NCBI RefSeq assembly: GCF_003790525.1
Contig: NZ_CP033635.1
Direction: 5' to 3' (one strand)
Origin: Escherichia coli
Lineage (GTDB): Bacteria > Pseudomonadota > Gammaproteobacteria > Enterobacterales > Enterobacteriaceae
DNA length: 64,000 bases
In this document: positions 1 to 64,000 of the stretch, piece by piece
How the letters are laid out: each line of letters opens with the position of its first letter
How positions within the stretch are numbered: the stretch's first letter is position 1
Notes under the pieces: model-generated
What the model was told of the DNA's origin: nothing
What the model saw: only the letters and a program-made list of their open reading frames with translations
The model's database searches: none
Made by a program: the position numbers and the translations under genes

Positions 1-3000
1 TGCGGAAAGCGTTCCAGGACATGGAAGCGGCGCTGCGCGAAAACCGCATGACGCTGGAAGCGATTCGTGTCACCCAGTCGGACCGCGACCTGTTTAAGCA
101 TCTGATTAGCGAAGCCACCAACTACGTGGCGGCGGACTACATGCGTCACGCCAACGAGCGCCGTGTCCATCTCGACAAAGCCCTGGAGTTTCGTCGCGAG
201 CTACACACTTCGCGTCAGCAACTGGCGGCTGAGCAGTACAAACACGTCGATATGGCGCGTGAGCTGGCAGAGCACAACGGTGCCGAAGGCGATCTGGAAG
301 CAGATTATCAGGCGGCCAGCGATCACCTGAACCTGGTGCAAACCGCACTGCGTCAGCAGGAGAAGATCGAACGCTACGAAGCGGATCTCGATGAGCTGCA
401 GATCCGTCTGGAAGAGCAAAACGAAGTGGTGGCAGAAGCCATCGAACGCCAGGAAGAGAACGAGGCTCGTGCGGAAGCTGCCGAACTGGAAGTGGACGAG
501 CTGAAAAGCCAGCTTGCTGACTACCAGCAGGCGCTGGACGTCCAGCAAACGCGCGCGATCCAGTATAACCAGGCGATTGCTGCGCTTAATCGTGCCAAAG
601 AACTGTGCCATCTGCCGGACTTAACCGCCGACAGCGCCGCCGAATGGCTGGAAACCTTCCAGGCGAAAGAGCTGGAAGCGACCGAAAAAATGCTCTCTCT
701 TGAGCAGAAAATGAGCATGGCGCAAACCGCGCACAGCCAGTTTGAGCAGGCTTATCAGCTGGTGGTGGCAATCAACGGCCCGCTGGCGCGTAACGAGGCG
801 TGGGATGTCGCTCGCGAACTATTGCGCGAAGGGGTCGATCAGCGTCACCTGGCAGAGCAGGTTCAGCCGTTGCGGATGCGCTTAAGCGAACTGGAACAGC
901 GTCTGCGTGAGCAGCAAGAAGCTGAGCGTCTGCTGGCAGATTTCTGCAAACGTCAGGGCAAGAATTTTGACATTGACGAGCTGGAAGCTCTGCATCAGGA
1001 GCTGGAAGCACGCATTGCCTCTCTTTCCGATAGCGTGTCTAACGCCCGTGAAGAGCGGATGACACTGCGCCAGGAGCAGGAACAGCTGCAGTCTCGCATT
1101 CAGAGTTTGATGCGGCGTGCGCCGGTTTGGCTGGCTGCGCAAAACAGTCTCAACCAGTTGAGCGAACAGTGCGGCGAAGAGTTCTCCTCCAGCCAGGATG
1201 TCACCGAATATCTGCAACAGTTGCTGGAGCGTGAGCGCGAAGCCATTGTTGAACGCGATGAAGTAGGCGCGCGCAAAAACGCCGTCGATGAAGAGATCGA
1301 ACGTTTAAGCCAGCCAGGTGGTTCTGAAGACCAGCGTCTGAATGCGCTGGCGGAGCGTTTTGGCGGCGTGCTGCTGTCAGAAATTTATGACGACGTTAGC
1401 CTGGAAGATGCGCCGTACTTCTCAGCGCTGTATGGCCCGTCACGCCACGCCATCGTGGTGCCAGATCTGTCACAGGTAACCGAACACCTGGAAGGCTTGA
1501 CCGATTGCCCGGAAGATCTCTATCTGATCGAAGGGGATCCGCAGTCATTCGATGACAGCGTGTTCAGCGTTGATGAGCTGGAAAAAGCGGTGGTGGTGAA
1601 AATCGCCGATCGTCAGTGGCGTTATTCACGTTTCCCGGAAGTGCCGCTGTTTGGTCGTGCTGCGCGTGAAAGCCGTATTGAAAGCCTCCATGCCGAGCGT
1701 GAAGTGCTTTCCGAACGCTTCGCCACGCTCTCCTTTGATGTACAGAAAACCCAGCGTCTGCATCAGGCGTTCAGCCGCTTTATCGGCAGCCACCTGGCGG
1801 TGGCGTTTGAGTCTGATCCGGAAGCCGAAATCCGTCAACTGAACAGCCGTCGCGTCGAACTGGAGCGGGCGTTGAGTAATCATGAAAATGATAACCAGCA
1901 GCAGCGTATTCAGTTTGAGCAGGCGAAAGAGGGTGTTACGGCGCTGAACCGCATTCTGCCGCGTCTCAACTTGTTGGCTGATGACAGCCTGGCGGATCGC
2001 GTCGATGAAATCCGCGAACGTCTGGATGAAGCCCAGGAAGCCGCGCGTTTTGTTCAGCAGTTCGGTAATCAACTGGCGAAACTGGAACCGATCGTTTCGG
2101 TATTGCAGAGTGACCCGGAACAGTTCGAACAATTAAAAGAAGATTACGCGTACTCTCAGCAGATGCAGCGCGATGCCCGTCAGCAGGCGTTTGCCCTGAC
2201 GGAAGTGGTGCAGCGTCGTGCGCACTTTAGCTACTCTGACTCGGCAGAAATGCTTAGCGGTAACAGCGATCTCAACGAAAAACTGCGTGAACGTCTGGAA
2301 CAGGCGGAAGCGGAGCGTACCCGCGCGCGTGAAGCGTTGCGCGGACACGCAGCGCAGTTGAGTCAGTACAACCAGGTGCTGGCTTCGCTGAAAAGTTCTT
2401 ACGACACCAAAAAAGAGCTACTCAACGATCTGCAACGTGAATTGCAGGATATCGGCGTGCGTGCTGATAGCGGGGCAGAAGAGCGGGCGCGTATTCGCCG
2501 TGACGAGTTGCACGCGCAACTGAGCAATAACCGTTCACGCCGCAATCAACTGGAAAAAGCGCTTACCTTCTGCGAAGCAGAGATGGACAACCTGACCCGC
2601 AAACTGCGCAAGCTGGAGCGGGATTACTTTGAGATGCGCGAGCAGGTAGTGACCGCGAAAGCGGGCTGGTGTGCAGTCATGCGCATGGTGAAAGATAACG
2701 GTGTTGAGCGCCGCTTACACCGTCGTGAGCTGGCTTATCTCTCCGCTGATGATTTGCGTTCCATGTCGGATAAGGCGTTAGGTGCGCTGCGTCTGGCGGT
2801 GGCGGATAACGAACATCTGCGCGACGTGCTGCGGATGTCGGAAGATCCGAAACGTCCGGAGCGTAAAATTCAGTTCTTCGTGGCGGTTTATCAGCATCTG
2901 CGCGAGCGTATTCGTCAGGATATTATTCGTACCGATGATCCGGTTGAAGCTATCGAGCAGATGGAGATCGAACTTAGTCGTCTGACTGAAGAGTTAACGT

Positions 3001-3779
3001 CCCGCGAACAGAAACTGGCGATCAGTTCCCGCAGCGTGGCGAACATCATCCGTAAAACCATTCAGCGCGAGCAGAACCGTATCCGTATGCTCAACCAGGG
3101 CTTGCAGAACGTATCGTTCGGTCAGGTGAACAGCGTGCGCCTCAACGTGAACGTGCGTGAAACGCATGCCATGCTGCTGGATGTGCTCTCTGAACAGCAC
3201 GAGCAACATCAGGATCTGTTTAACAGCAACCGTCTGACCTTCTCGGAAGCGCTGGCGAAACTGTATCAACGTCTTAACCCGCAGATTGATATGGGGCAGC
3301 GCACGCCGCAGACCATCGGTGAAGAACTGCTGGATTACCGCAACTATCTGGAAATGGAAGTTGAGGTTAACCGTGGTTCCGATGGCTGGCTGCGCGCAGA
3401 ATCTGGCGCTCTGTCGACCGGTGAGGCGATTGGTACCGGTATGTCGATTCTGGTGATGGTGGTACAAAGCTGGGAAGATGAATCTCGCCGCCTGCGCGGT
3501 AAAGATATCTCTCCTTGCCGCCTGCTGTTCCTCGATGAAGCAGCGCGACTGGATGCTCGTTCCATCGCCACGCTGTTTGAATTGTGTGAGCGTTTGCAAA
3601 TGCAGCTCATCATCGCAGCGCCGGAAAATATCAGCCCGGAAAAAGGCACCACCTATAAACTGGTGCGTAAAGTCTTCCAGAATACCGAACACGTTCACGT
3701 AGTCGGTCTGCGTGGTTTTGCACCGCAACTCCCTGAAACGCTTCCAGGAAGTGACGAAGCGCCTTCCCAGGCGAGCTAA
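1..3779 (+). CDS. mukB: Chromosome partition protein MukB (SMC-like condensin), 5'-truncated by window edge; C-terminal about 1250 aa present
   Basis: Long coiled-coil-rich ORF (heptad-like E/Q/R/L-rich sequence) ending in a C-terminal ATPase head segment ([11 protein letters not shown] Walker-B-like); reading frame is open to the window start; matches MukB from memory. Confidence 0.93.
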
Positions 3780-3784
3780 GATTG

Positions 3785-3816
3785 AGGCGGCAGCGATGCC
3801 GCCTTTTCTATTTCTG
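3785..3816 (+). terminator. Intrinsic terminator downstream of mukB
   Basis: GC stem ggcggca...tgccgcc followed by a T-run (ttttctatttct) immediately after the mukB stop. Confidence 0.6.
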
Positions 3817-4039
3817 AAAACTCCGTTTCTGCACTAAAAAAATGCCACATTCTGGCGCGCTTTTCTTTAAACTTCTTTACATTAGGTTATGTAAAAACGT
3901 ATCGGCGTTTATATACTGAAGATAAGCCTGATGAGTAACAGGCTTGCTCGTCATACTTTCGTGAGTATTGGCGTTGTACAGGCAAGTCGTAAAATAACAG
4001 CCTGGCTATTCAGAGTATGATAAAAACAGGGGGCAAGGG

Positions 4040-5887
4040 ATGTTGCTTAATATGATGTGTGGTCGTCGGCTGTCGGCAATCAGTTTGTGCGTGGCCGTAA
4101 CATTCGCTCCACTGTTCAATGCGCAGGCCGATGAGCCTGAAGTAATCCCTGGCGACAGCCCGGTGGCTGTCAGTGAACAGGGCGAGGCACTGCCGCAGGC
4201 GCAAGCCACGGCAATTATGGCGGGGATCCAGCCATTGCCTGAAGGTGCGGCAGAAAAAGCCCGCACGCAAATCGAATCTCAATTACCCGCAGGTTATAAG
4301 CCGGTTTATCTTAACCAGCTTCAACTGTTGTATGCCGCACGCGATATGCAACCCATGTGGGAAAACCGTGATGCTGTTAAAGCCTTCCAGCAACAGCTGG
4401 CAGAGGTGGCGATTGCCGGTTTCCAGCCGCAGTTTAATAAATGGGTAGAGTTACTGACCGATCCTGGTGTTAACGGGATGGCACGCGACGTCGTGCTCTC
4501 TGATGCGATGATGGGCTATCTCCATTTCATTGCAAATATTCCGGTCAAAGGCACTCGCTGGCTATATAGCAGTAAACCTTATGCGCTTTCAACGCCGCCG
4601 CTTTCGGTGATTAACCAATGGCAGCTGGCGCTGGATAAAGGTCAATTGCCGACGTTTGTTGCAGGTCTGGCACCGCAGCATCCGCAATATGCAGCGATGC
4701 ATGAATCGTTACTGGCCTTACTCAGTGACACCAAACCGTGGCCCCAACTGACCGGCAAAGCAACGTTGCGCCCAGGGCAGTGGAGTAACGACGTACCGGC
4801 GTTGCGCGAAATATTGCAACGCACAGGCATGCTGGACGGGGGGCCGAAAATTACTCTACCTGGCGATGACACGCCAACTGACGCGGTAGTCAGCCCATCC
4901 GCTGTTACTGTTGAAACAGCAGAAACTAAGCCGATGGACAAGCAAACGACGTCTCGTAGTAAACCTGCGCCTGCCGTTCGTGCCGCCTACGATAATGAAC
5001 TGGTGGAAGCCGTTAAACGTTTTCAGGCATGGCAAGGATTGGGAGCAGATGGCGCTATTGGCCCGGCAACGCGTGACTGGTTAAACGTAACGCCCGCCCA
5101 GCGTGCTGGCGTGTTGGCACTCAACATCCAGCGATTGCGCTTGCTGCCAACAGAGCTTTCTACCGGGATCATGGTTAACATTCCGGCCTATTCGCTGGTC
5201 TACTATCAGAACGGCAATCAGGTGCTGGATTCGCGAGTCATTGTCGGTCGCCCCGATCGCAAAACGCCGATGATGAGCAGTGCACTTAACAACGTAGTGG
5301 TAAACCCGCCGTGGAACGTACCACCAACTCTGGCACGCAAAGATATTCTGCCGAAAGTGCGCAACGATCCGGGATATCTCGAAAGCCATGGCTATACGGT
5401 GATGCGCGGCTGGAACAGCAGAGAAGCGATTGACCCATGGCAGGTTGACTGGTCTACAATCACGGCCTCGAATTTACCGTTCCGCTTCCAGCAGGCTCCA
5501 GGCCCACGGAACTCGCTGGGGCGCTATAAATTCAATATGCCGAGTTCAGAGGCCATTTATTTGCATGACACGCCGAACCACAATCTGTTCAAACGTGATA
5601 CACGCGCATTGAGCTCAGGCTGTGTGCGAGTGAATAAAGCTTCCGATCTGGCGAATATGCTGTTGCAGGATGCAGGATGGAATGACAAACGTATTTCTGA
5701 TGCGCTGAAGCAGGGCGATACGCGTTACGTCAATATTCGGCAGTCGATTCCGGTGAATCTCTACTACCTGACGGCCTTTGTTGGTGCAGATGGTCGTACC
5801 CAGTATCGTACAGATATTTACAATTATGATCTGCCTGCGCGATCCAGCTCGCAAATCGTATCGAAAGCGGAACAATTAATCAGGTAA
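4040..5887 (+). CDS. ldtD: L,D-transpeptidase LdtD (YcbB), 615 aa
   Basis: N-terminal signal peptide; C-terminal YkuD-type L,D-transpeptidase domain with the catalytic cysteine in the SSGCVRV context; length and sequence match YcbB. Confidence 0.92.
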
Positions 5888-6067
5888 ATGAAGTAGTTCG
5901 GGGAAATCAGTTGTCGTAATAATTAGCATGATCGGGGGCGATTCTCTGCAGCCCCCGTCACTGCTGGGGTTGAGTCATCTTGACGTCAGCTTTACTGACG
6001 GTTAAGGTGCCTCTTGTGCGCCAGAAGTGCATATAAACGATAACATTGACCTGTAGACTTGATTATC

Positions 6068-6616
6068 ATGGACAAATTCGACGCTAATCGCCGCAAACTG
6101 CTGGCGCTTGGTGGCGTTGCACTCGGTGCCGCCATCCTGCCGACCCCGGCGTTTGCAACACTCTCTACCCCACGCCCGCGCATTTTGACACTCAATAATC
6201 TTCATACCGGAGAGTCAATCAAAGCGGAGTTTTTCGATGGCAGAGGCTATATTCAGGAAGAATTGGCAAAACTTAACCATTTTTTCCGCGATTACCGCGC
6301 GAACAAAATAAAGTCCATCGACCCAGGATTGTTCGATCAGTTGTATCGCCTGCAAGGGTTATTAGGTACCCGCAAACCGGTGCAACTCATTTCCGGTTAT
6401 CGTTCCATTGATACCAACAATGAACTACGCGCCCGCAGCCGTGGAGTAGCGAAGAAAAGCTATCACACGAAAGGGCAGGCGATGGATTTCCATATTGAAG
6501 GTATCGCGTTAAGCAATATTCGCAAAGCCGCGTTATCTATGCGCGCAGGTGGTGTAGGATATTACCCACGTAGTAACTTTGTGCATATTGATACCGGGCC
6601 AGCACGGCACTGGTAG
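6068..6616 (+). CDS. mepK: Peptidoglycan L,D-endopeptidase MepK (YcbK), 182 aa, Tat-type signal
   Basis: N-terminus MDKFDANRRKLLALGG...AFA carries a twin-arginine-like motif; start chosen at the second in-frame ATG to match the known 182-aa product. Confidence 0.85.
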   Translation: MDKFDANRRKLLALGGVALGAAILPTPAFATLSTPRPRILTLNNLHTGESIKAEFFDGRGYIQEELAKLNHFFRDYRANKIKSIDPGLFDQLYRLQGLLGTRKPVQLISGYRSIDTNNELRARSRGVAKKSYHTKGQAMDFHIEGIALSNIRKAALSMRAGGVGYYPRSNFVHIDTGPARHW

Positions 6617-6642
6617 TAATCGCTTAACGAAACAGGGGCAGT

Positions 6643-7290
6643 ATGAACTATCGTATTATTCCGGTCACCGCATTCTCCCAGAACTGTTCATTGATCTGGT
6701 GTGAACAAACCCGACTGGCCGCACTGGTCGATCCTGGCGGCGATGCGGAAAAAATCAAACAGGAAGTTGATGCCAGCGGCCTGACACTGATGCAGATCCT
6801 GCTGACTCATGGTCATCTGGACCACGTTGGCGCAGCGGCGGAACTGGCGCAACATTACGGCGTGCCGGTTTTTGGCCCGGAAAAAGAAGATGAGTTCTGG
6901 CTGCAAGGCTTGCCTGCGCAAAGTCGTATGTTTGGTCTGGAAGAGTGCCAGCCGCTGACGCCAGATCGTTGGCTGAACGAAGGCGATACCATCAGCATAG
7001 GGAATGTGACTTTACAGGTGTTACATTGCCCTGGGCATACGCCGGGTCATGTCGTGTTTTTTGATGAGCGGGCAAGGCTGCTGATTTCTGGCGACGTTAT
7101 TTTCAAAGGCGGAGTAGGGCGCAGTGACTTTCCGCGTGGCGATCATAATCAACTGATTTCTTCAATCAAAGATAAATTGCTGCCCCTGGGGGATGACGTG
7201 ACATTTATTCCGGGTCACGGACCATTATCAACTCTTGGTTACGAACGCCTGCATAATCCCTTCCTGCAAGACGAAATGCCCGTCTGGTAA
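6643..7290 (+). CDS. gloC: Metallo-beta-lactamase-fold hydrolase GloC (YcbL), glyoxalase II-type, 215 aa
   Basis: THGHLDHVG metal-binding motif (HxHxDH) typical of the MBL fold; length matches YcbL. Confidence 0.88.
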
Positions 7291-7295
7291 AGACG

Positions 7296-7330
7296 TATAA
7301 AAAAGCCCGCTTTCACAGCGGGCTTCGTTT
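7296..7330. terminator. Bidirectional intrinsic terminator between convergent gloC and aspC
   Basis: Stem gcccgc...gcgggc flanked by an A-run on one side and a T-run on the other. Confidence 0.65.
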
Positions 7331-7339
7331 AACTAGCCT

Positions 7340-8530
7340 TTACAGCACGGCCACAATCGCTTCGCACAGCGGAGCCATGTTATCTGGCGTCATCCCGGCC
7401 ACGTTCACACGACCAGAAGCCACTGCATACACGCCAAACTCTTCACGCAGACGCAGTACCTGTTCTTTCGTCAGGCCACTGAAGGAGAACATACCGTTCT
7501 GTTTGATGATAAAGCTGAAGTCGCGGTTTGCCCCTTTTTCCTGCAGCGTATTGACGAACAACTGACGCATACGCTGAATACGCTGGCGCATATCAGTCAG
7601 CTCTTGTTCCCAAATCGCACGTAACGCATCGTTGCTCAGGATGGTGGCAACAACAGAAGCGCCGTGTGCTGGTGGGTTAGAGTAGTTAGCGCGAATCGCC
7701 GCTTTCATTTGGCTGAATGCGCGATCAACGGTCTCACTGTCAGCAGCAACCAGAGTACAAGCGCCAACACGCTCGTTGTACAGGCCAAAGTTTTTAGAGT
7801 AGGAACTGGCAACAATCAGCTCTTTATGCATAGCAGCGAAAGCGCGCAGTCCTTCAGCATCTTCTTCCAGACCACGGGCAAAACCCTGGTAAGCGAAGTC
7901 AAACAGCGGTAACCAGCCTTTCTCAACGGAAAGTTGTGCCAGTGTCTGCCATTGTTCCAGCGTAGGGTCGATACCGGTTGGGTTATGGCAGCAGCCATGG
8001 AACAGCACTACGTCGCCAGCCTGAGCTTCGTTCAGGCTGTTAATCAGTGCATCGAAGTCAAGGGTGTGATTTTCCGCATCATAATAAGCGTATTCACGAA
8101 CTTCCAGACCTGCAGAGTTAAAGACGCTCTTATGGTTCGGCCAGCTTGGGTTGCTCACCCACACACGCTTAACGCTGGTATTTTTTGCCAGGAAATCGGC
8201 AGCCACGCGTAGTGCGCCAGTGCCACCCGGAGTCTGTGCCGTGCGAGCACGTTTGTCATTGATCAGGGCGCTACCTTTACCAAACAGCAGTTCCTGAGTG
8301 CAGCGACCAAATTCAGGGATGCCGTCAATGCCGAGGTAATTTTTGGTGGTTTCATTTTCGAGCAAATACTGTTCAGCCTTTTTCACGCTGGTCAGTACCG
8401 GGGTTTTGCCCGTCTCATCTTTATAGACACCAATCCCGAGGTTAATTTTGCCGGGACGTTCATCGGCACGAAACAGATCGGCCAGGCCCAGAATCGGGTC
8501 GGCAGGAGCGGCGGTAATGTTCTCAAACAT
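7340..8530 (-). CDS. aspC: Aspartate aminotransferase, 396 aa
   Basis: Full-length match to AspC ([23 protein letters not shown]...), PLP-dependent aminotransferase class I. Confidence 0.96.
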
Positions 8531-8660
8531 GACGAGGTTCCATTATGGTTACAGAAGGGAAGTCCGCTATCAGGGTAACGGGAGATTTACAAAATTCCAA
8601 CTATTACTGATGAAAACGCAGGCTGTTTTTGCAAGACGTGAGATTGCTCTGGAAGGCATA

Positions 8661-8690
8661 AAAAAAACAGGACCAACGTCCTGTTTTTTC
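8661..8690 (-). terminator. Intrinsic terminator of ompF
   Basis: A-run, stem acaggac...gtcctgt, T-run immediately downstream of the ompF stop. Confidence 0.65.
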
Positions 8691-8714
8691 GGCATTTAAC
8701 AAAGAGGTGTGCTA

Positions 8715-9788
8715 TTAGAACTGGTAAACGATACCCACAGCAACGGTGTCGTCTGAACCTACGCCCAGTTTGTTGTCAGAATCGATCTGGTTGATGATGT
8801 AGTCAACATAGGTGGACATGTTTTTGTTGAAGTAGTAGGTTGCGCCCACTTCAAAGTAGTTCACCAGATCAACATCACCGATACCTTCTACGTCTTTCGC
8901 TTTAGATTTGGTGTAAGCGATGGACGGACGCAGACCGAAATCGAACTGGTATTGCGCAACTAACAGAACGTCTTGCGTTTTGTTGGCGAAGCCGCCTTCA
9001 ATTGGCGTAGCGTTACGGGTTTCACCGTAGTTCGCTGCCAGGTAGATGTTGTTCGCGTCATACTTCAGACCAGTTGCCCACTGTTCAGCTTTTTTACCCT
9101 GACCGCGGAATTCGGCTTCCTGGGCGTCGGTACGGTCTGCTGCACCGTAAGCACCTACGATACCAAAGCCTTCGAATTCGTAGCTGATAGAGCCACCGAC
9201 GCCGTCGCCGTTGGAACGCTCAGGAATACCAGCACGTTCGTTTTTGCCCAGGTACTGAACGGCAAAGTTCAGGCCGTCAACCAGACCGAAGAAGTTGGAG
9301 TTACGATAGGTAGCAACGCCGCCTACACGACCAACGAAGAAGTCATCGCTGTATGCCGTGTCACCGCCAAACTCAGGCAGCATATCGGTGTAACCCAGTG
9401 CGTCGTAAACCACACCGTAGTTACGACCGTAGTCGATAGAACCCGCATCAGCGAATTTCAGACCTGCGAATGCCAGACGAGTTTTGTTACCTTTCTGGGC
9501 ATCAGCGCCTTCAGAGTTGTTACCCTGGAAGTTATATTCCCACTGACCGTAGCCGGTCAGATCGGAATTGATTTGTGTTTCCCCTTTAAAACCAAGACGG
9601 GCATAAGTTTTGTCGCCGTTTCCGCCGTAACTGTTTACACCATTGTCTTTAGAAAAATAATGCAGACCGACAGCTTTACCGTACAGATCTACTTTGTTGC
9701 CATCTTTGTTATAGATTTCTGCAGCGTTTGCAGTACCTGCTACTAACAGAGCAGGGACGATCACTGCCAGAATATTGCGCTTCATCAT
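8715..9788 (-). CDS. ompF: Outer membrane porin OmpF, 357 aa, non-K-12 allele
   Basis: Signal peptide [22 protein letters not shown], porin beta-barrel sequence ending in the C-terminal F; several loop segments differ from the 362-aa K-12 protein as I recall it. Confidence 0.95.
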
Positions 9789-9929
9789 TATTTATTACCC
9801 TCATGGTTTTTTTATGACACCTGCCACTGCCGTCAATAAGTTCTGTCAATAAAAATTTACGGAACTATTGATGAGAGTTTGGTGTCTTTATGTGTCTGCA
9901 GGCATCTTTCCATTCAAACTAACGTTTCG

Positions 9930-10000
9930 CTACCGTGAAAGTGCTACAAAGATAAAGATTTGGTTTCAAAAAGAAAAAATATGTAACCAAAAGTAAAATT
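9930..10000 (-). promoter_or_regulatory. ompF promoter-proximal OmpR binding region (F1-F3 sites)
   Basis: Minus-strand sequence TTTACTTTTGGTTACATATTTT (around + coordinates 9978-9998) matches the classic OmpR F1 site; position upstream of the ompF start fits the known promoter architecture. Confidence 0.6.
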
Positions 10001-10348
10001 TAAGGAACTTTGTGAACACCGTCATATTTCCATAGAAGCGTGATGATATTTACAGCAATTTTTATCTATTTATATGATTTCCTTATATTTAAATTAACTA
10101 AAAGGAAATTTTGTTTCTGATGGAAACTTTATCGACCTGGCACTAAATCCTCGTTCAGACATCCAGAACGCCAAAAAATAGTATGAAAATTGTGCTATCA
10201 GCTAAGAAAAAACTAATCCGCAATAAGAATGCGGATTATTTTTTGTGCGCAAATGTTGCAGTGTAATATTTCGTAACAGGATGATCGTTATGGCGGGGTT
10301 GCAAATAGATTGCTTGACTTAACAAACAGATAACTTGACAGAAAGGAT

Positions 10349-10378
10349 AAAAAAAGAGCCAGCGGGCGCTGGCTCTTG
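10349..10378 (-). terminator. Intrinsic terminator of asnS
   Basis: Stem agagccagcg...cgctggctct with a T-run on the minus strand just past the asnS stop. Confidence 0.65.
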
Positions 10379-10389
10379 AAGACGCTAAA

Positions 10390-11790
10390 TTAGAAGCTGG
10401 CGTTACGCGGAGTACGTGGGAACGGAATCACATCACGCACGTTTTGCACACCAGTTACGTAAGCAATCAGGCGTTCAAAACCAAGACCGAAACCTGAATG
10501 CGGAACAGTACCGTAGCGACGCAGATCGCGATACCACCAGTAATCTTCTTTATTCAGGCCCATTTCCAGCATACGCTCGTCCAGCACGTCCAGACGTTCT
10601 TCACGCTGGGAGCCACCAATGATCTCACCGATGCCCGGAGCCAGAACGTCCATAGCCGCAACGGTTTTACCGTCTTCGTTAAGGCGCATATAGAACGCTT
10701 TAATATCTTTCGGATAGTTTTTAACCACTACCGGTGCTTTAAAGTGTTCTTCCGCCAGATAACGCTCATGCTCAGAAGAGAGATCAACGCCCCAGTAAAC
10801 CGGGTTTTCAAACTTCCTGCCGCAGTTTTCGAGAATGGTCACTGCGTCGGTGTAATCCACCTGCGCAAAATCGGCTTCAATGAAGCGTTCCAGACGTGAA
10901 ACGGCATCTTTATCTACGCGTTCAGCGAAGAATTTCATGTCGTCAGCGCGTTCTTCGAGAACCGCTTTGAAGACATATTTCAGCATGGCTTCAGCCAGAC
11001 CCGCGATATCGTTCAGGTTAGCAAACGCCACTTCCGGCTCCAGCATCCAGAATTCCGCCAGGTGACGGCTGGTGTTGGAGTTTTCAGCACGGAAAGTCGG
11101 GCCGAAGGTATAAATTTTGGATAATGCGCAAGCGTAGGTTTCGCCGTTCAACTGGCCAGATACGGTCAGGAAAGACTCTTTACCAAAGAAGTCTTTGTCG
11201 AAATCCACTTTGCCCTGATCGTTACGCGGCAGGTTTTCCAGATCCAGCGTAGAAACGCGGAACATTTCGCCAGCCCCTTCGGTATCAGACGCAGTAATCA
11301 GTGGCGTTGAAACCCAGAAGAATCCCTGCTCGTTAAAGAAGCGATGCAGCGCCTGCGCCAGCGTATGGCGAACGCGCGCGACGGCACCAATCAGGTTTGT
11401 GCGCGGACGCAGGTGAGCGACTTCACGCAGATACTCAATGCTGTGGCGTTTTGCCGCCATCGGGTAAGTGTCTGGATCTTCAACCCAACCAGCAACTTCA
11501 ACCTTGCTGGCCTGAATTTCAAATTGTTGCCCCTGGCCCGGCGACGCCACGACTTTACCCGTCACAATGACCGAGCAGCCGGTGGTCAGACGCAGGACGT
11601 CTTCATTGTAGTTGGGCAGAGAATTATTGATGACAGCCTGTACAGGATCAAAGCAGGAACCGTCATAAACGGCGAGGAAGGAGATGCCAGCTTTTGAATC
11701 TCGGCGGGTACGTACCCATCCGCGCACGGTGACTTCGCTGTCAACGGCTACGCGGCCCTGGAGTACGTCGGCTACAGGCACAACGCTCAT
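10390..11790 (-). CDS. asnS: Asparagine--tRNA ligase, 466 aa
   Basis: Class II aminoacyl-tRNA synthetase; start placed at [13 protein letters not shown], 15 codons inside the ORF-track start. Confidence 0.94.
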
Positions 11791-11924
11791 AATATTCTCT
11801 CTGTTAATAGTCGGAAAAAATAAACACTTGTCCACCCGTAAATGGGGGGATACCTATGTTACCTGGCATCTGCAATCAGACAAGCAGAATTCGCAAATGC
11901 AGCGAAAGATTTCGGAATTAAAGG

Positions 11925-11951
11925 TAAAAAAGGGAGCCGATTAGCTCCCTG
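11925..11951 (-). terminator. Intrinsic terminator of pncB
   Basis: Stem gggagc...gctccc with a T-run on the minus strand directly after the pncB stop. Confidence 0.6.
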
Positions 11952-11957
11952 ATGATA

Positions 11958-13160
11958 TTAACTGGCTTTTTTAATATGCGGAAGGTCGAATGCTTTGCGC
12001 AGTGCCCGAACAAACGCTTTATCGTGGCAGATAGTTTTGCCAGGGCTGTCAGAAAGTTTCGCCACCGGTTTACCGTTACACTCAACCAACTTAATGACAA
12101 TATTCAGGGGTTTTACCTGGGGGATATCGCAGGTCAGGCGAGTCCCAATACCAAAACTTAATTGCACGCGGGAAGAGAAATGGCGGTATAGCTCAACCGC
12201 TTTGCGTAAATCCAGATTGTCAGAGAAAACCAGCGTTTTACTCTGTGGATCAATTCCCAGCTTCTCATAATGTGCAATGGCTTTTTCACCCCATTCAACC
12301 GGGTCGCCAGAGTCATGACGCAGGCCCTGATAGCGACTGGCGAACTCGACACCGAAATCACGCAGGAAAGCATCCATAGTGATGCAGTCGGTTAATGCAA
12401 TGCCAAGTTGGTCGGGATACTCTTCCAGCCAGGCAGCAAGTGCAGCTCGCTGGCTGTTGGCTAGATCCGGGCTGATTTGCTGATGCGCCTGGAACCATTC
12501 GTGTGCCTGTGTTCCCATCGGCGTGAGGGAAAGCCGGCGCGCCAGATCATAGTTGCTGGTGCCCACGAACCAGGATTCCTGTTGCAGACGCTTAACGATG
12601 GTTTCTTGTACTTCGCGAGAAAAACGGCGGCGGGTGCCAAAATCCATCAGATGGAAGCGCGACATATCAAGACCGGCGGTTAATGCCGAGAAGTCGACTA
12701 ATTTGCTTTCCAGCGTGTCGAGGGCTTGCGCAACGTCGGTCTGCGGTGAGCGATAGCGATGTACCATTTCACTGATAACCGCCAGCAAAGGAACTTCCCA
12801 GAGGATGACTTCACGCCACGGGCCGCTTAAACGAATATCCAGCTTGCCATTATCGTTGGATACGGTGACTTGTTCCGGGTTAAAGCGGAACTCGCGTAAC
12901 CAGTTAAGATAGTCGGCCTGAAAGAAAGGCAGGGCAGAGAGCCACTGATATTCATCATCCTGCAGGCGCAGGTGCTGCATCGCCTGAACCTGTTCACGAA
13001 TAGCATCGGCATAAATACCCAGCAGATCGTCACCTCGGCAACGAAACTCCGCCGCGACATGCACATCGTAATAGTGATGAAACACGGCTTGCTGCATATG
13101 CAACTTATAAGCATCTGTATCCAGCAACGAGTGCAGAACAGGAGAAGCGAATTGTGTCAT
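11958..13160 (-). CDS. pncB: Nicotinate phosphoribosyltransferase, 400 aa
   Basis: Matches PncB from [22 protein letters not shown]; start placed 16 codons inside the ORF-track start. Confidence 0.93.
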
Positions 13161-13189
13161 AGGTGCGCAGTAGCGTCCTCGTACAGGAG

Positions 13190-13207
13190 CGTTTAGTACA
13201 ATAAACA
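13190..13207 (-). promoter_or_regulatory. Candidate NadR operator in the pncB promoter
   Basis: Near-palindrome cgTTTAgtacaaTAAACa 30-50 bp upstream of the pncB ATG, resembling the TGTTTA...TAAACA NadR box; pncB is a known NadR target. Confidence 0.45.
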
Positions 13208-13425
13208 TCTTCAGGAACTGCTGGAGTATACCTTGTTTCGCAATTTATTGAACCCCGATCACACCATATGCCACCTTTCTGGTCGATGGCATTACGCGGT
13301 GTATGTTATAAAAATGTAGCAATAAAGGCGTTTGTACCTGAAAAGATGAAGATTCTGCATAGCGCGATTTACGCAACAGGAATAGACTGAACACCAGACT
13401 CTATAAAAGATGCTAAAGGTTATTT

Positions 13426-16038
13426 ATGACTCAACAGCCACAAGCCAAATACCGTCACGATTATCGTGCGCCGGATTACCAGATTACTGATATTGACTTG
13501 ACCTTTGACCTGGACGCGCAAAAGACGGTCGTTACCGCGGTCAGCCAGGCTGTCCGTCATGGTGCATCAGATGCTCCGCTTCGTCTTGATGGCGAAGATC
13601 TTAAACTGGTTTCTGTTCATATTAATGATGAGCCGTGGACCGCCTGGAAAGAAGAAGAGGGCGCACTGGTCATCAGTAATTTGCCGGAGCGTTTTACGCT
13701 TAAGATCGTTAATGAAATTAGCCCGGCGACGAATACCGCGCTGGAAGGGCTTTATCAGTCAGGCGATGCGCTTTGCACCCAGTGTGAAGCCGAAGGTTTC
13801 CGCCATATTACGTATTATCTCGACCGCCCGGACGTGCTGGCGCGTTTTACCACCAAAATTATTGCCGATAAAACCCAATATCCCTTCCTGCTTTCCAACG
13901 GTAACCGCGTTGCGCAAGGCGAACTGGAAAACGGACGTCACTGGGTACAGTGGCAGGACCCGTTCCCTAAACCGTGCTACCTGTTTGCGCTGGTGGCAGG
14001 CGACTTCGACGTGCTGCGCGACACCTTCACCACGCGTTCTGGTCGCGAAGTTGCGCTGGAGCTGTACGTCGATCGCGGCAACCTTGATCGTGCGCCGTGG
14101 GCGATGACCTCGCTGAAAAACTCCATGAAATGGGATGAAGAGCGCTTCGGCCTGGAGTATGACCTCGACATCTATATGATCGTCGCGGTGGATTTCTTCA
14201 ATATGGGCGCAATGGAGAATAAGGGTCTGAATATCTTTAACTCCAAATATGTGCTGGCCCGCACCGATACCGCCACCGACAAAGATTACCTCGATATTGA
14301 ACGCGTTATCGGCCATGAATATTTCCATAACTGGACCGGTAACCGAGTGACCTGCCGCGACTGGTTCCAGCTCAGCCTGAAAGAAGGTTTAACCGTCTTC
14401 CGCGATCAGGAGTTCAGCTCTGACCTTGGTTCTCGCGCGGTAAACCGTATCAACAACGTGCGCACCATGCGCGGATTGCAGTTTGCGGAAGACGCCAGCC
14501 CGATGGCGCACCCGATCCGCCCGGATATGGTCATTGAGATGAACAACTTCTACACCCTGACCGTTTACGAGAAGGGCGCGGAAGTCATTCGCATGATCCA
14601 CACCCTGCTGGGCGAAGAAAACTTCCAGAAAGGGATGCAGCTCTATTTCGAGCGCCATGATGGCAGCGCGGCAACCTGCGACGACTTTGTTCAGGCGATG
14701 GAAGATGCGTCGAATGTCGATCTCTCTCATTTCCGCCGTTGGTACAGCCAGTCCGGTACGCCGGTTGTGACCGTCAAAGACGACTATAATCCGGAAACCG
14801 AGCAGTACACCCTGACCATCAGCCAGCGTACGCCTGCTACGCCGGATCAGGCAGAAAAACAGCCGCTGCATATTCCGTTTGCCATCGAACTGTATGACAA
14901 CGAAGGCAAAGTGATCCCGTTGCAAAAAGGCGGTCATCCGGTGAATTCGGTGCTGAACGTCACCCAGGCGGAACAGACCTTTGTCTTTGATAATGTCTAC
15001 TTTCAGCCGGTGCCTGCGCTGCTGTGCGAATTCTCTGCGCCAGTGAAACTGGAATATAAGTGGAGCGATCAGCAACTGACCTTCCTGATGCGCCATGCGC
15101 GTAATGATTTCTCCCGCTGGGATGCGGCGCAAAGCCTGCTGGCAACCTACATCAAGCTAAACGTCGCCCGTCATCAGCAAGGGCAGCCGCTGTCTCTGCC
15201 GGTGCATGTGGCTGACGCTTTCCGCGCGGTGCTGCTCGATGAGAAGATTGATCCGGCGCTGGCGGCAGAAATCCTGACGCTGCCTTCTGTCAATGAAATG
15301 GCTGAACTGTTCGATATCATCGACCCGATTGCTATTGCCGAAGTACGCGAAGCACTCACTCGTACTCTGGCGACTGAACTGGCGGATGAGCTGCTGGCTA
15401 TTTACAACGCGAATTACCAGAGCGAGTACCGTGTTGAGCATGAAGATATTGCGAAACGCACTCTGCGTAATGCCTGCCTGCGCTTCCTTGCTTTTGGTGA
15501 AACGCATCTGGCTGACGTGCTGGTGAGCAAGCAGTTCCACGAAGCGAACAATATGACCGATGCGCTGGCGGCGCTTTCTGCGGCGGTTGCCGCACAACTG
15601 CCATGCCGTGATGCGCTGATGCAGGAATACGACGATAAGTGGCATCTGGACGGTCTGGTGATGGATAAATGGTTTATCCTGCAAGCCACCAGCCCGGCGG
15701 CGAATGTGCTGGAGACGGTGCGCGGTCTGTTGCAGCATCGCTCATTTACCATGAGCAACCCGAACCGCATTCGTTCGTTGATTGGCGCGTTTGCGGGCAG
15801 CAACCCGGCAGCGTTCCATGCCGAAGATGGCAGCGGTTATCAGTTCCTTGTGGAAATGCTTACCGACCTCAACAGCCGTAACCCGCAGGTGGCATCGCGC
15901 CTGATTGAGCCGCTGATTCGCCTGAAACGTTACGATGCCAAACGTCAGGAGAAAATGCGCGCGGCGCTGGAGCAGTTGAAAGGGCTGGAAAATCTCTCTG
16001 GCGATCTGTACGAGAAGATCACCAAAGCACTGGCTTGA
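13426..16038 (+). CDS. pepN: Aminopeptidase N (M1 zinc metallopeptidase), 870 aa
   Basis: HEYFHNW (HExxH) zinc-binding motif plus downstream glutamate; length and sequence match PepN. Confidence 0.96.
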   Translation: MTQQPQAKYRHDYRAPDYQITDIDLTFDLDAQKTVVTAVSQAVRHGASDAPLRLDGEDLKLVSVHINDEPWTAWKEEEGALVISNLPERFTLKIVNEISPATNTALEGLYQSGDALCTQCEAEGFRHITYYLDRPDVLARFTTKIIADKTQYPFLLSNGNRVAQGELENGRHWVQWQDPFPKPCYLFALVAGDFDVLRDTFTTRSGREVALELYVDRGNLDRAPWAMTSLKNSMKWDEERFGLEYDLDIYMIVAVDFFNMGAMENKGLNIFNSKYVLARTDTATDKDYLDIERVIGHEYFHNWTGNRVTCRDWFQLSLKEGLTVFRDQEFSSDLGSRAVNRINNVRTMRGLQFAEDASPMAHPIRPDMVIEMNNFYTLTVYEKGAEVIRMIHTLLGEENFQKGMQLYFERHDGSAATCDDFVQAMEDASNVDLSHFRRWYSQSGTPVVTVKDDYNPETEQYTLTISQRTPATPDQAEKQPLHIPFAIELYDNEGKVIPLQKGGHPVNSVLNVTQAEQTFVFDNVYFQPVPALLCEFSAPVKLEYKWSDQQLTFLMRHARNDFSRWDAAQSLLATYIKLNVARHQQGQPLSLPVHVADAFRAVLLDEKIDPALAAEILTLPSVNEMAELFDIIDPIAIAEVREALTRTLATELADELLAIYNANYQSEYRVEHEDIAKRTLRNACLRFLAFGETHLADVLVSKQFHEANNMTDALAALSAAVAAQLPCRDALMQEYDDKWHLDGLVMDKWFILQATSPAANVLETVRGLLQHRSFTMSNPNRIRSLIGAFAGSNPAAFHAEDGSGYQFLVEMLTDLNSRNPQVASRLIEPLIRLKRYDAKRQEKMRAALEQLKGLENLSGDLYEKITKALA

Positions 16039-16045
16039 TAAATAA

Positions 16046-16075
16046 CCGAATGGCGGCAATAGCGCCGCCATTCGG
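16046..16075. terminator. Bidirectional terminator hairpin between convergent pepN and ssuB
   Basis: Perfect 12-bp inverted repeat ccgaatggcggc / gccgccattcgg around a 6-nt loop, in the 42-bp gap between the two stop codons. Confidence 0.65.
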
Positions 16076-16080
16076 GGAAT

Positions 16081-16848
16081 TTACCCCTGTTTTCTCAGGC
16101 GAATTTCAGATTCACCACGCTGCATCACCCTTTGCAACACTTCCGATTCCAGCTCCGCTAATCGCACCGACCCTAATCGACGCGGACGGGGGATATCCAC
16201 TGTCAAATCCAGACCAATTTTTCCCTCTTCAATTAATAACACCCGGTCAGCCATTGCTACCGCTTCGCTCACATCATGCGTCACCAGCAAAACGGTAAAA
16301 CCGTGCTTCTGCCAAAGCGACACAATCAAATCCTGCATCTCGAGTCGCGTTAAAGCGTCCAGCGCACCGAGTGGTTCATCAAGTAACAATAAACCCGGTC
16401 GATGAATCAGCGCCCTTGCCAGCGCCACACGTTGTTTCTGCCCGCCAGAAAGTGCGGCAGGCCATTCCCCGGCGCGATTCTCCAGTCCTACCGCAGCCAG
16501 AGCCTGACGCGCCGCATCGCGCCACTGGCCTTTAAGGCCTAACCCAACGTTATCAATCACCGATTTCCACGGCAGCAGACGCGCGTCCTGAAACATCATT
16601 CGCGTATCATCCTGAATCTCAGCCAGCGGTGTGGTGCCCGCTAACACGTCGCCTGCGGTTGGCGTTTCCAGACCTGCCAGCAGGCGCAGCAGGGTACTTT
16701 TGCCACCACCGCTGCGGCCCACCACCGCCACAAACTGACCTGCCGGAATATGTAAATCCAGTTGGTTCAGGACGATATTTTCCGCGTAATGTTTGCTTAC
16801 TGCATTGAGCAACAATGGTGTGCCCTGGTTCAGACGAGCAGTATTCAT
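16081..16848 (-). CDS. ssuB: Aliphatic sulfonate ABC transporter ATP-binding protein, 255 aa
   Basis: Walker [13 protein letters not shown] signature LSGGQKQR; last gene of the ssuEADCB operon. Confidence 0.93.
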
Positions 16849-17636
16849 ACCGTGGCCTCCTTCAAATGATAAGCCGGGTTCCAGCGCAACCAGAGACGCT
16901 CTAACAGCTGCGCGCTGACGTCAGCAAGTTTGCCGAGCAGGGCGTAAAGAATAATAGCGACTACCACCACGTCCGTTTGCAGAAACTCCCGCGCATTCAT
17001 CGCCAGATAACCAATGCCGGAATTGGCAGAAATAGTTTCGGCAACGATCAGCGTCAGCCACATCAGGCCCAAAGCAAAACGCACACCGACCATAATTGAG
17101 GGCAGGGCACCAGGCAGGATCACATGGATAAACAGCGGTATGCCGGATAATCCATAGCTACGTGCCATCTCCACCAGCCCACGGTCGATATTACGGATGC
17201 CATGCCAGGTGTTGATATAAATGGGGAATAGCGTACCGAGCGCCACCAGAAAGATTTTTGCGGATTCATCAATGCCAAACCACAAAATCACCAGCGGGAT
17301 CAGCGCCAGATGCGGCACGTTGCGCAACATCTGAATGGAGGTATCCAGCAGCCGTTCTCCCCAGCGCGACAGCCCGCTAATCAGTCCCAGAATCAACCCC
17401 AGCGATCCGCCAATTGAAAAGCCAATCAACGCCCGCCAGGAGCTGATCGCCAGATGCTGCCACAATTCGCCGCTGGCAGAGAGCGTCCAGAACGCCATCA
17501 CCACTCCTTCCGGTGAGGGCAAAATACGCGTCGATAGCCAGCCAACCGAGGAGGCCAGTTGCCACACCGCCACGATGCCCACCGGTAAAAACCAGGGGGC
17601 AACGCGCAATAACCACTTCTTCACTGGCGTTGCCAT
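16845..17636 (-). CDS. ssuC: Aliphatic sulfonate ABC transporter permease
   Basis: Multi-pass membrane protein; stop overlaps the ssuB start by 4 nt; start could be either of two adjacent Met codons (17636 or 17639). Confidence 0.9.
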
Positions 17637-17647
17637 CATCGTGTTCC

Positions 17648-18793
17648 TTAGCTTTGCGCGACGTTACGGGGGATAAAATCATTCGCCACCGCTTCGCCTT
17701 GCGGATTCAGCGGTTGTGGCTGGGGAATTTCCGGGATGGCGACATCCAGATGTGGGAACAGTAACTCGCCGACCCGATACGCTTCTTCCAGATGCGGGTA
17801 GCCCGAAAGCACAAAACTGTCGATGCCAAGTGCAGCGTATTCGTTGATTCGCGCGGCGACCGTAGGACCATCGCCCACCAGCGCCGTCCCGGCACCGCCG
17901 CGCACTAAGCCAACACCCGCCCATAAATTGGGGCTAATCTCCAGATTGTCGCGCTTGCCGTTATGTAGCGCCGCCATTCGCTGTTGTCCTACGGAATCCG
18001 TTCGGGCGAATGCGGCCTGTGCTTTGGCGATAGTTTCATCATCAAGATGCGAGATTAACCGCTCGGCGGCCTGCCACGCTTCGCCGTTGGTTTCACGAAC
18101 AATCACATGCAGACGAATACCGAAACGAATTTTGCGTCCATGCGCGGCAGCTTTCGCCCGCACTTGTTCGATTTTCTCTTTTACCAGTTCCGGTGGTTCG
18201 CCCCAGGTGAGGTAGAGATCAACTTGTTCTGCCGCCAGCTCCTGGGCGACATCTGACGATCCGCCAAAGTAAAGCGGAGGATACGGCTGTTGAATCGGCG
18301 GGAAGAGCAGTTTGGCTCCGCGTACATGAATATGTTTGCCGTTGAAATCCACTGTCTCGCCAAGCAACAACCGCCGCCAGACTTGGGTAAATTCTGCCGA
18401 GGCTTCGTAACGCTCGCTATGATCAAGGAACACGCCGTCGCCTGCCAGTTCTTGGGGATCGCTGCCTGTGACCAGGTTAAACAACGCACGTCCGTTAGAG
18501 AGACGGTCAAGCGTGGCGGCCTGGCGGGCGGCAACGGTAGGCGATGTCACACTGGGGCGCAGGGCGACAAGAAACTTCAGCCGTTGTGTCACCGGGATCA
18601 TCGACGCCGCCACCAGCCACGCATCTTCACACGATCGCCCCGTCGGGATCAGCACACCGGTATAGCCCAGACGATCCGCCGCTTGCGCAATTTGTTGCAG
18701 ATAACCGTGATCAACCGGACGTGAACCTTCTTCCGTTCCCAGATAATGCCCGTCACCGTGGGTCGGTAAAAACCAGAACATATTCAGACTCAT
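17648..18793 (-). CDS. ssuD: FMNH2-dependent alkanesulfonate monooxygenase, 381 aa
   Basis: Luciferase-like monooxygenase sequence matching SsuD. Confidence 0.93.
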
Positions 18794-19749
18794 AATTGTT
18801 TTCCTTCCAGTTGAGTGGGTTGCCAGATGCGCTGGCGAATATCGACTTTTTTCGGCACCAGACGGTTTTCATAAAACAGATCTGCCGTTTGCTGCTGTAA
18901 GGCGGCAACTTCAGCGCTCAACGGTTTGATGGTGGTGGGAGGACGATGATCCAGATACGAGGCAATAACCGGTGCCGGTAAGCCCATCGTTTTTGCCAGT
19001 AAAGCGATGCTTTGTTCGCGCTGGCTGCGGGTTAACGCATCGGCCTCACTAAAGGTTGCCAGTACGCCCTGAATAAAAGCGCCGTTTTTTTCTGCATACG
19101 GACGGGCTGCCAGATAAAACGATCCGGTTTGATTGAGATCGGTGCCGTCTTTCAACACCCGCACGCCGCCCTGTAATAATGCAGCGGAGTAGTAGGGATC
19201 CCAGATAGCCCAGGCGTCAACGTTACCTTGCTGGAACGCGGCGCGGGCATCGGCAGGCGTCAGGTAAGTGGGCTGGATATCCGTGAATTTAAGCCCGGCC
19301 TGGCGTAGTGCGCGTAGTAAAAGATTGTGCGAGCTGGAACCTTTCTGAAAGGCAACTTTATGACCTTTAAGATCGGCTACGGTTTTGATTGGGCTGTTAT
19401 CTGCCACCAGAATCACTTCGGCTTTGGGCTTCGGCGGCTCGACGCCCACGTACACCAAATCAGCCCCGGCAGCCTGGGCAAAGATTGGCGGAATATCCCC
19501 GGTACTGCCGAGATCAATACTGCCAACGTTTAACGCCTCCAGCATCTGTGGGCCAGCCGGGAACTCCACCCAGGAGATTTTTGTTTGCGGATAGCGTTTT
19601 TCCAGTAATTGGTGGCTTTTTGCCAGCACCATACCAATACTGCCTTTCTGATAGCCAATTCGTAACGCCTCTGGCGAAGACTCCGCGGCAACAGCAAGTG
19701 TAGAGACGCTAAGTAAACCCGCCAGCACCAGTTTAATGAGCTTACGCAT
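18790..19749 (-). CDS. ssuA: Aliphatic sulfonate periplasmic binding protein, 319 aa
   Basis: Signal peptide [21 protein letters not shown]; start placed at the internal Met matching the known N-terminus. Confidence 0.9.
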
Positions 19750-20317
19750 GGGCATTACCTCGCAGAGACAGTAGGTCAGGAACCTGAACATCGCGGCGGT
19801 GCAACGCCTGACAGAAAGTTTCTAGCGCGGTATCAAGACGGGTTTGCAGATTTGGCGTGAATAGCGGCTTGTGCTGGTAATCAATCACCTGCGAGTCATC
19901 GGCAAACACGCCGTGCAGGATCTCCTGGGCTTTCAACGCACTTAAAACTGGATTTAGGGCATAATCGACCGCCAGTAGATGAGCCACGGTGCCGCCCGTC
20001 GCCAGCGGCAACACGACTTTGCCTTGCAGCGCGCGTTCTGGCAGCAGGTCGAGGAGCGTTTTCAGTGCACCGGAATAGGCTGCTTTATACACAGGCGTGG
20101 CGACAATCAGCCCATCAGCCTGTTGCAGCTGTTCGGTGAAGGTCTTGAGTGCCGGACTATCGAAACGGGCATAAAGCAGATCTTCCGGGGCGAAGTTTTG
20201 CAGATTCCAGTGATAAATCTCTACATCCAGGCCATTTAGTTTTTCCCGCGCATATTCCAGCAAGGAGCTGGAGCGAGAAGGAAAGCGAGGACTTCCTGCC
20301 AGGGTGATGACACGCAT
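19742..20317 (-). CDS. ssuE: NADPH-dependent FMN reductase, 191 aa
   Basis: Flavin reductase fold; first gene of the ssu operon; 8-nt overlap with the ssuA start. Confidence 0.92.
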   Translation of the reverse strand: MRVITLAGSPRFPSRSSSLLEYAREKLNGLDVEIYHWNLQNFAPEDLLYARFDSPALKTFTEQLQQADGLIVATPVYKAAYSGALKTLLDLLPERALQGKVVLPLATGGTVAHLLAVDYALNPVLSALKAQEILHGVFADDSQVIDYQHKPLFTPNLQTRLDTALETFCQALHRRDVQVPDLLSLRGNAHA

Positions 20318-20671
20318 ACTCTCTCCTTATAACCAATTGTTCTTGTTTTGTTAACATTGATAACAATTCGGTCAGTCTGTCGGAGAGACAAGAGAATGCC
20401 AAATATAAATTTTGTGTATCTTTTTCTGAAAATGAACTAAGGATTGAGGGATATATATCACGTGTATTTATTTATTGGATATTCAATAGATGTTGAATCA
20501 ATGAATTACTCGTTCAGGTAATAAAGAAAGATTCATGGAATCTATAAATAAAAGATTTGTCACGTATTGAGTAAACACTACTGGTTTAAATGGCGGTCAT
20601 TTGTTGTTATTATTAAGTCCAATGTCATTTGCAGGCATTATCATATTTACGAAAAAATCAGGATGATAACG
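20318..20671. promoter_or_regulatory. AT-rich divergent control region between ssuE and elfA
   Basis: About 350 bp of strongly AT-rich sequence separating the divergent operons; compatible with the Cbl/CysB-dependent ssu promoter and H-NS-silenced elf promoter. Confidence 0.5.
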
Positions 20672-21211
20672 ATGAAAAAAAATGTATTGGCGGCGTTTAT
20701 AACTGTGATATGTACAACTTCAAGTGTTATGGCGGCTGATGATAATGCCATCACGGATGGCTCGGTTACGTTTAATGGTAAAGTCATTGCTCCTGCCTGT
20801 ACGCTGGTTGCTGCGACGAAAGATTCCGTGGTGACTTTACCAGATGTTAGTGCAACGAAGTTGCAAAGTAATGGTCAGGTTTCTGGGGTGCAAACTGATG
20901 TGCCAATTGCATTAGAAGATTGTGATATTACCGTAACAAAAAATGCAACGTTCACTTTTAATGGCACAGCGGATACTACGCAGATTACAGCGTTTGCTAA
21001 CCAGGCCTCATCTGAGGCTGCTACAAACGTGGCCCTGCAAATGTATATGAATGATGGTACAACGGTCATTACGCCAGACACAGAAACCGGGAATATTTTG
21101 TTGCAGAGTGGAAATCAAACGCTAACTTTTAAAGTAGATTATATCGCTACGGGTAAAGCGACGTCAGGTAATGTCAATGCGGTAACAAATTTCCATATTA
21201 ATTATTATTAA
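20672..21211 (+). CDS. elfA: Fimbrial major subunit ElfA (YcbQ), 179 aa
   Basis: Signal peptide MKKNVLAAFITVICTTSSVMA, conserved pilin cysteine pair, C-terminal aromatic donor strand; RBS (agga) 6-9 nt upstream of this ATG; the ORF-track upstream extension is rejected. Confidence 0.9.
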   Translation: MKKNVLAAFITVICTTSSVMAADDNAITDGSVTFNGKVIAPACTLVAATKDSVVTLPDVSATKLQSNGQVSGVQTDVPIALEDCDITVTKNATFTFNGTADTTQITAFANQASSEAATNVALQMYMNDGTTVITPDTETGNILLQSGNQTLTFKVDYIATGKATSGNVNAVTNFHINYY

Positions 21212-21241
21212 TATCAGCCATTAATTTTTAATTAATTAATA

Positions 21242-21277
21242 CCCTTCCAGTGTCCTGGAGGGGATATTCATTTTTTT
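21242..21277 (+). terminator. Intra-operon attenuator/terminator hairpin after elfA
   Basis: 9-bp stem cccuuccag / cuggagggg (one G-U pair) with a 5-nt loop followed by auauucauuuuuuu; such partial terminators after major pilin genes set the subunit:assembly-protein ratio. Confidence 0.6.
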
Positions 21278-21291
21278 AAGAGTGACTATTT

Positions 21292-21993
21292 ATGAAAACT
21301 TGCATAACAAAGGGAATTGTGACCGTAAGTTTAACGGCAATATTACTCAGCTGTTCGTTCACATGGGCGGCAGGTAAAGGTGGGGTCGGACTTGCAGCAA
21401 CACGTCTTGTTTATTCGGAAGGTGAAGAGCAAATTTCACTGGGTGTACGTAACACCAGTCCGGATGTTCCTTATCTGATTCAGTCATGGGTGATGACACC
21501 AGATAATAAAAAGTCAGCGGACTTTATTATTACACCACCGCTATTTGTGCTGAATCCGGCAAACGAGAACCTGCTACGCATTATGTACATTGGCGCGCCG
21601 TTGGCGAAAGACAGAGAAACTCTTTTCTTCACCAGCGTACGGGCAGTCCCTTCAACAACGAAGCGGGAAGAAGGCAATACCCTGAAGATTGCCACACAAA
21701 GCGTCATCAAACTTTTCTGGCGACCAAAAGGTTTAGCGTATCCCTTAGCCGAGGCTCCGGCGAAACTACGTTGCACTTCGTCAGCTGACATGGTTACGGT
21801 CAGTAACCCAACACCTTATTTCATTACCCTGACAGACCTGAAAATAGGTGGAAAAGTAGTTAAAAATCAAATGATTTCCCCCTTTGATAAATACCAATTC
21901 TCTCTGCCAATGGGTGCCAAAAACAGCAGCGTAACGTACCGAACTATCAATGACTACGGGGCGGAAACGCCGCAACTCAACTGTAAATCGTAA
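21292..21993 (+). CDS. elfD: Periplasmic pilus chaperone ElfD (YcbR), 233 aa
   Basis: PapD-like chaperone fold with signal peptide. Confidence 0.9.
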   Translation: MKTCITKGIVTVSLTAILLSCSFTWAAGKGGVGLAATRLVYSEGEEQISLGVRNTSPDVPYLIQSWVMTPDNKKSADFIITPPLFVLNPANENLLRIMYIGAPLAKDRETLFFTSVRAVPSTTKREEGNTLKIATQSVIKLFWRPKGLAYPLAEAPAKLRCTSSADMVTVSNPTPYFITLTDLKIGGKVVKNQMISPFDKYQFSLPMGAKNSSVTYRTINDYGAETPQLNCKS

Positions 21994-22017
21994 TTCGTCT
22001 TCATTTAAGAGAGCGAG

Positions 22018-24600
22018 ATGTATAGAACTCAACGACAACACAGCCTGTTAAGCTCTGGTGGAGTGCCATCGTTTATTGGTGGGCTGGTGGTGTTTGTGTC
22101 GGCAGCGTTCAATGAACAAGCTGAAACCTGGTTCGATCCAGCCTTTTTCAAAGATGATCCCTCAATGGTGGCTGATTTGTCTCGTTTCGAAAAAGGGCAA
22201 AAAATAACGCCAGGGGTTTATCGAGTCGATATTGTTCTGAATCAGACAATTGTAGATACGCGCAACGTCAATTTTGTTGAGATAACGCCAGAGAAGGGGA
22301 TTGCCGCCTGTTTGACGACTGAAAGCCTGGATGCAATGGGCGTGAATACTGATGCGTTTCCGGCTTTTAAACAACTGGATAAACAAGCGTGTGCGCCATT
22401 GGCGGAAATTATTCCGGATGCCAGCGTAACTTTTAATGTGAATAAACTCCGTCTGGAAATTTCAGTACCGCAAATCGCCATCAAAAGTAACGCTCGTGGT
22501 TATGTCCCCCCTGAACGTTGGGATGAAGGGATCAACGCGCTATTACTGGGATATTCTATTCATAGCAGCGCAGGTAGTGATTCTGGCGACAGCTATTTTC
22601 TGAATTTAAACAGTGGCGTTAATTTAGGCCCATGGAGATTGCGCAACAATTCAACATGGAGTCGCAGTAGTGGCCAAACCGCAGAATGGAAGAATCTCAG
22701 CAGCTATTTGCAGCGGGCGGTGATTCCATTAAAAGGCGAACTGACCGTCGGTGATGATTATACGGCAGGCGATTTTTTTGATAGCGTCAGCTTTCGTGGC
22801 GTGCAGCTGGCGTCAGATGACAACATGCTGCCAGACAGCTTGAAAGGGTTTGCGCCAGTGGTGCGTGGTATCGCCAAAAGCAATGCACAGGTAACGATTA
22901 AGCAAAATGGTTACACCATCTATCAAACTTATGTTTCGCCTGGCGCTTTTGAGATTAGTGATCTCTACTCTACGTCGTCGAGTGGTGATTTGTTGGTTGA
23001 AATCAAAGAAGCTGACGGTAGTGTCAATAGTTACAGTGTGCCCTTTTCCAGCGTGCCATTACTCCAGCGTCAGGGACGCATCAAATATGCGGTGACGCTG
23101 GCGAAATACAGAACCAATAGTAATGACCAGCAAGAAAGTAAATTTGCTCAGGCCACGCTGCAATGGGGTGGGCCGAGGGGAACGACCTGGTATGGCGGAG
23201 GGCAATATGCTGAATATTACCGTGCCGCTATGTTTGGTCTGGGTTTTAACCTCGGCGATTTCGGAGCAATTTCGTTCGACGCGACCCAGGCTAAAAGTAC
23301 GCTGGCAGACCAAAGTGAACATAAAGGGCAGTCATATCGTTTTCTGTATGCCAAAACGCTCAACCAATTGGGCACCAACTTTCAATTGATGGGCTACCGC
23401 TATTCGACGTCGGGTTTCTACACCCTTTCCGACACTATGTATAAACACATGGATGGCTACGAATTTAATGACGGTGATGATGAAGATACGCCAATGTGGT
23501 CGCGTTATTACAATTTGTTTTACACAAAACGTGGCAAACTGCAGGTCAACATCTCCCAGCAATTAGGCGAGTACGGTTCGTTTTATTTAAGCGGTAGCCA
23601 GCAAACTTACTGGCATACCGATCAACAGGATCGGCTATTACAGTTTGGCTACAACACGCAAATTAAAGATCTCTCGCTGGGGGTTTCCTGGAACTACAGT
23701 AAGTCCCGTGGTCAACCTGACGCTGACCAGGTGTTTGCACTTAATTTTTCCCTGCCGCTCAATCTGTTGCTCCCCAAAAGTAATGATAGCTATACCAGGA
23801 AAAAAAATTACGCCTGGATGACCTCTAATACCAGTATCGATAACGAAGGGCACACTACACAAAACCTGGGTTTAACGGAGACACTACTCGATGACGGTAA
23901 TCTGAGCTACAGCGTGCAACAGGGATATAACAGCGAGGGGAAAACGGCTAATGGTAGCGCCAGCATGGACTACAAAGGGGCGTTTGCAGATGCTCGAGTG
24001 GGCTACAACTACAGCGATAACGGCAGTCAACAACAACTGAACTACGCTCTTTCAGGCAGTTTAGTTGCCCATTCGCAGGGTATTACGTTGGGTCAATCAT
24101 TGGGTGAAACTAATGTCCTGATTGCCGCGCCAGGCGCCGAAAATACTCGTGTGGCGAACAGCACCGGGCTGAAAACTGACTGGCGTGGATATACCGTTGT
24201 GCCTTATGCCACTTCTTATCGGGAAAATCGAATTGCACTTGATGCGGCGTCGTTAAAACGTAACGTGGATCTTGAAAATGCCGTAGTAAACGTGGTTCCC
24301 ACCAAAGGGGCATTGGTTCTGGCGGAGTTCAATGCCCATGCGGGGGCTAGGGTATTAATGAAAACATCAAAGCAGGGTATGCCGCTGAGATTTGGTGCAA
24401 TGGCAACACTGGATGGCGCACAAACAATTAGCGGTATCATTGATGATGATGGTTCGCTCTATATGTCTGGTTTGCCGGCGAAGGGAACGATAACTGTACG
24501 CTGGGGCGACGCTCCCGATCAAATTTGTCATATCAGTTACGAGCTTACCGAACAACAAATTAACGCTGCGATTACGCGGATGGATTCAGTATGCGAATAA
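22018..24600 (+). CDS. elfC: Outer-membrane fimbrial usher ElfC (YcbS), 860 aa here
   Basis: Large usher-family beta-barrel protein with conserved C-terminal cysteine pair; an in-frame stop 4 codons upstream fixes the start. Confidence 0.9.
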
Positions 24601-25661
24601 TTTCAGGGGATAGTAGTGTGTTAAGACTCCGGCTTCTTTTGACTGCTGTTTTAATGCTGTGGGGATTTCATGCCGCCGCTTATACCGGGCAGTGTCATAC
24701 CACTCAGGGGAATCCGTATATTGGCGTCAATTTTGGCGTTAAAACCCTGGAGGAGGAAGAGAATACGGCTGGAAAAGTCAAAGATGAATTTTATCAGTGG
24801 AGTGAATCGAATGATTATTATGTTTCCTGCGATTGCGATAAAGACAATGTCAGAAGTGGTCTATGGGCATTCGCTGCGGATTCTCCGTTAGTTTATTTGG
24901 GCGACAACTGGTACAAAATTAACGATTATCTTGCCGCAAAGGTGCTATTAGGAGTGAAAGGTAACACACCTTCGGCCGTACCTTTTGAAAATCTCGGTAC
25001 AGGAAGTGATACCCGATGGCATATTTGCGATCCCGGTGGTCAACGTTTGGGCGGCAAGGGGGCAAGCGGCAATAGCGGAAGTTTTTCACTGAAAATATTG
25101 CAGCCGTTTGTCGGTTCGGTCGTCATTCCTCCTATGGCGCTGGCGCGACTATATGAGTGTTACAACATACCCGCAAGTGATTCCTGCACGACTACAGGTA
25201 CACCGGTTTTAGTGTATTACCTGTCTGGTACGATTAATTCACTTGGCTCATGTTCTGTCAATTCTGGAGAGACAATAGAGGTTGATTTGGGGGATGTATT
25301 TGCTGCCAATTTCCGTGTTGTAGGGCATAAACCGCTTGGATCCAGAACGGCAGAACTCTCAATTCCAGTCAGGTGTAATACCGGAAACGCAGAGCTGGTT
25401 AATGTTAATTTGAGTCTGACGGCAACCAGTGATCCCGATTATCCTCAGGCAATCAAGACATCACGACCAGGTGTCGGTGTTGTGGTCACCGACAGCCAAA
25501 ACAACATTATTTCGCCTGCCGGTGGCACACTGCCGCTATCCATCCCTGACGACGCGGACAGCTTCGCTCGAATGAATGTTTATCCGGTCAGCACGACAGG
25601 TGTACCACCGGAAACCGGGAGCTTTGAAGCCACAGCAACGGTGAGAATAAACTTTGACTGA
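24591..25661 (+). CDS. elfG: Fimbrial tip adhesin-like protein ElfG (YcbT), 356 aa
   Basis: Two-domain fimbrial protein (lectin-like N-terminal part plus pilin domain); 10-nt overlap with elfC. Confidence 0.88.
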
Positions 25662-25672
25662 TATGTGAACGT

Positions 25673-26215
25673 ATGAAAAAGAACACAATATTTCAAGTCG
25701 TTATCTTATCATTCACTTTGCTTTATATGCATGTCGGGATAGCTGGACCTGAACAAGTCAGTATGCATATTTATGGTAATGTGGTCGATCAGGGCTGTGA
25801 TGTTGCCACCAAAAGTGCATTACAAAATATTCATATTGGTGATTTTAATATCAGTGATTTTCAGACCGCGAATACCGTAAGCACTGCTGCTGATTTGAAT
25901 ATCGATATCACCGGTTGTGCCGCTGGTATTACTGGCGCGGACGTCCTTTTTAGCGGCGAGGCTGACACCCTTGTGCCGACACTGCTCAAATTAACTGACA
26001 CAGGCGGAAGCGGTGGTATGGCAACGGGGATTGCTGTGCAAATTCTTGATGCGCAAAGTCAGCAAGAAATCCCGCTCAATCAGGTCCTACCTCTTACGCC
26101 CTTAAAAGCCGGGGATAACACACTCAAATATCAACTTCGTTATAAGTCCACAAAGGCGGGAGCAACGGGCGGTAATGCGACGGCGGTTCTCTATTTTGAT
26201 CTGGTTTACCAGTGA
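25673..26215 (+). CDS. ycbU: Fimbrial-like minor subunit YcbU, 180 aa
   Basis: Pilin-like with signal peptide and C-terminal Y-rich strand (LYFDLVYQ). Confidence 0.88.
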   Translation: MKKNTIFQVVILSFTLLYMHVGIAGPEQVSMHIYGNVVDQGCDVATKSALQNIHIGDFNISDFQTANTVSTAADLNIDITGCAAGITGADVLFSGEADTLVPTLLKLTDTGGSGGMATGIAVQILDAQSQQEIPLNQVLPLTPLKAGDNTLKYQLRYKSTKAGATGGNATAVLYFDLVYQ

Positions 26216-26222
26216 AGGAGTG

Positions 26223-26738
26223 ATGTTGAAACAGATAATCTGGATTCTGTTCTTACTGGGATTAACGGGGGGCTGTGAGCTATTTGCCCATGATGGCACG
26301 GTCAACATTAGCGGATCGTTTCGCCGTAATACATGCGTGCTGGCACAGGATAGCAAGCAAATCAATGTGCAGTTAGGCGACGTCTCGCTGACACGTTTTT
26401 CTCATGGGAATTATGGCCCGGAGAAATCGTTCATCATTAATTTGCAGGATTGCGGAACAGATGTCAGCACGGTTGACGTCACCTTTTCAGGAACCCCCGA
26501 CGGAGTACAGAGCGAAATGCTGTCCATTGAAAGTGGTACGGATGCAGCCAGTGGGCTGGCAATTGCAATTCTGGATGATGCGAAGATATTGATTCCGCTT
26601 AACCAGGCGAGTAAAGACTACAGCCTACATAGCGGTAAGGTGCCATTAACTTTTTACGCGCAATTGCGACCTGTCAATAGCGATGTGCAGTCGGGTAAAG
26701 TGAATGCCAGCGCGACATTTGTACTTCATTATGACTAA
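26223..26738 (+). CDS. ycbV: Fimbrial-like minor subunit YcbV, 171 aa
   Basis: Pilin-like; RBS aggag precedes the ATG at 26223; the ORF-track extension is rejected. Confidence 0.87.
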   Translation: MLKQIIWILFLLGLTGGCELFAHDGTVNISGSFRRNTCVLAQDSKQINVQLGDVSLTRFSHGNYGPEKSFIINLQDCGTDVSTVDVTFSGTPDGVQSEMLSIESGTDAASGLAIAILDDAKILIPLNQASKDYSLHSGKVPLTFYAQLRPVNSDVQSGKVNASATFVLHYD

Positions 26739-27441
26739 TACGTGGAACAGATTGGCGCTCTTGATTTTCGCCGTTTTATCGCTGCTGGTGGCGAGTGAAT
26801 TGCAGGCAGGAGTGGTGGTCGGCGGAACGCGATTTATCTTTCCGGCAGACAGAGATTCGATATCTATTTTATTGACTAATACCAGTCAGGAATCCTGGCT
26901 TATTAACAGTAAAATCAATCGCCCAACGCGTTGGGCTGGGGGTGAAGCGTCGACAGTACCAGCACCATTACTGGCCGCTCCGCCACTTATTCTCCTGAAG
27001 CCCGGTACTACAGGCACATTGCGCTTGCTGAGAACGGAAAGCGACATCTTGCCCGTGGATCGCGAAACGCTATTTGAGTTAAGCATTGCCAGCGTGCCAT
27101 CCGGCAAAGTTGAAAATCAGAGCGTAAAAGTGGCGATGCGCTCGGTATTTAAACTGTTCTGGCGACCCGAAGGTTTGCCGGGCGACCCGCTGGAAGCTTA
27201 TCAACAATTACGCTGGACACGGAATTCGCAGGGTGTACAACTCACTAACCCAACGCCTTACTACATTAACCTGATTCAGGTGAGCGTAAATGGTAAAGCG
27301 TTAAGTAATGCGGGAGTTGTGCCACCTAAAAGCCAGCGTCAGACAAGCTGGTGTCAGGCTATAACACCGTGTCATGTCTCCTGGCGGACGATAAATGATT
27401 ACGGCGGGTTGAGTGCAAAGAAGGAGCAAAATCTGCCCTGA
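26731..27441 (+). CDS. ycbF: Second periplasmic pilus chaperone YcbF, 236 aa
   Basis: PapD-like chaperone; start overlaps the ycbV stop. Confidence 0.87.
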   Translation: MTNTWNRLALLIFAVLSLLVASELQAGVVVGGTRFIFPADRDSISILLTNTSQESWLINSKINRPTRWAGGEASTVPAPLLAAPPLILLKPGTTGTLRLLRTESDILPVDRETLFELSIASVPSGKVENQSVKVAMRSVFKLFWRPEGLPGDPLEAYQQLRWTRNSQGVQLTNPTPYYINLIQVSVNGKALSNAGVVPPKSQRQTSWCQAITPCHVSWRTINDYGGLSAKKEQNLP

Positions 27442-27451
27442 AACAGGCTCG

Positions 27452-27465
27452 GAAAACGTTTGCGC
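27452..27465 (+). promoter_or_regulatory. Candidate PurR operator upstream of pyrD
   Basis: gaaaacgtttgcgc matches the palindromic PurR box core (GCAAACGTTTTC); pyrD is a known PurR regulon member. Confidence 0.5.
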
Positions 27466-27551
27466 TTTTTTTGCCACAGGTCAATTCCCTTTTGGTCCGA
27501 ACTCGCACATAATACGCCCCCGGTTTGCACACCGGGAATCCAGGAGAGTTC

Positions 27552-28562
27552 ATGTACTACCCCTTCGTTCGTAAAGCCCTTTTCCAGCTCGATCCAGAGC
27601 GCGCTCATGAGTTTACTTTTCAGCAATTACGCCGTATTACCGGAACGCCGTTTGAAGCACTGGTGCGGCAGAAAGTGCCTGCGAAACCTGTTAACTGCAT
27701 GGGCCTGACGTTTAAAAATCCGCTTGGTCTGGCAGCCGGTCTTGATAAAGACGGGGAGTGCATTGACGCGTTAGGCGCGATGGGTTTTGGATCTATCGAG
27801 ATCGGTACCGTCACGCCACGTCCACAGCCAGGTAATGACAAGCCGCGTCTCTTTCGTCTGGTAGATGCCGAAGGTTTGATCAACCGTATGGGCTTTAATA
27901 ATCTTGGCGTTGATAACCTCGTAGAGAACGTAAAAAAAGCCCATTATGATGGCGTCCTGGGTATTAACATCGGCAAAAATAAAGATACGCCGGTGGAGCA
28001 GGGTAAAGATGACTATCTGATTTGTATGGAAAAAATCTATGCTTATGCGGGATATATCGCCATCAATATTTCATCGCCGAATACCCCAGGACTACGCACA
28101 CTGCAATATGGCGAAGCGCTGGATGATCTCTTAACCGCGATTAAAAATAAGCAAAATGATTTGCAAGCGATGCACCATAAATATGTGCCGATCGCAGTGA
28201 AGATCGCGCCGGATCTTTCTGAAGAAGAATTGATCCAGGTTGCCGATAGTTTAGTTCGCCATAATATTGATGGCGTTATTGCAACCAATACCACGCTCGA
28301 TCGTTCTCTGGTTCAGGGAATGAAAAATTGTGATCAAACCGGTGGCTTAAGTGGTCGTCCGCTTCAGTTAAAAAGCACAGAAATTATTCGCCGCTTGTCA
28401 CAGGAATTAAACGGTCGCTTACCGATCATCGGTGTTGGCGGCATTGACTCGGTTATCGCTGCGCGTGAAAAGATTGCTGCGGGGGCCTCACTGGTGCAAA
28501 TTTATTCTGGTTTTATTTTTAAAGGTCCGCCGCTGATTAAAGAAATCGTTACCCATATCTAA
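27552..28562 (+). CDS. pyrD: Dihydroorotate dehydrogenase (quinone), 336 aa
   Basis: Matches PyrD from [21 protein letters not shown]; class 2 DHODH. Confidence 0.95.
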
Positions 28563-28594
28563 TTATTTCTTCGAATTCCTCTTTATAAGATAAT

Positions 28595-28628
28595 CAGGGC
28601 TTTATTTTAAGCCCTGGTTGTTTTATAT
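28595..28628 (+). terminator. Intrinsic terminator of pyrD
   Basis: Stem cagggct...agccctg followed by gttgtttt. Confidence 0.6.
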
Positions 28629-28735
28629 TCATCACTGTTGCTTATTTAGACATTTTGTACTTTTATTGTTGAGGTTATTAAGCGAAGCGACAATGGATTG
28701 TGTTGCTGCGGTTTTATAGGGTAGGGGAGAGGCAA

Positions 28736-29278
28736 ATGCGAATTAAACCAGACGATAACTGGCGTTGGTATTACGATGAAGAGCACGATCGAATGATGCT
28801 CGATTTAGCCAATGGTATGCTATTTCGCTCACGTTTTGCGCGCAAAATGTTGACTCCAGATGCCTTTTCTCCCGCAGGCTTTTGCGTTGACGACGCCGCG
28901 CTCTATTTCTCATTTGAAGAAAAATGCCGCGATTTTAATTTATCTAAAGAACAAAAAGCCGAACTGGTGCTTAATGCGCTGGTAGCAATTCGTTATCTCA
29001 AACCGCAAATGCCGAAAAGCTGGCATTTTGTTTCCCATGGTGAAATGTGGGTGCCCATGCCGGGCGATGCGGCCTGCGTTTGGTTGAGCGACACTCACGA
29101 GCAAGTCAATTTGCTGGTCGTTGAATCTGGCGAAAATGCCGCACTATGCCTGCTGGCACAACCCTGCGTTGTTATAGCGGGTCGCGCGATGCAGCTGGGC
29201 GACGCCATCAAAATCATGAACGACAGGCTGAAACCGCAGGTTAATGTTGACAGCTTCAGCCTCGAACAGGCAGTTTAA
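28736..29278 (+). CDS. zapC: Cell division protein ZapC (YcbW), 180 aa
   Basis: Matches ZapC from [24 protein letters not shown]. Confidence 0.9.
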
Positions 29279-30384
29279 CGCGTCAGCTTAAGTGCAGTCT
29301 TCGGTACACAACTACAGCAAAGAATAGTGCCATCATCACCCATTGCTGATTTTTTCAGCGGCGTGACTTCGCCTTCTAAAAGCTGAACACGGCAACTTCC
29401 ACAAATGCCCGCGCGGCAAGAATAAGGGATACGAATTCCCTGATTTTCTAATTGCTCCAGCAGCACCTGTTGGTTATTTCCACGAAATGCCTGTCCCTGC
29501 CAGTCAATATCTACGTTTGCGTCCGGTTGTTGCGTGATGTTGGCAGTATCATCGGCGGCACCTGCGCCGTAAATTTTAGCTGGAGCCGTTGCCAGAATTT
29601 CCACCTCATCGCCAACGCGAATCACGCCGCTATTACGGGCAATTAAATTCTGACCAAAATCGACATCGCCGTTATCCTGGGCAGTACGGAAAGATTGCAG
29701 CGTTTTTAATGGTTCGCCTGCCGGATGTTTTTGCCCTTTTTCTGGGCTGACGGTGGTGAAAATACAGCGGCTACAAGGCTTAACCACATCAAACACGACA
29801 TCACCAATGCGAATCACTTTCCAGCTATCTTCTTCCCAGGCCGATGCACCGGAAACCACCAGATTGGGGCGGAATTGCTCCATTTTTACACTGGCCGGAC
29901 AACGTTGTTGGAGATCACGTAACGAGGCCTCGTTAGCAAGAAGGTAAGGATAACCATCAGCAAATGACAGGGGTACAGTGTTGTGGCGTTTCACGCGCCG
30001 GGTCATTTGTGGCCCCACCCAGCGTAATTGCACTTCGCGGGAGAAAAATCCACTTAGCCATTTGTTGATCGCGTCTGGCGCAATTCGCGCGGTAAAATGT
30101 GTGCCCCAAACTTCGGTTGGTGCGTCTTGTGTGGCGAAATCAGCAAAACGAACATATGCACTACTGCCATCTGGTGCGGTGAGATGCAAGCCATCATGCA
30201 CGGGTGAAGGAGTAAACCGTACCATTAGCGGAAACTGGCGAGCGGTAATAAACGTACCGTCAGGTTCCGTGATCATAAAGATGCGATCGAAGGCCAGACC
30301 ACTGACATCTGCCAGGGTATGTGTAAGACCAATGCCGCGCATCGATTTAACAGGATGAATAAAAAGCCGGGTTAATGTCGCCAC
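29275..30384 (-). CDS. ycbX: MOSC-domain protein with C-terminal 2Fe-2S ferredoxin domain, YcbX, 369 aa
   Basis: C-terminal plant-type ferredoxin cysteine pattern (CRAGICGSC...C); N-terminal MOSC beta-barrel; stop overlaps the zapC stop. Confidence 0.9.
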
Positions 30385-30481
30385 GGTGCGGTCCTCAAAT
30401 GAAAATAAGCCCTCAACTTTATGACATGACGCGCTTATTAGCTATAATGCGCAACAATTTTCTTAGAGTAAAAGTGACGAT

Positions 30482-32590
30482 ATGAATTCTCTGTTTGCCA
30501 GTACGGCCCGTGGGCTGGAAGAGCTGTTAAAAACTGAACTGGAAAACCTGGGGGCCGTTGAATGCCAGGTGGTTCAGGGTGGGGTCCATTTCAAGGGCGA
30601 CACACGGCTTGTTTACCAGAGCCTGATGTGGAGCCGCCTGGCCTCGCGTATTATGTTGCCGCTGGGCGAGTGTAAGGTTTACAGCGATTTAGACCTCTAT
30701 CTCGGTGTTCAGGCGATCAACTGGACAGAGATGTTTAATCCTGGCGCGACCTTCGCTGTCCACTTCAGTGGTTTGAATGACACCATACGCAACAGTCAGT
30801 ACGGTGCGATGAAAGTGAAAGACGCGATCGTCGATGCTTTCACGCGGAAAAATCTGCCGCGTCCAAATGTTGATCGCGATGCGCCGGATATCCGCGTTAA
30901 CGTCTGGCTGCATAAAGAAACTGCCAGTATCGCCCTTGATCTCAGTGGTGATGGTTTACATCTGCGTGGCTATCGCGATCGTGCTGGTATTGCGCCGATC
31001 AAAGAAACCCTGGCAGCCGCGATTGTTATGCGATCCGGCTGGCAGCCAGGAACACCGCTGCTCGATCCGATGTGTGGTTCCGGTACGTTGCTGATTGAAG
31101 CGGCGATGCTGGCGACCGATCGCGCACCAGGCTTGCACCGTGGACGTTGGGGCTTTAGCGGCTGGGCACAGCATGATGAAGCCATCTGGCAGGAAGTGAA
31201 AGCAGAAGCGCAAACTCGCGCCCGTAAAGGCCTGGCGGAGTACAGCTCCCATTTCTACGGTTCGGACAGCGACGCACGGGTGATTCAACGTGCGCGCACT
31301 AACGCCCGTCTTGCGGGGATTGGTGAACTGATCACCTTTGAGGTGAAAGATGTCGCGCAACTGGCCAATCCGCTGCCGAAAGGGCCGTACGGTACAGTGT
31401 TGAGCAACCCGCCATACGGTGAACGTCTGGACAGCGAACCGGCGCTGATTGCGCTGCATAGTCTGCTGGGCCGAATCATGAAAAACCAGTTCGGTGGCTG
31501 GAATCTCTCTTTGTTTAGTGCCTCGCCGGATCTGCTCAGCTGCCTGCAGCTGCGTGCAGACAAACAGTACAAGGCGAAAAACGGCCCGCTGGACTGCGTA
31601 CAGAAAAACTACCATGTTGCCGAAAGCACACCAGACAGCAAACCGGCGATGGCAGCGGAGGACTACGCCAACCGTCTGCGTAAGAACCTCAAAAAATTCG
31701 AGAAGTGGGCTCGTCAGGAAGGAATTGAATGTTACCGCCTGTATGACGCCGATCTGCCGGAATATAACGTTGCCGTTGACCGTTATGCCGACTGGGTGGT
31801 GGTGCAGGAGTATGCGCCGCCAAAAACTATTGATGCGCACAAAGCGCGTCAGCGTCTGTTCGATATTATCGCTGCAACCATTTCGGTACTGGGGATTGCG
31901 CCAAACAAACTGGTACTGAAAACCCGTGAACGCCAGAAGGGCAAAAATCAGTACCAGAAACTGGGCGAGAAGGGCGAGTTTCTCGAAGTCACCGAATATA
32001 ACGCTCACTTGTGGGTGAACCTGACGGATTACCTCGATACCGGTCTGTTCCTCGATCACCGTATCGCCCGTCGTATGCTCGGTCAGATGAGCAAAGGCAA
32101 AGATTTCCTCAACCTGTTCTCTTATACCGGCAGCGCCACCGTGCACGCGGGATTAGGCGGTGCACGCAGCACCACCACCGTGGATATGTCGCGTACTTAT
32201 CTGGAGTGGGCAGAACGCAACCTGCGTCTGAATGGCTTAACCGGGCGTGCGCATCGCCTGATTCAGGCCGATTGCCTGGCGTGGTTGCGTGAGGCAAATG
32301 AACAGTTCGATCTGATCTTTATCGATCCGCCAACCTTTTCTAACTCAAAACGAATGGAAGATGCGTTTGATGTTCAGCGCGATCATCTGGTGCTGATGAA
32401 AGATTTGAAACGTCTGCTGCGTGCAGGTGGGACGATCATGTTCTCGAACAACAAACGCGGCTTCCGTATGGATCTCGACGGCCTGGCGAAACTGGGACTG
32501 AAAGCACAAGAAATTACGCAAAAAACGCTCTCCCAGGATTTCGCCCGTAACCGCCAGATCCACAACTGCTGGCTGATTACCGCAGCCTGA
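30482..32590 (+). CDS. rlmL: Bifunctional 23S rRNA methyltransferase RlmKL (m2G2445 / m7G2069), 702 aa
   Basis: Two fused methyltransferase modules: N-terminal THUMP plus SAM-binding DPMCGSGT with NPPYGERL motif, and a C-terminal second Rossmann module with DPPTF. Confidence 0.93.
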
Positions 32591-32601
32591 AAGGAATAGT
32601 A

Positions 32602-34509
32602 ATGTCATTAATCAGTATGCATGGCGCATGGCTGTCGTTCAGCGACGCGCCGCTTCTCGATAACGCAGAACTGCATATCGAAGATAACGAACGTGTTTGT
32701 CTGGTAGGTCGTAACGGCGCAGGCAAATCGACGTTAATGAAGATCCTCAACCGTGAACAGGGGCTGGATGACGGTCGCATTATTTATGAGCAAGATTTGA
32801 TTGTAGCTCGTCTGCAACAGGATCCGCCGCGTAACGTTGAGGGTAGCGTTTATGATTTCGTTGCCGAAGGCATTGAAGAACAAGCGGAATATCTGAAACG
32901 CTATCACGATCTTTCGCGCCTGGTGATGAACGACCCGAGCGAGAAAAATCTCAACGAACTGGCGAAGGTTCAGGAACAGCTGGATCACCACAACCTGTGG
33001 CAGCTGGAAAACCGCATCAACGAAGTGCTGGCGCAACTGGGATTAGATCCTAATGTTGCGCTGTCGTCGCTTTCCGGCGGCTGGTTGCGTAAAGCGGCAT
33101 TAGGACGCGCGCTGGTGAGCAATCCGCGTGTATTGCTGCTCGACGAACCGACTAACCACCTGGATATTGAAACCATCGACTGGCTGGAAGGGTTCCTCAA
33201 AACCTTCAATGGGACAATTATTTTCATTTCCCACGACCGTTCGTTTATCCGCAATATGGCGACGCGCATTGTTGATCTCGATCGCGGCAAGCTGGTGACC
33301 TATCCAGGGAATTACGACCAGTACCTGCTGGAAAAAGAAGAAGCCCTGCGCGTGGAAGAATTACAAAATGCCGAGTTCGATCGCAAACTGGCGCAGGAAG
33401 AGGTGTGGATCCGCCAGGGGATCAAAGCGCGCCGTACCCGTAATGAAGGCCGCGTACGCGCCCTGAAAGCAATGCGCCGTGAACGTAGCCAGCGCCGTGA
33501 GGTCATGGGGACGGCAAAGATGCAGGTGGAAGAAGCCAGCCGCTCCGGAAAGATCGTTTTCGAAATGGAAGACGTTTGCTACCAGGTTGACGGTAAGCAA
33601 CTGGTGAAAGATTTTTCTGCCCAGGTTCTACGTGGCGACAAAATTGCCCTGATTGGCCCGAATGGGTGCGGCAAAACCACGCTGCTGAAACTGATGCTCG
33701 GTCAGCTTCAGGCGGACAGCGGGCGTATTCACGTTGGCACCAAACTGGAAGTGGCTTATTTCGATCAGCACCGTGCGGAACTGGATCCCGATAAAACGGT
33801 GATGGATAACCTTGCCGAAGGTAAGCAAGAGGTGATGGTTAACGGCAAGCCACGCCACGTATTGGGCTATTTGCAGGACTTCCTGTTCCATCCGAAACGG
33901 GCGATGACGCCGGTACGTGCGCTTTCTGGCGGTGAGCGGAACCGCTTGCTGCTGGCGCGTTTGTTCCTCAAACCAAGCAACTTATTGATTCTTGACGAAC
34001 CGACCAACGATCTTGATGTCGAAACGCTGGAACTGCTGGAAGAACTGATCGACAGCTACCAGGGCACGGTATTGCTGGTAAGCCACGATCGTCAGTTTGT
34101 CGATAACACCGTTACAGAATGCTGGATCTTCGAAGGCGGCGGTAAAATTGGTCGTTATGTCGGCGGTTATCATGATGCCCGTGGTCAGCAAGAGCAGTAT
34201 GTGGCGCTCAAACAGCCTGCGGTGAAAAAAACCGAAGAAGCCGCCGCGGCAAAAGCAGAAACTGTAAAACGCAGCAGTAGCAAACTAAGCTATAAATTGC
34301 AGCGCGAACTGGAGCAGCTACCGCAATTGCTTGAAGATCTGGAGGCGAAGCTGGAAGCCCTACAGACGCAGGTGGCGGATGCTTCCTTCTTCAGTCAGCC
34401 CCATGAGCAGACACAAAAAGTGCTCGCTGATATGGCTGCTGCAGAGCAGGAGCTGGAGCAAGCCTTTGAACGCTGGGAGTATCTTGAAGCGTTAAAAAAT
34501 GGTGGCTGA
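32602..34509 (+). CDS. uup: ABC-F family ATPase Uup, 635 aa
   Basis: Two ABC cassettes (Walker A GRNGAGKST and GPNGCGKTT) with a C-terminal coiled-coil/DNA-binding tail; 11 bp after rlmL. Confidence 0.94.
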   Translation: MSLISMHGAWLSFSDAPLLDNAELHIEDNERVCLVGRNGAGKSTLMKILNREQGLDDGRIIYEQDLIVARLQQDPPRNVEGSVYDFVAEGIEEQAEYLKRYHDLSRLVMNDPSEKNLNELAKVQEQLDHHNLWQLENRINEVLAQLGLDPNVALSSLSGGWLRKAALGRALVSNPRVLLLDEPTNHLDIETIDWLEGFLKTFNGTIIFISHDRSFIRNMATRIVDLDRGKLVTYPGNYDQYLLEKEEALRVEELQNAEFDRKLAQEEVWIRQGIKARRTRNEGRVRALKAMRRERSQRREVMGTAKMQVEEASRSGKIVFEMEDVCYQVDGKQLVKDFSAQVLRGDKIALIGPNGCGKTTLLKLMLGQLQADSGRIHVGTKLEVAYFDQHRAELDPDKTVMDNLAEGKQEVMVNGKPRHVLGYLQDFLFHPKRAMTPVRALSGGERNRLLLARLFLKPSNLLILDEPTNDLDVETLELLEELIDSYQGTVLLVSHDRQFVDNTVTECWIFEGGGKIGRYVGGYHDARGQQEQYVALKQPAVKKTEEAAAAKAETVKRSSSKLSYKLQRELEQLPQLLEDLEAKLEALQTQVADASFFSQPHEQTQKVLADMAAAEQELEQAFERWEYLEALKNGG

Positions 34510-34638
34510 TCGCAAAATAGTCGATTTAAACAGAGACAGCTGACAACGGTAAAATTGCCTGATGAACTGGGTTTATCAGGCATGAAAACCAACACTTTGT
34601 TCGTCATCTGTAAAATAGCGCATCATTAAGGAGTACCA

Positions 34639-35892
34639 ATGTGCGAACATCATCATGCCGCGAAGCACATCCTGTGCTCGCAGTGTGACATGCTGGTGGC
34701 GTTACCGCGCCTTGAGCATGGTCAGAAAGCGGCATGTCCCCGGTGTGGCACAACGTTAACCGTGGCGTGGGATGCCCCTCGGCAGCGTCCCACCGCCTAT
34801 GCGTTGGCTGCACTGTTCATGCTGTTGCTGTCCAACTTGTTTCCTTTTGTGAATATGAACGTTGCGGGAGTCACCAGTGAAATTACATTACTGGAAATTC
34901 CCGGCGTGCTTTTTTCTGAGGACTACGCCAGCCTCGGCACCTTTTTCCTGTTGTTTGTGCAACTGGTTCCCGCGTTTTGTCTGATAACCATTCTGTTACT
35001 GGTGAATCGCGCGGAATTACCGGTCCGTTTAAAAGAGCAACTGGCACGGGTGCTTTTTCAACTCAAAACCTGGGGAATGGCGGAAATTTTCCTCGCGGGA
35101 GTGCTGGTCAGTTTCGTTAAACTGATGGCCTACGGCAGCATTGGTGTCGGCAGTAGCTTTCTCCCCTGGTGTTTATTTTGTGTCCTGCAACTGCGCGCCT
35201 TTCAGTGCGTTGATCGTCGCTGGTTATGGGACGATATCGCCCCGATGCCAGAACTGCGCCAGCCGCTAAAACCTGGCGTCACGGGGATACGTCAGGGGCT
35301 GCGTTCTTGCTCCTGTTGTACGGCAATCCTTCCTGCTGATGAACCCGTATGCCCGCGCTGTGGTACTAAAGGGTACGTTCGGCGTAGAAACAGCCTGCAG
35401 TGGACACTCGCGCTGCTTGTAACGTCCATCATGCTGTACCTTCCGGCTAATATTTTGCCCATCATGGTGACGGATTTATTAGGCTCGAAGATGCCATCGA
35501 CGATTCTCGCTGGGGTCATCCTGTTATGGAGCGAAGGATCTTATCCCGTCGCTGCGGTTATCTTTCTGGCCAGTATTATGGTGCCAACGTTAAAGATGAT
35601 CGCCATAGCGTGGTTGTGTTGGGATGCCAAAGGGCATGGCAAGCGCGACAGTGAAAGAATGCATTTGATTTATGAAGTTGTTGAGTTTGTAGGCCGCTGG
35701 TCGATGATTGACGTTTTCGTTATCGCGGTGCTCTCGGCGCTGGTGCGTATGGGAGGTTTAATGAGTATTTATCCGGCAATGGGTGCATTAATGTTTGCTT
35801 TAGTCGTCATAATGACAATGTTTTCTGCTATGACGTTTGACCCGCGTTTGTCGTGGGATCGTCAACCTGAATCAGAGCATGAGGAGTCCTGA
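34639..35892 (+). CDS. pqiA: Paraquat-inducible inner membrane protein PqiA, 417 aa
   Basis: Duplicated PqiA module, each with a CxxC...CxxC zinc-ribbon-like motif followed by transmembrane helices. Confidence 0.92.
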   Translation: MCEHHHAAKHILCSQCDMLVALPRLEHGQKAACPRCGTTLTVAWDAPRQRPTAYALAALFMLLLSNLFPFVNMNVAGVTSEITLLEIPGVLFSEDYASLGTFFLLFVQLVPAFCLITILLLVNRAELPVRLKEQLARVLFQLKTWGMAEIFLAGVLVSFVKLMAYGSIGVGSSFLPWCLFCVLQLRAFQCVDRRWLWDDIAPMPELRQPLKPGVTGIRQGLRSCSCCTAILPADEPVCPRCGTKGYVRRRNSLQWTLALLVTSIMLYLPANILPIMVTDLLGSKMPSTILAGVILLWSEGSYPVAAVIFLASIMVPTLKMIAIAWLCWDAKGHGKRDSERMHLIYEVVEFVGRWSMIDVFVIAVLSALVRMGGLMSIYPAMGALMFALVVIMTMFSAMTFDPRLSWDRQPESEHEES

Positions 35893-35896
35893 CAGT

Positions 35897-37537
35897 ATGG
35901 AATCTAATAATGGGGAAGCCAAAATCCAGAAAGTGAAGAACTGGTCTCCCGTGTGGATATTTCCTATCGTCACGGCGCTCATTGGGGCCTGGGTTCTTTT
36001 TTATCATTACAGCCATCAGGGGCCGGAAGTGACCCTGATCACCGCGAATGCGGAAGGAATAGAAGGTGGTAAAACCACCATTAAAAGCCGTAGCGTTGAC
36101 GTCGGCGTGGTTGAAAGCGCCACACTGGCTGATGATTTGACGCACGTTGAAATCAAAGCGCGGCTGAATTCCGGTATGGAAAAATTGCTGCATAAAGATA
36201 CCGTCTTTTGGGTGGTGAAACCGCAGATTGGTCGAGAAGGGATTAGCGGCCTGGGAACGCTGCTGTCTGGGGTTTATATCGAACTGCAGCCAGGCGCAAA
36301 AGGCAGCAAAATGGATAAATACGATTTGCTGGACTCGCCACCGTTGGCCCCGCCTGATGCGAAAGGTATCCGTGTGATTCTCGATAGCAAAAAAGCCGGG
36401 CAGCTCTCGCCAGGAGATCCCGTGCTGTTCCGTGGCTATCGGGTAGGTTCGGTTGAAACCAGCACCTTCGATACGCAAAAACGCAATATCAGCTATCAAC
36501 TGTTCATCAATGCACCTTATGACCGACTGGTGACCAGCAATGTTCGCTTCTGGAAAGATAGTGGCATTGCGGTTGATTTGACGTCAGCGGGAATGCGTGT
36601 GGAGATGGGCTCATTGACAACGCTGCTTAGTGGCGGTGTCAGCTTTGATGTGCCGGAAGGTCTGGATTTAGGGCAGCCAGTGGCACCGAAAACAGCTTTC
36701 GTTTTGTATGATGATCAGAAGAGCATTCAGGATTCGTTGTACACCGATCACATTGATTATCTGATGTTCTTTAAAGATTCGGTACGCGGTCTGCAACCGG
36801 GAGCTCCGGTAGAATTCCGGGGTATTCGCCTGGGTACCGTAAGCAAAGTGCCATTCTTTGCGCCGAATATGCGTCAGACATTTAACGATGATTACCGTAT
36901 TCCGGTACTGATTCGTATCGAGCCAGAGCGGCTGAAAATGCAGCTTGGAGAAAATGCGGATGTTGTTGAGCACCTTGGCGAATTGTTGAAACGTGGTTTA
37001 CGCGGATCGCTGAAAACCGGAAACCTGGTCACTGGCGCACTGTATGTTGATCTCGATTTCTATCCAAATACGCCTGCAATAACCGGTATTCGTGAATTTA
37101 ATGGTTATCAGATTATCCCGACCGTTAGCGGCGGTCTGGCGCAAATCCAGCAACGACTGATGGAAGCGTTGGATAAGATCAACAAACTGCCATTGAATCC
37201 GATGATTGAACAGGCAACCAGTACGCTTTCTGAAAGTCAGCGCACAATGAAAAACCTGCAAACGACGCTGGATAGCATGAACAAGATCCTCGCCAGCCAG
37301 TCGATGCAGCAGTTACCGACGGATATGCAGTCAACGTTGCGTGAATTGAATCGCAGTATGCAGGGCTTCCAGCCTGGCTCCGCAGCCTACAACAAGATGG
37401 TGGCGGATATGCAGCGACTTGATCAGGTGTTGCGAGAACTGCAACCGGTGCTGAAAACGCTCAACGAGAAGAGTAACGCGCTGGTATTTGAAGCGAAGGA
37501 CAAAAAAGATCCAGAGCCGAAGAGGGCGAAACAATGA
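35897..37537 (+). CDS. pqiB: MCE-domain intermembrane transport protein PqiB, 546 aa
   Basis: N-terminal TM anchor, tandem MCE domains, long C-terminal coiled-coil; start placed at MESNNGEAKIQK. Confidence 0.92.
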   Translation: MESNNGEAKIQKVKNWSPVWIFPIVTALIGAWVLFYHYSHQGPEVTLITANAEGIEGGKTTIKSRSVDVGVVESATLADDLTHVEIKARLNSGMEKLLHKDTVFWVVKPQIGREGISGLGTLLSGVYIELQPGAKGSKMDKYDLLDSPPLAPPDAKGIRVILDSKKAGQLSPGDPVLFRGYRVGSVETSTFDTQKRNISYQLFINAPYDRLVTSNVRFWKDSGIAVDLTSAGMRVEMGSLTTLLSGGVSFDVPEGLDLGQPVAPKTAFVLYDDQKSIQDSLYTDHIDYLMFFKDSVRGLQPGAPVEFRGIRLGTVSKVPFFAPNMRQTFNDDYRIPVLIRIEPERLKMQLGENADVVEHLGELLKRGLRGSLKTGNLVTGALYVDLDFYPNTPAITGIREFNGYQIIPTVSGGLAQIQQRLMEALDKINKLPLNPMIEQATSTLSESQRTMKNLQTTLDSMNKILASQSMQQLPTDMQSTLRELNRSMQGFQPGSAAYNKMVADMQRLDQVLRELQPVLKTLNEKSNALVFEAKDKKDPEPKRAKQ

Positions 37538-38097
37538 AAAAGTGGCTAGTGACGATTGCAGCACTGTGGCTGGCCGGATGCAGCTCCGGCGAAATTAATA
37601 AAAACTATTACCAGTTACCTGTGGTGCAGGGCGGTACACAAAGTACCGCCAGCCAGGGTAATCGCCTGTTATGGGTAGAGCAGGTCGCTGTTCCTGACTA
37701 TCTGGCGGGAAATGGTGTGGTTTATCAAACCAGTGATGTGAAGTATGTGATTGCCAACAACAACTTGTGGGCCAGCCCGTTGGATCAACAGTTGCGCAAC
37801 ACTCTGGTTGCCAACCTGAGCACGCAACTGCCCGGCTGGGTGGTTGCCTCCCAGCCTCTGGGAAGCGCCCAGGATACGCTCAATGTTACCGTAACGGAGT
37901 TTAACGGGCGATATGATGGCAAGGTCATTGTCAGTGGTGAATGGCTGTTGAACCACCAGGGACAACTGATCAAACGTCCGTTCCGTCTGGAAGGGGTGCA
38001 AACTCAGGATGGTTACGATGAGATGGTTAAAGTACTGGCCAGTGTCTGGAGTCAGGAAGCCGCTTCTATTGCGCAAGAGATAAAGCGTCTACCTTAA
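37534..38097 (+). CDS. pqiC: Outer-membrane lipoprotein PqiC (YmbA), 187 aa
   Basis: Lipobox LAGC at the end of the signal peptide (MKKWLVTIAALWLAGCSS); overlaps the pqiB stop. Confidence 0.9.
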   Translation: MKKWLVTIAALWLAGCSSGEINKNYYQLPVVQGGTQSTASQGNRLLWVEQVAVPDYLAGNGVVYQTSDVKYVIANNNLWASPLDQQLRNTLVANLSTQLPGWVVASQPLGSAQDTLNVTVTEFNGRYDGKVIVSGEWLLNHQGQLIKRPFRLEGVQTQDGYDEMVKVLASVWSQEAASIAQEIKRLP

Positions 38098-38352
38098 TTA
38101 TAAAGATTTGTAAATATAACCGCCTCCGGTATGTTGCCTGAGGCGGTTTTTTTGTCTCTAACGTGCGGAAAAAGTTGTTCCTCTTCACATTTTTTGTACA
38201 ACTGACATGCCCGTGTAGCTCACAAATATGACAGTGGCGTGAATTTTGCGCATTGACGGCAGTTATGATTCGCGGTATTGCTTAACTGTGATTGCACATT
38301 TAGTAATCACTGTTTTCTTTTCCACCAGAAACCAGTATGAGGGAAACGAGGC

Positions 38353-38520
38353 ATGAAGAGACAAAAACGAGATCGCCTGGAACGGGCACATCAACGTGGT
38401 TATCAGGCCGGCATCGCCGGACGCTCAAAAGAAATGTGTCCCTATCAGACGCTGAATCAAAGGTCACAATGGCTGGGAGGCTGGCGAGAAGCCATGGCGG
38501 ACAGGGTAGTAATGGCCTGA
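38353..38520 (+). CDS. rmf: Ribosome modulation factor, 55 aa
   Basis: Translation MKRQKRDRLERAHQRGYQAGIAGRSKEMCPYQTLNQRSQWLGGWREAMADRVVMA matches Rmf; the overlapping 65-aa ORF in the track is in another frame and is rejected. Confidence 0.93.
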   Translation: MKRQKRDRLERAHQRGYQAGIAGRSKEMCPYQTLNQRSQWLGGWREAMADRVVMA

Positions 38521-38537
38521 TTCTGTCTCTTTAAAAA

Positions 38538-38570
38538 GAAACCTCCGCATTGCGGAGGTTTCGCCTTTTT
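38538..38570. terminator. Bidirectional terminator between convergent rmf and fabA
   Basis: Stem cctccgca...tgcggagg flanked by A-run and T-run. Confidence 0.7.
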
Positions 38571-38589
38571 ATACTCTGTCTGATTATTA

Positions 38590-39108
38590 TCAGAAGGCAG
38601 ACGTATCCTGGAACAGACCGACTTTCAGGTCGCTGGCGGTATAGATCAGACGACCATCAACCAGCACTTCGCCATCTGCCAGACCCATAATCAGACGACG
38701 ATTAACAATGCGTTTAAAGTGAATACGGTAGGTTACTTTTTTCGCTGTCGGCAGTACCTGACCAGTGAATTTCACTTCGCCAACGCCCAGCGCGCGGCCT
38801 TTACCTTCGCCGCCCAGCCAGCCGAGGTAGAACCCTACCAGCTGCCACATTGCGTCCAGGCCCAGGCATCCCGGCATAACCGGATCGCCAATGAAGTGGC
38901 ATCCGAAGAACCACAGATCCGGATTGATATCCAGCTCTGCTTCAACATACCCTTTGTCGAAGTTACCACCCGTTTCGGTCATTTTGACCACACGGTCCAT
39001 CATCAGCATGTTCGGTGCTGGCAATTGCGGGCCTTTAGCGCCAAACAGTTCACCGCGACCAGAGGCAAGAAGGTCTTCTTTTGTATAGGATTCGCGTTTA
39101 TCTACCAT
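38590..39108 (-). CDS. fabA: 3-hydroxydecanoyl-ACP dehydratase/isomerase, 172 aa
   Basis: Matches FabA from [30 protein letters not shown]; the ORF-track 238-aa extension runs through the promoter and is rejected. Confidence 0.95.
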
Positions 39109-39146
39109 GTTCTCTGTAAGCCTTATTTTATTGAAGCACGCAGGAT

Positions 39147-39164
39147 AGCTAACACGTGTACGCT
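39147..39164 (-). promoter_or_regulatory. FabR operator in the fabA promoter
   Basis: 18-bp palindrome agctaacacgtgtacgct (reverse complement AGCGTACACGTGTTAGCT) matching the FabR box. Confidence 0.75.
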
Positions 39165-39165
39165 G

Positions 39166-39182
39166 AACAAGTCCGATCAGTT
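39166..39182 (-). promoter_or_regulatory. FadR activator site in the fabA promoter
   Basis: Minus-strand AACTGATCGGACTTGTT matches the FadR consensus (AACTGGTCNGACCTGTT) at the expected -40 position; it overlaps the ycbZ stop codon. Confidence 0.7.
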
Positions 39183-40937
39183 CGGAATAAACCAGTTCAG
39201 CCAACGTAATGGCCATGGAAAACGGTGACGTCCTTCCTGTTGCGATGCTTGTGCGATACGTTCCTGGATGGTTTGCATCAGCGTCGTTTGGCCTTCGCCA
39301 TCCCACACCAGATTTAATAATAACGGCAGTGCGTCAGTCACATCGTCTACTGCCCAGATGGTGAATTTGCCTTCTTCTACCGCTTTCACCAGTTCACTGT
39401 GAAGACTTAAATGGCGAACGTTAGCAGTGGGGATAATGACACCTTGTTTCCCCGTTAACTCACGTTGCTGGCAAATAGCAAAGAAGCCTTCGATTTTCTC
39501 ATTTAAACCACCGACTGGCTGGGCGCGACCGAACTGATCGACTGAACCTGTGATAGCGATACTCTGATTCACCGGCACATCGGCGAGGGCGCTGATCAGG
39601 GCGCAGAGTTCAGCCATCGAGGCACTATCGCCATCCACTTCACTGTATGACTGCTCAAATGTCAGCGATGCTGAGAAGGGGATCTGTTGCTCAAGCTGTA
39701 GTTCCGACATCAGGAACGCTTGCATGATCATCATCCCTTTCGCATGGATATTGCCGCCAAGCTCCGCTTTGCGTTCGATGTCGGTGAATTCACCATCGCC
39801 AATATGCACAACGCAGCTAATGCGAGAAGGTTCGCCAAAAGCGCGTGGATGACCCGGAAATTCAATGACCGAAAGGGCGTTAATTTGCCCGATGCGTTCG
39901 CCTTCGGTTTCAATCAGGATTTGCTCCTGAAGGATCTCATCCTGCATGCGTTCAGCGAGGAAACCTTCACGCCATTCACGCTGCTGCAGCATTAAGTTTA
40001 GCTGCTCGCCGGAGAAGGTGTCGCCATCGCACAGGGAGGCGACCTCTTTACACTGGCGGAGGATCCACTGCGGGCTAAGCGGAAGTGTTTCTTGTTCACC
40101 GGTGTAGCGGGCTGCTTCGCGGATAAGTACTGGCCAGGCATCCGCTCCCGGTGCAGGTAAGTGATTATGTCTTGCGGTCAATGTTACCCAGCGACACCAC
40201 TGGCTTACTGACTCCGCATCGACAATCTGCAGAGTATCTTCAAATTCGCTATAAATAGCCTGCTCTGAAAGCTCTGGTTCCATCTCCTGGAAATCAGCCA
40301 ATGATTCACGTTCGCCTACCAGAATGACTTTCAGCTTCAATGGCATCGAAGGCACAGAGACGGGGAGAGGGCGCGACTCATCAAACGCAACCCAGTCAAA
40401 ACGCTCGCGGTTAACGATATTTTTCAGCCGCATCCACAGCAGAGGTTGCGCCAGCAGTGTACGCAAAGAGATGATGAGAATACCGCCATTTGCCTGATGC
40501 ACCAGACCAGGCTGCAGGGTAATGTCGCCATTAAACTGGCGCAGGCAGCCAAAGAGTTGTTCCGCTTCTACCCAGTCGGCAGCGACAACTTGCGTTAAAG
40601 TCGCAAAATTATCATCTGCACTCACTGCGTTACGTAAGCGGATGGTGTGCCCGGAAACCTCATAGTGACAGCCCACCAGTTGGCCTGCATCGCTTTGTAG
40701 CGCACGCGCGGCATCGGCAATAAGATTCAGATACTCAGACTCTTCCGGGGCCTTCGCCAGCATAAAAGAGGAGGATGCTCGCGTATGCAGCAACTGCTCC
40801 AGCGCAAATTGCAGTCGCGGTTGAGTATCACTGAATAAAGGATCGTTTTCGTCAATCAAATGTGGCTGAGCAAATATTTCCTGATAGCTATCGGTATCAG
40901 GAACCAGGTCACGCCATGCAAGTTTCGTAATGGTCAA
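39177..40937 (-). CDS. ycbZ: Lon-like protease homolog YcbZ, 586 aa
   Basis: C-terminal Lon S16 proteolytic domain with the catalytic serine in DGDSAS and the partner lysine in GGLNEKIEG; no canonical Walker A (GxxxxGK[ST]) visible in the N-terminal part. Confidence 0.9.
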
Positions 40938-41122
40938 AGTTGATGTTTTTTAGTCTGTTGTCAAAGCCGCGATTATACCGTAACCGGCACTGCAGCACAC
41001 GTAGAAAGCACCGACAATACTCCTGGCATGGGCGTTAAAGCTCACAGGATGGAGATTCTTTTCTTCACTGGCCCAAAAAGCTGATATTCTGTAAAGAGTT
41101 ACACGGTAACATTGAGATCGCT

Positions 41123-41575
41123 ATGAAATATCAACAACTTGAAAATCTTGAAAGCGGTTGGAAATGGAAGTATCTGGTGAAGAAGCATCGCGAAGGGGAG
41201 TTAATCACCCGTTACATAGAAGCCAGTGCCGCCCAGGAAGCCGTCGATGTGTTGCTCTCGCTGGAAAATGAACCCGTGCTGGTAAATAACTGGATTGATA
41301 AGCATATGAATCCGGAACTGGTCAATCGCATGAAGCAGACCATTCGGGCCAGACGGAAGCGCCATTTTAATGCGGAACACCAGCATACGCGCAAAAAATC
41401 GATCGATCTGGAATTTATTGTCTGGCAACGTCTGGCTGGTCTTGCGCAGCGTCGCGGTAAAACGCTTTCTGAAACGATTGTTCAGCTGATTGAAGATGCG
41501 GAAAACAAAGAGAAATACGCGAATAAAATGTCTTCTCTGAAGCAGGATCTGCAGGCATTGCTGGGTAAGGAATAA
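41123..41575 (+). CDS. matP: Macrodomain Ter protein MatP, 150 aa
   Basis: Matches MatP ([26 protein letters not shown]...), with C-terminal coiled-coil. Confidence 0.93.
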
Positions 41576-41607
41576 CTGTCAAAAGTCACTTCAATTTACT
41601 AAAGGCG

Positions 41608-41638
41608 AAAAAAAACCCCGCAGCTGCGGGGTTTTTTA
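41608..41638. terminator. Bidirectional terminator between convergent matP and ompA
   Basis: A-run, stem accccgcag / ctgcggggt, T-run. Confidence 0.75.
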
Positions 41639-41650
41639 CCAGACGAGAAC

Positions 41651-42703
41651 TTAAGCCTGCGGCTGAGTTACAACGTCTTTGATACCTTTAACTTCGATCT
41701 CTACGCGACGATCCGGAGCCAGGCAGTCGATCAGTGCAGCACGCTGTTTCACGTTGTCACAGGTGTTGCCAGTAACCGGGTTGGATTCGCCCATACCACG
41801 TGCGGAGATTTTGTCTGCCGGGATACCTTTAGAGATCAGGTAATCAACAACGGACTGAGCACGACGCTCGGACAGAGCCTGGTTGTAAGCGTCAGAACCG
41901 ATGCGGTCGGTGTAACCCAGAACAACTACGGAACCGTCTTTCGGATCCAGGTTGCTCAGCTGGCTGTACAGCTGATCCAGAGCAGCCTGACCTTCCGGTT
42001 TCAGGGTTGCTTTGTTGAAGTTGAACAGAACGTCAGACTTCAGAGTGAAGTGCTTGGTCTGTACTTCCGGTGCCGGAGCTGGAGCCGGAGCAACTACTGG
42101 AGCTGCTTCGCCCTGACCGAAACGGTAGGAAACACCCAGGCTCAGCATGCCGTTGTCCGGACGAGTACCGATGGTGTGTGCGTCACCGATGTTGTTGGTC
42201 CACTGGTATTCCAGACGGGTAGCGATTTCAGGAGTGATCGCGTACTCAACACCGCCAGCGAAGACCGGAGAAACGCCGGTGTCGTGGTCTTTAGTGGATG
42301 CGCCACCAGGTACGTTAGACTTGGTGTCTGCACGCCATACCATACCACCCAGACGAGTGTAAACGTCCAGATCGTCAGTGATTGGGTAACCCAGTTTAGC
42401 GGTCAGCTGAACGCCCTGAGCTTTGTATGCGCCGTTGATGTTGTCGCCTTTGTACGGCATACGACCTAACCAGTCGTAACCCATTTCAAAGCCAACATAC
42501 GGGTTAACCTGGTAACCACCAAAAGCACCTGCACCCAGTTGGTTTTCGTGGGTCGGACCATTGTTAGGAATAAAACCAGTGTCATGGTACTGGGACCAGC
42601 CCAGTTTAGCACCAGTGTACCAGGTGTTATCTTTCGGAGCGGCCTGCGCTACGGTAGCGAAACCAGCCAGTGCCACTGCAATCGCGATAGCTGTCTTTTT
42701 CAT
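41651..42703 (-). CDS. ompA: Outer membrane protein A, about 350 aa, non-K-12 loop allele
   Basis: Signal peptide [21 protein letters not shown], 8-strand barrel, APAPAPAP hinge, OmpA-like peptidoglycan-binding C-domain; loop regions ([22 protein letters not shown]) differ from K-12 as I recall it. Confidence 0.95.
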
Positions 42704-43058
42704 TTTTTGCGCCTCGTTATCATCCAAAATACGCCATGAATATCTCCAACGAGATAACACGGTTAAATCCTTCACCGGGGATCTGCTCAATATTAACTCT
42801 ACCGATATCTTCGGCTTATGCCGAGCACCCCTGGCGATGTAAAGTCTACAACGTAGTTGAAAACTTACAAGTGTGAACTCCGTCAGGCATATGAAAAAAA
42901 AGTCTTGTATAAGGTACGTTTAATCTTTTTTGTCAGCGACAATTTACAGAAGAAAATCGCGGAAACCGCTTCAGACAAGCCTCTGCAAGGAAAATTAGTC
43001 ACGACTGAAAGCATTGGCTGGGCGACAAAAAAAGTTCCAGGATTAATCCTAAATTTAC

Positions 43059-43568
43059 TTAATGATACAAATTAGAGTGAATTTTTAGCCCGGAAAGTTG
43101 TCTCGTTGCGTGAGAGGAAGCGCTTACCGGACGCATAATAAACCCCATAGCGTTACCTTCATTTGCCGCATCAACAAGTTCAGCATGCTCTTCTTCAGTC
43201 AAATCATCTGCCAACCAACCGATCACCACACTGTAATTGCCCGTGCGTAAAGCGCGAACCATTGACTCCACGGTGTGGCAAGGGGAGAGCTGGCTAATCT
43301 GCATTACTTTCGTTAAGGGTAGCCCAGATGCCTGAACCCATTCGCGACTCAGTTTTTGTTGCGGTGTTAACCAGAGTTGCCAGCGCGATTGCTGACCGAG
43401 TTGCTGTAACAATGGCAACAGTAGAAGTTGCGTCATCATGGGCTGATCTTCGCGATAGACAACTTCACTGATAAGCCCGGCTGTAGTGTTTTCCGTAGAG
43501 ACACGCGCAATTTTACTTGCTGCGGATGAGAACGACGAAGAACGATGTGCATAGCCTGAAGTGTACAT
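43059..43568 (-). CDS. sulA: SOS cell division inhibitor SulA, 169 aa
   Basis: Matches SulA from [41 protein letters not shown]. Confidence 0.94.
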
Positions 43569-43590
43569 AATCAATCCAGCCCCTGTGAGT

Positions 43591-43610
43591 TACTGTATGA
43601 ATGTACAGTA
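43591..43610 (-). promoter_or_regulatory. LexA (SOS) box in the sulA promoter
   Basis: tactgtatgaatgtacagta: a perfect CTGT-N8-ACAG palindrome with TA-rich spacer, 23-42 bp upstream of the sulA ATG. Confidence 0.85.
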
Positions 43611-43786
43611 CATCCAGTGACAACAAAGATCAACCCTATTTTCGGAAAGAGCCTCGCAAATTTTGTCGTTGGTGACGGGAAAACATAAATTAATCTTGCC
43701 CCTTAAGAATAAGTTGCCTATTTTCGTAGTTAACGGATCCGTTAATGTGAATCATTCTTTTATGTTATGATTTTAAAAGGAATTTT

Positions 43787-44416
43787 ATGAAAAGCCTCTC
43801 CTATAAGCGGATCTATAAATCACAAGAATACCTGGCAACGTTGGGCACAATTGAATACCGATCATTGTTTGGTAGTTACAGCCTGACTGTTGACGACACG
43901 GTGTTTGCGATGGTTTCTGATGGTGAGTTGTATCTTCGGGCTTGTGAGCAAAGTGCACAGTACTGTGTAAAACATCCGCCTGTCTGGCTGACATATAAAA
44001 AGTGTGGCCGATCCGTTACCCTCAATTACTATCGAGTTGATGAAAGTCTATGGCGAAATCAACTGAAGCTGGTGCGTCTGTCGAAATATTCTCTCGATGC
44101 AGCGCTGAAAGAGAAAAGCACGCGCAATACCCGGGAAAGACTGAAAGATTTGCCCAATATGTCTTTTCATCTGGAAGCGATTCTCGGGGAGGTGGGGATT
44201 AAGGATGTACGGGCGTTACGTATACTTGGGGCAAAAATGTGTTGGTTGCGACTGCGGCAGCAAAACAGTCTGGTGACAGAAAAGATTCTGTTTATGCTTG
44301 AAGGGGCCATTATCGGCATTCATGAAGCTGCGCTCCCGGTGGCTCGCCGCCAGGAGCTTGCAGAATGGGCTGACTCTCTTACGCCGAAACAGGAGTTTCC
44401 TGCGGAACTTGAGTAA
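43787..44416 (+). CDS. sxy: Competence regulator Sxy (TfoX), 209 aa
   Basis: Matches Sxy/TfoX in length and sequence. Confidence 0.92.
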   Translation: MKSLSYKRIYKSQEYLATLGTIEYRSLFGSYSLTVDDTVFAMVSDGELYLRACEQSAQYCVKHPPVWLTYKKCGRSVTLNYYRVDESLWRNQLKLVRLSKYSLDAALKEKSTRNTRERLKDLPNMSFHLEAILGEVGIKDVRALRILGAKMCWLRLRQQNSLVTEKILFMLEGAIIGIHEAALPVARRQELAEWADSLTPKQEFPAELE

Positions 44417-46532
44417 TCTGGCGTTGCAGACGACCAATCTCTGGCAGTAATGCAATCAATAACCCAACTTGTTGTACGACCAGAGGTTCTTTGCTGTCTG
44501 CCCGTGGTTCAAGTTGCTGCATCCGCTGTTTCAGGCCAGCTAATGCCTGATTGACGCGTTCTTCATCAGCAGGTTGATGATGTAACGCGTCATCAACATA
44601 GCAAACTGCGTCATCAAGAAACGCCAGAATTTCAGGATTAGTTAACTGCTCCCGGTGAGCACCGAGGGCTGAGATATAGCTGGTAAACGTATGGTTAAGG
44701 CACAGCAACCGAAACGCGGCCTCGCGAATTTGCGGGGTAACGTTCGGCTCGCTGGACATATTTGATACCACCGACGCCAGTTCAGCATCACGGTTGTGTG
44801 CATCGCGGCGGGCAATACGATACGCCAGACGGTTATCACGCCCCTGATGGTATTGCTCCAGTATGGCATCGAGATAGCGACAGTTGGCCTCGGTGGCACG
44901 TTCGAGCATGCGCGGCAGATTGCGAAACTTCCAGTCAGGCCAGATGTAGCTCACCGCCGCCCACGCAATGGCACAACCAATCAGCGTATCGATTACGCGA
45001 GGTAACGCCACTTCAAAACCTTCACCCAGCAAGTTAAAACAAAGTAGCACCAAAAGTGTGATGAACATCGTTGCATGGGCATATTGCACGTTACGGAAGG
45101 CAAAAAAGAGCACGCCGGTAATAACCAGCAGCACCAGCTGCCCTTCCAGTGACGGCACAAACCACAGCACAGGAATGCCAATCGCGATACCTACCAGCGT
45201 ACCAATAATCCTTAATTTCAGGCGGTGGCGCGTGGCGTTATAGTTTGGCTGGCAGACAAACAAACTTGTCAGCAAGATCCAATACCCGTGATGCAGTCCG
45301 GTTATCTGAATGATGGCGTAGCCGAAGCACAACACCAGCGACATTCTTACCGCATGACGGAAGAGGGCGGATTCCGGCGTGAAGTGACGGCTAAGACGCA
45401 GCCAGATATCACTCAATCCGTGCGGGCTGTCATCAGCGAGCTCATTTTCGTCATCATTATGGGGCAGTGCCTGGGCCTGTTCTGATTCAATTGTTGCCAG
45501 TTGGGCATCAATGGCACGTAAATTGTTCAGTAAAAATCCCAGTGTTTTGAGTAAATCAGCAGGCGCGCCGTTATCGCGCATCCGCTCCAGCGCAGCATCA
45601 ATATGCGTAAAAGCGCGCTCAAAATGCGGATCATGTTGATAAGGCTGACGCAGCAAAATACAGCGTGACAGTTGCTGGCACGCCTGGCCCTGCATCGACA
45701 TCAGCCGCTGAAAACGGAACAGCACGTCGCTGTGGCGAAAATGTTCACGCAATGTTTGATACTGAATATGAGAAGAGCTGGCACGCTCGTGAATATCCTG
45801 CGCGACAAAGTAATAATGCAGTGTGCGACGCGTTCCCCGTTGACCACGATCGCCACGTAAGCGGGTCAGCAGCGAGAGTTTCGTCTGATTCAATGTCGCC
45901 ATCAGCTGACCGTTGGCGAGAGCCAAATCGTACAGCGGTGCCTGGCTTTCATCTTCAATATCAGGATCAAACATGCGCGACTTGAGCTCAAGATAACGCG
46001 CCAGTTGTTCATAGCAACGCGCCAGGTTGTCCTGCAGCGGGCGGACCGGGAACAGTAGATGACCAATAAGTGTCAGGACGTTGTACCAGACGGCACCGGC
46101 CAGCAGATACATCGGCTGCTGATACCAGTGCTCATACAGTGACGTCCCCAACATAGTGTAAATGGCGATCAGTAACGCACCGAAGGCAATTGTTGCATAG
46201 CGTTGACCCAGACCGCCGAGCAAAATGAAGCCGCTGGTTGAGAGCGTTAAGCCAATCGCAAATAGCCAGGGCCAGGGAAACAGCAGTTCTACTGAGGCCG
46301 AGGCGATAAAAAAGCAGAACAGCGTAATGATGAGGTTACGCAAACGTCCCGCCAGTCGGTCATCGAGATCGGTCAGCGCCGCTGCCACCATCCCCAGCGT
46401 CAGCGGAATCGTCAGTTTTACATCACCCAGCCACCACGGAAACGCTGTGGTTCCACAAAGCGCAATAAAAATACGCGCGTAATACAGCCAGGCGCTGTTC
46501 CAGGTATAGCGTTTGAGCAAAGGACTTAGCAT
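44379..46532 (-). CDS. yccS: Inner membrane protein YccS (FUSC/ArAE-like duplicated transporter-type protein), about 717 aa
   Basis: Two membrane-spanning modules separated by a soluble region; 3' end overlaps the convergent sxy by 38 nt; start taken at MLSPLLKRYTWNSAW. Confidence 0.88.
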   Translation of the reverse strand: MLSPLLKRYTWNSAWLYYARIFIALCGTTAFPWWLGDVKLTIPLTLGMVAAALTDLDDRLAGRLRNLIITLFCFFIASASVELLFPWPWLFAIGLTLSTSGFILLGGLGQRYATIAFGALLIAIYTMLGTSLYEHWYQQPMYLLAGAVWYNVLTLIGHLLFPVRPLQDNLARCYEQLARYLELKSRMFDPDIEDESQAPLYDLALANGQLMATLNQTKLSLLTRLRGDRGQRGTRRTLHYYFVAQDIHERASSSHIQYQTLREHFRHSDVLFRFQRLMSMQGQACQQLSRCILLRQPYQHDPHFERAFTHIDAALERMRDNGAPADLLKTLGFLLNNLRAIDAQLATIESEQAQALPHNDDENELADDSPHGLSDIWLRLSRHFTPESALFRHAVRMSLVLCFGYAIIQITGLHHGYWILLTSLFVCQPNYNATRHRLKLRIIGTLVGIAIGIPVLWFVPSLEGQLVLLVITGVLFFAFRNVQYAHATMFITLLVLLCFNLLGEGFEVALPRVIDTLIGCAIAWAAVSYIWPDWKFRNLPRMLERATEANCRYLDAILEQYHQGRDNRLAYRIARRDAHNRDAELASVVSNMSSEPNVTPQIREAAFRLLCLNHTFTSYISALGAHREQLTNPEILAFLDDAVCYVDDALHHQPADEERVNQALAGLKQRMQQLEPRADSKEPLVVQQVGLLIALLPEIGRLQRQITQVPQETPVSA

Positions 46533-46550
46533 AAAGGCCATATTAGTGGA

Positions 46551-46997
46551 TTATTCAAAACGACGACGTGCATTGGCTTCACGCGCAGCTTGCGCTGTTT
46601 CTACCGATACCACGCGACGACCGACCGGCCATAGTGCAATAGCGGCAATTTTAAAGTTCGCAATGCCGACAGGAATGCCAATGATGGAAATACATTGTGC
46701 GATGCCCGTTGCAATGTGCATCAGGCATAACCACCAGCCAAAGAAAATCAGCCAGAAAATATTCAATACCGTACCGCCAGTATTTAGCAGCACATTTTTG
46801 CCAGCCGGGTTCAGTTCATCGACATGAATAGCTTCATTGCCATAAGGCACCAGAGACAGTTTAGTGATCTCCCAGCAGGATCGTGTCAGCGGTAAGGTAA
46901 AAATCAGCACAATACTGACCAGAGTCGCCAACAGCCAGCCCAGAGTGGTGGCAAATCCGCCAAGCACAAAGTTCAGAATGTTCAAAACGGTACGCAT
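46551..46997 (-). CDS. yccF: Small inner membrane protein YccF, 148 aa
   Basis: Hydrophobic 148-aa protein; stop lies 19 bp upstream of the yccS start, so probably co-transcribed. Confidence 0.88.
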   Translation of the reverse strand: MRTVLNILNFVLGGFATTLGWLLATLVSIVLIFTLPLTRSCWEITKLSLVPYGNEAIHVDELNPAGKNVLLNTGGTVLNIFWLIFFGWWLCLMHIATGIAQCISIIGIPVGIANFKIAAIALWPVGRRVVSVETAQAAREANARRRFE

Positions 46998-47119
46998 AAA
47001 ACCTCGCTTTACTGTGGTTTTCAGTAATGGGCGGCAATTGTAACGTTTTTTTGGGCTGGAGCACGTTTTCTCTGACGGTTACACTGATAAGAAATCATTT
47101 CGTGTGGATCTACAGAGTC

Positions 47120-49174
47120 ATGGAACTGAAAGCGACAACGCTTGGAAAACGTCTGGCACAGCACCCTTACGATCGGGCGGTGATCCTCAATGCCGGGATT
47201 AAAGTCTCCGGCGATCGCCACGAATACCTTATTCCTTTTAATCAATTACTGGCGATTCACTGTAAGCGCGGTCTGGTATGGGGCGAGCTGGAATTTGTAC
47301 TGCCGGACGAAAAAGTGGTGCGTCTGCACGGCACCGAATGGGGCGAGACGCAGCGTTTTTACCATCATCTTGATACTCACTGGCGGCGGTGGAGTGGGGA
47401 GATGAGCGAAATTGCGTCTGGCGTTTTACGTCAGCAACTGGATTTGATTGCCACGCGCACCGGAGAAAATAAATGGCTGACGCGTGAGCAAACCTCTGGT
47501 GTGCAGCAACAAATCCGCCAGGCTTTGTCGGCGTTGCCGTTGCCGGTTAACCGACTGGAAGAATTCGATAACTGCCGTGAGGCGTGGCGTAAATGTCAGG
47601 CCTGGTTGAAGGACATTGAAGGCGCTCGGTTGCAGCATAATCAGGCGTATACCGAAGCCATGCTTACCGAGTATGCGGATTTTTTCCGCCAGGTCGAGTC
47701 TTCACCGCTGAATCCGGCGCAGGCCCGGGCAGTCGTTAATGGCGAGCATTCTTTGTTAGTGCTGGCTGGTGCAGGAAGCGGAAAAACGTCGGTGCTGGTG
47801 GCCCGTGCAGGCTGGTTGCTGGCACGTGGTGAAGCGTCCCCTGAGCAAATTTTATTGCTGGCGTTTGGTCGCAAAGCCGCTGAAGAGATGGACGAGCGTA
47901 TTCGCGAACGGCTACATACCGAAGACATTACCGCACGCACATTTCATGCGCTGGCGCTGCATATTATTCAGCAGGGCAGCAAAAAAGTTCCGATAGTCAG
48001 CAAACTGGAAAATGATACCGCTGCCCGTCATGAACTTTTTATTGCTGAGTGGCGCAAGCAATGCAGCGAAAAGAAAGCGCAGGCGAAGGGCTGGCGGCAA
48101 TGGCTGACGGAAGAAATGCAGTGGTCAGTGCCAGAAGGTAACTTCTGGGATGATGAAAAATTACAGCGTCGTCTTGCCTCACGCCTCGATCGTTGGGTAA
48201 GTCTGATGCGGATGCACGGTGGTGCACAGGCAGAAATGATTGCCAGTGCACCCGAAGAGATTCGCGATCTGTTCAGTAAACGTATCAAGTTGATGGCTCC
48301 GTTATTAAAAGCCTGGAAAGGTGCGCTGAAGGCAGAAAACGCTGTCGATTTTTCGGGCCTTATTCACCAGGCGATTGTGATTCTGGAGAAAGGTCGCTTT
48401 ATCAGCCCGTGGAAGCATATTCTGGTTGATGAATTTCAGGATATCTCGCCGCAGCGCGCAGCGTTGTTAGCGGCATTACGCAAGCAAAACAGTCAGACGA
48501 CGTTGTTCGCCGTTGGTGATGACTGGCAGGCGATTTATCGCTTCAGCGGTGCGCAAATGTCGCTCACCACCGCTTTCCATGAAAACTTTGGTGAAGGTGA
48601 TCGCTGCGATTTAGACACGACTTACCGTTTTAACAGTCGTATCGGTGAGGTGGCAAACCGGTTTATTCAGCAGAACCCAGGCCAGCTGAAAAAGCCGCTA
48701 AACAGCTTAACCAATGGAGACAAAAAAGCCGTCACGTTATTGGATGAGAGTCAACTTGACGCTTTGCTGGATAAGCTCTCTGGTTATGCCAAACCGGAAG
48801 AGCGCATTCTGATCCTGGCGCGTTACCATCACATGAGGCCTGCCAGCCTGGAAAAAGCGGCAACACGCTGGCCGAAGTTGCAAATCGACTTTATGACCAT
48901 TCATGCCAGCAAAGGGCAACAGGCGGATTACGTCATCATCGTTGGCTTGCAGGAGGGGAGTGATGGTTTTCCGGCTGCGGCGCGGGAGTCGATTATGGAA
49001 GAGGCGCTACTGCCACCGGTTGAGGATTTCCCGGACGCTGAAGAACGGCGGTTAATGTACGTGGCGCTGACCCGGGCACGCCATCGGGTATGGGCACTGT
49101 TTAACAAAGAGAATCCCTCTCCCTTTGTGGAAATACTGAAAAATCTGGATGTGCCGGTGGCGAGAAAACCGTAA
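47120..49174 (+). CDS. helD: DNA helicase IV, 684 aa
   Basis: UvrD-like SF1 helicase with Walker A GAGSGKTSVL; start placed at MELKATTLGKRLAQHPYDRAVILNAG. Confidence 0.93.
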   Translation: MELKATTLGKRLAQHPYDRAVILNAGIKVSGDRHEYLIPFNQLLAIHCKRGLVWGELEFVLPDEKVVRLHGTEWGETQRFYHHLDTHWRRWSGEMSEIASGVLRQQLDLIATRTGENKWLTREQTSGVQQQIRQALSALPLPVNRLEEFDNCREAWRKCQAWLKDIEGARLQHNQAYTEAMLTEYADFFRQVESSPLNPAQARAVVNGEHSLLVLAGAGSGKTSVLVARAGWLLARGEASPEQILLLAFGRKAAEEMDERIRERLHTEDITARTFHALALHIIQQGSKKVPIVSKLENDTAARHELFIAEWRKQCSEKKAQAKGWRQWLTEEMQWSVPEGNFWDDEKLQRRLASRLDRWVSLMRMHGGAQAEMIASAPEEIRDLFSKRIKLMAPLLKAWKGALKAENAVDFSGLIHQAIVILEKGRFISPWKHILVDEFQDISPQRAALLAALRKQNSQTTLFAVGDDWQAIYRFSGAQMSLTTAFHENFGEGDRCDLDTTYRFNSRIGEVANRFIQQNPGQLKKPLNSLTNGDKKAVTLLDESQLDALLDKLSGYAKPEERILILARYHHMRPASLEKAATRWPKLQIDFMTIHASKGQQADYVIIVGLQEGSDGFPAAARESIMEEALLPPVEDFPDAEERRLMYVALTRARHRVWALFNKENPSPFVEILKNLDVPVARKP

Positions 49175-49205
49175 GAAACAGGTGGCGTTTGCCACCTGTG
49201 CAATA

Positions 49206-49664
49206 TTACTTCAGACGGTCCGCGAGATAACGCTGATAATCGGGGATCAGAATATCGACCGCGTCGTTGAAATGCGGCGACTGGATAATGAAGTCTGCCG
49301 TTGCCACGTTGGTGGCAACCGGAATGTTCCATACCGTCGCCAGACGCAGCAAGGCTTTCACGTCAGGATCGTGCGGAACGGCATTTAGTGGGTCCCAGAA
49401 GAAAATCAATACATCAATTTTCCCTTCTGAGATCAATGCGCCAACCTGCTGGTCACCCCCCATTGGGCCACTCAACATCGCGTTGACGTTCATGCCGGTT
49501 GCACGGGAAATCAAGTTACCGGTAGTGCCTGTTGCATACAGTACGTGTTGTTCCAGTAACGGTTGATGTCGTTCCACCCAGCTCATCAGCATTTGTTTGC
49601 AGTGATCGTGTGCCACCAGCGCAATATGTTTCCGCGCAGGTAAAGTGCGTGTCGTCAGTTCCAT
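49206..49664 (-). CDS. mgsA: Methylglyoxal synthase, 152 aa
   Basis: Matches MgsA from [23 protein letters not shown]. Confidence 0.94.
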
Positions 49665-49760
49665 AATGTTACATCCGTAGTTAACTTTCCTACAGATTAC
49701 TGTAAGCACTTATCGCTGCAAGATAAAGACCGAAAAAGCCTGCGCACAGGCACAAAAATC

Positions 49761-50423
49761 TCAGGAAGATGGTTGTTTTTCCGCCCATTGCAGGAAAGTA
49801 TTTCGCGTTTGTGGGTCAGCCAGTTTAAACCAATACTTCAGCCGTTGTTCTGTGAGCACCTGAGACTGCGGTGGAATAGCATCCAGCTCGGAAACACCCG
49901 AAAGCAGCGTACTGTCATCTGCCATCATCGTGGCAAATTGCGGTAGTGAAGCGCGTTTCGCGGATTTGTTATAGCGTTCAACCTCGACCTCATAATCAAT
50001 CGTTTTTGCCGTTGAGGTAATGGCGAGAATATCCAGCTTTACCGGAATCGGCGTCGCATCGCCATCCAACAATTCAAGGCGCGGCGCGGCATCAAAATGG
50101 TTAGCTTCCCGCTCATTCTCCAGACGAGGCAGGCGAAAATTGACCTGGTTGATGAGCTGGGTATTAAAACTGACCACCAGCGGTGGGGAGATATACAGCC
50201 GTTCTTCACTATTGGAAAGATGAATCGTCTTCTCAACGCGAAACACTAACTGATGCGGTCCGTTATCCAGTTCAATGCTGTCCGCACCGCGCAGCAGAGA
50301 GCTGGAAACCTTTTTACCGTCGAGTACCAGAAGATCGACATCGGTTGAAAGCCGCAGCGTGGTGGCAAAAACGGATACCGGCAAACATAATGCAATCAAG
50401 GTGGTCACGATGCCGGTTTTCAT
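49761..50423 (-). CDS. yccT: Secreted protein of unknown function YccT (DUF2057), 220 aa
   Basis: N-terminal signal peptide [20 protein letters not shown]; length matches YccT. Confidence 0.88.
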
Positions 50424-50595
50424 AGGTAGCTCCTGTCAAAAGACCGCCCGAATAATAATGTGTCAAAATTTTTCTTTAATCATACTTACTAACATATAGA
50501 CATATTTCCCGCTTTTGCTCTCATTCATTCGTATTAGCTGCATGGTTGGCATGTCGGCTTTGTCGTACACTTTGTTAAACAGTCTGGAGGAAATA

Positions 50596-51009
50596 ATGAA
50601 AGAAACCGATATTGCAGGCATTTTAACGTCCACTCACACCATTGCGCTGGTGGGGGCAAGCGACAAACCCGATCGTCCCAGCTATCGCGTGATGAAATAT
50701 CTACTCGACCAGGGGTATCACGTCATTCCGGTTTCGCCAAAAGTTGCCGGCAAAACACTGCTGGGCCAGCAGGGGTATGGCACGCTGGCAGAAGTTCCTG
50801 AAAAAGTCGATATGGTCGATGTTTTCCGGAATTCAGAAGCGGCGTGGGGCGTAGCGCAGGAAGCTATTGCCATTGGCGCGAAAACCCTCTGGATGCAACT
50901 GGGGGTGATTAATGAGCAAGCGGCAGTACTGGCACGGGATGCCGGGTTAAATGTAGTGATGGATCGCTGCCCGGCTATTGAGATCCCTCGCCTGGGCCTG
51001 GCCAAATAA
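50596..51009 (+). CDS. yccU: CoA-binding domain protein YccU, 137 aa
   Basis: Rossmann-like CoA-binding sequence ([15 protein letters not shown]); start placed at [10 protein letters not shown]. Confidence 0.88.
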
Positions 51010-51046
51010 AAAATCCCCGGAAGGCAAAAACCTTCCGGGGATTTGT
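51009..51046. terminator. Bidirectional terminator between convergent yccU and hspQ
   Basis: 12-bp stem atccccggaagg / ccttccggggat with A-run and T-run flanks. Confidence 0.75.
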
Positions 51047-51053
51047 TCAGGGA

Positions 51054-51428
<375 letters not shown>

Positions 51429-52619
51429 TTACATGACGCGACAGGCAAACCCTTTCAGATATAGCCCTTCCGGATAGGTAGCGATCACCGGATGATCGGC
51501 TGCCTGACGGAACTGCTCTATAAATTGTACATCACGACCGGCATCAATTGCGGCATCTGCGATGATTTTCTGAAATAAATCGCTGGTCATCAGGCCAGAA
51601 CAGGAGAAAGTCAGGAGAACTCCGCCTTCATTCAGCAACTGAATCGCCAGCATGTTGATGTCTTTATAGCCACGACACGCGCCCATCAACTGGCTTTTAT
51701 TCTCAACAAACTTCGGCGGGTCCATCACGATAACGTCAAATTTTTCACCGCGATCGCGATAGGTACGCAGCAATTTAAAGACATCATCACGGACAAACTC
51801 AGCCTTGCTCAGATCCAGTTTGTTCAGCTCAACGTTCTGCCGTGCAATATCCAGGGCTTCCTGGGAGGTATCAACGCTGACAACCTGGCTGCAACCGCCC
51901 ATCAGTGCCGATACGGCGAAACCACCGGTATAGGAGAAACAGTTCAGTACGCGTTTATTTTCAACGTAGCGGCGGGTAGCCAGGCGGCTATCACGCTGAT
52001 CCAGGTAGTAGCCCGTTTTGTGTCCGTGCTGTATGTCCACCAGCAGCTTCATGCCGTGTTCTTCAATCGGCAGCAGGGCAGGCGGCAACTCGCCGGTGAC
52101 GGGGCCCTGGGTCAGCTCCATCCCTTCTTTTTTACGTACCGCAACATCGCTGCGATCGTAAATCGCACATTCCGGGTACAGCGTTTGCAGGGCACTAATT
52201 AATGCCGCGCGCTGATACTCTGCGCCAGCACTCAGCAGTTGCAGCACCAGAAAATTACCGAAACGATCGATAGTAATACCCGGCAGGCCATCAGATTCTC
52301 CGGCGATTAAACGATAGCTGTTGAGGCCATCTTTTTGCGCCAGCCAGTCACGCCATTTTTGTGCTTGTTGTAAACGTCGGGTAAAAAAAGCAATGTCGAT
52401 AGACTCAGACGGGTCAAACGTCCAGACGCGCGCCCGGATTTGCGAAGCTGGCGAATAAGCGCCGCGTGCTAACCATTTTCCCTGATGATCAACAATATCG
52501 ATGGTTTCACCGAGGCTGGCTTTACCTTCCATGCGGGCAACGGCCCCGGAAAAGATCCACGGATGGCGACGAAGTAATGATTTTTCGCGCCCTTTGGCTA
52601 ACACTAAACGTACACTCAT
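51429..52619 (-). CDS. rlmI: 23S rRNA m5C1962 methyltransferase RlmI (YccW), 396 aa
   Basis: PUA plus SAM-dependent methyltransferase domains; matches RlmI. Confidence 0.92.
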
Positions 52620-52713
52620 AATTTACTTTTCTGTCGATGCAAAGAAATGGGCGTCATTGTCCGGAGTTTTCCATGGATTTGCAACGCGTCCATTAAGGAT
52701 AAGGAGAGCAGCA

Positions 52714-52992
52714 ATGTCGAAAGTCTGCATAATTGCCTGGGTTTACGGGCGAGTTCAGGGCGTAGGATTCCGCTACACCACGCAGTACGAAGCGAAAAAA
52801 CTGGGACTAACCGGGTACGCCAAAAATCTTGACGATGGCAGCGTGGAAGTGGTTGCCTGCGGTGAAGAAGGGCAGGTAGAAAAATTAATGCAGTGGTTAA
52901 AAAGTGGCGGCCCGCGTTCTGCGCGTGTAGAACGGGTGCTCAGCGAGCCGCATCATCCCTCGGGGGAATTAACCGATTTTCGTATCCATTAA
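52714..52992 (+). CDS. acyP: Acylphosphatase (YccX), 92 aa
   Basis: Acylphosphatase signature (VQGVGFRY...GYAKN); start placed at [16 protein letters not shown]. Confidence 0.9.
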
Positions 52993-53318
52993 ATACATTT
53001 TACCGGTTTTGGCAGGCCAGCAATTTTGGTGGCTTGCTTAGCCGGACCTTTCGGAAACAGTCGGTATAAATAGCGGCTGTTACCTTTTTCTTCGCCAAAT
53101 TTATTCGCCATCGCTTTTACCAGCATACGAATCGCCGGAGAAGTATTGAATTCCAGATAGAAATCACGCACAAAACGCACCACTTCCCAGTGTTCTGGCG
53201 ACAGCGCAATCCCTTCGTTCTCTGCAATCACCACCGCCAGTGGCTCACTCCACTGGCTGCTTTCTTTGAGATAGCCTTCGGTATCCGTTTCTATCTCTTT
53301 ACCTTCGAAGATCAGCAT
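52989..53318 (-). CDS. tusE: Sulfurtransferase TusE (YccK), DsrC-like, 109 aa
   Basis: DsrC-family sequence with conserved C-terminal cysteine; stop overlaps the acyP stop. Confidence 0.9.
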
Positions 53319-53409
53319 AATTCTTTACTACCTTAATCAGACTGGCGGCAGTGTAACAAAAAACAAAGCCCCGCATAAAGCGAGGCTATGAAAGTGTTAG
53401 CGGGTGAGA

Positions 53410-54069
53410 TTAATCGCGGCTGGCGAAGCCCAGAATGCTCAGCAGGCTGACGAAGATGTTGTACAGCGAAACATACAGGCTAACCGTGGCACGAATATAG
53501 TTCGTTTCACCGCCATGAATGATGTTGCTGGTTTCAAACAAAATAGCGCCAGAGGAGATCAGAATGAAGACCGCGCTGATCGCCAGATGCAGGGCAGGCA
53601 GCTGCAGGAAGATATTAGCAACCATACCAATCAGCACCACCACAATACCCGCCATCAGCATACCGCCAAGGAACGACATATCTTTGCGGGTGGTCAGCAC
53701 ATACGCAGAGCAGCAGAAGAACACTAACGCCGTTCCGCCCAGTGCCATAGCGATTACGTCACCCATTCCGGCAGACAGGTAGGTGTTCAGAATTGGTCCG
53801 AGGATATATCCCAGAAAACCGGTAAAGGCGAATGCGGAGATAATCCCGGTCGGCTTATTCGCCGTTTTATAGGTCAGGAACATCAAACCATACATACCCA
53901 CCAGCGTCAGAATCAGACCCGGAGATGGCAGCATCAGCACCGTACTGGCAGTTGCGGTAATCGCCGAAAAGGCCAGCGTCAGGCTCAGCAGAAAATAGGT
54001 ATTACGCAGCACCTTATGGGTGCTAAGCAGTGATGTACGGTCATGTGAAGAACTAACAATACGATCCAT
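53410..54069 (-). CDS. yccA: Bax-inhibitor-1 family inner membrane protein YccA (FtsH modulator), 219 aa
   Basis: Seven-helix BI-1-like membrane protein; matches YccA. Confidence 0.92.
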
Positions 54070-54240
54070 TGAGTCACTCTCTATGACAGATGTAATTAAT
54101 TAAGCAGCATAATGATAATGCGTAAGGGCACCCAGAAGTTTTACCCATCTTTACGCATTTGATCTGGAACAGGTTTAACAGCGGATTATCAGGTCATTAA
54201 GCAAATATAACGCCCTGAGAATTTCGACAGGCAAAAGAAA

Positions 54241-54275
54241 AAGGGGTTAGCATTTAGCTAACCCCTTATCTTATT
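54241..54275 (-). terminator. Intrinsic terminator of serT
   Basis: Hairpin aaggggttagc...gctaacccctt immediately 3' of the tRNA on the minus strand, followed by a T-rich run. Confidence 0.65.
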
Positions 54276-54363
54276 TGGCGGAAGCGCAGAGATTCGAACT
54301 CTGGAACCCTTTCGGGTCGCCGGTTTTCAAGACCGGTGCCTTCAACCGCTCGGCCACACTTCC
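54276..54363 (-). tRNA. serT: tRNA-Ser (UGA anticodon), 88 nt, class II tRNA with long variable arm
   Basis: Minus-strand sequence GGAAGTGTGGCCGAGCGGTTGAAGGCACCGGTCTTGAAAACCGGCGACCCGAAAGGGTTCCAGAGTTCGAATCTCTGCGCTTCCGCCA: acceptor stem pairs, anticodon loop CT-TGA-AA, encoded CCA end. Confidence 0.93.
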
Positions 54364-54375
54364 GGAATGACGCGC

Positions 54376-54404
54376 ACTATAAACATCCCGATGCGGCGTG
54401 TAAA
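54376..54404 (-). promoter_or_regulatory. serT sigma-70 promoter
   Basis: Minus-strand TTTACA (-35), 17-bp spacer, TATAGT (-10), then a GC-rich discriminator (gcgcg) about 12 nt before the mature tRNA 5' end. Confidence 0.7.
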
Positions 54405-54789
54405 CCCCTAATTTGTTTGTTTGCCTGAAAAACAGCCAAAAGTGCATTGATAGCGTGAAATAACAGCAGATTGATCATTTCATCACCATGAATTCCTTCT
54501 CTTTTACTCGTTTGGCAACCGGCTAAACATCCCCACTGCCCGGCAAAAAGAAAAATAGGTCCATTTTTATCGCTAAAAGATAAATCCACACAGTTTGTAT
54601 TGTTTCGTGCAAAAGTTTCACTACGCTTTATTAACAATACTTTCTGGCGACGTGCGCCAGTGCAGAAGGATGAGCTTTCGTTTTCAGCATCTCACGTGAA
54701 GCGATGGTTTGCCTTGCTACAGGGACGTCGCTTGCCGACCATAAGCGCCCGGTGTCCTGCCGGTGTCGCAAGGAGAAGAGACGTGCGAT

Positions 54790-55908
54790 ATGAATAACGA
54801 GGAAACATTTTACCAGGCCATGCGGCGTCAGGGCGTTACCCGGCGCAGCTTTCTCAAATATTGCAGTCTGGCTGCCACGTCGCTGGGATTAGGCGCGGGA
54901 ATGGCACCAAAGATTGCCTGGGCGCTGGAGAACAAACCGCGCATTCCGGTGGTATGGATCCACGGTCTGGAATGCACCTGCTGTACCGAATCTTTTATCC
55001 GCTCCGCTCACCCGCTGGCAAAGGACGTCATCCTTTCCCTGATTTCCCTCGATTACGACGATACTTTGATGGCTGCCGCCGGAACCCAGGCGGAAGAAGT
55101 CTTTGAAGACATCATCACGCAATACAATGGCAAATATATCCTCGCAGTAGAAGGTAATCCGCCGCTGGGCGAGCAGGGGATGTTCTGTATCAGCAGCGGA
55201 CGACCGTTTATTGAGAAACTCAAACGTGCCGCTGCCGGAGCCAGTGCGATTATCGCCTGGGGAACCTGCGCGTCCTGGGGCTGCGTGCAGGCCGCGCGAC
55301 CCAATCCGACGCAGGCAACGCCTATCGACAAAGTCATCACCGACAAACCTATTATCAAAGTACCTGGCTGCCCGCCGATCCCGGATGTGATGAGCGCCAT
55401 CATTACTTACATGGTGACCTTTGATCGCTTGCCAGATGTCGACAGAATGGGCCGTCCGTTGATGTTCTATGGTCAGCGAATCCACGATAAATGCTATCGC
55501 CGCGCCCACTTCGACGCCGGAGAGTTCGTCCAGAGTTGGGACGATGACGCTGCCCGCAAAGGTTACTGCCTGTACAAAATGGGCTGCAAAGGGCCTACCA
55601 CCTATAACGCCTGTTCCTCCACACGCTGGAATGATGGCGTTTCTTTCCCAATCCAGTCTGGTCACGGCTGCCTGGGCTGTGCGGAAAATGGTTTCTGGGA
55701 TCGCGGTTCGTTCTACAGCCGCGTGGTCGATATTCCGCAAATGGGTACTCATTCCACCGCCGATACCGTCGGCTTAACCGCGCTTGGCGTGGTGGCAGCG
55801 GCTGTTGGTGTGCACGCAGTCGCCAGCGCCGTTGACCAGCGCAGACGTCATAACCAGCAACCTACAGAAACCGAACATCAGCCAGGCAATGAGGATAAAC
55901 AGGCATGA
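54790..55908 (+). CDS. hyaA: Hydrogenase-1 small subunit, 372 aa, Tat signal
   Basis: Twin-arginine motif [12 protein letters not shown]; Fe-S cluster cysteines; C-terminal membrane anchor; start placed at [15 protein letters not shown]. Confidence 0.95.
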
Positions 55909-57698
55909 GCACTCAGTACGAAACTCAGGGATACACCATCAATAATGCCGGACGCCGCCTGGTGGTCGACCCGATTACGCGCATTGAAGGCCACATGCGC
56001 TGCGAAGTGAATATTAACGATCAGAATGTGATCACCAATGCCGTCTCCTGCGGCACCATGTTTCGCGGGCTGGAGATCATCCTGCAAGGGCGTGACCCGC
56101 GCGATGCGTGGGCGTTCGTTGAACGTATCTGCGGCGTCTGTACTGGCGTACACGCCCTGGCTTCGGTTTACGCCATCGAAGATGCCATCGGTATTAAAGT
56201 GCCGGACAACGCCAATATCATCCGCAACATTATGCTGGCAACGCTCTGGTGCCACGATCATCTGGTGCACTTCTATCAGCTTGCCGGGATGGATTGGATC
56301 GATGTGTTAGATGCGCTGAAAGCCGACCCGCGGAAAACCTCCGAACTGGCGCAAAGCCTCTCCTCATGGCCGAAATCATCCCCTGGCTATTTCTTCGACG
56401 TACAAAACCGCCTGAAGAAATTCGTTGAAGGCGGGCAGTTGGGGATCTTCCGCAATGGCTACTGGGGGCACCCGCAGTACAAACTGCCGCCAGAAGCCAA
56501 CCTGATGGGCTTTGCCCACTATCTCGAAGCTCTCGATTTCCAGCGTGAAATTGTCAAAATCCACGCGGTCTTTGGCGGTAAAAACCCACATCCAAACTGG
56601 ATTGTCGGCGGGATGCCTTGTGCCATTAACATTGACGAAAGCGGCGCGGTCGGGGCGGTCAATATGGAACGCCTGAACCTGGTGCAGTCAATCATTACCC
56701 GTACGGCGGATTTCATTAACAACGTGATGATCCCCGACGCCTTAGCCATCGGTCAGTTCAACAAGCCGTGGAGCGAAATCGGCACTGGCCTTTCGGATAA
56801 ATGCGTTCTCAGTTACGGCGCGTTCCCGGATATCGCCAACGACTTTGGCGAGAAAAGTCTGCTGATGCCTGGCGGCGCGGTGATTAACGGCGACTTCAAC
56901 AATGTGCTGCCAGTGGATTTGGTTGATCCGCAGCAGGTGCAGGAGTTTGTCGATCACGCCTGGTATCGTTATCCCAACGATCAGGTCGGGCGTCATCCGT
57001 TCGATGGTATTACCGACCCGTGGTACAACCCCGGCGATGTCAAAGGCAGCGATACCAACATTCAGCAGCTGAATGAACAGGAACGCTACTCGTGGATCAA
57101 AGCGCCACGCTGGCGCGGTAACGCGATGGAAGTGGGGCCGCTGGCACGCACGTTAATCGCTTATCACAAAGGCGATGCGGCGACCGTTGAGTCGGTCGAT
57201 CGCATGATGTCGGCGTTGAACCTACCGCTTTCCGGCATCCAGTCAACGTTAGGCCGCATTTTGTGTCGCGCGCACGAAGCGCAGTGGGCCGCAGGCAAGT
57301 TGCAATATTTCTTCGACAAGCTGATGACCAATCTCAAAAACGGCAATCTCGCCACCGCCTCCACTGAGAAGTGGGAACCAGCAACCTGGCCGACAGAGTG
57401 CCGTGGTGTCGGCTTTACCGAAGCGCCGCGCGGAGCGTTAGGCCACTGGGCCGCCATTCGCGATGGCAAGATTGATCTCTACCAGTGCGTGGTGCCGACC
57501 ACCTGGAACGCCAGCCCGCGCGATCCTAAAGGGCAAATTGGCGCTTATGAAGCGGCGCTGATGAACACCAAAATGGCGATCCCCGAGCAACCGCTGGAGA
57601 TCCTGCGTACTCTGCACAGCTTTGATCCGTGCCTCGCCTGTTCAACACACGTGCTGGGCGACGACGGTAGCGAGCTGATCTCCGTGCAGGTGCGTTAA
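55905..57698 (+). CDS. hyaB: Hydrogenase-1 large subunit ([NiFe]), 597 aa
   Basis: N-terminal RIEGH region with CxxC and C-terminal DPCLACSTH nickel-ligand motif; overlaps the hyaA stop. Confidence 0.96.
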
Positions 57699-57716
57699 CA
57701 GCGAAGGAGAATCATC

Positions 57717-58424
57717 ATGCAACAGAAAAGCGACAACGTTGTCAGCCACTATGTCTTTGAAGCGCCAGTGCGTATCTGGCACTGGCTGACGGTGTTATGC
57801 ATGGCGGTGTTGATGGTCACCGGTTACTTCATCGGCAAACCGCTGCCTTCGGTCAGCGGTGAGGCGACGTATCTGTTTTACATGGGCTATATCAGGTTGA
57901 TTCACTTCAGCGCCGGGATGATTTTTACCGTGGTCTTGCTGATGCGGATCTACTGGGCTTTTGTCGGCAATCGCTACTCACGCGAGCTTTTCATCGTGCC
58001 AGTATGGCGTAAAAGCTGGTGGCAGGGCGTGTGGTATGAAATCCGCTGGTATCTGTTTCTGGCAAAACGTCCAAGTGCCGATATAGGCCATAACCCCATC
58101 GCCCAGGCGGCGATGTTCGGCTATTTCCTGATGTCAGTTTTTATGATCATCACCGGCTTTGCGCTGTACAGCGAACACAGCCAGTACGCTATTTTTGCGC
58201 CGTTCCGTTATGTGGTGGAATTTTTCTACTGGACGGGTGGCAACTCAATGGACATTCACAGCTGGCATCGGCTGGGGATGTGGCTGATTGGCGCGTTTGT
58301 GATCGGTCATGTCTACATGGCGCTGCGTGAAGACATCATGTCCGACGACACGGTGATCTCCACTATGGTCAACGGCTACCGTAGCCACAAATTTGGCAAA
58401 ATAAGTAACAAGGAGCGTTCATGA
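57717..58424 (+). CDS. hyaC: Hydrogenase-1 cytochrome b subunit, 235 aa
   Basis: Four-helix membrane cytochrome b; matches HyaC. Confidence 0.93.
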
Positions 58425-59008
58425 GCGAGCAACGCGTGGTGGTAATGGGGCTGGGCAACCTGCTGTGGGCCGATGAAGGTTTCGGCGTGCGGGTGGCGGA
58501 ACGGTTGTATGCCCATTACCACTGGCCCGAGTATGTGGAGATTGTCGATGGCGGTATTCAGGGACTGAACTTGCTGGGGTATGTCGAAAGCGCCAGCCAT
58601 CTGTTGATTCTCGATGCCATTGACTACGGGCTGGAACCTGGAACGCTGCGAACCTATGCCGGAGAACGTATTCCGGCTTATCTCAGCGCGAAGAAAATGA
58701 GCCTGCACCAGAACAGTTTCTCCGAAGTGCTGGCGCTGGCAGATATCCGCGGACATCTGCCAGCACATATTGCCCTCGTCGGTCTGCAACCCGCAATGCT
58801 CGACGACTACGGCGGCAGCCTGAGCGAACTGGCACGGGAGCAACTGCCCGCAGCGGAACAGGCGGCGCTGGCGCAGTTGGCTGCGTGGGGAATTGTGCCG
58901 CAACCGGCTAATGAATCGCGCTGTCTCAATTATGACTGTCTGTCGATGGAAAATTACGAAGGCGTTCGCTTGCGCCAGTACAGGATGACGCTGGAGGAGC
59001 AGGAATGA
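58421..59008 (+). CDS. hyaD: Hydrogenase-1 maturation endopeptidase, 195 aa
   Basis: HybD/HyaD-family protease; overlaps the hyaC stop. Confidence 0.93.
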
Positions 59009-59403
59009 GCAACGACACGCCATTTGATGCGTTGTGGCAACGTATGCTGGCGCGCGGCTGGACGCCGATCAGTGAATCCCGTCTTGACGACTGGCTTACG
59101 CAAGCGCCAGACGGCGTGGTGTTATTAAGTAGTGACCCGAAACGCACGCCAGAAGTCAGCGATAACCCGGTCATGATTGGCGAATTACTGCGCGAGTTTC
59201 CCGACTATACATGGCAGGTAGCGATTGCTGATCTTGAGCAGAGCGAAGCCATCGGCGATCGCTTTGGCGTCTTTCGCTTTCCCGCCACATTAGTGTTTAC
59301 CGGCGGAAACTATCGCGGCGTGCTGAATGGTATTCACCCGTGGGCGGAACTGATAAACCTGATGCGTGGGCTTGTCGAACCACAACAGGAGCGTGCCTCA
59401 TGA
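59005..59403 (+). CDS. hyaE: Hydrogenase-1 operon protein HyaE (thioredoxin-like chaperone), 132 aa
   Basis: Matches HyaE; overlaps the hyaD stop. Confidence 0.92.
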
Positions 59404-60257
59404 GCGAAACTTTTTTCCATCTGCTGGGGCCAGGAACGCAACCGAACGATGACAGTTTCAGCATGAATCCACTGCCGATCACCTGTCAGGTGAATGATGA
59501 ACCGAGTATGGCGGCCCTGGAGCAATGTGCTCACAGCCCGCAGGTGATTGCGCTGTTAAACGAGTTACAACATCAACTAAGCGAACGCCAGCCGCCGTTG
59601 GGCGAGGTGCTGGCAGTCGATCTGTTAAATCTCAACGCCGACGATCGTCACTTTATCAATACGCTTCTCGGGGAAGGGGAAGTGTCAGTGCGCATACAGC
59701 AGGCTGACGACAGTGAAAGTGAAATACAGGAGGCGATCTTCTGCGGATTATGGCGGGTGCGCAGACGTCGCGGCGACAAGTTGCTGGAGGACAAACTGGA
59801 GGCTGGCTGCGCGCCGCTGGCATTGTGGCAGGCGGCAACGCAAAACGTCTTGCCGACAGATTCGCTGTTACCGCCGCCCATTGATGGCCTGATGAATGGC
59901 CTACCGTTGGCGCATGAGTTACTGGCGCATGTACGTAACCCCGACGCGCAGCCGCACAGCATTAATCTGACGCAATTACCCATCAGCGAGGCTGATCGGC
60001 TTTTTCTCTCACGTCTCTGTGGGCCGGGAAATATTCAGATTCGTACCATTGGCTATGGCGAGAGCTATATCAACGCCACGGGGTTACGCCATGTCTGGCA
60101 TTTACGCTGTACGGACACCTTAAAAGGCCCGTTACTGGAAAGTTATGAAATCTGCCCAATACCGGAAGTGGTGCTGGCAGCGCCAGAAGATTTGGTCGAC
60201 TCTGCGCAGCGGCTTAGCGAGGTATGTCAGTGGCTGGCGGAAGGTGCACCGACATAA
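59400..60257 (+). CDS. hyaF: Hydrogenase-1 operon protein HyaF, 285 aa
   Basis: Matches HyaF from [20 protein letters not shown]; start overlaps the hyaE stop (ATGA). Confidence 0.92.
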
Positions 60258-60390
60258 AAAGACGGTAAGTATCGCTTTCAGTCTTATGAATATCGCAATC
60301 GGCGAATACCTCTGGTCGTAGAGTTTCAGGATAAAGAGGGAGATCTACCATTATCGGGTTATTTTTCTCTCTTCGCCTACAGGAGTGCGC

Positions 60391-61935
60391 ATGTGGGATG
60401 TCATTGATTTATCGCGCTGGCAGTTTGCACTGACCGCGCTGTATCACTTTTTATTTGTACCCCTTACCCTGGGGCTGATTTTTTTGCTGGCTATCATGGA
60501 AACCATTTACGTGGTCACCGGCAAAACAATCTACCGCGATATGACGCGCTTCTGGGGTAAGCTCTTCGGTATCAACTTTGCTCTTGGCGTGGCTACCGGC
60601 CTGACCATGGAGTTTCAGTTTGGTACTAACTGGTCATTCTATTCCAACTATGTGGGCGATATTTTTGGCGCACCGCTGGCAATGGAAGCATTAATGGCCT
60701 TCTTCCTCGAATCCACCTTTGTCGGGCTGTTCTTCTTCGGCTGGCAGCGGCTGAATAAATACCAGCACCTGCTGGTGACGTGGCTGGTGGCGTTCGGTTC
60801 AAATCTCTCTGCATTGTGGATATTGAATGCCAACGGTTGGATGCAATACCCGACCGGTGCGCATTTTGATATCGACACCCTGCGTATGGAGATGACCAGT
60901 TTCAGCGAGTTGGTCTTTAACCCGGTCAGCCAGGTGAAATTTGTGCACACCGTAATGGCGGGATACGTGACCGGGGCCATGTTTATTATGGCGATCAGCG
61001 CCTGGTATTTACTGCGCGGACGGGAGCGCGATGTCGCATTACGCTCGTTTGCCATCGGTTCCGTCTTCGGTACTCTGGCGATTATCGGTACGCTGCAACT
61101 CGGAGACAGTTCTGCGTATGAAGTCGCGCAAGTACAACCGGTAAAACTGGCGGCGATGGAAGGGGAGTGGCAAACAGAACCTGCACCTGCACCGTTCCAT
61201 GTGGTTGCCTGGCCGGAACAGGATCAAGAGCGTAACGCCTTTGCCATCAAAATTCCCGCGCTGCTAGGGATCCTCGCCACTCACTCATTAGATAAACCCG
61301 TGCCGGGTCTGAAGAATTTGATGGCTGAAACCTACCCACGCTTGCAACGCGGACGTATGGCCTGGCTGTTAATGCAGGAAATATCGCAAGGCAATCGTGA
61401 GCCGCATGTGTTGCAGGCATTCCGGGAGCTGGAAGGCGACCTGGGTTACGGCATGTTGCTCTCCCGCTATGCGCCGGATATGAATCATGTCACAGCCACA
61501 CAGTACCAGGCGGCGATGCGTGGCGCGATACCTCAGGTTGCGCCGGTATTCTGGAGTTTCCGCATCATGGTAGGCTGTGGTTCCCTGCTGTTACTGGTGA
61601 TGCTGATTGCGCTTGTCCAGACGCTGCGTGGCAAAATCGACCAGCATCGCTGGGTGCTGAAAATGGCGCTCTGGAGTTTGCCGCTTCCGTGGATTGCGAT
61701 TGAAGCCGGATGGTTTATGACCGAGTTTGGTCGTCAGCCGTGGGCGATACAGGACATCTTACCGACATACTCCGCGCACTCCGCCTTAACCACAGGACAA
61801 CTGGCTTTCTCACTGATCATGATCGTAGGGCTTTACACCCTGTTCTTAATCGCCGAAGTCTACCTGATGCAGAAATATGCCCGTCTGGGGCCGAGCGCGA
61901 TGCAGAGTGAACAACCGACGCAGCAACAGGGGTAA
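60391..61935 (+). CDS. appC: Cytochrome bd-II ubiquinol oxidase subunit I, 514 aa
   Basis: CydA-family with Q-loop; RBS aggag precedes the ATG at 60391 (ORF-track start is a GTG 6 nt upstream). Confidence 0.94.
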
Positions 61936-61946
61936 AGGAGAAAATC

Positions 61947-63083
61947 ATGTTTGATTATGAAACATTGCGCTTCATCTGGTGGCTGCTGATTGGCGTGATC
62001 CTGGTGGTCTTTATGATCTCCGACGGATTTGACATGGGGATTGGCTGTTTGCTGCCGCTGGTGGCGCGTAATGATGATGAACGCCGGATAGTGATAAACA
62101 GCGTTGGCGCGCACTGGGAAGGCAATCAGGTCTGGTTGATCCTCGCAGGTGGGGCATTATTTGCCGCCTGGCCCAGAGTGTATGCAGCGGCGTTTTCCGG
62201 CTTTTATGTGGCGATGATTCTGGTGCTGTGCTCGCTGTTCTTCCGCCCGCTGGCCTTTGATTATCGCGGAAAAATTGCCGATGCACGCTGGCGTAAAATG
62301 TGGGATGCCGGTCTGGTCATCGGCAGTCTGGTGCCGCCGGTAGTCTTCGGTATCGCCTTCGGCAACTTGTTGCTCGGCGTGCCGTTTGCCTTTACACCGC
62401 AATTACGCGTGGAGTATCTCGGCAGCTTCTGGCAACTGCTGACGCCATTCCCTTTATTGTGCGGATTGCTCAGCCTTGGGATGGTGATTTTGCAAGGTGG
62501 CGTCTGGTTACAACTGAAAACTGTTGGTGTGATTCATCTGCGTTCACAGCTGGCGACCAAACGCGCCGCACTACTGGTGATGCTGTGCTTTTTGCTGGCG
62601 GGTTACTGGCTGTGGGTCGGTATTGATGGCTTTGTACTGCTCGCCCAGGATGCTAACGGTCCTTCCAATCCGTTAATGAAACTGGTGGCAGTGCTACCTG
62701 GTGCCTGGATGAATAATTTCGTCGAATCGCCCGTTTTGTGGATCTTCCCGCTGCTGGGGTTCTTCTGCCCATTGCTGACGGTGATGGCGATTTATCGTGG
62801 TCGCCCGGGTTGGGGATTTTTGATGGCATCATTGATGCAATTTGGCGTGATTTTCACGGCAGGCATCACGCTGTTCCCCTTTGTCATGCCGTCAAGCGTG
62901 AGTCCAATCTCCAGCCTGACGTTGTGGGACAGCACTTCCAGCCAGTTGACGCTGAGTATTATGTTGGTAATCGTGCTGATATTTTTGCCCATTGTGTTGC
63001 TCTACACTCTCTGGAGCTACTACAAAATGTGGGGGCGCATCACGACAGAAACTCTCCGCCGTAACAAAAACGAGCTGTACTAA
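61947..63083 (+). CDS. appB: Cytochrome bd-II ubiquinol oxidase subunit II, 378 aa
   Basis: CydB-family membrane protein; matches AppB. Confidence 0.94.
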
Positions 63084-63095
63084 GGAGCAGGAACA

Positions 63096-63188
63096 ATGTG
63101 GTATTTACTTTGGTTCGTTGGCATTTTGTTGATGTGTTCGCTCTCCACCCTTGTGTTGGTATGGCTGGACCCGCGATTGAAAAGTTAA
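63096..63188 (+). CDS. appX: Cytochrome bd-II small subunit AppX (YccB), 30 aa single-helix membrane protein
   Basis: Not in the ORF track (too short); translation MWYLLWFVGILLMCSLSTLVLVWLDPRLKS is a CydX-like hydrophobic helix; RBS aggag lies upstream. Confidence 0.85.
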   Translation: MWYLLWFVGILLMCSLSTLVLVWLDPRLKS

Positions 63189-63267
63189 CGAACGTAAGTC
63201 TGATGCGGCGCATTAGCGTCGTATCAGGCAATCAATAATGTCGGATATGAAAAGCGGAAACATATCG

Positions 63268-64000
63268 ATGAAAGCGATCTTGATCCCATTTTTATCTCTT
63301 CTGATTCCGTTAACCCCGCAATCTGCATTCGCTAAGAGTGAGCCGGAGCTGAAGCTGGAAAGTGTGGTGATTGTCAGTCGTCATGGTGTGCGTGCCCCAA
63401 CCAAGGCCACGCAACTGATGCAGGATGTCACCCCAGACGCATGGCCAACATGGCCGGTAAAACTGGGGTGGCTGACACCGCGCGGTGGTGAGCTAATCGC
63501 TTATCTCGGACATTACCAACGCCAGCGTCTGGTGGCTGACGGATTGCTGGCGAAAAAGGGCTGCCCGCAGCCTGGTCAGGTCGCGATTATTGCTGATGTC
63601 GACGAGCGTACCCGTAAAACAGGCGAAGCCTTCGCCGCCGGGCTGGCACCTGACTGTGCAATAACCGTACATACCCAGGCAGATACGTCCAGTCCCGATC
63701 CGTTATTTAATCCTCTAAAAACTGGCGTTTGCCAACTGGATAACGCGAATGTGACTGACGCGATCCTCAGCAGGGCAGGAGGGTCAATTGCTGACTTTAC
63801 CGGGCATCGGCAAACGGCGTTTCGCGAACTGGAACAGGTACTTAATTTCCCACAATCAAACTTGTGCCTTAACCGTGAGAAACAGGACAAAAGTTGTTCA
63901 TTAACGCAGGCATTACCATCGGAACTCAAGGTGAGCGCCGACAATGTCTCATTAACCGGTGCGGTAAGCCTCGCATCAATGCTGACGGAGATATTTCTCC
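63268..64000 (+). CDS. appA: Periplasmic phytase / pH 2.5 acid phosphatase AppA, 3'-truncated by window edge
   Basis: Signal peptide MKAILIPFLSLLIPLTPQSAFA and histidine acid phosphatase motif RHGVRAP; frame open to window end; an in-frame ATG at 63247 is an alternative start. Confidence 0.92.
   Translation, partial: MKAILIPFLSLLIPLTPQSAFAKSEPELKLESVVIVSRHGVRAPTKATQLMQDVTPDAWPTWPVKLGWLTPRGGELIAYLGHYQRQRLVADGLLAKKGCPQPGQVAIIADVDERTRKTGEAFAAGLAPDCAITVHTQADTSSPDPLFNPLKTGVCQLDNANVTDAILSRAGGSIADFTGHRQTAFRELEQVLNFPQSNLCLNREKQDKSCSLTQALPSELKVSADNVSLTGAVSLASMLTEIFL

Follow-up and report, generated by a model that had tools for sequence, protein, structure and literature searches.

A probable twin-arginine signal peptide on the Escherichia coli cell-wall endopeptidase MepK

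The cell-wall endopeptidase MepK of Escherichia coli carries two adjacent arginines close to its N-terminus, and its locus raises a double question: whether these residues belong to a genuine signal for export through the Tat pathway, and why a small enzyme with one mononuclear zinc site uses Tat when its long-form relatives apparently do not. We addressed both for a 64,000-nucleotide stretch of the E. coli chromosome (contig NZ_CP033635.1), referred to here as the window. Our main reading, to which we give a probability of roughly 0.9, is that the first 30 codons of mepK, counted from the ATG at 6068, encode a genuine twin-arginine signal, and that the product is a Tat-exported M15/LAS zinc endopeptidase that cuts 3-3 cross-links.

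The mepK gene, its start codon and its neighbours

The RefSeq coding sequence of mepK matches positions 6068–6616 exactly, with ATG as its start. Its product scored 274.9 bits (cutoff 185) against the NCBIfam equivalog model NF053624 (peptidoglycan L,D-endopeptidase MepK) and 206.2 bits (cutoff 27; E = 2.8e-61) over residues 33–182 against the Pfam family PF05951, Peptidase_M15_2 (DUF882). The features at the 5' end of the gene are as follows.

6059..6067, + strand: upstream in-frame TTG-ATT-ATC (the 'MII' extension), rejected as start
6068..6616, + strand: mepK (ycbK) coding sequence, 182 codons plus stop, from the ORF list, its translation and RefSeq CDS WP_001295932.1

The first-pass annotation of this DNA had remarked that the open reading frame begins three codons upstream, with the residues MII. 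The in-frame TTG at 6059 does exist, and the mechanical ORF that begins with it spans 6059–6616 and encodes 185 amino acids, as against 182 for the RefSeq version from ATG 6068. The codon is not conserved, however: Enterobacter has CTG in its place, and neither Yersinia nor a 66%-identical homologue (L002) has a start codon at this position. The ATG at 6068 is invariant in the alignment with Enterobacter hormaechei, Yersinia pestis and the 66%-identical homologue. Because the TTG is not conserved and the ATG is invariant, the alignment assigns the true start of mepK to ATG 6068 and not to TTG 6059. MepK homologues are overwhelmingly 182–183 amino acids long and begin with MDKFD or MDKID.

No recognisable Shine–Dalgarno sequence was found before ATG 6068 or TTG 6059 in the interval 6040–6067. 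Within this interval, the sequence GACCTGTAGAC(T/C)TGATTATCATG is almost identical in Enterobacter. This near-identity, despite the absence of a Shine–Dalgarno sequence, suggests that 6040–6067 may be a conserved region for initiation or regulation of a non-canonical kind. The whole spacer between ldtD and mepK (5888–6067, 180 nt) has a predicted fold of −72.1 kcal/mol (z = −4.9), which none of 200 shuffled sequences equalled, with several hairpins that include a GC-rich one at about 5934–5956. The spacer matched no Rfam family and contained no T-run terminator. Its 3' half (about 5980–6067) is well conserved with Enterobacter and holds a TTGACG hexamer resembling a −35 element. The structure and conservation of the spacer could reflect the 3' end of ldtD, or a promoter and 5'-UTR of mepK.

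mepK lies immediately downstream of ldtD and is flanked on its other side by gloC. The region 5700–6900, labelled ldtD, mepK and gloC in RefSeq, is present at 95% identity or more in 5,425 of 5,426 complete E. coli genomes. The order of an ldtD-like gene (YkuD), mepK and a gloC-like gene (Lactamase_B) is common to Enterobacter, Yersinia and the 66%-identical homologue. E. coli (window positions 4040–8530), Enterobacter and Yersinia (loci L007 and L008) share the longer order (mukB)-ldtD-mepK-gloC-aspC(-)-ompF-like porin(-). The conserved adjacency of ldtD and mepK is consistent with the reported cutting, by MepK, of the 3-3 cross-links that LdtD makes. The gap between mepK and gloC is only 26 nt (6616 to 6643), which suggests that the endopeptidase gene and the gene for a glyoxalase II-type hydrolase are co-transcribed. 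An Rfam scan of 5700–6800 gave no significant match, and a promoter and terminator scan returned no more sites than it did in shuffled sequence.

Anatomy and conservation of the signal peptide

The MepK N-terminus reads MDKFDANRRKLLALGGVALGAAILPTPAFA and continues, after the predicted cleavage point, with TLSTPRPR. The RR-K-L-L motif, the hydrophobic stretch and the AFA site that the first-pass annotation had described are all present, at R8-R9, L11–L24 and A28–A30. Together they give a tripartite signal ahead of the mature domain, with an n-region (M1–K10) that is polar, of mixed charge and ends in R8-R9-K10, an h-region (L11–L24) and a c-region (P25–A30).

6068..6157, + strand: Tat-type signal peptide, residues 1–30, MDKFDANRRKLLALGGVALGAAILPTPAFA, from the sequence; the same 30 residues are TatP-listed in PMC7549933
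6086..6106, + strand: twin-arginine motif N7-R8-R9-K10-L11-L12-A13, a match to the TatP regular expression; RR is CGC CGC at 6089–6094
6098..6139, + strand: h-region L11–L24 (LLALGGVALGAAIL), rich in Gly, Ala and Leu, from the Kyte–Doolittle profile
6140..6157, + strand: c-region P25–A30 (PTPAFA), A-x-A signal peptidase I site with predicted cleavage after A30

Gly and Ala make up seven of the 14 residues of the h-region. Two prolines, P25 and P27, lie in the c-region, and its A28-F29-A30 (nucleotides 6149–6157) was assigned as the cleavage site by the −3/−1 rule for signal peptidase sites. The c-region has no basic residue, the nearest being R36 and R38 in the mature part. A run of 26 uncharged residues (K10 to R36) comes after the motif. 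An arginine like R38, just before the first strand, also occurs in most of the long-form relatives that lack RR, and is therefore not specific to Tat routing.

Two arginines might stand by chance in the n-region of an ordinary Sec signal, a reading that we regard as extremely improbable. It draws on the fact that the MepK motif N-R-R-K-L-L-A departs from the full consensus S/T-R-R-x-F-L-K, with N at −1, L for F and A for K, and agrees with it exactly only at RR and at the second hydrophobic position. The generic Tat models Pfam PF10518 and NCBIfam TIGR01409 gave no match to MepK at E values up to 10. The signal, with 30 residues, also falls short of the 33.4 that the other E. coli Tat signals average. 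Finally, the neighbouring LdtD (N-terminus at window 4040–4129) has RR just before its hydrophobic core, fails the TatP motif (RR-L-S-A) and is absent from the Tat-substrate lists of the E. coli and Salmonella papers compared here, which shows that RR alone is not diagnostic.

Positive controls for TIGR01409 showed that TorA, SufI, CueO, HyaA and EfeB are matched, canonical Tat signals scoring 18.0–24.8 bits against a cutoff of 16.7, whereas AmiC and FhuD are missed; PF10518 likewise misses AmiC and FhuD. Because these two are listed Tat substrates with RRxLL signals, the miss of MepK is a limit of model sensitivity for such signals and is not evidence against Tat. The S/T-R-R-x-F-L-K consensus, too, is a tendency and not a requirement, as AmiC, FhuD and EfeB carry RRxLL. 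We also applied a Tat rule that combined the TatP motif RR.[FGAVML][LITMVF] within the first 35 residues with a run of at least 12 uncharged residues. Among the 63 ORFs of at least 150 amino acids in all six frames of the whole window, only mepK and hyaA passed, which argues that the MepK arginines are not a chance feature. HyaA, the small subunit of hydrogenase-1, is a classical textbook Tat substrate. The mechanical hyaA ORF (54763–55908, + strand), the only other window ORF of this size with a Tat-type N-terminus, begins nine codons upstream of the published HyaA start MNNEETF, which places the expected true start at about 54790.

Conservation also speaks against a chance pair of arginines. 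Of the 120 closest MepK homologues (76–99% identity), 119 are full-length, and every one of these keeps RR, mostly as RRKLL or RRRLL and in some as RRKWL. Beyond these, a library clustered at 50% identity was searched exhaustively with HMMER and yielded 3,402 representatives at E ≤ 1e-10, and we assigned architecture and signal classes by regular expression to the best 150 of them. Within this set of 150, 92 of the 93 complete single-domain representatives, and 18 of the 21 whose N-terminal region is longer, have RR or KR ahead of an uncharged stretch. A Vibrionaceae species and a Campylobacterales MAG are among these carriers of RR or KR. Across an alignment of 81 sequences with 38–66% identity to MepK, conservation of R8 and of R9 is 90% or higher and the family consensus reads RRxFL, while the remainder of the signal varies freely; the equivalog model NF053624 itself starts at R8. 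A fixed RR within a drifting signal is the pattern predicted by selection for Tat targeting.

Comparison with established Tat substrates places the MepK signal in a recognizable group. The 'S-R-R-x-L-L' signals of AmiA, AmiC, FhuD and EfeB are tripartite like that of MepK, about 30–35 residues long, with RR-x-L-L and an A-x-A site; their passengers, as in MepK, need no complex redox cofactor, and AmiA and AmiC are peptidoglycan hydrolases. AmiC and FhuD share with MepK the failure to be recognized by the generic models. What sets MepK apart from this group is an N in place of S or T ahead of RR, an h-region of greater hydrophobicity and the absence of K or Q behind LL. TorA, HyaA, SufI and CueO (S/T-R-R-x-F-L-K) resemble MepK in having RR at the n/h boundary, a Gly/Ala-rich h-region and A-x-A, but score above the TIGR01409 cutoff, where MepK has no match, and the n-regions of TorA and HyaA are longer. 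Passengers of this second type carry molybdopterin, Fe-S or copper centres, or oligomerise before export. MepK, in contrast, has a single predicted mononuclear zinc site.

The hydrophobicity of the h-region bears on a second rival reading, in which the signal is promiscuous: Tat would be used, but a substantial fraction of MepK would also leave the cytoplasm unfolded by way of Sec and take up its zinc in the periplasm, with RR helpful and not obligatory. The best 12-residue Kyte–Doolittle window of the MepK h-region, at 2.18, is the highest in a reference set that consists of 25 Tat signals from E. coli; the remaining 24 have a mean of 1.69 (sd 0.24). Together with a c-region that lacks any basic 'Sec-avoidance' residue, this makes some leakage into Sec compatible with the sequence. 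Against a substantial Sec fraction stands the near-universal RR of the single-domain members across distant taxa, which argues for selection on Tat targeting. On these and the genetic grounds given below, we consider a promiscuous signal improbable, though less so than a chance pair of arginines.

Export of MepK in published work

The Tat signal of MepK is already known, and the first-pass annotation was right in both its observation and its interpretation. MepK/YcbK appears in Tat-substrate studies from the mid-2000s. In reporter assays of 2007, Tullman-Ercek et al. are reported to have placed the YcbK signal among those that are Tat-specific and export GFP in a Tat-dependent manner, which weighs against promiscuity. 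A table of E. coli and Salmonella Tat substrates has included MepK/YcbK since at least 2011 (PMC3027627). The prediction by TatP or SignalP that the first-pass annotation had proposed as a check is available from two studies, and both tools call MepK Tat-type: YcbK with the signal MDKFDANRRKLLALGGVALGAAILPTPAFA is one of 25 Tat substrates predicted by TatP 1.0 in an ExPEC strain (PMC7549933), and a secretome study of 2026 gives its SignalP class as 'SPI-Tat' (PMC12962677). These calls are a further argument against an incidental RR.

One paper takes the opposite view of an orthologue: a 2014 study states that KPN_00953 of Klebsiella pneumoniae has neither a signal peptide nor an RR motif (PMC3927764), a claim to which we give no weight. 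In many database entries of this family the N-terminus is over-extended, so that the Tat signal lies hidden inside the protein (P0022, P0088 and other Klebsiella-like entries of 211–253 amino acids). The longer entries contain MDKFDANRR internally, and in the Klebsiella-like ones about 28 extra residues precede MDKFDANRRR. Such an over-extended start annotation may possibly lie behind the claim for KPN_00953.

Genetic evidence comes from Salmonella, in the parts of PMC8262268 that deal with the tat phenotype and with rerouted substrates. There, the ampicillin sensitivity of the tatABC mutant is traced to the loss of four substrates, mepK among them, and an amiA amiC sufI mepK quadruple mutant is described as statistically equivalent to tatABC in ampicillin. 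These results point to Tat and away from a chance RR. That loss of mepK contributes to the tat phenotype would also be unexpected if Sec delivered enough MepK. The same parts of the paper report fusions of these proteins to the OmpA (Sec) signal: those of AmiA, AmiC and SufI rescued tatABC, whereas OmpA(1-21)-MepK(31-183) did not, so that AmiA and AmiC can be functionally rerouted via Sec in Salmonella and MepK cannot. The construct MepK31-183 implies the same cleavage point as our A30/T31. The failed complementation weighs against a promiscuous signal; it is a negative result, and the passages of PMC8262268 on the construct report no control for expression or localisation. In those passages the authors explain it by the Zn2+ cofactor of MepK and a need to fold before export. 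In favour of promiscuity, a passage of PMC9995818 that cites Tullman-Ercek 2007 states that many E. coli RR signals are non-exclusive, including those of AmiC and MdoD.

On the main reading of a genuine Tat signal, MepK is made in the cytoplasm, where it probably folds and may bind zinc. The N-R-R-K-L-L at the n/h boundary would be recognised by TatBC, and the Tat translocase, driven by the proton-motive force, would carry the protein over the inner membrane, Tat dependence being its published classification. Signal peptidase I is predicted to cut after A-F-A, at residue 30, which would release a periplasmic M15/LAS zinc endopeptidase of roughly 17 kDa. According to the literature, the released enzyme would then cleave the 3-3 (mDAP-mDAP) cross-links that L,D-transpeptidases such as LdtD make; the section of PMC8262268 that introduces this 3-3 mDAP endopeptidase activity credits it to Chodisetti & Reddy 2019.

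The zinc peptidase domain and its long-form relatives

The first-pass annotation had suggested that Tat would export a folded, possibly metal-loaded peptidase, which raises the question of what the passenger itself demands. MepK is described as an M15 metalloenzyme in the literature, and the mature part contains the following features.

6158..6613, + strand: mature MepK T31–W182, with the M15/LAS zinc peptidase domain from about R38
6464..6487, + strand: H133-x6-D140 within S131-x-H-x-x-G-x-A-x-D, the first two predicted zinc ligands; H133 is CAC at 6464–6466 and D140 is GAT at 6485–6487
6584..6586, + strand: H173 (CAT), the third predicted zinc ligand, in an F-V-H-x-D motif; invariant in the alignment of 81 sequences

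H133, D140 and H173 are presumably the zinc ligands, corresponding to the H-x6-D...H triad of LAS/M15 peptidases. S131, H133, G136, A138, D140, H173 and D175 are invariant in the alignment of 81 sequences. An AlphaFold2 model of MepK built on this alignment (mean pLDDT 93, pTM 0.81) has a helix of lower confidence at residues 3–21, corresponding to the signal, an extended linker at 22–37 and a compact domain at 38–182. A Foldseek search of this model against the PDB returned the zinc D-Ala-D-Ala peptidase 1lbu, VanY/VanXY, LdcB, ChiX, phage L-Ala-D-Glu peptidases and Hedgehog-N. The model thus identifies MepK as an M15/LAS zinc peptidase of the Hedgehog/DD-peptidase fold with a predicted zinc site. 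The Streptomyces albus enzyme 1lbu, VanY/VanXY, LdcB and ChiX share with MepK the predicted fold core and the H-x6-D...H zinc triad, and the overlap is partial (TM about 0.25–0.47 over 59–186 aligned columns, 14–32% identity). The MepK substrate also differs from theirs, being 3-3 mDAP-mDAP cross-links according to the part of PMC8262268 that describes it.

A phmmer sequence search of the PDB found no relative of MepK with a solved structure. Weak PDB matches of MepK residues 72–107 (window about 6281–6388) to leucine-rich-repeat proteins (LRRTM, lamprey VLRs) were rejected as chance similarity. They arise because ANKIKSIDPGLFDQLYRLQGL resembles a leucine-rich-repeat unit; the region is a helix and a loop in the M15 model.

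Among the best 150 of the 3,402 family representatives, 28 are long forms of DUF882, in which a MepK-like N-terminal domain is followed by a C-terminal extension of 160–530 residues, for total sizes of 373–730 amino acids (P0148, P0158, P0165, P0192, P0223, P0237 and others). One named example is from the alphaproteobacterium Polycladidibacter (Pseudovibrio) stylochi. A Pfam scan of the C-terminal extensions found no domain. The Peptidase_M15_2 domain of long forms such as that of P. stylochi is about 50% identical to that of MepK, with SxHxxGxAxD intact, and this zinc motif is kept in all but one of the 28. Besides the extension, the long forms differ from MepK in the N-terminus: 18 of the 28 have hydrophobic N-termini without RR, and only three have a full Tat motif.

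These proteins bear on both the route and its rationale. RR-less hydrophobic N-termini in 18 of 28 long forms that carry SxHxxGxAxD lend some support to the promiscuous-signal reading of MepK. Because long forms with the same zinc motif mostly lack RR, zinc alone does not appear to force Tat, and the long-form domain can apparently mature after Sec-type export. Judged from these relatives, the argument 'zinc enzyme, therefore Tat' does not describe a structural necessity for the MepK domain. Of the suggestion made in the first-pass annotation, then, Tat export is borne out by the predictors, the substrate lists and the conservation of RR, whereas the rationale that the metal dictates the route is weakened by the RR-less long forms. 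The step from 'metal-loaded' to 'hence Tat' has been inferred for MepK in the literature too.

The main reading, in which MepK carries a genuine Tat signal, has practical value for annotation: the gene starts at ATG 6068, residues 1–30 are the signal and the signal is of Tat type even though generic Tat models miss it. The routing of MepK has also been invoked, in the parts of PMC8262268 that treat the tat phenotype, to account in part for why tat mutants are hypersensitive to beta-lactams. As for why MepK uses Tat, we tentatively suggest, as an idea that is rather unlikely to hold, that its Tat dependence resides in the passenger, which may fold fast in the cytoplasm or capture zinc, and not in the signal, and that Tat routing of the single-domain enzymes is a selected quality-control or regulatory choice and not a structural necessity. 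The unusual hydrophobicity of the signal, its off-consensus RRxLL class and a c-region free of any Sec-avoidance charge prompt this idea, as do the RR-less, Sec-type N-termini of long forms that have the same zinc site. If this is true, Tat routing could tie the cleavage of 3-3 cross-links to the proton-motive force or to the cytoplasmic supply of zinc.

Follow-up and report, generated by a model that had tools for sequence, protein, structure and literature searches.

The ompF locus and its product

The window, by which we mean the whole stretch of DNA analysed here (64,000 nucleotides of Escherichia coli, contig NZ_CP033635.1), carries an ompF gene on the minus strand between asnS (10390..11790, minus strand) and aspC (7340..8530, minus strand), in the order asnS-ompF-aspC found in K-12. 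The features of the gene as a whole are as follows.

8715..9788, minus strand: ompF coding sequence, an intact ATG-initiated open reading frame of 357 amino acids plus stop; F-type ('CE10 group') allele, with a protein identical to RefSeq WP_000977905.1
9723..9788, minus strand: signal peptide, codons 1-22; both protein and DNA are identical to K-12
9789..9993, minus strand: 5' untranslated region and proximal promoter; over the 205 nt before the ATG the one difference from K-12 is an A-run shorter by a base (7 against 8), at about 9807-9813
8659..8686, minus strand: likely ompF terminator, a hairpin and then a T-run just past the stop codon (AACAGGACGTTGGTCCTGTTTTTTTT), read directly from the sequence

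The encoded protein scores 751.9 bits against the NCBIfam OmpF equivalog model NF007446 (cut-off 583), and the models of its paralogues remain below their own cut-offs (PhoE, 486 against 599; OmpC, 465 against 484). It matches Pfam Porin_1 (PF00267) at 456.9 bits (E = 6e-137), aligns end to end with the solved K-12 OmpF structures (PDB 3hw9/2omf) at 92% identity, and shows in its AF2 model the 16-strand barrel pattern expected of OmpF. The Sec signal peptide, the AEIYN that follows it and the C-terminal ...VYQF are the same as in K-12, and the DNA of the gene is 100% identical to that of strain 50579417. An earlier sequence-only reading had called the gene an ompF allele of 357 amino acids, five shorter than the 362 of K-12; the equivalog score, the synteny and the alignment to solved OmpF bear out the call, and the lengths are as it gave them. 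That difference in length is the sole point in favour of the gene being a porin paralogue (OmpC, PhoE, OmpN or NmpC), a gene in decay or a pseudogene rather than OmpF proper. Such an identity is excluded by the OmpF score, far over its cut-off with the PhoE and OmpC models under theirs, by the synteny with K-12 ompF, and by the intact reading frame, the conserved promoter, and the constriction loop L3 and termini identical to those of K-12; we give it a negligible probability. An assembly artefact was also considered for this gene and rejected.

The upstream segment at 9789..9993 spans what we take to be the region of the OmpR F1-F3 sites (predicted sites, named after those of the K-12 ompF promoter). 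A consensus promoter and terminator scan listed neither the OmpR-dependent ompF promoter nor the terminator hairpin, and both were read from the sequence; the near-identity to K-12 indicates that the OmpR-dependent promoter is conserved.

Loop differences and the diverged central tract

We aligned the window protein globally with OmpF of MG1655 (362 amino acids; P02931, PDB 2OMF and 3HW9), and found 336 of the 363 aligned positions to be identical. The 27 differing columns comprise 20 substitutions, an insertion of one amino acid in loop L4 and a gap of six amino acids in loop L6. The two proteins share their locus, promoter, signal peptide, L3, L7, L8, charged pore residues and last 92 residues (266-357), all without change except for the one-base difference in the promoter A-run. 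The regions of the gene that carry the comparison are listed below, in coding order and with codons numbered from the start of the precursor.

8996..9669, minus strand: divergent recombinant tract, gene nt 120-793 (codons 40-265), 674 nt, which holds every difference from K-12
9618..9650, minus strand: segment coding for L1, codons 47-57; G48D and E51V, with K47-G48-N49 becoming K-D-N (alignment plus AF2 DSSP boundaries)
9486..9524, minus strand: segment coding for L2, codons 89-101; T99K, with the latching residue E93 (mature E71) kept
9435..9455, minus strand: periplasmic end of strand 4, turn and start of strand 5, codons 112-118; Y112F, V115A and F118I
9315..9425, minus strand: constriction loop L3, codons 122-158, including PEFGG; no amino-acid and 8 synonymous differences, dS 0.38
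9204..9245, minus strand: L4, codons 182-195; K-12 ERD-TARR becomes ERAGIPER in the window, one amino acid longer
9093..9134, minus strand: L5, codons 219-232; six substitutions within K-12 NLQEAQPLGN
8982..9014, minus strand: L6, codons 259-269; K-12 TPITNKFTNTSG becomes TPIEGG in the window, six amino acids shorter, the 18-nt insert of K-12-type alleles being absent

Surface loops account for 80 residues and hold 16 of the 21 changed ones, the other 255 residues holding five (Fisher one-sided p = 2e-7), with strand and loop boundaries taken from DSSP on an AF2 model built from a 52-sequence alignment (mean pLDDT 74.8, a medium confidence, and low in L3). The loops affected, counting the L6 gap, are L1, L2, L4, L5 and L6. 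The five changes outside the loops are conservative and fall either at the end of a strand or in the periplasmic turn: M60K at the top of strand 2, tyrosine to phenylalanine at residue 205 at a strand end, and the three substitutions of codons 112-118, a site that corresponds to the periplasmic 'HVR2' of bioRxiv 10.1101/2021.09.21.461324. The pore residues K38, R64, R104, R154, D135 and E139 (precursor numbering), the PEFGG motif and the C-terminal YQF are all those of K-12.

These results agree with the earlier reading in its main observation, that the differences are concentrated in the loops, and the peptide strings that it quoted are all present in the translated reading frame; the allele is not identical to the K-12 reference, and the differences do not fall mainly in barrel strands. 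Its statement that signal peptide and barrel strands are conserved is exact for the signal peptide and nearly so for the strands, given the five exceptions at strand ends and turn. Elsewhere in the same window, ompA is likewise a non-K-12 loop variant.

At the DNA level the differences from K-12 are confined to the central part of the gene. The tract from nt 120 to nt 793 contains 85 substitutions and 21 indel positions (a nucleotide divergence of 11%), and the gene has none in its first 119 nt or its last 281 nt; the probability of such clustering under a uniform distribution is about 6e-18. In the 3 kb on either side of ompF, the window differs from K-12 by about 1 nt per 100. Identity to K-12 is patchy along the tract, at 78-87% near L1, in the area of L2 and the periplasmic turn, and near L4-L5, and 94-96% between these patches. 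Within the tract we counted 58 synonymous and 27 non-synonymous differences, with 27.5 of the synonymous ones in strand codons and 8 in L3. Pairwise Nei-Gojobori estimates against K-12 give dS 0.44, dN 0.048 and dN/dS 0.11 for the tract, and dS 0 outside it; by comparison, dS between K-12 and four other E. coli alleles is 0.03-0.08. Split by region, strand and turn codons give dS 0.32 (dN/dS 0.05 in strands) and L3 gives dS 0.38 (dN/dS 0). The surface loops give dS of about 0.96 and dN/dS of 0.17, with values of 0.15-0.24; dS is near saturation there and the test accordingly weak. Alignment or sequencing artefacts do not explain the synonymous differences, since over 480 independent genomes carry the identical sequence.

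Because the central tract carries these 58 synonymous differences, we read it as a deeply diverged recombined segment, inside which the loop differences are carried, rather than being recent substitutions on a K-12 background. The model implicit in the sequence-only reading was the latter one, in which a K-12-like ompF had recently gained point mutations and a deletion in its loops under positive selection, and the position of the amino-acid changes in the loops speaks for it. It is refuted by the synonymous divergence, with 58 synonymous beside 27 non-synonymous differences, many of them in strand codons and in the invariant L3, and the state of L6 also argues against it. The earlier reading described a shortened segment in this allele, here L6, a polarity that comparison with other species probably reverses: the short L6 is common to Escherichia albertii, a second divergent Escherichia genome, SCPM-O-B-8794 (hereafter L081), Citrobacter, Superficieibacter and other genera, and occurs in about half of the OmpF proteins from other genera, and it is the K-12-type alleles that carry an AT-rich 18-nt insert (ACTAATAAATTTACAAAC). 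Since E. albertii, L081 and other genera have the short state, it is most likely ancestral and the K-12 L6 probably derived, by an insertion in K-12-type alleles and with no deletion here. Both L6 lengths are present within Citrobacter koseri and within C. amalonaticus. We consider recent mutation of a K-12-like gene very improbable.

Distribution, recombination and origin of the F-type class

The deeply diverged segment belongs to an allele that is common among E. coli. The full gene was found at 99% identity or higher in 484 of 5,426 complete E. coli genomes, and its 801-nt core in 486 of them (about 9%). None of the 5,426 genomes has a core identity between 90% and 99%, all others lying at 86.9-89.0% and being 15 nt longer. 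The F-type is a discrete allele class, the only common one of 357 amino acids and, of all the common OmpF classes in E. coli, the most divergent. The window OmpF has the class-defining loop strings of L1, L4, L5 and L6 together with the 357-amino-acid length, its variable core DNA is 100% identical to that of CE10, IAI39 and SMS-3-5, and the protein is identical in nine carriers (IAI39, SMS-3-5, CE10, 50579417 and five from humans, cattle and a hawk). IAI39, SMS-3-5 and CE10 are phylogroup F reference strains and ST405 belongs to phylogroup D, and we infer the phylogroup spread of the allele from these few named strains, out of about 485 carriers. Strain 50579417 is of ST405 (PMC6046176). Positions 20000-40000 of the window match SMS-3-5 at 99.9% identity, which places the window in that strain or in a near relative. 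Published work divides E. coli OmpF into five groups, those of MG1655, SE15, ATCC 8739, E2348/69 and CE10, and places its hypervariable regions in L1, the periplasmic turn, L4, L5 and L6, ascribing them to local recombination and selection (bioRxiv 10.1101/2021.09.21.461324; follow-up PMC12175518). The window allele is that of the 'CE10 group', with no difference at the sequence level, and the published hypervariable regions are the sites at which it differs from K-12.

Homologous recombination has swapped pieces between the tract and K-12-type alleles. The allele of HS-C agrees with the window at all 14 consecutive informative sites of nt 120-213, and with K-12 at the informative sites from nt 237 on, save one that matches neither; it has an F-type L1 on a K-12-type gene, and its breakpoint lies between nt 213 and nt 237. 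Two more alleles each have a run of five F-type sites. Among the nine carriers, ompF is nearly invariant (pi 0.0005, at most 1 nt in 1,074) relative to the flanking aspC (pi 0.012, at most 25 nt in 1,191) and asnS (pi 0.0035, at most 16 nt in 1,401). The gene is mosaic by its sharp tract borders at nt 120 and nt 793, by the alleles that share single patches, and by the discordance between ompF and its flanks. The F-type class diverged long ago but coalesces recently among its own members, and its flanks vary, differing by up to 2%. A near-identical ompF on differing flanks fits either recombinational spread of the allele or recombination that shuffles the flanks around a conserved allele.

We looked for the origin of the tract in a scan of species representatives. 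The OmpF proteins of E. albertii (NBRC 107761, L010) and L081 have 356 amino acids and share 94% identity with the window protein, more than K-12 does (about 92.5%), and among the matches listed Citrobacter and other genera come next at 87% protein identity or less. E. albertii and L081 share with the window the short L6, TPI(K/T)GGFANKTQD, and differ from it in having a K-12-like L1 and L4, and an L5 that is K-12-like or near to it. At the nucleotide level, identity over the core is 88.8% between the window and K-12, 88.9% between K-12 and E. albertii, 92.1% between K-12 and L081, 84.8% between the window and E. albertii, and 86.8% between the window and L081. Neither E. albertii nor L081 is the donor, because the window core is further from them than from K-12. 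Among the matches listed in the scan, none was closer to the window core than 88.8%, and each patch reached at most about 85% identity to sequences from outside E. coli; those matches did not include E. fergusonii, E. marmotae or E. ruysiae. By these distances the F-type tract is about as deep a lineage as E. albertii, with no sampled genome as its donor. In the best 120 full-length homologues, the nearest foreign match to L4 is ERAGIPTRSNG of Dryocola (10 of 11 residues), and motif matching found no close relative of L5 outside the allele class. A protein search with the L4-L6 segment alone returned seven fragmentary matches.

Proposed function and selection

Phages (K20, T2-like and evolved lambda) use OmpF as receptor or entry route, as do colicins, the microcins B17, C and PDI, and contact-dependent inhibition (CDI) toxins, and it is a main entry route of beta-lactams. 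We read the window gene, with a probability of roughly 0.85, as a functional ompF of a known discrete class, mosaic in structure, that makes the usual trimeric porin with an unchanged pore and an altered surface, and that most likely persists as an escape from antagonists; the data show the identity, anatomy, distribution, mosaic structure and recombination of the allele, and we infer the selective agents and phenotypes in this reading. The product would be the usual trimeric 16-strand general-diffusion porin, and from the kept E93, L3 and pore residues it should form trimers and conduct small hydrophilic solutes. Its pore is expected to be that of K-12, with matching solute permeation, including beta-lactam entry, because L3, PEFGG, the charged pore residues, the L2 latch, the YQF terminus and the signal peptide are those of K-12. 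The external face, built from L1, L2, L4, L5 and L6, would be altered, so that the same channel would offer a different receptor surface. Serving as the docking site for phages, microcins, colicins, CDI toxins and antibodies, an OmpF with a different surface would escape antagonists tuned to the common form, and alternative surfaces would be kept, and moved between lineages by recombination, most likely through altered recognition by such antagonists.

The literature on individual antagonists lends this proposal some detail. Binding determinants of phage K20 have been placed in L5-L7 of OmpF, as cited in PMC12032242 and bioRxiv 10.1101/2021.09.21.461324, and T2-like phages with Gp38 use OmpF (PMC12032242). 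The action of microcin PDI requires the L1 motif K47-G48-N49, according to a review (PMC7680869), and G48D is predicted to break this motif in the window allele. CdiA-EC536 uses OmpC-OmpF heterotrimers, and OmpF from other species still worked as co-receptors (PMC5056734), so not every antagonist tells OmpF alleles apart. Selection on the allele by phages, bacteriocins or antibodies is plausible.

The pattern could also have arisen by neutral change or relaxed constraint, with the tract coming from a diverged Escherichia-like lineage or being an old lineage-specific allele, and with loops that merely tolerate change. In keeping with this, dN/dS is below 1 in every region, the synonymous divergence of the tract is at the level seen between species, and from genus to genus these loops differ freely in both length and sequence. 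Pairwise Nei-Gojobori comparison with K-12 gave no signal of dN above dS at loop codons, where dS is near saturation; with dN/dS this low, the loops could differ because they were less constrained during a long divergence, and not because selection diversified them, and yet, because loop dS is so close to saturation, we do not take the pairwise result as disproof of selection. Against neutrality, the near-identical allele occurs on different flanking haplotypes, including that of one strain outside phylogroup F (ST405), which suggests spread; recombinants within the gene reshuffle single loop patches at appreciable frequency; and codon-based and population studies in the literature have reported that ompF is under positive selection or evolves as a mosaic. 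We regard the neutral account as possible, if unlikely.

Returning to escape from antagonists as the preferred reading, a more specific history can be put forward, which we offer tentatively and would ourselves expect to be wrong more often than right. The F-type tract may have entered recently by introgression from an Escherichia-like lineage that is not sampled, or it may be a balanced allele of great age lately swept within its class; it would now be spreading across phylogroups F and D by recombination since its altered surface gives escape from OmpF-targeting antagonists, such as microcin PDI (through G48D). The L1 patch alone has moved into K-12-type alleles of the HS-C type, as would be expected if the patch itself is selected.

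The allele, its loop pattern and its mosaic mode of evolution have already been published, and in these respects our analysis confirms known biology. In the literature, loop-localised ompF variation is ascribed to phage or immune pressure (bioRxiv 10.1101/2021.09.21.461324; PMC2884548, citing Petersen 2007), and ompF is listed among the positively selected genes with loop-concentrated changes in earlier genome scans (PMC2884548, citing Petersen 2007). Other mosaic porin and receptor genes (E. coli ompC, ompA, fhuA and lamB, Neisseria porB and Yersinia ompF) resemble ompF in their conserved barrels and hypervariable surface loops, and in a limited set of loop 'cassettes' reshuffled through local recombination. 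More than 220 protein variants are recorded for OmpC (PMC5056734), and the classes of OmpF are far fewer. What is added here consists of the synonymous-divergence figures, the exact tract with its breakpoints, the polarity of L6, the near-monomorphic state of the class and the prediction for microcin PDI.

The overall significance of these results is modest. Since the pore is unchanged, we would expect no effect on antibiotic permeability. The surface type of OmpF bears on the host range of phages in therapy, on bacteriocin-based decolonisation and on vaccine epitopes, and the carriers of this allele include strains of clinical note, among them 50579417 (ST405), the neonatal-meningitis strain CE10 and the multidrug-resistant SMS-3-5.

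Recombinant and length-variant forms of ompF

The HS-C-type ompF (locus L003) is a clean recombinant of the window's allele class (F-type, the 'CE10 group') and the K-12 type, being F-type at nucleotides 120 to 213, which make up the L1 patch, and K-12-type from nucleotide 237 on. Five F-type sites in succession are also found in ompF of strains 2018-11-3CC and 2017.09.02CC (loci L004 and L005). A few F-type carriers have length variants (matches H4, H105 and H106), with a full gene of 1078 rather than the usual 1074 nt, or a core of 800 or 805 rather than 801 nt; these are probably frameshifted, inactivated copies of ompF, a type of lesion that is frequent in drug-resistant isolates.

Upstream region and 5' UTR

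Five substitutions relative to K-12 fall in the distal upstream region of ompF (window ~10237..10277), two of them within GTTACGGAATATTACATTGC, which we take to be the repressing OmpR site F4; the proximal F1-F3 region does not differ from K-12. The distal changes could slightly alter the osmoregulation of ompF. In the 5' UTR, the A-run directly 5' of the Shine-Dalgarno sequence (window ~9807..9813) has seven bases, as against eight in K-12, and presumably lies inside the target region of the micF antisense RNA.

Chromosomal surroundings and ompA

The surroundings include the following features:

window ~7290..7340: aspC-gloC spacer, short form
surrounding 50 kb: ldtD, pepN, ssu, the elf/ycb fimbrial operon, pyrD, pqiABC, fabA, ompA, sulA, helD and others, to hyaA
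window 41651..42703, minus strand: ompA, a non-K-12 surface variant in the same window as ompF

K-12 and HS-C have an aspC-gloC spacer about 171 bp longer than that of the window, whose short form recurs in 536, IAI39, O157 and 50579417; the two forms probably differ in whether they contain a REP/BIME-type element. The surrounding 50 kb is ordinary core chromosome, and E. coli SMS-3-5 matches window 20000..40000 at 99.9% identity. Among the 5,426 genomes, only 148 match the 20 kb of window 20000..40000 at 99% identity or more, compared with 486 that carry the ompF allele.

The ompA product has 350 residues, compared with 346 in K-12, and sequence comparison places nearly all differences in the external loops (N to P in L1, SVE to DNI in L2, and VYG----KN to VPGGASTKD in L3, each from K-12 to the window); the barrel and periplasmic domain are those of K-12 except for four scattered single substitutions. 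The window's ompA is a member of the known OmpA allele family (PMC9560509).

Follow-up and report, generated by a model that had tools for sequence, protein, structure and literature searches.

Does the 18-bp inverted repeat that precedes pncB in Escherichia coli serve as an operator for NadR, and where does it stand with respect to the pncB promoter? This question was raised by a first-pass annotation of a stretch of 64,000 nucleotides of E. coli DNA (hereafter the window), which had singled out a repeat at 13190-13207 with the half-site arrangement of a NadR operator. Our reading is that this repeat is almost certainly the NadR operator of E. coli pncB, at which NAD-dependent repression would be exerted at +12..+29 of the promoter pncBp.

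The window is a segment of the E. coli chromosome with the gene order asnS-pncB-pepN, and the genes around the repeat are placed as follows.

Ending near 11790, minus strand: asnS.
11958..13160, minus strand: pncB coding sequence, encoding nicotinate phosphoribosyltransferase (400 aa), from the open reading frame and the E. coli annotation.
Starting at 13426, plus strand: pepN.

The 801-bp stretch around the repeat was matched in 5425 of 5426 complete E. coli genomes, and it is 100% identical to IAI39, SMS-3-5 and CE10, among others, in which pncB and pepN are annotated. In the product of 11961..13160, Pfam recognises NAPRTase_N (E = 3e-38) and NAPRTase (E = 6e-94). The A of the pncB ATG is at 13160 on the minus strand, the same start as that of K-12 b0931, and the spacer between pncB and pepN measures 265 bp. 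Moreover, a run of 311 bases that begins within pncB and ends within pepN shows no difference from K-12 MG1655; given this intergenic identity, the experimental data obtained in K-12 carry over directly. Published positions were converted by subtracting 977196 from NC_000913.3 coordinates, or 976419 from NC_000913.2 coordinates, to obtain window coordinates.

A longer open reading frame, 11958..13208 (416 aa, 16 additional codons), opens at an in-frame ATG at 13208-13206 on the minus strand, which overlaps the repeat; this candidate was rejected. The spacing from the repeat to the pncB ATG is 28 nt in some species and 29 nt in others, which breaks the frame, so that the 416-aa extension is not real coding sequence. 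The K-12 pncB annotation, which begins MTQF, also speaks against the 416-aa start. The ATG at 13208-13206 is an ORF-calling artefact, which could mislead automatic annotation.

On the plus strand, 13190..13207 reads cgtttagtacaataaaca, exactly the repeat quoted by the first-pass annotation. In the orientation of pncB, it is divided into the following elements.

13190..13207, minus strand: proposed NadR operator (NAD box) of pncB, TGTTTA-TTGTAC-TAAACG, assigned from sequence, consensus and conservation.
13207-13202, minus strand: distal half-site TGTTTA.
13201-13196, minus strand: spacer TTGTAC.
13195-13190, minus strand: proximal half-site TAAACG.

The box occupies -47..-30 relative to the pncB ATG, in agreement with the distance of 30-50 bp given earlier. 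The consensus of NadR operators is an 18-bp palindrome, TGTTTA-N6-TAAACA (PMC2330246, PMC2330245), with which the pncB box agrees at 11 of the 12 specified positions. The lone mismatch is a G for A at the last base of the proximal half-site.

When both strands of the 64 kb were searched for TGTTTANNNNNNTAAACA with no more than one mismatch, the pncB box was the sole match, with 0.10 expected; at least one match of this quality occurred in 9 of 100 shuffled windows. By our own arithmetic, about 4e-4 matches are expected in the pncB-pepN spacer alone. With up to two mismatches allowed, the window yielded 5 matches against 2.2 expected, and the other four (15857, 53322, 59294 and 63704) were discarded as background frequency.

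The regulator itself is encoded outside the window, and nadR was found in 5424 of 5426 complete E. coli genomes. K-12 NadR contains an HTH_3 domain at residues 7-59, followed by CTP_transf_like and AAA_28 domains, which is the order described for the protein: an N-terminal HTH, then NMN adenylyltransferase and ribosylnicotinamide kinase domains. The HTH-bearing trifunctional NadR is restricted to Enterobacterales; the operator is bound by NAD-loaded NadR and is released by ATP-bound NadR when NAD is low (PMC12421817, PMC2330246). The gene pncB has been assigned to the NadR regulon (PMC12421817, PMC5343134, PMC9645810), and one of these studies lists it as NadR-repressed, with EMSAs there only on the nadB and nadA promoters (PMC12421817). 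In a long-term evolution experiment, nadR was mutated in every evolved clone studied, and the mRNA levels of nadA, pnuC, nadB and pncB were significantly up in all evolved lines, while those of nadCDEK were largely unchanged (PMC9645810).

The same motif is found before nadA and nadB, the other two established NadR targets in K-12. The nadA box, TGTTTAGCATATAAAACA, has one mismatch and ends 73 nt before the ATG, and the nadB box, TGTTTAGTAAATTAAACA, is a perfect match to the consensus that ends 6 nt before the ATG. A second nadB box with two mismatches lies 74 bp upstream, start to start (extract positions 1023-1040 and 1097-1114). Given that the perfect nadB box ends so close to the ATG, it must either be transcribed as part of the leader or cover the ribosome-binding region, and a downstream location of the operator is thus not unique to pncB. 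As for Salmonella, an inverted TAAACAA repeat in the pncB promoter region was reportedly proposed as a NadR site by Vinitsky et al. in 1991.

The place of the box relative to the promoter was examined against mapped transcription start sites (TSSs), as the first-pass annotation had suggested. The features of the promoter and the leader are as follows.

13218, minus strand: pncB TSS (a G), from three independent K-12 data sets.
13225..13230, minus strand: -10 hexamer TATACT, within the conserved GGTATACTCC, 7 nt upstream of the mapped TSS.
13247..13256, minus strand: -35 region GGGGTTCAAT, from the assignment of Mendoza-Vargas and as a conserved alignment block.
13161..13218, minus strand: pncB 5' UTR of 58 nt, with the operator inside it, from the mapped TSS and the ATG.

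Kim 2012 gives the pncB TSS at 989637(-) in NC_000913.2, with 180 reads, a UTR of 58 and an upstream sequence that ends ...AAGGTATACTCCAGCAG (PMC3415461 supplement). Mendoza-Vargas 2009 places it at -58, flagged 'Known' with a distance of 0, and calls for sigma70 a -35 element GGGGTTCAA and a -10 element GGTATACT separated by a spacer of 17 (PMC2760140 supplement). SMRT-Cappable-seq has the b0931 start on the reverse strand, at 990414 of NC_000913.3 (PMC6131387 supplement). As this region is the same in K-12, all three sets convert to window 13218. Among the rows listed of the Cappable-seq supplement (PMC4782308), none matches pncB or its coordinates.

The hexamer TATACT is invariant in an alignment of 59 box-bearing sequences described below, and it is also kept in Yersinia, Serratia and Proteus. 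In the -35 region, TTCAAT at 13252-13247 (minus strand) is a weak match to TTGACA. A simple sigma70 scan returned no promoter in 13100-13480, nor before K-12 nadA or nadB; the pncB promoter is missed since its -35 element agrees at fewer than four of six positions.

Counted from the mapped TSS, the box covers +12..+29 and is centred at +20.5. The operator is just inside the transcribed leader, downstream of +1 and clear of the -35 and -10 hexamers. In an open complex, RNA polymerase covers the DNA to roughly +20. Only the downstream edge of the DNA covered by the polymerase at the promoter is touched by the operator. The short distance between the repeat and the ATG had been taken earlier to imply that the 5' UTR is very short or else that the operator overlaps the promoter, and both proposals have to be corrected, the leader being 58 nt long in three TSS sets and the overlap being confined to the polymerase edge. 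Two observations had also been named together as speaking against an operator, namely a repeat well inside the transcribed leader and the absence of any effect of nadR on expression. The first is what the mapped start gives, whereas the second is at odds with the rise of pncB in nadR-mutant lines.

Some other elements of the leader were noted. The motif GGAAACGCTCCTGTGAGAGGATGC...CGCACC-ATG (13161-13194, minus strand) is kept across Enterobacterales, including Yersinia, Serratia and Proteus. The sole element resembling a Shine-Dalgarno sequence is GAGGA (13180-13176), which is conserved and unusually far (15 nt) from the ATG. This leader could form a UCCU/AGGA mini-stem, but alifold gave no supported structure.

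We assessed conservation in a sample of one genome per species, collected with a degenerate pattern for a 17-residue PncB coding motif, a procedure that is blind to upstream DNA. The scan ended at 120 loci. In 118 of these the upstream sequence sufficed for a box search, and the counting and aligning were done with the 116 in which it reached the full 300 nt. The box TGTTTA-N6-TAAACG stands 28 or 29 nt before the pncB ATG in 60 of the 116 species loci. In these 60 loci, the 18-mer is nearly always identical, including the spacer TTGTAC, which was not selected for. They belong to Escherichia, Salmonella, Citrobacter, Enterobacter, Kluyvera, Kosakonia, Leclercia, Lelliottia, Pluralibacter, Phytobacter, Pseudocitrobacter, Pseudenterobacter and Raoultella. 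As a control, 300 nt of pncB coding DNA were searched in the same way, and the best match had 3-6 mismatches in all 113 scorable loci. Among 5425 E. coli genomes, 5413 have the same sequence over the 40 nt centred on the box.

Aligning the 59 distinct sequences that carry the box revealed a conserved promoter block, TGTGATCGGGGTTCAATAAA ... GGTATACTCC, together with the box including its spacer and a leader block, GAGGA.GCTAC.GCGCACC. The stretch from +1 to +11, between the promoter and the box, is poorly conserved.

No box was found at the pncB position in the sampled loci of Atlantibacter, Siccibacter, Franconibacter, Mangrovibacter, Trabulsiella, Superficieibacter, Yersinia, Serratia and Proteus. 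These genera retain the -10 GGTATACTCC and the leader motif GGAAACGCTCCTGTGAGAGGATGC, and have unrelated sequence at the place of the distal half-site and the spacer. Judged from these sequences, the pncB box is a clade-specific addition, in one Enterobacteriaceae clade, to an older scaffold of promoter and leader. This agrees with a published account in which pncB is counted in the NadR regulon only 'in several enterobacterial genomes' (PMC5343134). An older leader motif, GGAAACG, which is present in species without the box, shares bases with the proximal half-site TAAACG. This overlap plausibly explains the invariant final G at the position where the consensus has A, and the box may have arisen in that clade through conversion of GGAAACG into the proximal half-site.

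More distant boxes were seen in two species: Dickeya oryzae has a NadR-like box with one mismatch, TGTTTAGTATAAAAAACA, that ends 202 nt before the pncB ATG, and Proteus hauseri has another with one mismatch, TGTTTAACGTGGTAAACT, that ends 141 nt before it. They may serve another promoter or a divergent neighbouring gene. The record CACSKA010000002.1, titled Chryseobacterium sp. 18061, contains a pncB of enterobacterial type with the exact E. coli-type box and spacing, so that mislabelling or contamination of this record is probable. A Citrobacter assembly in the sample apparently comes from the same project, as indicated by the accession prefix and the isolate naming.

On the other strand, Kim 2012 lists a minor TSS for pepN at 989629(+) in NC_000913.2, corresponding to window 13210, with a leader of 216 nt and 5 reads. 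Its likely -10, TACAAT (13197-13202, plus strand), is located inside the box, where it is formed on the opposite strand by the spacer and the distal half-site; the TSS is 8 nt downstream of it. The other pepN TSSs of this data set convert to window 13319, 13395 and 13426. The pepN 5' UTR and start codon (13328-13455, plus strand) resembled the Rfam family PepN_thermometer (RF02779) weakly and below threshold, at 21.3 bits (gathering score 83) and E = 0.18.

This divergent start fits a different account of the conserved 18-mer, according to which it mainly serves pepN through the TACAAT -10 and the TSS at 13210, its conservation owing nothing to NadR. We consider this account very unlikely. The 5 reads compare with 180 for pncB in the same study (Kim 2012, PMC3415461), and SMRT-Cappable-seq gives for pepN only 990591, window 13395 (PMC6131387). 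There is no credible -35, and a -10 hexamer can account neither for both palindromic half-sites nor for the agreement with the boxes before nadA and nadB.

Since the repeat is transcribed, within a leader of 58 nt, and might pair into an A/U-rich stem of 5 bp around a 6-nt loop, one may also ask whether a hairpin in the pncB 5' UTR acts on mRNA stability or translation, with NadR being irrelevant to it. Folding of 88 nt comprising the leader and the start gave a minimum free energy of -11.7 kcal/mol with z = +0.95, and 166 of 200 shuffled sequences folded at least as well; moreover, the repeat is not folded into a hairpin in the minimum free energy structure. The 55 distinct aligned leaders gave no consensus structure (alifold energy 0.0), and no compensatory changes were observed in the 18-mer, as it is essentially invariant. 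On the strand of the pncB leader, Rfam gave no match at E <= 1. By contrast, the sequence fits a consensus for DNA operators that recurs before nadA and nadB, and the RNA-level account strikes us as highly improbable. As to a functionless repeat arising by chance in A/T-rich intergenic DNA, for which there is next to no likelihood, the nine shuffled windows with a match are outweighed by a position in precisely the spacer that should hold a NadR site, by the near-identity of the 18-mer among 60 species, at a fixed distance and beside poorly conserved flanks, by its identity in nearly all E. coli genomes (the 5413 counted above) and by the raised expression of pncB in nadR-mutant lines (PMC9645810), and the conservation data effectively refute this idea.

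The identification of the repeat as a NadR operator, already put forward by the first-pass annotation, is thus supported by the match to the consensus at 11 of 12 positions, by the motif shared with nadA and nadB, by conservation at a fixed offset in 60 of 116 loci and by the rise of pncB in nadR-mutant lines. A palindrome, a position before a gene of the regulon, an HTH-bearing NadR in the same species and conservation at the orthologous position were all observed. What counts against it is the one mismatch to the consensus and the absence of the box in many Enterobacterales that have the same promoter.

Under this NadR-operator reading, when NAD is plentiful, a NadR dimer carrying NAD as co-repressor would bind the half-sites TGTTTA and TAAACG, 6 bp apart. 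The bound protein would occupy DNA that the polymerase must hold downstream of +1 or cross within the first ~30 nt, and would thereby block open-complex formation or promoter escape at the sigma70 promoter pncBp. When NAD falls, NadR would leave the DNA, and pncB, for nicotinate salvage, would be derepressed together with nadA-pnuC and nadB. The mode of this block would be steric occlusion or a roadblock, acting on polymerase binding, on opening of the complex or on escape, and the position +12..+29 is further downstream than that of most simple occlusion operators.

LacI at lac O1 provides a familiar example of a repressor that binds just downstream of +1 and blocks initiation, escape or early elongation. 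The pncB box is likewise in the initially transcribed region, with no competition for the -35 and -10 hexamers, whereas it is centred ~10 bp further downstream, at +20.5, and NadR, in which an HTH_3 domain is fused to two enzymes, belongs to a family unrelated to LacI. Closer to hand, the operators of nadA-pnuC and nadB in E. coli have motif, regulator and pathway logic in common with the pncB box and differ from it in their place: the nadA box is at -54..-37 of a weak TSS (Kim 2012, 5 reads), compared with +12..+29 for pncB, and the nadB box ends 6 nt before the ATG and is accompanied by a second, upstream box. The pncB NAD box known from E. coli and Salmonella is the same 18-bp palindrome, with 6-bp half-sites, a 6-bp spacer and the NAD salvage gene downstream. 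In the case of E. coli K-12, with the region 100% identical, it is the same site and not a relative, without any difference.

Given that TACAAT is located inside the box, NadR binding would also cover the weak divergent pepN promoter. That the operator does double duty, with NadR at the pncB box also silencing the minor pepN transcript from 13210, seems unlikely to us; if it were so, a fraction of aminopeptidase N expression would be coupled to NAD status.

The site is already known and identical to that of K-12, its role is textbook-level in the regulation of NAD metabolism in E. coli and Salmonella, and it adds nothing new to the biology. The value of examining it is practical: a real operator is recognisable from sequence alone, its geometry relative to the pncB promoter is corrected, and its restriction to one clade is documented.

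Follow-up and report, generated by a model that had tools for sequence, protein, structure and literature searches.

The region 20318-27441 of the 64-kb stretch of Escherichia coli DNA analysed here (hereafter the window) holds seven open reading frames, all on the plus strand and without internal stops, which are flanked by ssuE and pyrD as in SMS-3-5. Position 20318 is the first base past the divergent ssuE start codon. Across 7124 bp the region shares 99.7% identity with the annotated elfADCG-ycbUVF locus of SMS-3-5, and six of the operon proteins are 100% identical to their SMS-3-5 counterparts. We regard it, with high confidence, as the known E. coli elfADCG-ycbUVF (ycb) chaperone-usher fimbrial operon of the gamma1 class, an orthologue of bcf, here carrying private changes in the usher ElfC. 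This identification, proposed in the original prediction from the sequence, matches both the RefSeq annotation and published work, and its coordinates are correct. The junction spacings (+80, +24, -10, +11, +7 and -35 nt in gene order) likewise agree with the tight or overlapping junctions described there. The features of the locus are as follows:

20318..20671, no strand: divergent ssuE-elfA intergenic control region, 354 bp, 30.5% GC; its K-12 counterpart is H-NS-silenced and SlyA-bound
20381..27451, no strand: rough bounds of the elf island, which some E. coli have and others lack, from comparison with elf-less E. coli and from its lower GC than the flanks
20585..20613, plus strand: best sigma-70-like site, TTTAAA-17-TATTAT with TG, a consensus match only; hexamers kept in K-12
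20672..21211, plus strand: elfA (ycbQ), major fimbrial subunit, 179 aa; 100% identical to SMS-3-5 ElfA, best family BcfA
21238..21277, plus strand: stem-loop followed by T7, candidate partial terminator and 3' stabiliser, from a terminator scan, folding and allele comparison
21292..21993, plus strand: elfD (ycbR), PapD-like chaperone, 233 aa, from its family match; cleft R38 and K140 kept
22018..24600, plus strand: elfC (ycbS), usher of the outer membrane, 860 aa as against 866 in every other genome, from FimD, Pfam and NF011740
22115..22115, plus strand: private SNP GCA>GAA giving ElfC A33E, at -3 of the predicted signal-peptidase I site AQA/E, from usher and genome comparison
22550..22563, plus strand: junction of a private 18-bp in-frame deletion, with ElfC SFSGAN 180-185 lost, from sequence comparison
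24591..25661, plus strand: elfG (ycbT), two-domain tip-adhesin-like subunit, 356 aa, from LpfD structure 5AFO and a Fimbrial domain
25673..26215, plus strand: ycbU, minor subunit (BcfE/FimF-like), 180 aa, from its family match
26223..26738, plus strand: ycbV, minor subunit (FimF/BcfF-like), 171 aa, from its family match
26704..27441, plus strand: ycbF, second PapD-like chaperone, 245 aa as annotated, from NF008483; cleft R and K kept

The NCBIfam best matches of the operon proteins are BcfA/B/D/E/F-type families, with curated cut-offs passed by ElfC (NF011740, 1719 bits against a cut-off of 995) and YcbF (NF008483, 546 bits against 357). ElfC shows the Pfam domains PapC_N (39-181), Usher (195-771) and PapC_C (783-845), and matches FimD structures over 25-865 (E=1e-263). 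ElfA, YcbU and YcbV match the BcfA/E/F and FimA/F/I families, while ElfG matches the LpfD structure 5AFO through its N-terminal domain (E=3e-26), followed by a Fimbrial domain at 211-356. ElfD and YcbF, which share 35% identity, both match FimC/PapD structures; R38 and K140 of ElfD are invariant in the chaperone alignment, and YcbF retains the aligned TR and K. By the established chaperone-usher pathway, ElfA and the minor subunits ElfG, YcbU and YcbV would pass to the periplasm, where ElfD and YcbF would cap them, and the usher ElfC would polymerise them into a rigid fimbria with ElfG, an LpfD/BcfD-like adhesin, at its tip. The elf fimbriae are of the gamma1 type, rigid, and produced from a single Ptet promoter, and those of the K-12 and O157 Sakai alleles are assembled on the cell surface (PMC7098969).

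The operon of K-12 and O157:H7 (elfADCG-ycbUVF or ycbQRSTUVF; ELF, E. coli laminin-binding fimbriae) shares with the window the ssuE/pyrD locus, the seven genes, their order and the hairpin. The K-12 locus is 92.7% identical overall to that of the window, which carries the minority SMS-3-5-type allele. At least 80% of the elf locus is held by 3997 of 5426 genomes, at one chromosomal place. In elf-less E. coli ssuE adjoins pyrD, with about 75 bp of unrelated DNA in place of the island, and the operon has 46.9% GC versus 51-54% in its flanks; elf forms a 7-kb island of lower GC between the two genes. In its AT-rich upstream region, its GC content and its presence/absence polymorphism the locus resembles horizontally acquired DNA. 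At gathering thresholds, Rfam models gave no match in the operon, their only hits across the window being the PyrD leader and one tRNA.

The presence of two chaperones and three minor subunits had been described as unusual, which proves overstated. The order subunit-chaperone-usher-adhesin-subunit-subunit-chaperone is shared by the window and 25 of the 69 loci related to it, drawn from many genera (e.g. Salmonella arizonae L031 and Pseudocitrobacter L006/L008). This is how operons of the Bcf/Ycb clade are typically laid out, and in its clusters the extra chaperone is already known (PMC3373541). Throughout the related loci the first chaperone always best-matches ElfD and the last always YcbF; hence the two are separately conserved lineages that probably serve different subunits. 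The cited model for such additional chaperones is the 987P (fas) system, which has more than one PapD-like chaperone per operon (PMC3373541) and subunit-specific chaperones, but differs from elf in clade and gene order.

Among individual systems, Salmonella enterica bcf is the published elf orthologue (PMC7886704, PMC5343171). In bcfABCDEFG(H), as in L031, the genes for the major subunit, chaperone and usher come first, followed by the adhesin, a pair of minor subunits and the second chaperone, just as in elf; protein identity to elf is approximately 40-50%, and bcfH is missing from elf. The bcf operon also has a strong hairpin after bcfA, although this is unrelated in sequence to that of elf and lacks a U-run. 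Type 1 fimbriae (fimAICDFGH) are, like elf, of the gamma1 class, with a full-length match between FimD and ElfC and with FimC matched by both YcbF and ElfD. However, the type 1 system has one chaperone, the phase-variable fimS switch and the mannose-binding FimH, whereas elf lacks an invertible element, encodes two chaperones and carries an LpfD-like adhesin. The layout and regulation of the elf operon are ordinary and already known, its class, orthology and function all having been published.

The region upstream of elfA was correctly described as an AT-rich stretch of about 350 bp: only 0.16% of 354-bp windows across the 64 kb have a GC content as low as that of the ssuE-elfA intergenic region. 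A promoter consensus scan revealed no enrichment of sites (9 found versus 12.1 expected), and offers one weak candidate only. The 355-bp intergenic fragment of K-12 is bound by SlyA in EMSA, and the operon appears in the H-NS regulon list and is cryptic (PMC5797941), in agreement with the earlier statement that it is normally silent. For K-12, the suggested test of elf expression in an hns mutant is already in the literature (Korea et al. 2010, cited in PMC5797941). Transcription would start in the AT-rich intergenic region, with H-NS silencing it and SlyA relieving the silencing; given that the fragment is 94% identical to its K-12 counterpart, we infer that this regulation carries over to the copy in the window. 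In these respects elf is a textbook cryptic fimbrial operon that is easily derepressed.

A hairpin with a U-run had been predicted between elfA and elfD, with its absence upon RNA folding named as the refuting outcome; folding recovers it, with the stem at 21242-21263 and the T7 run. The core stem, formed by CCCTTCCAG and CTGGAGGGG around the loop TGTC, has 9 pairs, including one G.U and 6 G-C, and is extended by outer AAUA/UAUU pairs (21238-21241 with 21265-21268). The T7 run at 21271-21277 begins 7 nt past the core stem and 2 nt past the extended one. The element ranks first among the terminator-like sites in the region, with a folding energy of -16.3 kcal/mol and z = -3.0 to -3.6 relative to dinucleotide shuffles. 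Energy alone is nevertheless weak evidence for a role, because 21% of coding control windows hold a hairpin equally stable. The 70-nt minimum free energy of the post-elfA spacer was similarly weak (22nd percentile among windows of the same operon) on account of the AT-richness of the spacer, and this measure was replaced by a single-hairpin comparison and by covariation counts. All five E. coli alleles retain at least 8 stem pairs; C>U has arisen twice independently opposite G, which wobble pairing accommodates, and one pair that closes the loop is mismatched. Escherichia sp. E1V33 shows two compensatory pairs in the stem. Among the hairpin alleles 94% of the cells are paired, as opposed to at most 65% when the alignment is slid; the covariation signal comes from six sequences with both double changes in one of them, and 19 of 500 shuffles do as well. 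More broadly, a hairpin of -10 kcal/mol or lower follows the first subunit gene in 61 of 69 related loci, the hairpins being unrelated in sequence, and the mean hairpin energy at this position is -16.6 versus -12.3 in coding controls (p=1e-7).

A comparable arrangement was reportedly described for pap by Baga et al. in 1988, with a terminator after papA and expression of the distal genes by read-through. The papBA transcript has, like elf, a structured 3' end right after the major-subunit gene, and the distal assembly genes need read-through (PMC5927463). In pap, RNase E additionally cuts the transcript between papB and papA; elf is devoid of an upstream regulator gene. On balance, we favour the view that the elfA-elfD hairpin and U-run end a part of the transcripts and protect the 3' end of elfA, so that, as in pap, the major subunit would be made in excess over the assembly proteins. 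Production of the fimbriae from the single upstream Ptet promoter (PMC7098969) implies read-through of the hairpin. The term internal attenuator used in the original prediction is hence a reasonable inference, backed by the family-wide positional conservation, though a pure 3'-end stabiliser would fit equally well.

The latter alternative, wherein the hairpin solely protects the mRNA 3' end after processing or decay without attenuating transcription, appears possible but rather unlikely. It draws on the precedents of pap and cfa, as the papA mRNA 3' end is an RNase-resistant terminator structure and cfaAB shows differential decay (PMC5927463), and on the offset of 7 nt between the U-run and the core stem together with the lack of a U-run after the hairpin in most orthologous loci, which argue for a stabiliser rather than a terminator. 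Against it, a T6-T7 run is kept directly downstream of the hairpin in the Escherichia alleles, and the site is picked up by the terminator scan. A hairpin without any role, present as a neutral palindrome or by chance, as its equally stable peers in coding windows might suggest, is very improbable in light of the GC-rich stem within a spacer of 30% GC, the z of about -3, the pairing kept among alleles with compensatory changes, and the recurrence at the same position in the related loci. The conservation in position, in dozens of gamma1 operons of unrelated sequence at this site, of a structured element after the major-subunit gene supports a general role in setting stoichiometry.

The statement that all seven genes are intact and complete holds for the open reading frames, but not readily for ElfC, whose function is rendered doubtful by the 18-bp in-frame deletion and A33E. 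In comparison with the K-12 and O157 versions, the ElfC of the window alone has both changes, and these are the sole protein-altering differences from SMS-3-5 within the 64 kb. With regard to A33E, residue 1 of mature FimD aligns with E36 of ElfC, and position 33 is A, G, S, V, L or T in 73 other ushers and never charged; the change was found in none of 4010 genomes. The deletion, at 22556/22557, lies between 7-bp direct repeats (TATTCAT) of which one copy is left, and was found in none of 3737 genomes. It removes SFSGAN from the barrel strand beta1 (174-188), including G183, one of approximately 78 invariant columns in 70 ushers, none of which is gapped there. These two private changes suggest that the operon, though open in all frames, may fail to assemble fimbriae, a proposition to which we assign about even chances. 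A stronger version, in which the ELF usher has been knocked out in this lineage by two independent private mutations with the frame left open, a form of 'silent' pseudogenisation that pipelines call intact, is put forward only tentatively and seems to us unlikely; the fact that both protein-altering differences of the 64 kb fall in elfC hints that loss of the usher may have been selected rather than drifted.

A serious contender, whose probability we place slightly short of even, is that the operon is fully functional and both ElfC changes are neutral, with the barrel shifting its register by drawing on the neighbouring variable loop, and signal-peptide cleavage still taking place at that site or close by. 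In the AlphaFold2 model the 860-aa ElfC retains a closed barrel, with beta1 (174-186) rebuilt from former loop residues and a loop shortened to 3 residues, and has a pLDDT of 79.2 versus 78.9 for the intact protein and the same pTM. Since the loop after usher beta1 also varies naturally by up to 7 residues, the deletion may be tolerated. Furthermore, small residues at 27-30 provide alternative signal-peptidase sites, VSA/A and SAA/F (read by eye), just upstream of the A33E site. Weighing against neutrality are the ungapped, invariant G183, the avoidance of charge at position 33 and the absence of either change from some 4000 genomes, and AlphaFold2 is no test of stability. Errors in the deposited assembly could be suspected from the uniqueness of both changes among thousands of genomes and from the clustering in elfC of 2 of only 3 differences from SMS-3-5, but are quite improbable, as the identical 860-aa protein exists in NCBI under three accessions from two contigs, the deletion between direct repeats is a classic slippage product, and an 18-bp in-frame loss with a transversion is unlike the typical homopolymer-type sequencing error. 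The lack of a frameshift or stop does not amount to functional integrity: conservation-aware checks brought out two probable usher lesions that had been missed by reading at the level of open reading frames and by RefSeq naming.

Elsewhere in the operon, elfG is the most divergent gene, with 84.5% nucleotide and 89.9% protein identity to its K-12 counterpart. We reject diversifying selection on ElfG, as most codon differences from K-12 are synonymous (102, versus 36 that change the amino acid), and the signal peptide accounts for 11 of those 36.

Megablast of the operon against 5426 complete E. coli genomes recovered strain SMS-3-5 with 99.7% identity across the full operon length, and K-12 derivatives with 92.7%. 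The matched genes of SMS-3-5 are annotated as elfA, elfD, elfC, elfG, ycbU, ycbV and ycbF between ssuE and pyrD, in agreement with the name originally given to the locus. All seven are ORFs without an internal stop:

20672-21211, plus strand, elfA
21292-21993, plus strand, elfD
22018-24600, plus strand, elfC
24591-25661, plus strand, elfG
25673-26215, plus strand, ycbU
26223-26738, plus strand, ycbV
26704-27441, plus strand, ycbF

The successive junctions (+80, +24, -10, +11, +7 and -35 nt) are tight or overlapping, and the region upstream of elfA is AT-rich, both as the original prediction had it. This region is the 354-bp spacer to the divergent ssuE, with position 20318 being the first base past the ssuE start codon; its GC content of 30.5% is equally low in 0.16% of 354-bp windows across the 64 kb. 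The operon itself has 46.9% GC, against 51-54% in its flanks. The window is strongly AT-rich at one further place, 9750-10400 (GC 0.31-0.33), which by the annotation of SMS-3-5 lies between asnS and ompF. On the plus strand 3' of the ycbF stop codon (27442-27557), no terminator-like site was found, and hence elf transcripts could run from upstream into the PyrD leader (Rfam RF02373, 27484-27557, 97.9 bits).

Domain searches identify PapC_N, Usher and PapC_C in ElfC, which also resembles FimD structures (E=1e-263). It passes curated NCBIfam cut-offs, as does YcbF, whereas the best families for the remaining proteins are Salmonella BcfA/B/D/E/F, LpfD or FimF. Residues 33-356 of ElfG can be aligned to 5AFO, the structure of the LpfD adhesin, and the C-terminus of the protein holds a pilin domain. 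Everything essential on this operon is already known. Its predicted cryptic status matches its published listing as a cryptic member of the H-NS regulon, which SlyA overproduction raises 2.7-fold and whose 355-bp ssuE-elfA fragment binds SlyA (PMC5797941). Korea et al. 2010, as summarised in the same paper, found the operon to be repressed by H-NS and obtained functional fimbriae upon insertion of a constitutive promoter. When driven by one Ptet promoter, the ycb genes of O157:H7 Sakai yield rigid fimbriae of the gamma1 type, which favour early biofilm formation and attachment to MDCK cells (PMC7098969). Heparin binding and a requirement in epithelial invasion have been reported for the usher, YcbS (PMC4914927), and the Salmonella orthologue of the system is Bcf (PMC7886704; PMC5343171). 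The single point going beyond annotation is that the usher of the present strain is probably damaged despite its open frame, as judged from comparison with other ushers.

The original prediction of seven intact genes holds for the reading frames but is doubtful for the function of ElfC, which carries an 18-bp in-frame deletion and the substitution A33E. Together with a synonymous change in ompA (41852, S284S), these make up all three differences between the entire 64-kb window and SMS-3-5. By our own arithmetic for the window, the chance that two of three random differences would hit one 2.6-kb gene is about 0.5%, which is a hint of selection on the usher, or of relaxed constraint, rather than proof. 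The deletion, situated between two TATTCAT repeats, removes SFSGAN (residues 180-185) and leaves a protein of 860 residues as opposed to 866 elsewhere. It was found in none of the 3737 complete genomes carrying elfC, and the A33E SNP in none of 4010. The 860-residue ElfC is nonetheless a natural, rare allele, because the identical protein is on record under three accessions (WP_121831863.1, AYW29979.1 and RLY46277.1).

None of 72 ushers of related loci has a gap in this region; all of them keep Y179 and G183, and 70 have F, V, I or Y at position 181, so that a hydrophobic residue there is nearly universal. In an alignment of 70 usher sequences, G183 belongs to the roughly 78 columns that never vary. 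The deleted residues align with N145-N149 of mature FimD. In the AlphaFold2 model of intact ElfC (pLDDT 78.9) they lie within a strand of the barrel (174-188), after which comes a loop of low confidence (189-195), whereas in that of the window protein (pLDDT 79.2) the strand is rebuilt from former loop residues and the loop is reduced to three residues. As the modelled strand is restored and the shortened loop varies in length among ushers, tolerance of the deletion is conceivable, a matter that the models cannot decide. The second change, GCA to GAA at 22115, affects the -3 position of the signal peptide cleavage site AQA|E, as predicted by alignment with mature FimD. Position 33 is A, G, S, V, L or T in 73 other ushers and charged in none. 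Given the -3/-1 rule that governs cleavage by signal peptidase I, a glutamate here should block processing at AQA|E, though cleavage might shift to VSA|A or SAA|F, the neighbouring sites on the upstream side.

The hairpin and U-run proposed at 21242-21277, 3' of elfA, are both present. A fold calculation gives -16.3 kcal/mol, with z between -3.0 and -3.6 relative to shuffles that keep the dinucleotide composition. The stem, CCCTTCCAG/CTGGAGGGG, has 9 pairs including one G.U, a TGTC loop and optional outer AAUA/UAUU pairs, and a T7 run follows at 21271-21277. A stem is retained at this position in 5 E. coli alleles and in Escherichia sp. E1V33: two alleles have independent C>U changes opposite G, O157 has lost the loop-closing pair and nothing else, and E1V33 has two pairs altered on both sides (U-A to A-U and C-G to U-A). 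In this alignment 94% of the stem cells are paired, against at most 65% with the 3' arm slid, and the observed covariation was reached in 19 of 500 column shuffles; with six sequences, the covariation support within Escherichia is modest. Beyond the genus, 61 of 69 related loci possess an individual hairpin with an energy at or below -10 kcal/mol directly 3' of the first subunit gene, albeit of unrelated sequence. These are more stable than the best hairpins of length-matched coding windows (mean -16.6 versus -12.3 kcal/mol, Mann-Whitney p=1e-7), even if 21% of the control windows match the -15.8 of the window hairpin.

U-runs accompany the Escherichia alleles and a few other loci, most of the 69 being devoid of one, and the main rival explanation is that the hairpin is a pure stabiliser. 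Any termination here must be partial, since a single upstream promoter yields fimbriae (PMC7098969). Together with the precedent from pap of a structured mRNA end after the major subunit (PMC5927463), this makes a combined partial terminator and 3'-end protector the best reading of the element, by analogy; it would raise ElfA over the assembly proteins.

The original prediction also deemed two chaperones and three minor subunits unusual, a view that is overstated in the light of the comparative data. A chaperone-profile scan of one genome per bacterial species yielded 79 loci, of which 69 were usable, and their ORFs were classified against the seven window proteins. A distal second chaperone occurs in 25 of the 69, from Escherichia, Pseudocitrobacter, Enterobacter, Citrobacter, Kluyvera, Klebsiella, Franconibacter, Buttiauxella, Rahnella and Salmonella, most commonly in the order subunit, chaperone, usher, adhesin, subunit, subunit, chaperone. 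Being shared by so many genera, this layout is typical of a clade that is both old and widespread. Earlier work had remarked on the extra chaperone and drawn a parallel to 987P, whose chaperones are subunit-specific (PMC3373541). The second chaperone best matches YcbF in all but one of the 25 loci (the exception, L043, matches ElfD). ElfD and YcbF are only 35% identical, and both keep the cleft Arg and Lys; the separate conservation of the two lineages suggests non-redundant roles. Enterobacter sp. RIT418 (NZ_QBJD02000006.1, loci L009 and L043) has two complete two-chaperone operons in tandem. Outside Enterobacterales, Burkholderia cepacia LK29 (L067) has a related cluster with three chaperone ORFs, in the order subunit, subunit, chaperone, chaperone, usher, subunit, subunit, chaperone. 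Two non-enterobacterial assemblies, 'Colwellia sp. TT2012' (L005, 766 bp) and 'Amycolatopsis orientalis KCTC 9412' (L026, 317 bp), have ElfD fragments 97-98% identical to E. coli on tiny contigs of these lengths, which almost certainly stem from contaminating E. coli DNA.

The gene most divergent from K-12 is elfG (84.5% nucleotide and 89.9% amino-acid identity). Its sequences in complete E. coli genomes form two classes that no intermediates bridge: in 174 genomes the gene is at least 99% identical to the window allele, and in 3870 its nucleotide identity is about 85%. The pattern recalls the pair of BcfD alleles known from S. Newport (PMC5343171). As the codon differences from K-12 are mainly synonymous (102, against 36 non-synonymous, 11 of which lie in the signal peptide), they point to old allelic lineages under purifying selection.

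The operon is a clean 7.07-kb presence/absence polymorphism, with limits by alignment at about 20381 and 27451. About 1400 of the 5426 genomes keep only the first ~60-63 bp beside ssuE, and the region upstream of ssuE is therefore mostly island DNA in elf-positive strains. In one strain lacking elf (L003, 6001-6236), the ssuE-pyrD spacer is 236 bp, of which about 75 bp is unrelated DNA. This frequency of absence fits the published association of Ycb with phylogroups A, B1, D and E, mutually exclusive with the Auf of B2 (PMC3559732). Elsewhere in the window, a tRNA gene (54279-54363, minus strand, Rfam 57.5 bits) is annotated as tRNA-Ser between hyaA and yccA in SMS-3-5. In two other E. coli strains, the elf operon is interrupted by an IS1 element (PS2Canimalfeces12) or its usher is annotated as two pieces (PI12).

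Follow-up and report, generated by a model that had tools for sequence, protein, structure and literature searches.

The intergenic segment between ycbF and pyrD in our Escherichia coli sequence contains an imperfect 16-bp palindrome, CGGAAAACGTTTGCGC, at positions 27450–27465, which is almost certainly the PurR operator (PUR box) of the pyrD promoter. All positions refer to the window, that is, the whole stretch of 64,000 nucleotides that was analyzed. The pyrD PUR box is an already known operator, and the evidence laid out below shows it to be real, conserved and ordinary. Its detection confirms a textbook link between two pathways, in which purine sufficiency, acting through PurR, trims pyrimidine synthesis at pyrD.

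Location of the PUR box

The 14-mer gaaaacgtttgcgc, which occupies 27452–27465 exactly, is the inner 14 nt of the box and is followed directly on its 3' side by seven T (27466–27472). Around the box, the window reads ...cctgaaacaggctcGGAAAACGTTTGCGCtttttttgccacagg..., with the central CpG of the palindrome at 27457–27458. The reverse complement of 27452–27463, GCAAACGTTTTC, is the sole exact match to GCAAACGTTTNC in the window. Upstream, a ycbF-like open reading frame of 245 aa ends in a TGA stop at 27439–27441, and gaaaacgtttgcgc begins 11 nt past the last base of that stop (10 nt in between); downstream, the pyrD ATG at 27552 (MYYPFVRKA...) lies 87 nt past the last base of gaaaacgtttgcgc (86 nt in between). 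Both distances, 11 nt and 87 nt, agree with the original prediction. A 401-nt query spanning the site (27300–27700) has a match in 5425 of the 5426 complete E. coli genomes and is 100% identical to several chromosomes (IAI39, SMS-3-5, CE10 and others), and the features that RefSeq annotates under these identical matches are ycbF, a fimbrial chaperone gene, and pyrD, which encodes the quinone-dependent dihydroorotate dehydrogenase (Table 1).

Table 1. Features of the pyrD control region and its neighbors, in window coordinates.
Feature	Position	Strand	Basis
PUR box, PurR operator of pyrD, CGGAAAACGTTTGCGC	27450..27465	.	Sequence, K-12 site, matrix score, conservation
pyrD CDS, quinone-dependent dihydroorotate dehydrogenase; regulated gene	27552..28562	+	ORF, RefSeq annotation
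ycbF, fimbrial chaperone, last gene of the elf/ycb cluster; neighbor, outside the regulatory unit	26704..27441	+	ORF, RefSeq annotation
T-run and conserved block TTTTTTGCCnCAGGTCAATTCCCTTT, upstream/-35 part of the pyrD promoter	27466..27492	+	Per-column conservation in genera without ycbF
-10 hexamer CATAAT of the pyrD promoter	27508..27513	+	Conservation; ATAAT invariant across genera
Probable start cluster CCCG	27519..27522	+	PMC6524683 and sequence
Leader hairpin CCCGGU...ACCGGG, only in C-started transcripts	27519..27536	+	Fold; invariant across genera
Rfam PyrD_leader (RF02373) match	27484..27557	+	97.9 bits against a gathering threshold of 47, E = 9e-18, full-length

Motif score

The window was scanned on both strands with a log-odds matrix derived from the 27 ChIP sites that have a motif in Table 1 of Cho et al. 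once pyrD is left out. With this 27-site matrix, the sequence at 27450–27465 scores 18.9 bits and is the best match in the window by 8 bits, the next best reaching 10.9 bits. Leave-one-out scores of the 27 real PurR sites extend from 7.5 to 25.0 bits with a median near 19, and the pyrD box falls in the middle of this range. The exact tail probability at 18.9 bits is 2.6e-7 per position, which corresponds to 0.03 expected matches per 64 kb on both strands and to ~2.4 per whole E. coli genome; the score was reached in 5 of 100 first-order Markov simulations of the 64-kb window. The original prediction had staked itself on a PurR motif scan in which the site would not fall below the genomic background, and the box is both the top match of the window and above the background of the surrounding genome.

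Plain consensus searches proved too crude for the pyrD box, which is why a weight matrix was needed. No match to the perfect 16-mer palindrome ACGCAAACGTTTGCGT with at most three mismatches was found in the window, the pyrD box itself having four, and a 12-mer search allowing one mismatch returned three matches against 2.3 expected in the window, which is not above chance. The box nonetheless conforms to the PUR box pattern ACGNAAACGTTTGCNT with its central CpG, and CGGAAAACGTTTGCGC fits 12 of the 16 positions of the perfect palindrome.

The second-best match to the PurR matrix, TGGGTAACGATTTCTT, lies on the minus strand at 28540–28555, within the 3' end of pyrD. Its 10.9 bits are at chance level, being below the mean simulated maximum of 15.6 bits (s.d. 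2.1), and mid-scoring PurR-like sites are fewer in the real window than in the Markov simulations.

The corresponding site in E. coli K-12

PurR binding has been mapped by ChIP-chip in K-12 MG1655 (Cho et al. 2011, PMC3159470). Table 1 of that study lists a PurR region at pyrD that was seen only with adenine, with the motif CGGAAAACGTTTGCGT; its signal is among the weaker ones (log2 ratio of 1.01), and pyrD is in the list of genes affected by deletion of purR, its mRNA level thus being purR-dependent. Direct repression of pyrD by PurR is described there as 'experimentally determined', with reference to Choi & Zalkin 1990, Wilson & Turnbough 1990 and others. According to a review (PMC6245113), PurR represses pyrC and pyrD far more weakly than it does the pur genes. 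The proposal that the palindrome is a PurR operator serving pyrD was therefore right, and the K-12 site had been published in Cho et al. 2011 (PMC3159470).

Alignment of K-12 (NC_000913.3) to the window places the same site in the same place, with three single-nucleotide differences in 171 aligned bases. The K-12 PUR box occupies the same locus and the same position relative to pyrD and is identical to that of the window at 15 of 16 bases, the sole difference in the box being T in K-12 and C in the window at position 16; between box and ATG, one further substitution (27476) is found and the rest is identical. The ChIP sites of purHD, carAB, ygfT and yjcD likewise have C at position 16 (Table 1 of Cho et al.). 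The K-12 allele (T16) scores 21.1 bits versus 19.0 bits for the window allele (C16), a cost of ~2 bits for the T-to-C change, and the window haplotype is carried by ~450 of the 5426 complete E. coli genomes. Published PurR binding concerns the K-12 allele, and the C16 allele of the window is a predicted site.

Conservation of the box upstream of pyrD

One representative genome per species was scanned with a pattern for the start of pyrD, ATGTAYTAYCCNYTNGTNCGNAARGC, that excludes the box; at 116 of the loci obtained, 200 nt or more of sequence preceded pyrD, and in these a box was called at a threshold of 12.9 bits. A box at or above this threshold is present in 104–105 of the 116 enterobacterial species; it begins 99–113 nt before the ATG with an orientation that never differs, and the pyrD box is thus kept at the orthologous position in related genomes. 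By comparison, the threshold was not reached in any of 316 control segments, each 200 nt long and drawn from these loci, either within pyrD or farther upstream.

In the 105 box-bearing sequences, the information content rises abruptly at the box, from 0.47 bits per column upstream of it to 1.5 within it; because these sequences were chosen for the box core, conservation at positions 6–14 is inflated in this profile, a bias from which the start-codon scan is free. High conservation continues downstream through the T-run, the block GCCnCAGGTCAATTCCCTTT, the -10 element ATAAT, the CCCCGG start region, the leader hairpin and the Shine-Dalgarno sequence. Given that conservation begins so abruptly, we take the box to mark where the conserved pyrD control region begins on its 5' side. 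The variable positions within the box (4, 10, 15 and 16) are those that are weakly specified in the known motif, ACGNAAACG(T/A)TTGCNT.

No PUR box was found upstream of pyrD in 11 of the 116 species, most of them Erwinia-, Pantoea- or Tenebrionibacter-like (loci L008, L015, L035, L061, L065, L066, L071, L076, L089, L094 and L104). Two other Erwiniaceae loci (L045 and L058) do have it. This distribution points to PurR control of pyrD having been lost or gained in particular lineages.

Enterobacteriaceae form two classes by the spacing between the box center and the -10 element ATAAT. Escherichia, Salmonella, Citrobacter and Kluyvera have a spacing of 50–51 nt (51 in the window), and Enterobacter, Klebsiella, Raoultella, Kosakonia and others one of 60–61 nt. 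The classes differ by an indel of 9–11 nt directly 3' of the box (27465/27466 in the window), which is about one helical turn; in Escherichia, the box directly abuts the conserved T-tract. That the two classes are one helical turn apart suggests that repression from upstream of the -35 region may be dependent on the helix face.

The box and T-run belong to pyrD

A YcbF-like gene lies within 1.5 kb upstream of pyrD in only 2 of 120 loci, both from Pseudocitrobacter, and is absent from the other 118. The ycbF junction is likewise absent from ~1350 of the 5426 complete E. coli genomes, or about a quarter. In these genomes, ssuE adjoins pyrD, as in E. coli UPEC132 (L122, 2440–2608), and the box AAGAAAACGTTTGCTA is followed by TTTATTGCC; the same box, AAGAAAACGTTTGCTA, is also found in E. 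albertii (L003). The T-run is kept within the conserved block where no fimbrial operon exists. Because a ycbF-like gene is upstream in so few loci and because elf-less E. coli keep the box, we assign the box and the T-run to pyrD. Homology of UPEC132 with the window begins at 27452, which puts the elf/ycb insertion/deletion junction at the left end of the box.

The box of the elf-less haplotype, AAGAAAACGTTTGCTA, scores 13.8 bits versus 19.0 for the window and 21.1 for K-12. PurR control of pyrD might vary naturally, in strength between elf-containing and elf-less haplotypes and in geometry through spacing and helix-face dependence, a proposal that we consider possible but rather unlikely. The difference between the haplotypes and the two spacing classes are the points that go beyond the literature found, and both are minor.

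Outside Escherichia, only the Pseudocitrobacter loci (L016 and L029) have a gene for a YcbF-like chaperone (~59% amino acid identity) immediately before pyrD. The box and T-run in them, TGAAAACGTTTGCGTTTTTTTTG, are similar to those of elf-containing E. coli, a hint at a common history of the fimbrial cluster and the box variant next to it.

Promoter and leader downstream of the box

A sigma-70 promoter scan of 27000–27800 found no consensus-like promoter. The scan gave no -35 element, and the spacing between box and start is derived from the conserved CATAAT and from the start sites described in a review (PMC6524683). According to that review, a high CTP/GTP ratio makes pyrC and pyrD transcripts start at a C 6–7 nt past the Pribnow box, and a low ratio makes them start at a G further downstream; a hairpin hides the ribosome-binding site only in the longer transcripts. 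Given CATAAT at its position in the window, the C starts would be at 27519–27520 and the G start at 27522. In the predicted folds, RNA beginning at 27519 forms a 6-bp hairpin (-10.7 kcal/mol) and RNA beginning at 27522 forms essentially none (-3.5 kcal/mol). With a start near 27520, the PUR box would be centered near -62 (about -70 to -55), upstream of the -35 region, and the T-run would lie at about -54 to -48, a position like that of an UP element and not that of a terminator tail.

The PyrD_leader covariance model scores well above its gathering threshold here, with the PUR box outside the model. The sole other match in the Rfam scan, SNORA57 (13.9 bits, E = 0.72), is noise. A divergent promoter built on TTGACC (the reverse complement of GGTCAA) was considered by eye and rejected, there being no -10 element at the right spacing. 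The block TTTTTTGCCnCAGGTCAATTCCCTTT (27467–27492) is highly conserved across genera and has no good -35 hexamer 16–18 nt from CATAAT; it could act like an UP element, form an unusual -35 region or bind another factor.

Alternative readings of the palindrome

Three other accounts of the site were weighed. In the first, PurR would act at the box not only as an operator-bound repressor but also as a roadblock that stops elf read-through elongation from entering pyrD, in the way known for PurR at purB (PMC3159470, PMC6245113). The terminator scan of the plus strand from the ycbF stop to pyrD (27442–27551) detected no intrinsic terminator, and with no terminator-like structure in this interval, elf/ycb transcripts, if made, could enter pyrD, as this account supposes. 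Nothing directly supports a roadblock against such read-through, however, and it cannot explain the conservation of the box, which, being present in species and strains that have no elf genes, either predates the elf junction or is independent of it. The elf/ycb operon is, moreover, reported to be silent under laboratory conditions. We therefore consider this additional role improbable.

In the second, the palindrome and the seven T would together serve as an intrinsic terminator for the elf/ycb fimbrial operon; the original prediction had suggested that the site may also act in the 3' region of this operon, where the seven T follow it. The site is suitably placed, 11 nt past the ycbF stop with the T-run next to it, and the plus strand offers no other terminator-like site between ycbF and pyrD. 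The palindrome, however, is A/T-rich and centered on CG and so yields no stable stem; no stable G+C-rich hairpin precedes the T-run at 27442–27480. Besides the silent terminator scan, the predicted fold of 27425–27480 (-10.5 kcal/mol) is no better than that of shuffled sequences (mean of -11.95 kcal/mol, z = +0.52), with the T-run consumed in pairing. Box and T-run are also conserved without ycbF, at 118 of 120 loci as well as in elf-less E. coli. On the strength of the scan, the fold and this conservation, we reject an intrinsic terminator of the elf operon as very improbable, and the suggested action of the site in the 3' region of the operon is not supported.

A functionless chance palindrome, for which the chance-level results of the loose consensus searches and the 18.9 bits attained in those few Markov simulations might be cited, is refuted by occupancy of the K-12 allele in vivo (ChIP, PMC3159470) and by conservation of the box at a fixed position beside unalignable DNA in 104–105 of the 116 species, with no counterpart in the control segments, and can be set aside with near certainty.

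Proposed mechanism

Taking the box as the PurR operator of pyrD, we propose that, when purines are plentiful, the PurR dimer with its corepressor (hypoxanthine or guanine) would bind the imperfect 16-bp palindrome. Bound PurR would modestly lower the initiation of pyrD transcription, which would tie pyrimidine synthesis to purine supply. The mode of repression is uncertain, because most PurR sites overlap the promoter (Cho et al. 2011, PMC3159470; PMC6245113) and the pyrD box apparently does not. The most likely route would be hindrance of the contacts that the RNA polymerase alpha C-terminal domain makes at the T-tract, or DNA bending. PurR control would add to the main control of pyrD, which consists of the CTP/GTP-sensitive choice of start site and the translation-limiting leader hairpin. 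In genome annotation, the site merits the label pyrD PUR box, and an elf terminator should not be marked at the T-run.

Comparison with known systems

The operator of cvpA-purF-ubiX, the reference PurR site, has the sequence AAGAAAACGTTTGCGT and is identical to CGGAAAACGTTTGCGC at 13 of 16 positions. Asymmetric half-sites and the central CpG are common to the purF operator and the pyrD box. PurR sites at pur promoters generally overlap the promoter and mediate strong repression (PMC3159470, PMC6245113), whereas the repression linked to the pyrD box, which is placed upstream of the -35 region, is weak.

A parallel in placement is the PUR box of carAB P1 (Devroede et al. 2004), as far as it is described in PMC6245113. 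Like the pyrD box, it serves a promoter of the pyrimidine pathway from a position upstream of the core promoter; in that account it confers only few-fold repression, and it carries C at position 16, as does the pyrD box of the window. It differs in lying much further upstream (-128.5) and in acting together with other proteins bound in that control region (IHF, PepA and others), nothing comparable being known or seen at pyrD.

The PyrD_leader (RF02373), with the start-site switching of pyrC and pyrD, is an adjacent element of the same control region and is complete in the window. It represents a separate mechanism, made up of an NTP-sensitive start choice and a translational hairpin, and the PUR box stands beside it, 19 nt upstream of the start of the model.

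Follow-up and report, generated by a model that had tools for sequence, protein, structure and literature searches.

The convergent genes zapC and ycbX of Escherichia coli end on the same four bases. With good confidence we read this arrangement as an ordinary tail-to-tail overlap of 4 nt between two real and unrelated genes, locked in place by the mutual dependence of their stop codons and producing transcripts that are terminated by Rho. ZapC is a cell-division factor, and ycbX is a molybdoenzyme/ferredoxin gene. We studied the pair in a window of 64,000 nucleotides, the whole stretch of E. coli DNA analysed here, and coordinates given without the name of another genome or locus refer to that window.

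The overlap is already known: it stands in public annotation, the class of convergent genes that share a YTAR tetramer has been described since 2007, and both the overlap of the transcripts and their dependence on Rho are contained in published K-12 data. The junction is a clean worked example and matters little beyond that. What the present analysis adds is, first, that the feature conserved across the Enterobacteriaceae is the geometry of the junction, not the palindrome on which it happens to fall in this strain. Second, the base changes allowed there are exactly those that leave the protein of one gene unaltered and the stop of the other intact. Finally, the locus has a lineage history, with relatives outside the family using short spacers, one of which contains a hairpin.

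Geometry and reality of the junction

Positions 29270-29279 read gcagTTTAAc. On the plus strand, zapC (28736-29278; 180 aa; supported as an open reading frame and by Pfam, PDB and RefSeq) finishes as GCA GTT TAA, that is, Ala179-Val180-stop, with the TAA at 29276-29278. On the minus strand, ycbX (29275-30384; 369 aa; supported as an open reading frame and by Pfam and RefSeq) finishes in the reverse complement of 29275-29289 as AAG CTG ACG CGT TAA (K-L-T-R-stop), and its TAA is the reverse complement of 29275-29277. The two coding sequences overlap by 4 nt at 29275-29278, a TTAA tetranucleotide of the general form YTAR that contains both stops, 2 nt being common to the two codons. The first-pass annotation had placed both stops on one TTAA with no intergenic bases between the genes, and on this central point it was correct.

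Both reading frames are real genes. ZapC carries the Pfam domains ZapC_N and ZapC_C and matches PDB entries 5FO3 and 5E1L over residues 1-180, the span over which the protein was crystallised; an NCBIfam search gave no match for ZapC, and its identification comes through Pfam and PDB. YcbX carries the Pfam domains MOSC_N, MOSC and Fer2, the last of these a C-terminal 2Fe-2S ferredoxin domain that stops at residue 362, an architecture expected of this protein.

The same 4-nt overlap is already present in RefSeq annotation of SMS-3-5 (NC_010498.1, 100% identical to the window), of a K-12-like laboratory strain and of MG1655, where zapC occupies 1005952..1006494 and ycbX 1006491..1007600. It is therefore neither an error nor new. 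We looked for an alternative true stop of either gene, such as a sequencing error that changed the frame would have hidden, and found none, as stops and frames are the same across independent genomes. That a sequencing or annotation error has misplaced one of the stops, so that there is no true overlap, has practically no chance of being right. The junction is annotated identically in independent genomes, the locus is found in 5425 of 5426 complete E. coli genomes, and 30-mers that span the junction match exactly in at least 4138 genomes for its CTAA version and at least 169 for its TTAA version. Frames and stops are also the same in 72 of 80 Enterobacteriaceae species genomes (the best 80 of 326 loci), and the crystal structure of ZapC extends over residues 1-180. 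These comparative data rule out such an error as the cause of the overlap.

Conservation of the overlap and constraint on its four bases

The species comparison used one genome per species and a ZapC alignment as the query. We retained the best 80 of 326 loci, all of them from Enterobacteriaceae, with a ZapC identity of at least 79% and with zapC and ycbX convergent in all 80. The 4-nt overlap occurs in 72 of these 80 species representatives, from Escherichia to Buttiauxella, and in 74 of 82 loci when two E. coli loci are added to the best 80. Around the junction, the two proteins behave differently: the C-terminus of ZapC (QAV followed by the stop) is invariant in an alignment of 16 genera, and the last seven residues of YcbX, the tail after CSCVPKT, vary in sequence and keep a constant length in the 74 overlapping loci. 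Of the eight loci among the best 80 that do not have the 4-nt form, five have the genes apart, by 6, 10, 16, 45 and 70 nt, and three have longer overlaps, of 13, 23 and 23 nt. As they are scattered among genera whose relatives retain the 4-nt form, the loss of this geometry looks secondary.

These exceptions (L009, L029, L030, L040, L043, L058, L068 and L081, with the junction near position 3043 in each) include a Citrobacter amalonaticus strain, Lelliottia, Huaxiibacter, two Raoultella, Yokenella and two Enterobacter sp. Only two zapC genes in the set end in TGA, and both belong to these eight loci.

The tetramer itself is less uniform than the geometry. At the 74 overlapping junctions (drawn from the best 80 of 326 loci and the two E. 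coli loci) it reads TTAA in 62, CTAA in 7 and TTAG in 5. The MG1655 junction is GTC-TAA, that is, CTAA, and the ycbX stop there is TAG. We counted alleles within E. coli by megablast with 30-nt queries, in which an exact word of 28 nt must cover the variable base. Of the 5426 complete genomes, at least 4138 have CTAA and at least 169 have TTAA as in the window, the remainder differing elsewhere in the 30-mer. The palindromic TTAA is a minority allele within E. coli. The first-pass annotation had pointed out that the tetramer is palindromic, but the comparison supports no significance of this: the junction may be TTAA, CTAA or TTAG across genera, and K-12 itself has CTAA. We considered and rejected any significance of the palindrome, because CTAA predominates in E. 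coli and both TTAG and CTAA are found in other genera. What is conserved is the geometry, and the palindrome is incidental.

The reading frames explain which variants can occur. Position 1 of the tetramer serves as third base of the Val180 codon in zapC, and its complement closes the ycbX stop codon; this position permits only T or C. Position 4 closes the zapC stop codon, and its complement is the third base in the last amino-acid codon of ycbX; this position permits only A or G. The observed variants correspond exactly to what the geometry allows, each being silent in one gene and preserving the stop of the other. Val180 carries T or C in its third base in 80 of 81 sequences; for the remaining conserved Val codons of zapC, taken together, the figure is 46%. 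Among 31 conserved fourfold-degenerate sites this base ranks second-lowest in entropy, with only Ala25 still less variable, in statistics that ignore phylogeny.

Once fixed, the overlap would have been held by the constraint that the two stop codons place on each other, as any change beyond T/C at position 1 or A/G at position 4 would remove a stop. Loss of its stop would lengthen ZapC by 35 codons and YcbX by 59, and the geometry is probably kept because losing either stop adds these codons. Selection is thus the presumed reason for the persistence of the overlap.

To place its origin we turned to more distant taxa, from which eight ZapC loci were sampled one by one. Brenneria goodwinii (ZapC 60% identity) has pyrD-zapC, a convergent ycbX and rlmL, with a spacer of 8 nt between the convergent genes. 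Candidatus Erwinia impunctatus (ZapC 44%) has a zapC/ycbX spacer of 38 nt (L090:3044-3081), which contains a perfect palindromic hairpin, ACCGCTTACC-CGG-GGTAAGCGGT. Within this distant sample, ycbX is convergent to zapC in these two Enterobacterales loci and in locus L087. At Aeromonas, Photobacterium and two further loci, rlmL follows zapC and tblastn found no ycbX. The pyrD-zapC-rlmL neighbourhood is thus old, and the junction with zero spacer appears to be a fixation at the level of the Enterobacteriaceae. The overlap probably became fixed early in that family, when a zapC-ycbX spacer that was already short vanished.

Two observations from the distant loci deserve mention in their own right. 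The hairpin in the Candidatus Erwinia impunctatus spacer resembles a classical bidirectional terminator, and the Enterobacteriaceae have none at this place. At L087:3007-3049, where ZapC is 40% identical, zapC and the MOSC/Fer2 gene share 43 nt and both end in TGA, taking the gene ends as called.

Transcript ends and the mode of termination

As there is no spacer, the 3' UTR of each mRNA is necessarily antisense to the coding sequence of the partner. Published data from K-12, whose sequence here runs colinear to the window with 37 mismatches over 1301 nt, show where these transcripts end. In Adams et al. 2021 (eLife, PMC7815308, Supplementary file 1), a Term-seq 3' end of the zapC strand is given at MG1655 1006586 (+) and put in the antisense class with respect to ycbX. 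It is a single table entry, apparently from the LB OD 0.4 tab, and the coordinate corresponds to position 51 of the 61-mer printed in that table (PMC7815308). The end lies 92 nt past the zapC stop, inside ycbX, and maps by sequence to 29370. By colinearity, the zapC 3' UTR in the window would run on the plus strand from 29279 to 29370, antisense to the last ~31 codons of ycbX.

The same study compared DirectRNA-seq with and without bicyclomycin over 800-nt comparison windows, an approach that gives approximate positions (PMC7815308, Supplementary file 2), and it reports a Rho region on each strand. For the region at 1006647 (+), reads upstream and downstream were 159/33 in untreated cells and 179/269 in bicyclomycin-treated ones (Rho score 7.24, p = 1.1e-24). 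For the region at 1006040 (-), they were 91/23 and 72/79 (Rho score 4.34, p = 7.4e-8). The first peak lies ~153 nt past the zapC stop and corresponds approximately to 29431 on the plus strand of the window. The second falls within zapC around codon 30, ~451 nt beyond the ycbX stop, and corresponds approximately to 28824 on the minus strand. A search of the tables of Adams et al. over 1005700-1006899 by coordinate prefix gave no further entry, and no discrete 3' end of the ycbX strand is curated there (PMC7815308).

These data bear directly on two statements of the first-pass annotation. That each mRNA runs antisense into the partner gene is confirmed in K-12 by the zapC-strand 3' end at +92 within ycbX, by the Rho regions on both strands and by the listing of the pair as an excludon, discussed below. 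That the arrangement leaves no room for a terminator on either strand does not follow: terminators need not be intergenic, and the K-12 data place termination inside the partner coding sequence and make it Rho-dependent. We infer that the K-12 RNA data carry over to the strain of the window. Rho, and not a hairpin terminator, would then end transcription by acting on the untranslated RNA past each stop; the zapC transcript would reach roughly 90-150 nt into ycbX, and the ycbX transcript as far as ~450 nt into zapC. Past the zapC stop, the first ~180 nt of RNA are C-rich, with a C/G ratio of 1.2-1.8, and past the ycbX stop the ratio is 1.0-1.5, values to be read in the light of the general tendency of antisense coding sequence to be C-rich.

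Rho-terminated transcripts are in general trimmed after termination, and Adams et al. cite Peters et al. 2012 and Dar & Sorek 2018 on Rho-dependent termination of 3' UTRs and antisense RNAs (PMC7815308). The zapC/ycbX transcripts resemble the Rho-terminated 3' UTR and antisense RNAs of that study in their bicyclomycin-sensitive loss of coverage past both stops. They also resemble them in having a 3' end ~90 nt or more past a stop near a small stem-loop, as expected after exonuclease trimming. They differ in that the Rho substrate here is wholly antisense coding sequence of the neighbouring gene and not intergenic RNA.

The stem-loop in question, GCUGA-UUUUU-UCAGC at 29345-29359 on the plus strand, has a stem of 5 bp and sits 11 nt upstream of the mapped 3' end. 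Together with an adjacent hairpin that extends to 29373, it folds at -13.7 kcal/mol (z = -3.05). No U-tract follows it, it is antisense to the codons L-K-K-S-A, and all five pairs are present in 27 of 75 Enterobacteriaceae loci. We therefore rejected it as an embedded intrinsic terminator: it has no U-tract, it is fully paired in only that fraction of loci, and its sequence is the antisense of conserved codons. At most, it may act as an exonuclease stop for the Rho-terminated RNA.

Other searches for structure gave little. Folding of the junction itself revealed no structure on either strand (z = +0.44 and +0.84), and folding of ~250 nt downstream of each stop gave structures no more stable than those of shuffled sequences (z about -1). 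We found no GC-rich hairpin with a U-tract, of the kind that would make a bidirectional intrinsic terminator, on both strands at or just past the stops. In a consensus scan, 29425-29441 came up on both strands and 29457-29473 on the plus strand as weak sites resembling terminators, the nearest at +147 or beyond.

It is against these results that termination by intrinsic hairpins inside the coding sequences, or by a head-on collision of RNA polymerases positioned by a hairpin, must be weighed as a replacement for Rho. The two small adjacent hairpins at 29345-29373, with the mapped 3' end at 29370 just past the first of them, and the weak sites of the consensus scan are what such a model would build on. 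There is also precedent, as intrinsic terminators are predicted within the partner for ~20% of convergently overlapping genes (PMC2174442), and collision-driven bidirectional termination has been demonstrated at ynaJ-uspE (bioRxiv 10.1101/2022.10.23.513370). However, the first hairpin has the shortcomings given above, the drop in coverage in K-12 is abolished by bicyclomycin on both strands (PMC7815308), and the collision model needs an intergenic hairpin (bioRxiv 10.1101/2022.10.23.513370), of which zapC/ycbX has none, the junction itself being unstructured. We consider this alternative very improbable.

Overlapping bidirectional intrinsic terminators are reportedly found between convergent genes by SEnd-seq (Ju et al. 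2019). Like the pairs for which such terminators and the collision model have been proposed, zapC and ycbX are convergent and have transcripts that overlap at their 3' ends; unlike them, they have neither an intergenic hairpin nor U/A tracts. The orthologous junction of Candidatus Erwinia impunctatus, with its palindromic hairpin in a 38-nt spacer, represents an alternative solution at the same locus.

A strong intrinsic terminator does exist nearby, in the spacer between pyrD and zapC. Its hairpin at 28584-28626 folds on the plus strand at -25.7 kcal/mol (z = -8.4) and is followed by GGUUGUUUUAUAUU. Given this terminator 3' of pyrD, zapC is probably transcribed from a promoter of its own within the 173 bp that separate it from pyrD. 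The core hairpin of the minus strand has a folding energy of -14.3 kcal/mol (z = -3.7) and is also marked as terminator-like in the consensus scan; it could possibly serve as a backstop for read-through on the ycbX strand. An Rfam scan of the whole window found no family at the junction and returned only the PyrD leader and a tRNA. The leader (RF02373, 97.9 bits) lies at 27484-27557 on the plus strand, upstream of pyrD.

The overlap class and the question of coupling

Convergent genes that share their stops form a recognized class. In the survey of Lillo & Krakauer 2007 (Biol Direct, PMC2174442), the most frequent length of overlap is 4 nt, 58 convergent overlaps are counted in E. coli, and CTAA, TTAA, CTAG and TTAG figure as the tetramers in which convergent stops can coincide. 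The authors also point out that the terminators of convergently overlapping genes must sit in the coding sequence of the partner (PMC2174442). The zapC/ycbX pair shares the defining traits of this class, namely coding sequences on opposite strands with both stops in one YTAR tetramer and an overlap of 4 nt, and nothing essential is different (PMC2174442). For membership in the class, we found that both genes are real, that both stops lie in a single YTAR tetramer and that orthologues conserve the arrangement. Judged by the 2007 count and by the pairs of the window, a 4-nt convergent overlap is not statistically unusual as a class. The window holds nine convergent pairs of coding sequences, of which three overlap, two of them by 4 nt on TTAA.

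The other two overlapping pairs have both been listed as excludons. The stops of yccX (+) and tusE (-) fall on TTAA at 52989-52992 (ccaTTAAat), and the pair appears in the ExcludonFinder list (PMC12288877). The convergent genes sxy (+, ending at 44416) and yccS (-, ending at 44379) overlap by 38 nt at 44379-44416 and are a convergent excludon of MG1655 (PMC12288877).

The alternative with most to recommend it concerns not how the transcripts end but what their overlap might do. ExcludonFinder (Sanmartin et al. 2025, NAR, PMC12288877) places zapC-ycbX among 165 convergent excludons of MG1655, a list of pairs recovered in 50% or more of 58 RNA-seq samples from MG1655. If the pair were a functional convergent excludon, the antisense 3' overlap would set expression of the two genes against each other, by transcriptional interference, by RNase III cleavage of the RNA duplex or by both, and the overlap would have been conserved for the sake of this coupling. 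We think this unlikely, although several observations speak in its favour besides the listing itself: excludon pairs as a group are more syntenic than other pairs (PMC12288877), the overlap is kept in 72 of 80 Enterobacteriaceae species (best 80 of 326 loci), and transcription of ycbX weakly prefers sigma-S (PMC3141248) while zapC acts in dividing cells, the one hint of reciprocal expression, which leaves room for reciprocity between growth phases. The deep conservation of the overlap and the excludon listing would also be predicted by functional antisense coupling.

However, the listing is not independent evidence, because a definition based on coverage is met automatically by any co-expressed pair whose coding sequences overlap. 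Eight scattered Enterobacteriaceae lineages have lost the 4-nt geometry, and outside the family the junction of relatives contains a spacer, in one case with a classical hairpin, which suggests that the exact overlap is dispensable. To our knowledge, there is no functional link between ZapC and YcbX, which also counts against coupling. Validation by p19 capture of double-stranded RNA is infeasible for convergent excludons in general (PMC12288877), and Rho holds antisense read-through to ~20-25% of the upstream signal in untreated cells (PMC7815308). With convergent excludons the pair shares the position of neighbouring convergent genes whose 3' transcription overlaps; it differs in that mutually exclusive expression, by interference or RNase III, is the defining functional trait of excludons (PMC12288877), whereas the overlap of the zapC and ycbX transcripts is a geometric necessity. 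Regulatory coupling of the two genes is possible but unproven, and on grounds of parsimony we favour an overlap that has no dedicated regulatory function.

A more specific form of the coupling idea is that selection fixed the zero-spacer junction throughout the family for the reciprocal antisense transcription, tuned by Rho, that it imposes on zapC, a growth-phase gene, and on ycbX, which encodes a detoxification enzyme weakly linked to sigma-S, so that shifts in Rho activity or growth phase would alter the balance between them. We regard this as quite unlikely. Were the excludon interpretation true, cell-division control would be tied to a stress and detoxification gene through Rho, a hypothetical consequence that we hold to be rather doubtful. 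The plain 4-nt overlap with Rho-terminated transcripts remains the reading we prefer.

Finally, the far side of ycbX differs between strains. The spacer between ycbX and rlmKL, which holds the promoters of both, is 97 bp in the window (30385-30481) as against 243 bp in K-12 (L083:3602-3844). The K-12 spacer contains an insertion of 146 bp that is bordered on both sides by direct repeats, CTTAG(C/A)G, and resembles a small mobile element or repeat.

Follow-up and report, generated by a model that had tools for sequence, protein, structure and literature searches.

Does the protein encoded at 29275–30384 of the window (the whole stretch of 64,000 nucleotides that was analysed) carry all that is required to deliver electrons to a molybdenum site, or is it one link of a longer chain? 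A preliminary description, made from the sequence alone, had named the product YcbX and had taken the fusion of a MOSC module with a plant-type [2Fe-2S] ferredoxin for a self-contained electron-transfer and molybdoenzyme architecture, implicated in the detoxification of N-hydroxylated bases. Our analysis leads to a different answer on one of these points. The open reading frame is almost certainly an intact orthologue of E. coli K-12 ycbX (b0947), encoding a cytoplasmic N-reductase of the MOSC/mARC family in which a CysJ-fed path from an Fe-S cluster to molybdenum reduces N-hydroxylated bases.

The identity of YcbX, its domain fusion, cofactors, reaction and electron donor have been known since 2008–2010, and spectroscopy and electrochemistry were added in 2022–2023. 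The ycbX of the window is an ordinary intact E. coli core gene, and we report nothing new about the gene itself. It is useful as a calibration: the call made from the letters alone had the name, the coordinates and the motif correct, and one point had to be amended.

Reading frame and identity of the gene

The coding sequence of ycbX (29275–30384, minus strand) comprises 369 codons and a TAA stop codon, and starts with a GTG at 30382–30384, as read from the list of open reading frames and the sequence. The coordinates had been given exactly, without a strand; it is the minus strand. The frame is uninterrupted over the full 369 amino acids (1110 nt). A Shine-Dalgarno-like GAGGA (30392–30396, minus strand) lies 7 nt upstream of the GTG, and no further in-frame start was found 5′ of the GTG in the sequence before a stop codon is reached. 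The GTG start is supported by the Pfam search, because the match to the MOSC_N profile begins at residue 1 of the protein and at position 1 of the profile. RefSeq annotation of identical DNA has the same 1110-nt coding sequence.

E. coli SMS-3-5 and many other isolates carry a ycbX with 100% identity to the 1110 bases of the gene. The RefSeq product name of the SMS-3-5 gene is '6-N-hydroxylaminopurine resistance protein YcbX'. With this identity to annotated ycbX, and with Pfam and phmmer in agreement, the name YcbX proved right. No NCBIfam model scored above its curated cut-off on YcbX, the best being the YfaE ferredoxin model (57.8 bits, cut-off 75), and the RefSeq name must therefore stem from another kind of rule. 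All of the NCBIfam matches below cut-off were to ferredoxin domains, and they speak neither for nor against the assignment. Of 5426 complete E. coli genomes, 5425 contain a match over at least 80% of the gene's length, which makes ycbX a core gene of the species; 395 genomes carry it with at least 99% identity to the allele of the window.

K-12 YcbX has the same length (369 aa), the same GTG start, the same succession of MOSC_N, MOSC and Fer2 domains, and the same locus between zapC and rlmL. The two proteins are identical at 363 of 369 positions, and the genes differ by 33 nucleotides (97.0% nucleotide identity). The six substitutions relative to K-12 (I5T, A23T, Q53L, R187S, A275G and A368T) are conservative or of surface type, and none of the differences falls on a cysteine, a cofactor ligand or a family-conserved position. 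The gene order pyrD-zapC-ycbX-rlmL-uup is that of K-12 MG1655, and so is the wider arrangement, with elf/ycb fimbrial genes before pyrD and pqiABC after uup.

Domain architecture and predicted fold

Three Pfam domains, which do not overlap one another, were matched in YcbX (all coordinates on the minus strand). The MOSC_N beta-barrel domain (PF03476) spans residues 1–116 (30037–30384; E=2.2e-32, 111.8 bits against a cut-off of 25) and covers profile positions 1–118 of 119. The MOSC domain (PF03473) follows at residues 139–262 (29599–29970; E=3.7e-23, 82.2 bits, cut-off 22.7), and the plant-type [2Fe-2S] ferredoxin domain Fer2 (PF00111) at residues 294–362 (29299–29505; E=2.2e-15, 56.8 bits, cut-off 21). 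All three matches are far past chance level. The predicted MOSC and Fer2 domains were thus recovered together with MOSC_N, and in the predicted order: the MOSC module is N-terminal and Fer2 is C-terminal. Residues 263–293 (29506–29598), rich in Ala, Gly, Asp and Gln, form an inter-domain linker without a Pfam domain. No flavin or NAD(P)H domain was detected by Pfam anywhere in the 369 residues, and the linker, at about 30 residues, leaves no room for one.

Comparison with the sequences of solved structures gave human mARC1 as the nearest relative of residues 2–265 (6fw2, 7p41 and 29aj, E about 4e-32; phmmer with chain 6fw2_A, E=4e-32). The C-terminus was aligned by phmmer with cyanobacterial and plant ferredoxins (E down to 2.4e-10), and Plasmodium ferredoxins were also aligned.

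An AlphaFold2 model of YcbX, built on a 23-sequence alignment, is confident overall (mean pLDDT 91.9, pTM 0.74). Confidence dips only in the linker 263–293, where the mean pLDDT is 64 for residues 271–280 and 74 for residues 281–290. In the model MOSC_N is predicted to adopt a beta-rich fold like that of human mARC1. Foldseek comparison of the model with the PDB returned mARC1 first (7p41 and 29aj, E about 3e-23, query-normalised TM-score 0.67), followed by dozens of ferredoxins from plants and cyanobacteria (TM-score normalised to the target, 0.63–0.73). The copy of the PDB that was searched contained no solved structure of YcbX, the best matches being human mARC1.

Relatives of YcbX

A HMMER scan of 1.84 billion cluster representatives yielded 9150 relatives of YcbX at E≤1e-3. 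Architecture classes were defined on the best 150 of these 9150, and the domains were confirmed by Pfam on representatives. Among the best 150, Class A proteins (n=19, about 370 aa) consist of MOSC_N, MOSC and Fer2. Class B (n=28, about 600–650 aa) has MOSC_N, MOSC, FAD_binding_6, NAD_binding_1 and Fer2, and Class C (n=84, about 265–285 aa) has MOSC_N and MOSC only. The YcbX of the window falls in Class A. Pfam detected FAD_binding_6 and NAD_binding_1 in the relatives P0130, P0133, P0136 and P0163 and neither of them in the YcbX of the window.

The long proteins of YcbX type, the type of Vibrio VCA0924 and VPA0411, share the MOSC_N and MOSC N-terminus and the C-terminal Fer2, and are 35–46% identical to YcbX over the core. 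They differ in having FAD_binding_6 and NAD_binding_1 between MOSC and Fer2, which gives a full NAD(P)H-to-Mo chain in one polypeptide (PMC5818509, PMC10637980); the protein of the window is without these domains and relies on CysJ. Class B relatives have thus fused the flavin reductase too, whereas E. coli YcbX is one link that still needs CysJ.

Human mARC1 and eukaryotic ARC have a homologous core of MOSC_N and MOSC, the CSRC motif is present in both mARC and YcbX, and the N-reductive chemistry, including reduction of 6-N-hydroxylaminopurine (HAP), is likewise shared (PMC10637980). mARC lacks a ferredoxin domain, has at its N-terminus a region for membrane anchoring or targeting, and is supplied with electrons by separate cytochrome b5 and NADH-cytochrome b5 reductase (PMC10637980). 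In YcbX, MOSC_N begins at residue 1 and a fused [2Fe-2S] domain stands in place of cytochrome b5. YcbX is consequently a homologue of eukaryotic mARC/ARC and not a member of that group, as Fer2 is fused and the N-terminal extension is lacking.

E. coli YiiM is also a MOSC molybdoenzyme that reduces HAP, and its invariant C120 lies in a comparable P-x-S-x-C context (PMC3831636, PMC5818509). A helical bundle at the C-terminus of YiiM takes the place of MOSC_N, the protein lacks a ferredoxin domain, and its proposed electron donor is Fre, not CysJ (PMC3831636, PMC5818509). In fold and in the ligand pattern C-x4-C-x2-C...C, the ferredoxin domain of YcbX agrees with the plant-type [2Fe-2S] ferredoxins that occur as separate proteins, and with E. 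coli YfaE. In YcbX, Fer2 is a domain and not a free protein, with 25 residues between the third and fourth ligands owing to a deletion of 4 residues relative to the aligned cyanobacterial ferredoxin.

A 723-aa relative (P0260) combines MOSC_N and MOSC with a C-terminal GNAT acetyltransferase domain, a fusion that goes unmentioned in the reviews consulted.

Residues predicted to bind the cofactors

A regular-expression search of the translation found the CxxGxCxxC pattern once in YcbX, as C323-R-A-G-I-C328-G-S-C331. The codons of these three cluster ligands (C323-x4-C328-x2-C331) lie at 29392–29418 on the minus strand. Three cysteines follow C-terminally, at positions 356, 357 and 359. In phmmer alignments with the ferredoxins 1roe and 1iue it is C357 (codon 29314–29316, minus strand) that is aligned with the fourth ligand of plant-type ferredoxins, in ...LTC.../...LLC... 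motifs. The signature CxxGxCxxC...C which had been read from the letters is therefore present at C323–C331, with the later C357 in the place of the fourth ligand. Its plant-type [2Fe-2S] character was borne out by the Fer2 match and by the ferredoxin matches of phmmer and Foldseek.

In the 23-sequence alignment of Class A no substitution occurs at C323, C328, C331 or C357, and the Fe-S ligands are invariant wherever homologues carry Fer2. C356 and C359 vary, being commonly replaced by Ala, Ser or Thr. It is confirmed that the ferredoxin signature in YcbX cannot be a chance pattern.

The putative active-site motif of the MOSC domain is C204-S-R-C207 (29764–29775, minus strand; C207 codon 29764–29766), which aligns with CSRC of mARC1. 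C207 presumably corresponds to mARC1 Cys273, a position that we took from our own residue count on an assumed mARC1 length of 337 aa. The surrounding P-x-S-x-C pattern matches Q115, R117, S118 and C120 of E. coli YiiM (YiiM residues from PMC5818509). In characterised relatives the molybdenum cofactor is bound by the MOSC domain, and YiiM C120 has been called the invariant MOSC cysteine (PMC5818509). From the alignment with mARC1 and the match to the context of YiiM C120 we infer that C207 is the molybdenum ligand of YcbX. Among the best 150 of the 9150 relatives, C207 was kept in 128 of 131 diverse proteins, and without exception in the 112 of Classes B and C. C204 was kept in 126 of the same 131, and those that have Ser or Ile at this position retain C207.

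Three YcbX-like proteins of about 365–380 aa (P0124, P0141 and P0145) have kept the four Fe-S cysteines and lack the equivalent of C207, their motifs being KPCSRY, TLHPRF and KNCTCY. Judged by these sequences they may contain diverged or catalytically dead MOSC domains.

Electron path and reaction

The gene identity, the domains, the fold, the ligand conservation and the lack of a flavin domain come from the present analysis, and the cofactor of YcbX, its reaction and its dependence on CysJ are taken from published work. The reduction of HAP to adenine by YcbX and YiiM depends on the molybdenum cofactor but not on mobA (PMC3831636, PMC5818509). Both activities work with a cofactor for which mobA-dependent formation of MGD is unnecessary and which may be simple Mo-MPT (PMC3831636, PMC5818509). 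For K-12 YcbX, binding of Mo-molybdopterin, and not of the MGD form, and of a [2Fe-2S] cluster is known (PMC3831636, PMC10637980). EXAFS of YcbX indicated a sulfite-oxidase-like site, in which Mo is coordinated by a dithiolene, one Cys and two oxo ligands, and catalytic electrochemistry of the enzyme has also been published (PMC10637980). The substrates of the pathway are HAP, 2-amino-HAP, N4-hydroxycytidine and hydroxylamine (PMC3831636). The proposed role in the detoxification of N-hydroxylated bases is thus borne out by the literature (PMC3831636, PMC5818509, PMC10637980).

The flavin reductase CysJ is the specific electron donor of YcbX (PMC3831636, PMC5818509). Its requirement as a separate flavoprotein comes from the genetics of Kozmin et al. 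(2010), as related in PMC3831636, PMC5818509 and PMC10637980. The ferredoxin domain has been described as filling, in YcbX, the role that cytochrome b5 has for mARC (PMC10637980). These data bear directly on the one claim of the preliminary description that had to be corrected: electron transfer is not self-contained, as YcbX is without a flavin or NAD(P)H domain and CysJ is needed as the NADPH-linked donor. Beside the catalytic Mo domain, YcbX itself has just the ferredoxin domain, the final electron carrier of the chain. In about 50 kb of the region that was checked, cysJ was absent among the annotated genes.

From the published chemistry of YcbX and the CysJ donor, a path from NADPH through CysJ and the [2Fe-2S] cluster to Mo is the most likely one for the gene product of the window. 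MOSC_N and MOSC would together form the site for a mononuclear Mo-molybdopterin, with the conserved cysteine, probably C207, ligating Mo. The Fer2 domain would hold one [2Fe-2S] cluster on C323, C328, C331 and C357. NADPH would feed the flavins of CysJ, a separate protein, and from there electrons would pass to the [2Fe-2S] cluster of YcbX, then to Mo and finally to the substrate. The N-hydroxyl group of HAP, of related N-hydroxylated bases and of hydroxylamine would be reduced by two electrons. The products would be adenine or the corresponding amine, by which a toxic mutagen would be removed.

Alternative explanations

The chemistry and the electron path would be unchanged if HAP detoxification were a side activity and YcbX in truth served to reduce a different N-oxygenated or similar compound, for example hydroxylamine, an N-hydroxylated metabolite or nitrite, which algal crARC is reported to convert to NO. 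We hold this possible, though rather unlikely. Generic N-reductive activity has been seen in every MOSC protein tested, and the occurrence of HAP under physiological conditions has been doubted (PMC10637980); the pathway has several substrates besides HAP (PMC3831636), and ycbX, flanked by convergent zapC and divergent rlmL, is not part of an operon that would hint at a specific pathway. Set against this, hypersensitivity to base analogues is the only phenotype given for ycbX mutants in the literature consulted (PMC3831636), and nothing that we computed backs an alternative substrate. That the MOSC domain might instead be a sulfur carrier acting in cofactor maturation, as in the C-terminus of eukaryotic Moco sulfurase, with the ferredoxin as an accessory, is suggested by the name of the family, which derives from Moco sulfurase, by the 2002 prediction of 'metal-sulfur cluster biosynthesis proteins' (in the words quoted in PMC10637980), and by the conserved cysteine, which could in principle bear a persulfide. 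The EXAFS and electrochemistry of YcbX and the reduction of HAP to adenine (PMC10637980, PMC3831636) speak for a reductase and make such a role very improbable. Membership among the Moco sulfurases (MOS/ABA3/HMCS) was not indicated either, as Pfam found no aminotransferase class V/NifS match, and hence no desulfurase domain of that kind, in the 369-aa protein, and its nearest structural relative is the reductase mARC1.

A third reading concerns the allele and not the enzyme. The six substitutions relative to K-12, among them R187S between the family-invariant E185 and W188, could be taken for signs of decay or loss of activity. No residue holds a majority at position 187 of the family consensus, the frame is intact and full-length, and none of the conserved residues or ligands is missing; the same allele recurs at 100% identity in many independent isolates, and 395 genomes are at or above 99%. 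An inactive allele is thus hardly credible, and it was rejected on the ground that no ligand or conserved residue is changed. We infer that the ycbX allele of the window is functional like the published YcbX, with N-reduction fed by CysJ as the preferred reading of its product. Nothing in our results contradicts this reading.

Neighbourhood of ycbX

The stop codons of the convergent genes zapC and ycbX overlap in the sequence TTAA at 29275–29278, which is used on both strands: the TAA of zapC (plus strand) occupies 29276–29278, and that of ycbX (minus strand) is read from 29277 to 29275. The 4-nt overlap is likewise annotated in SMS-3-5 and in K-12. As there is no intergenic space for a terminator between the two genes, their transcripts must overlap. 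The pair zapC-ycbX is listed among the convergent 'excludons' in a 2025 RNA-seq survey (PMC12288877). It is conceivable, although improbable, that the natural substrate of YcbX is not HAP, or that the overlap of stop codons couples a cell-division factor with a base-analogue detoxifier by transcriptional interference. If true, another substrate or interference between zapC and ycbX would add biology to a known enzyme, and the identity of the gene would stay the same.

Terminator-like sites (hairpin and T-run) were counted in 29100–30600. There were 8 of them, compared with 1.8 ± 1.5 in shuffled sequences, and all were inside coding sequence. They include a palindrome at 29425–29441, which counts on both strands. 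A hairpin at 29457–29473 (plus strand) lies downstream of zapC, within the 3′ end of ycbX. The predicted RNA fold of the 211 nt distal to zapC (29270–29480, plus strand) had z=−1.96, and we claim no terminator from it.

On the other side of the gene, the spacer between ycbX and rlmL (30385–30481) is 97 bp long, compared with 243 bp in K-12 MG1655. A sigma-70 promoter-like site (ATGACA-16 nt-TATAAT, 30421–30448, plus strand) is near consensus, with 11 of 12 matches, and faces rlmL (rlmKL). In a simple promoter scan, the minus strand yielded no sigma-70-like site for ycbX. Within the K-12 spacer a 146-bp insertion, flanked by a direct duplication of TCTTAG, separates the promoter-like site from the start of rlmL. 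Of 5426 E. coli genomes, 5121 contain 1–4 copies of the 140-bp core of this insert, and none of the five matches listed had an annotated feature under it. The K-12 insert looks like a small mobile repeat of MITE type. Its 140-bp core was not found in the window, and this strain therefore has an empty site. The reading of ycbX is unaffected by the overlap with zapC, the spacer, the repeat and the promoter observations.

An Rfam search of 27000–33000 gave nothing in or around ycbX and only the PyrD leader (RF02373; 27484–27557, plus strand; 97.9 bits, E=1.4e-16), immediately upstream of pyrD. The mechanical list of open reading frames starts pyrD at a TTG at 27525 and zapC at a GTG at 28700; the annotated starts are at 27552 and 28736, respectively.
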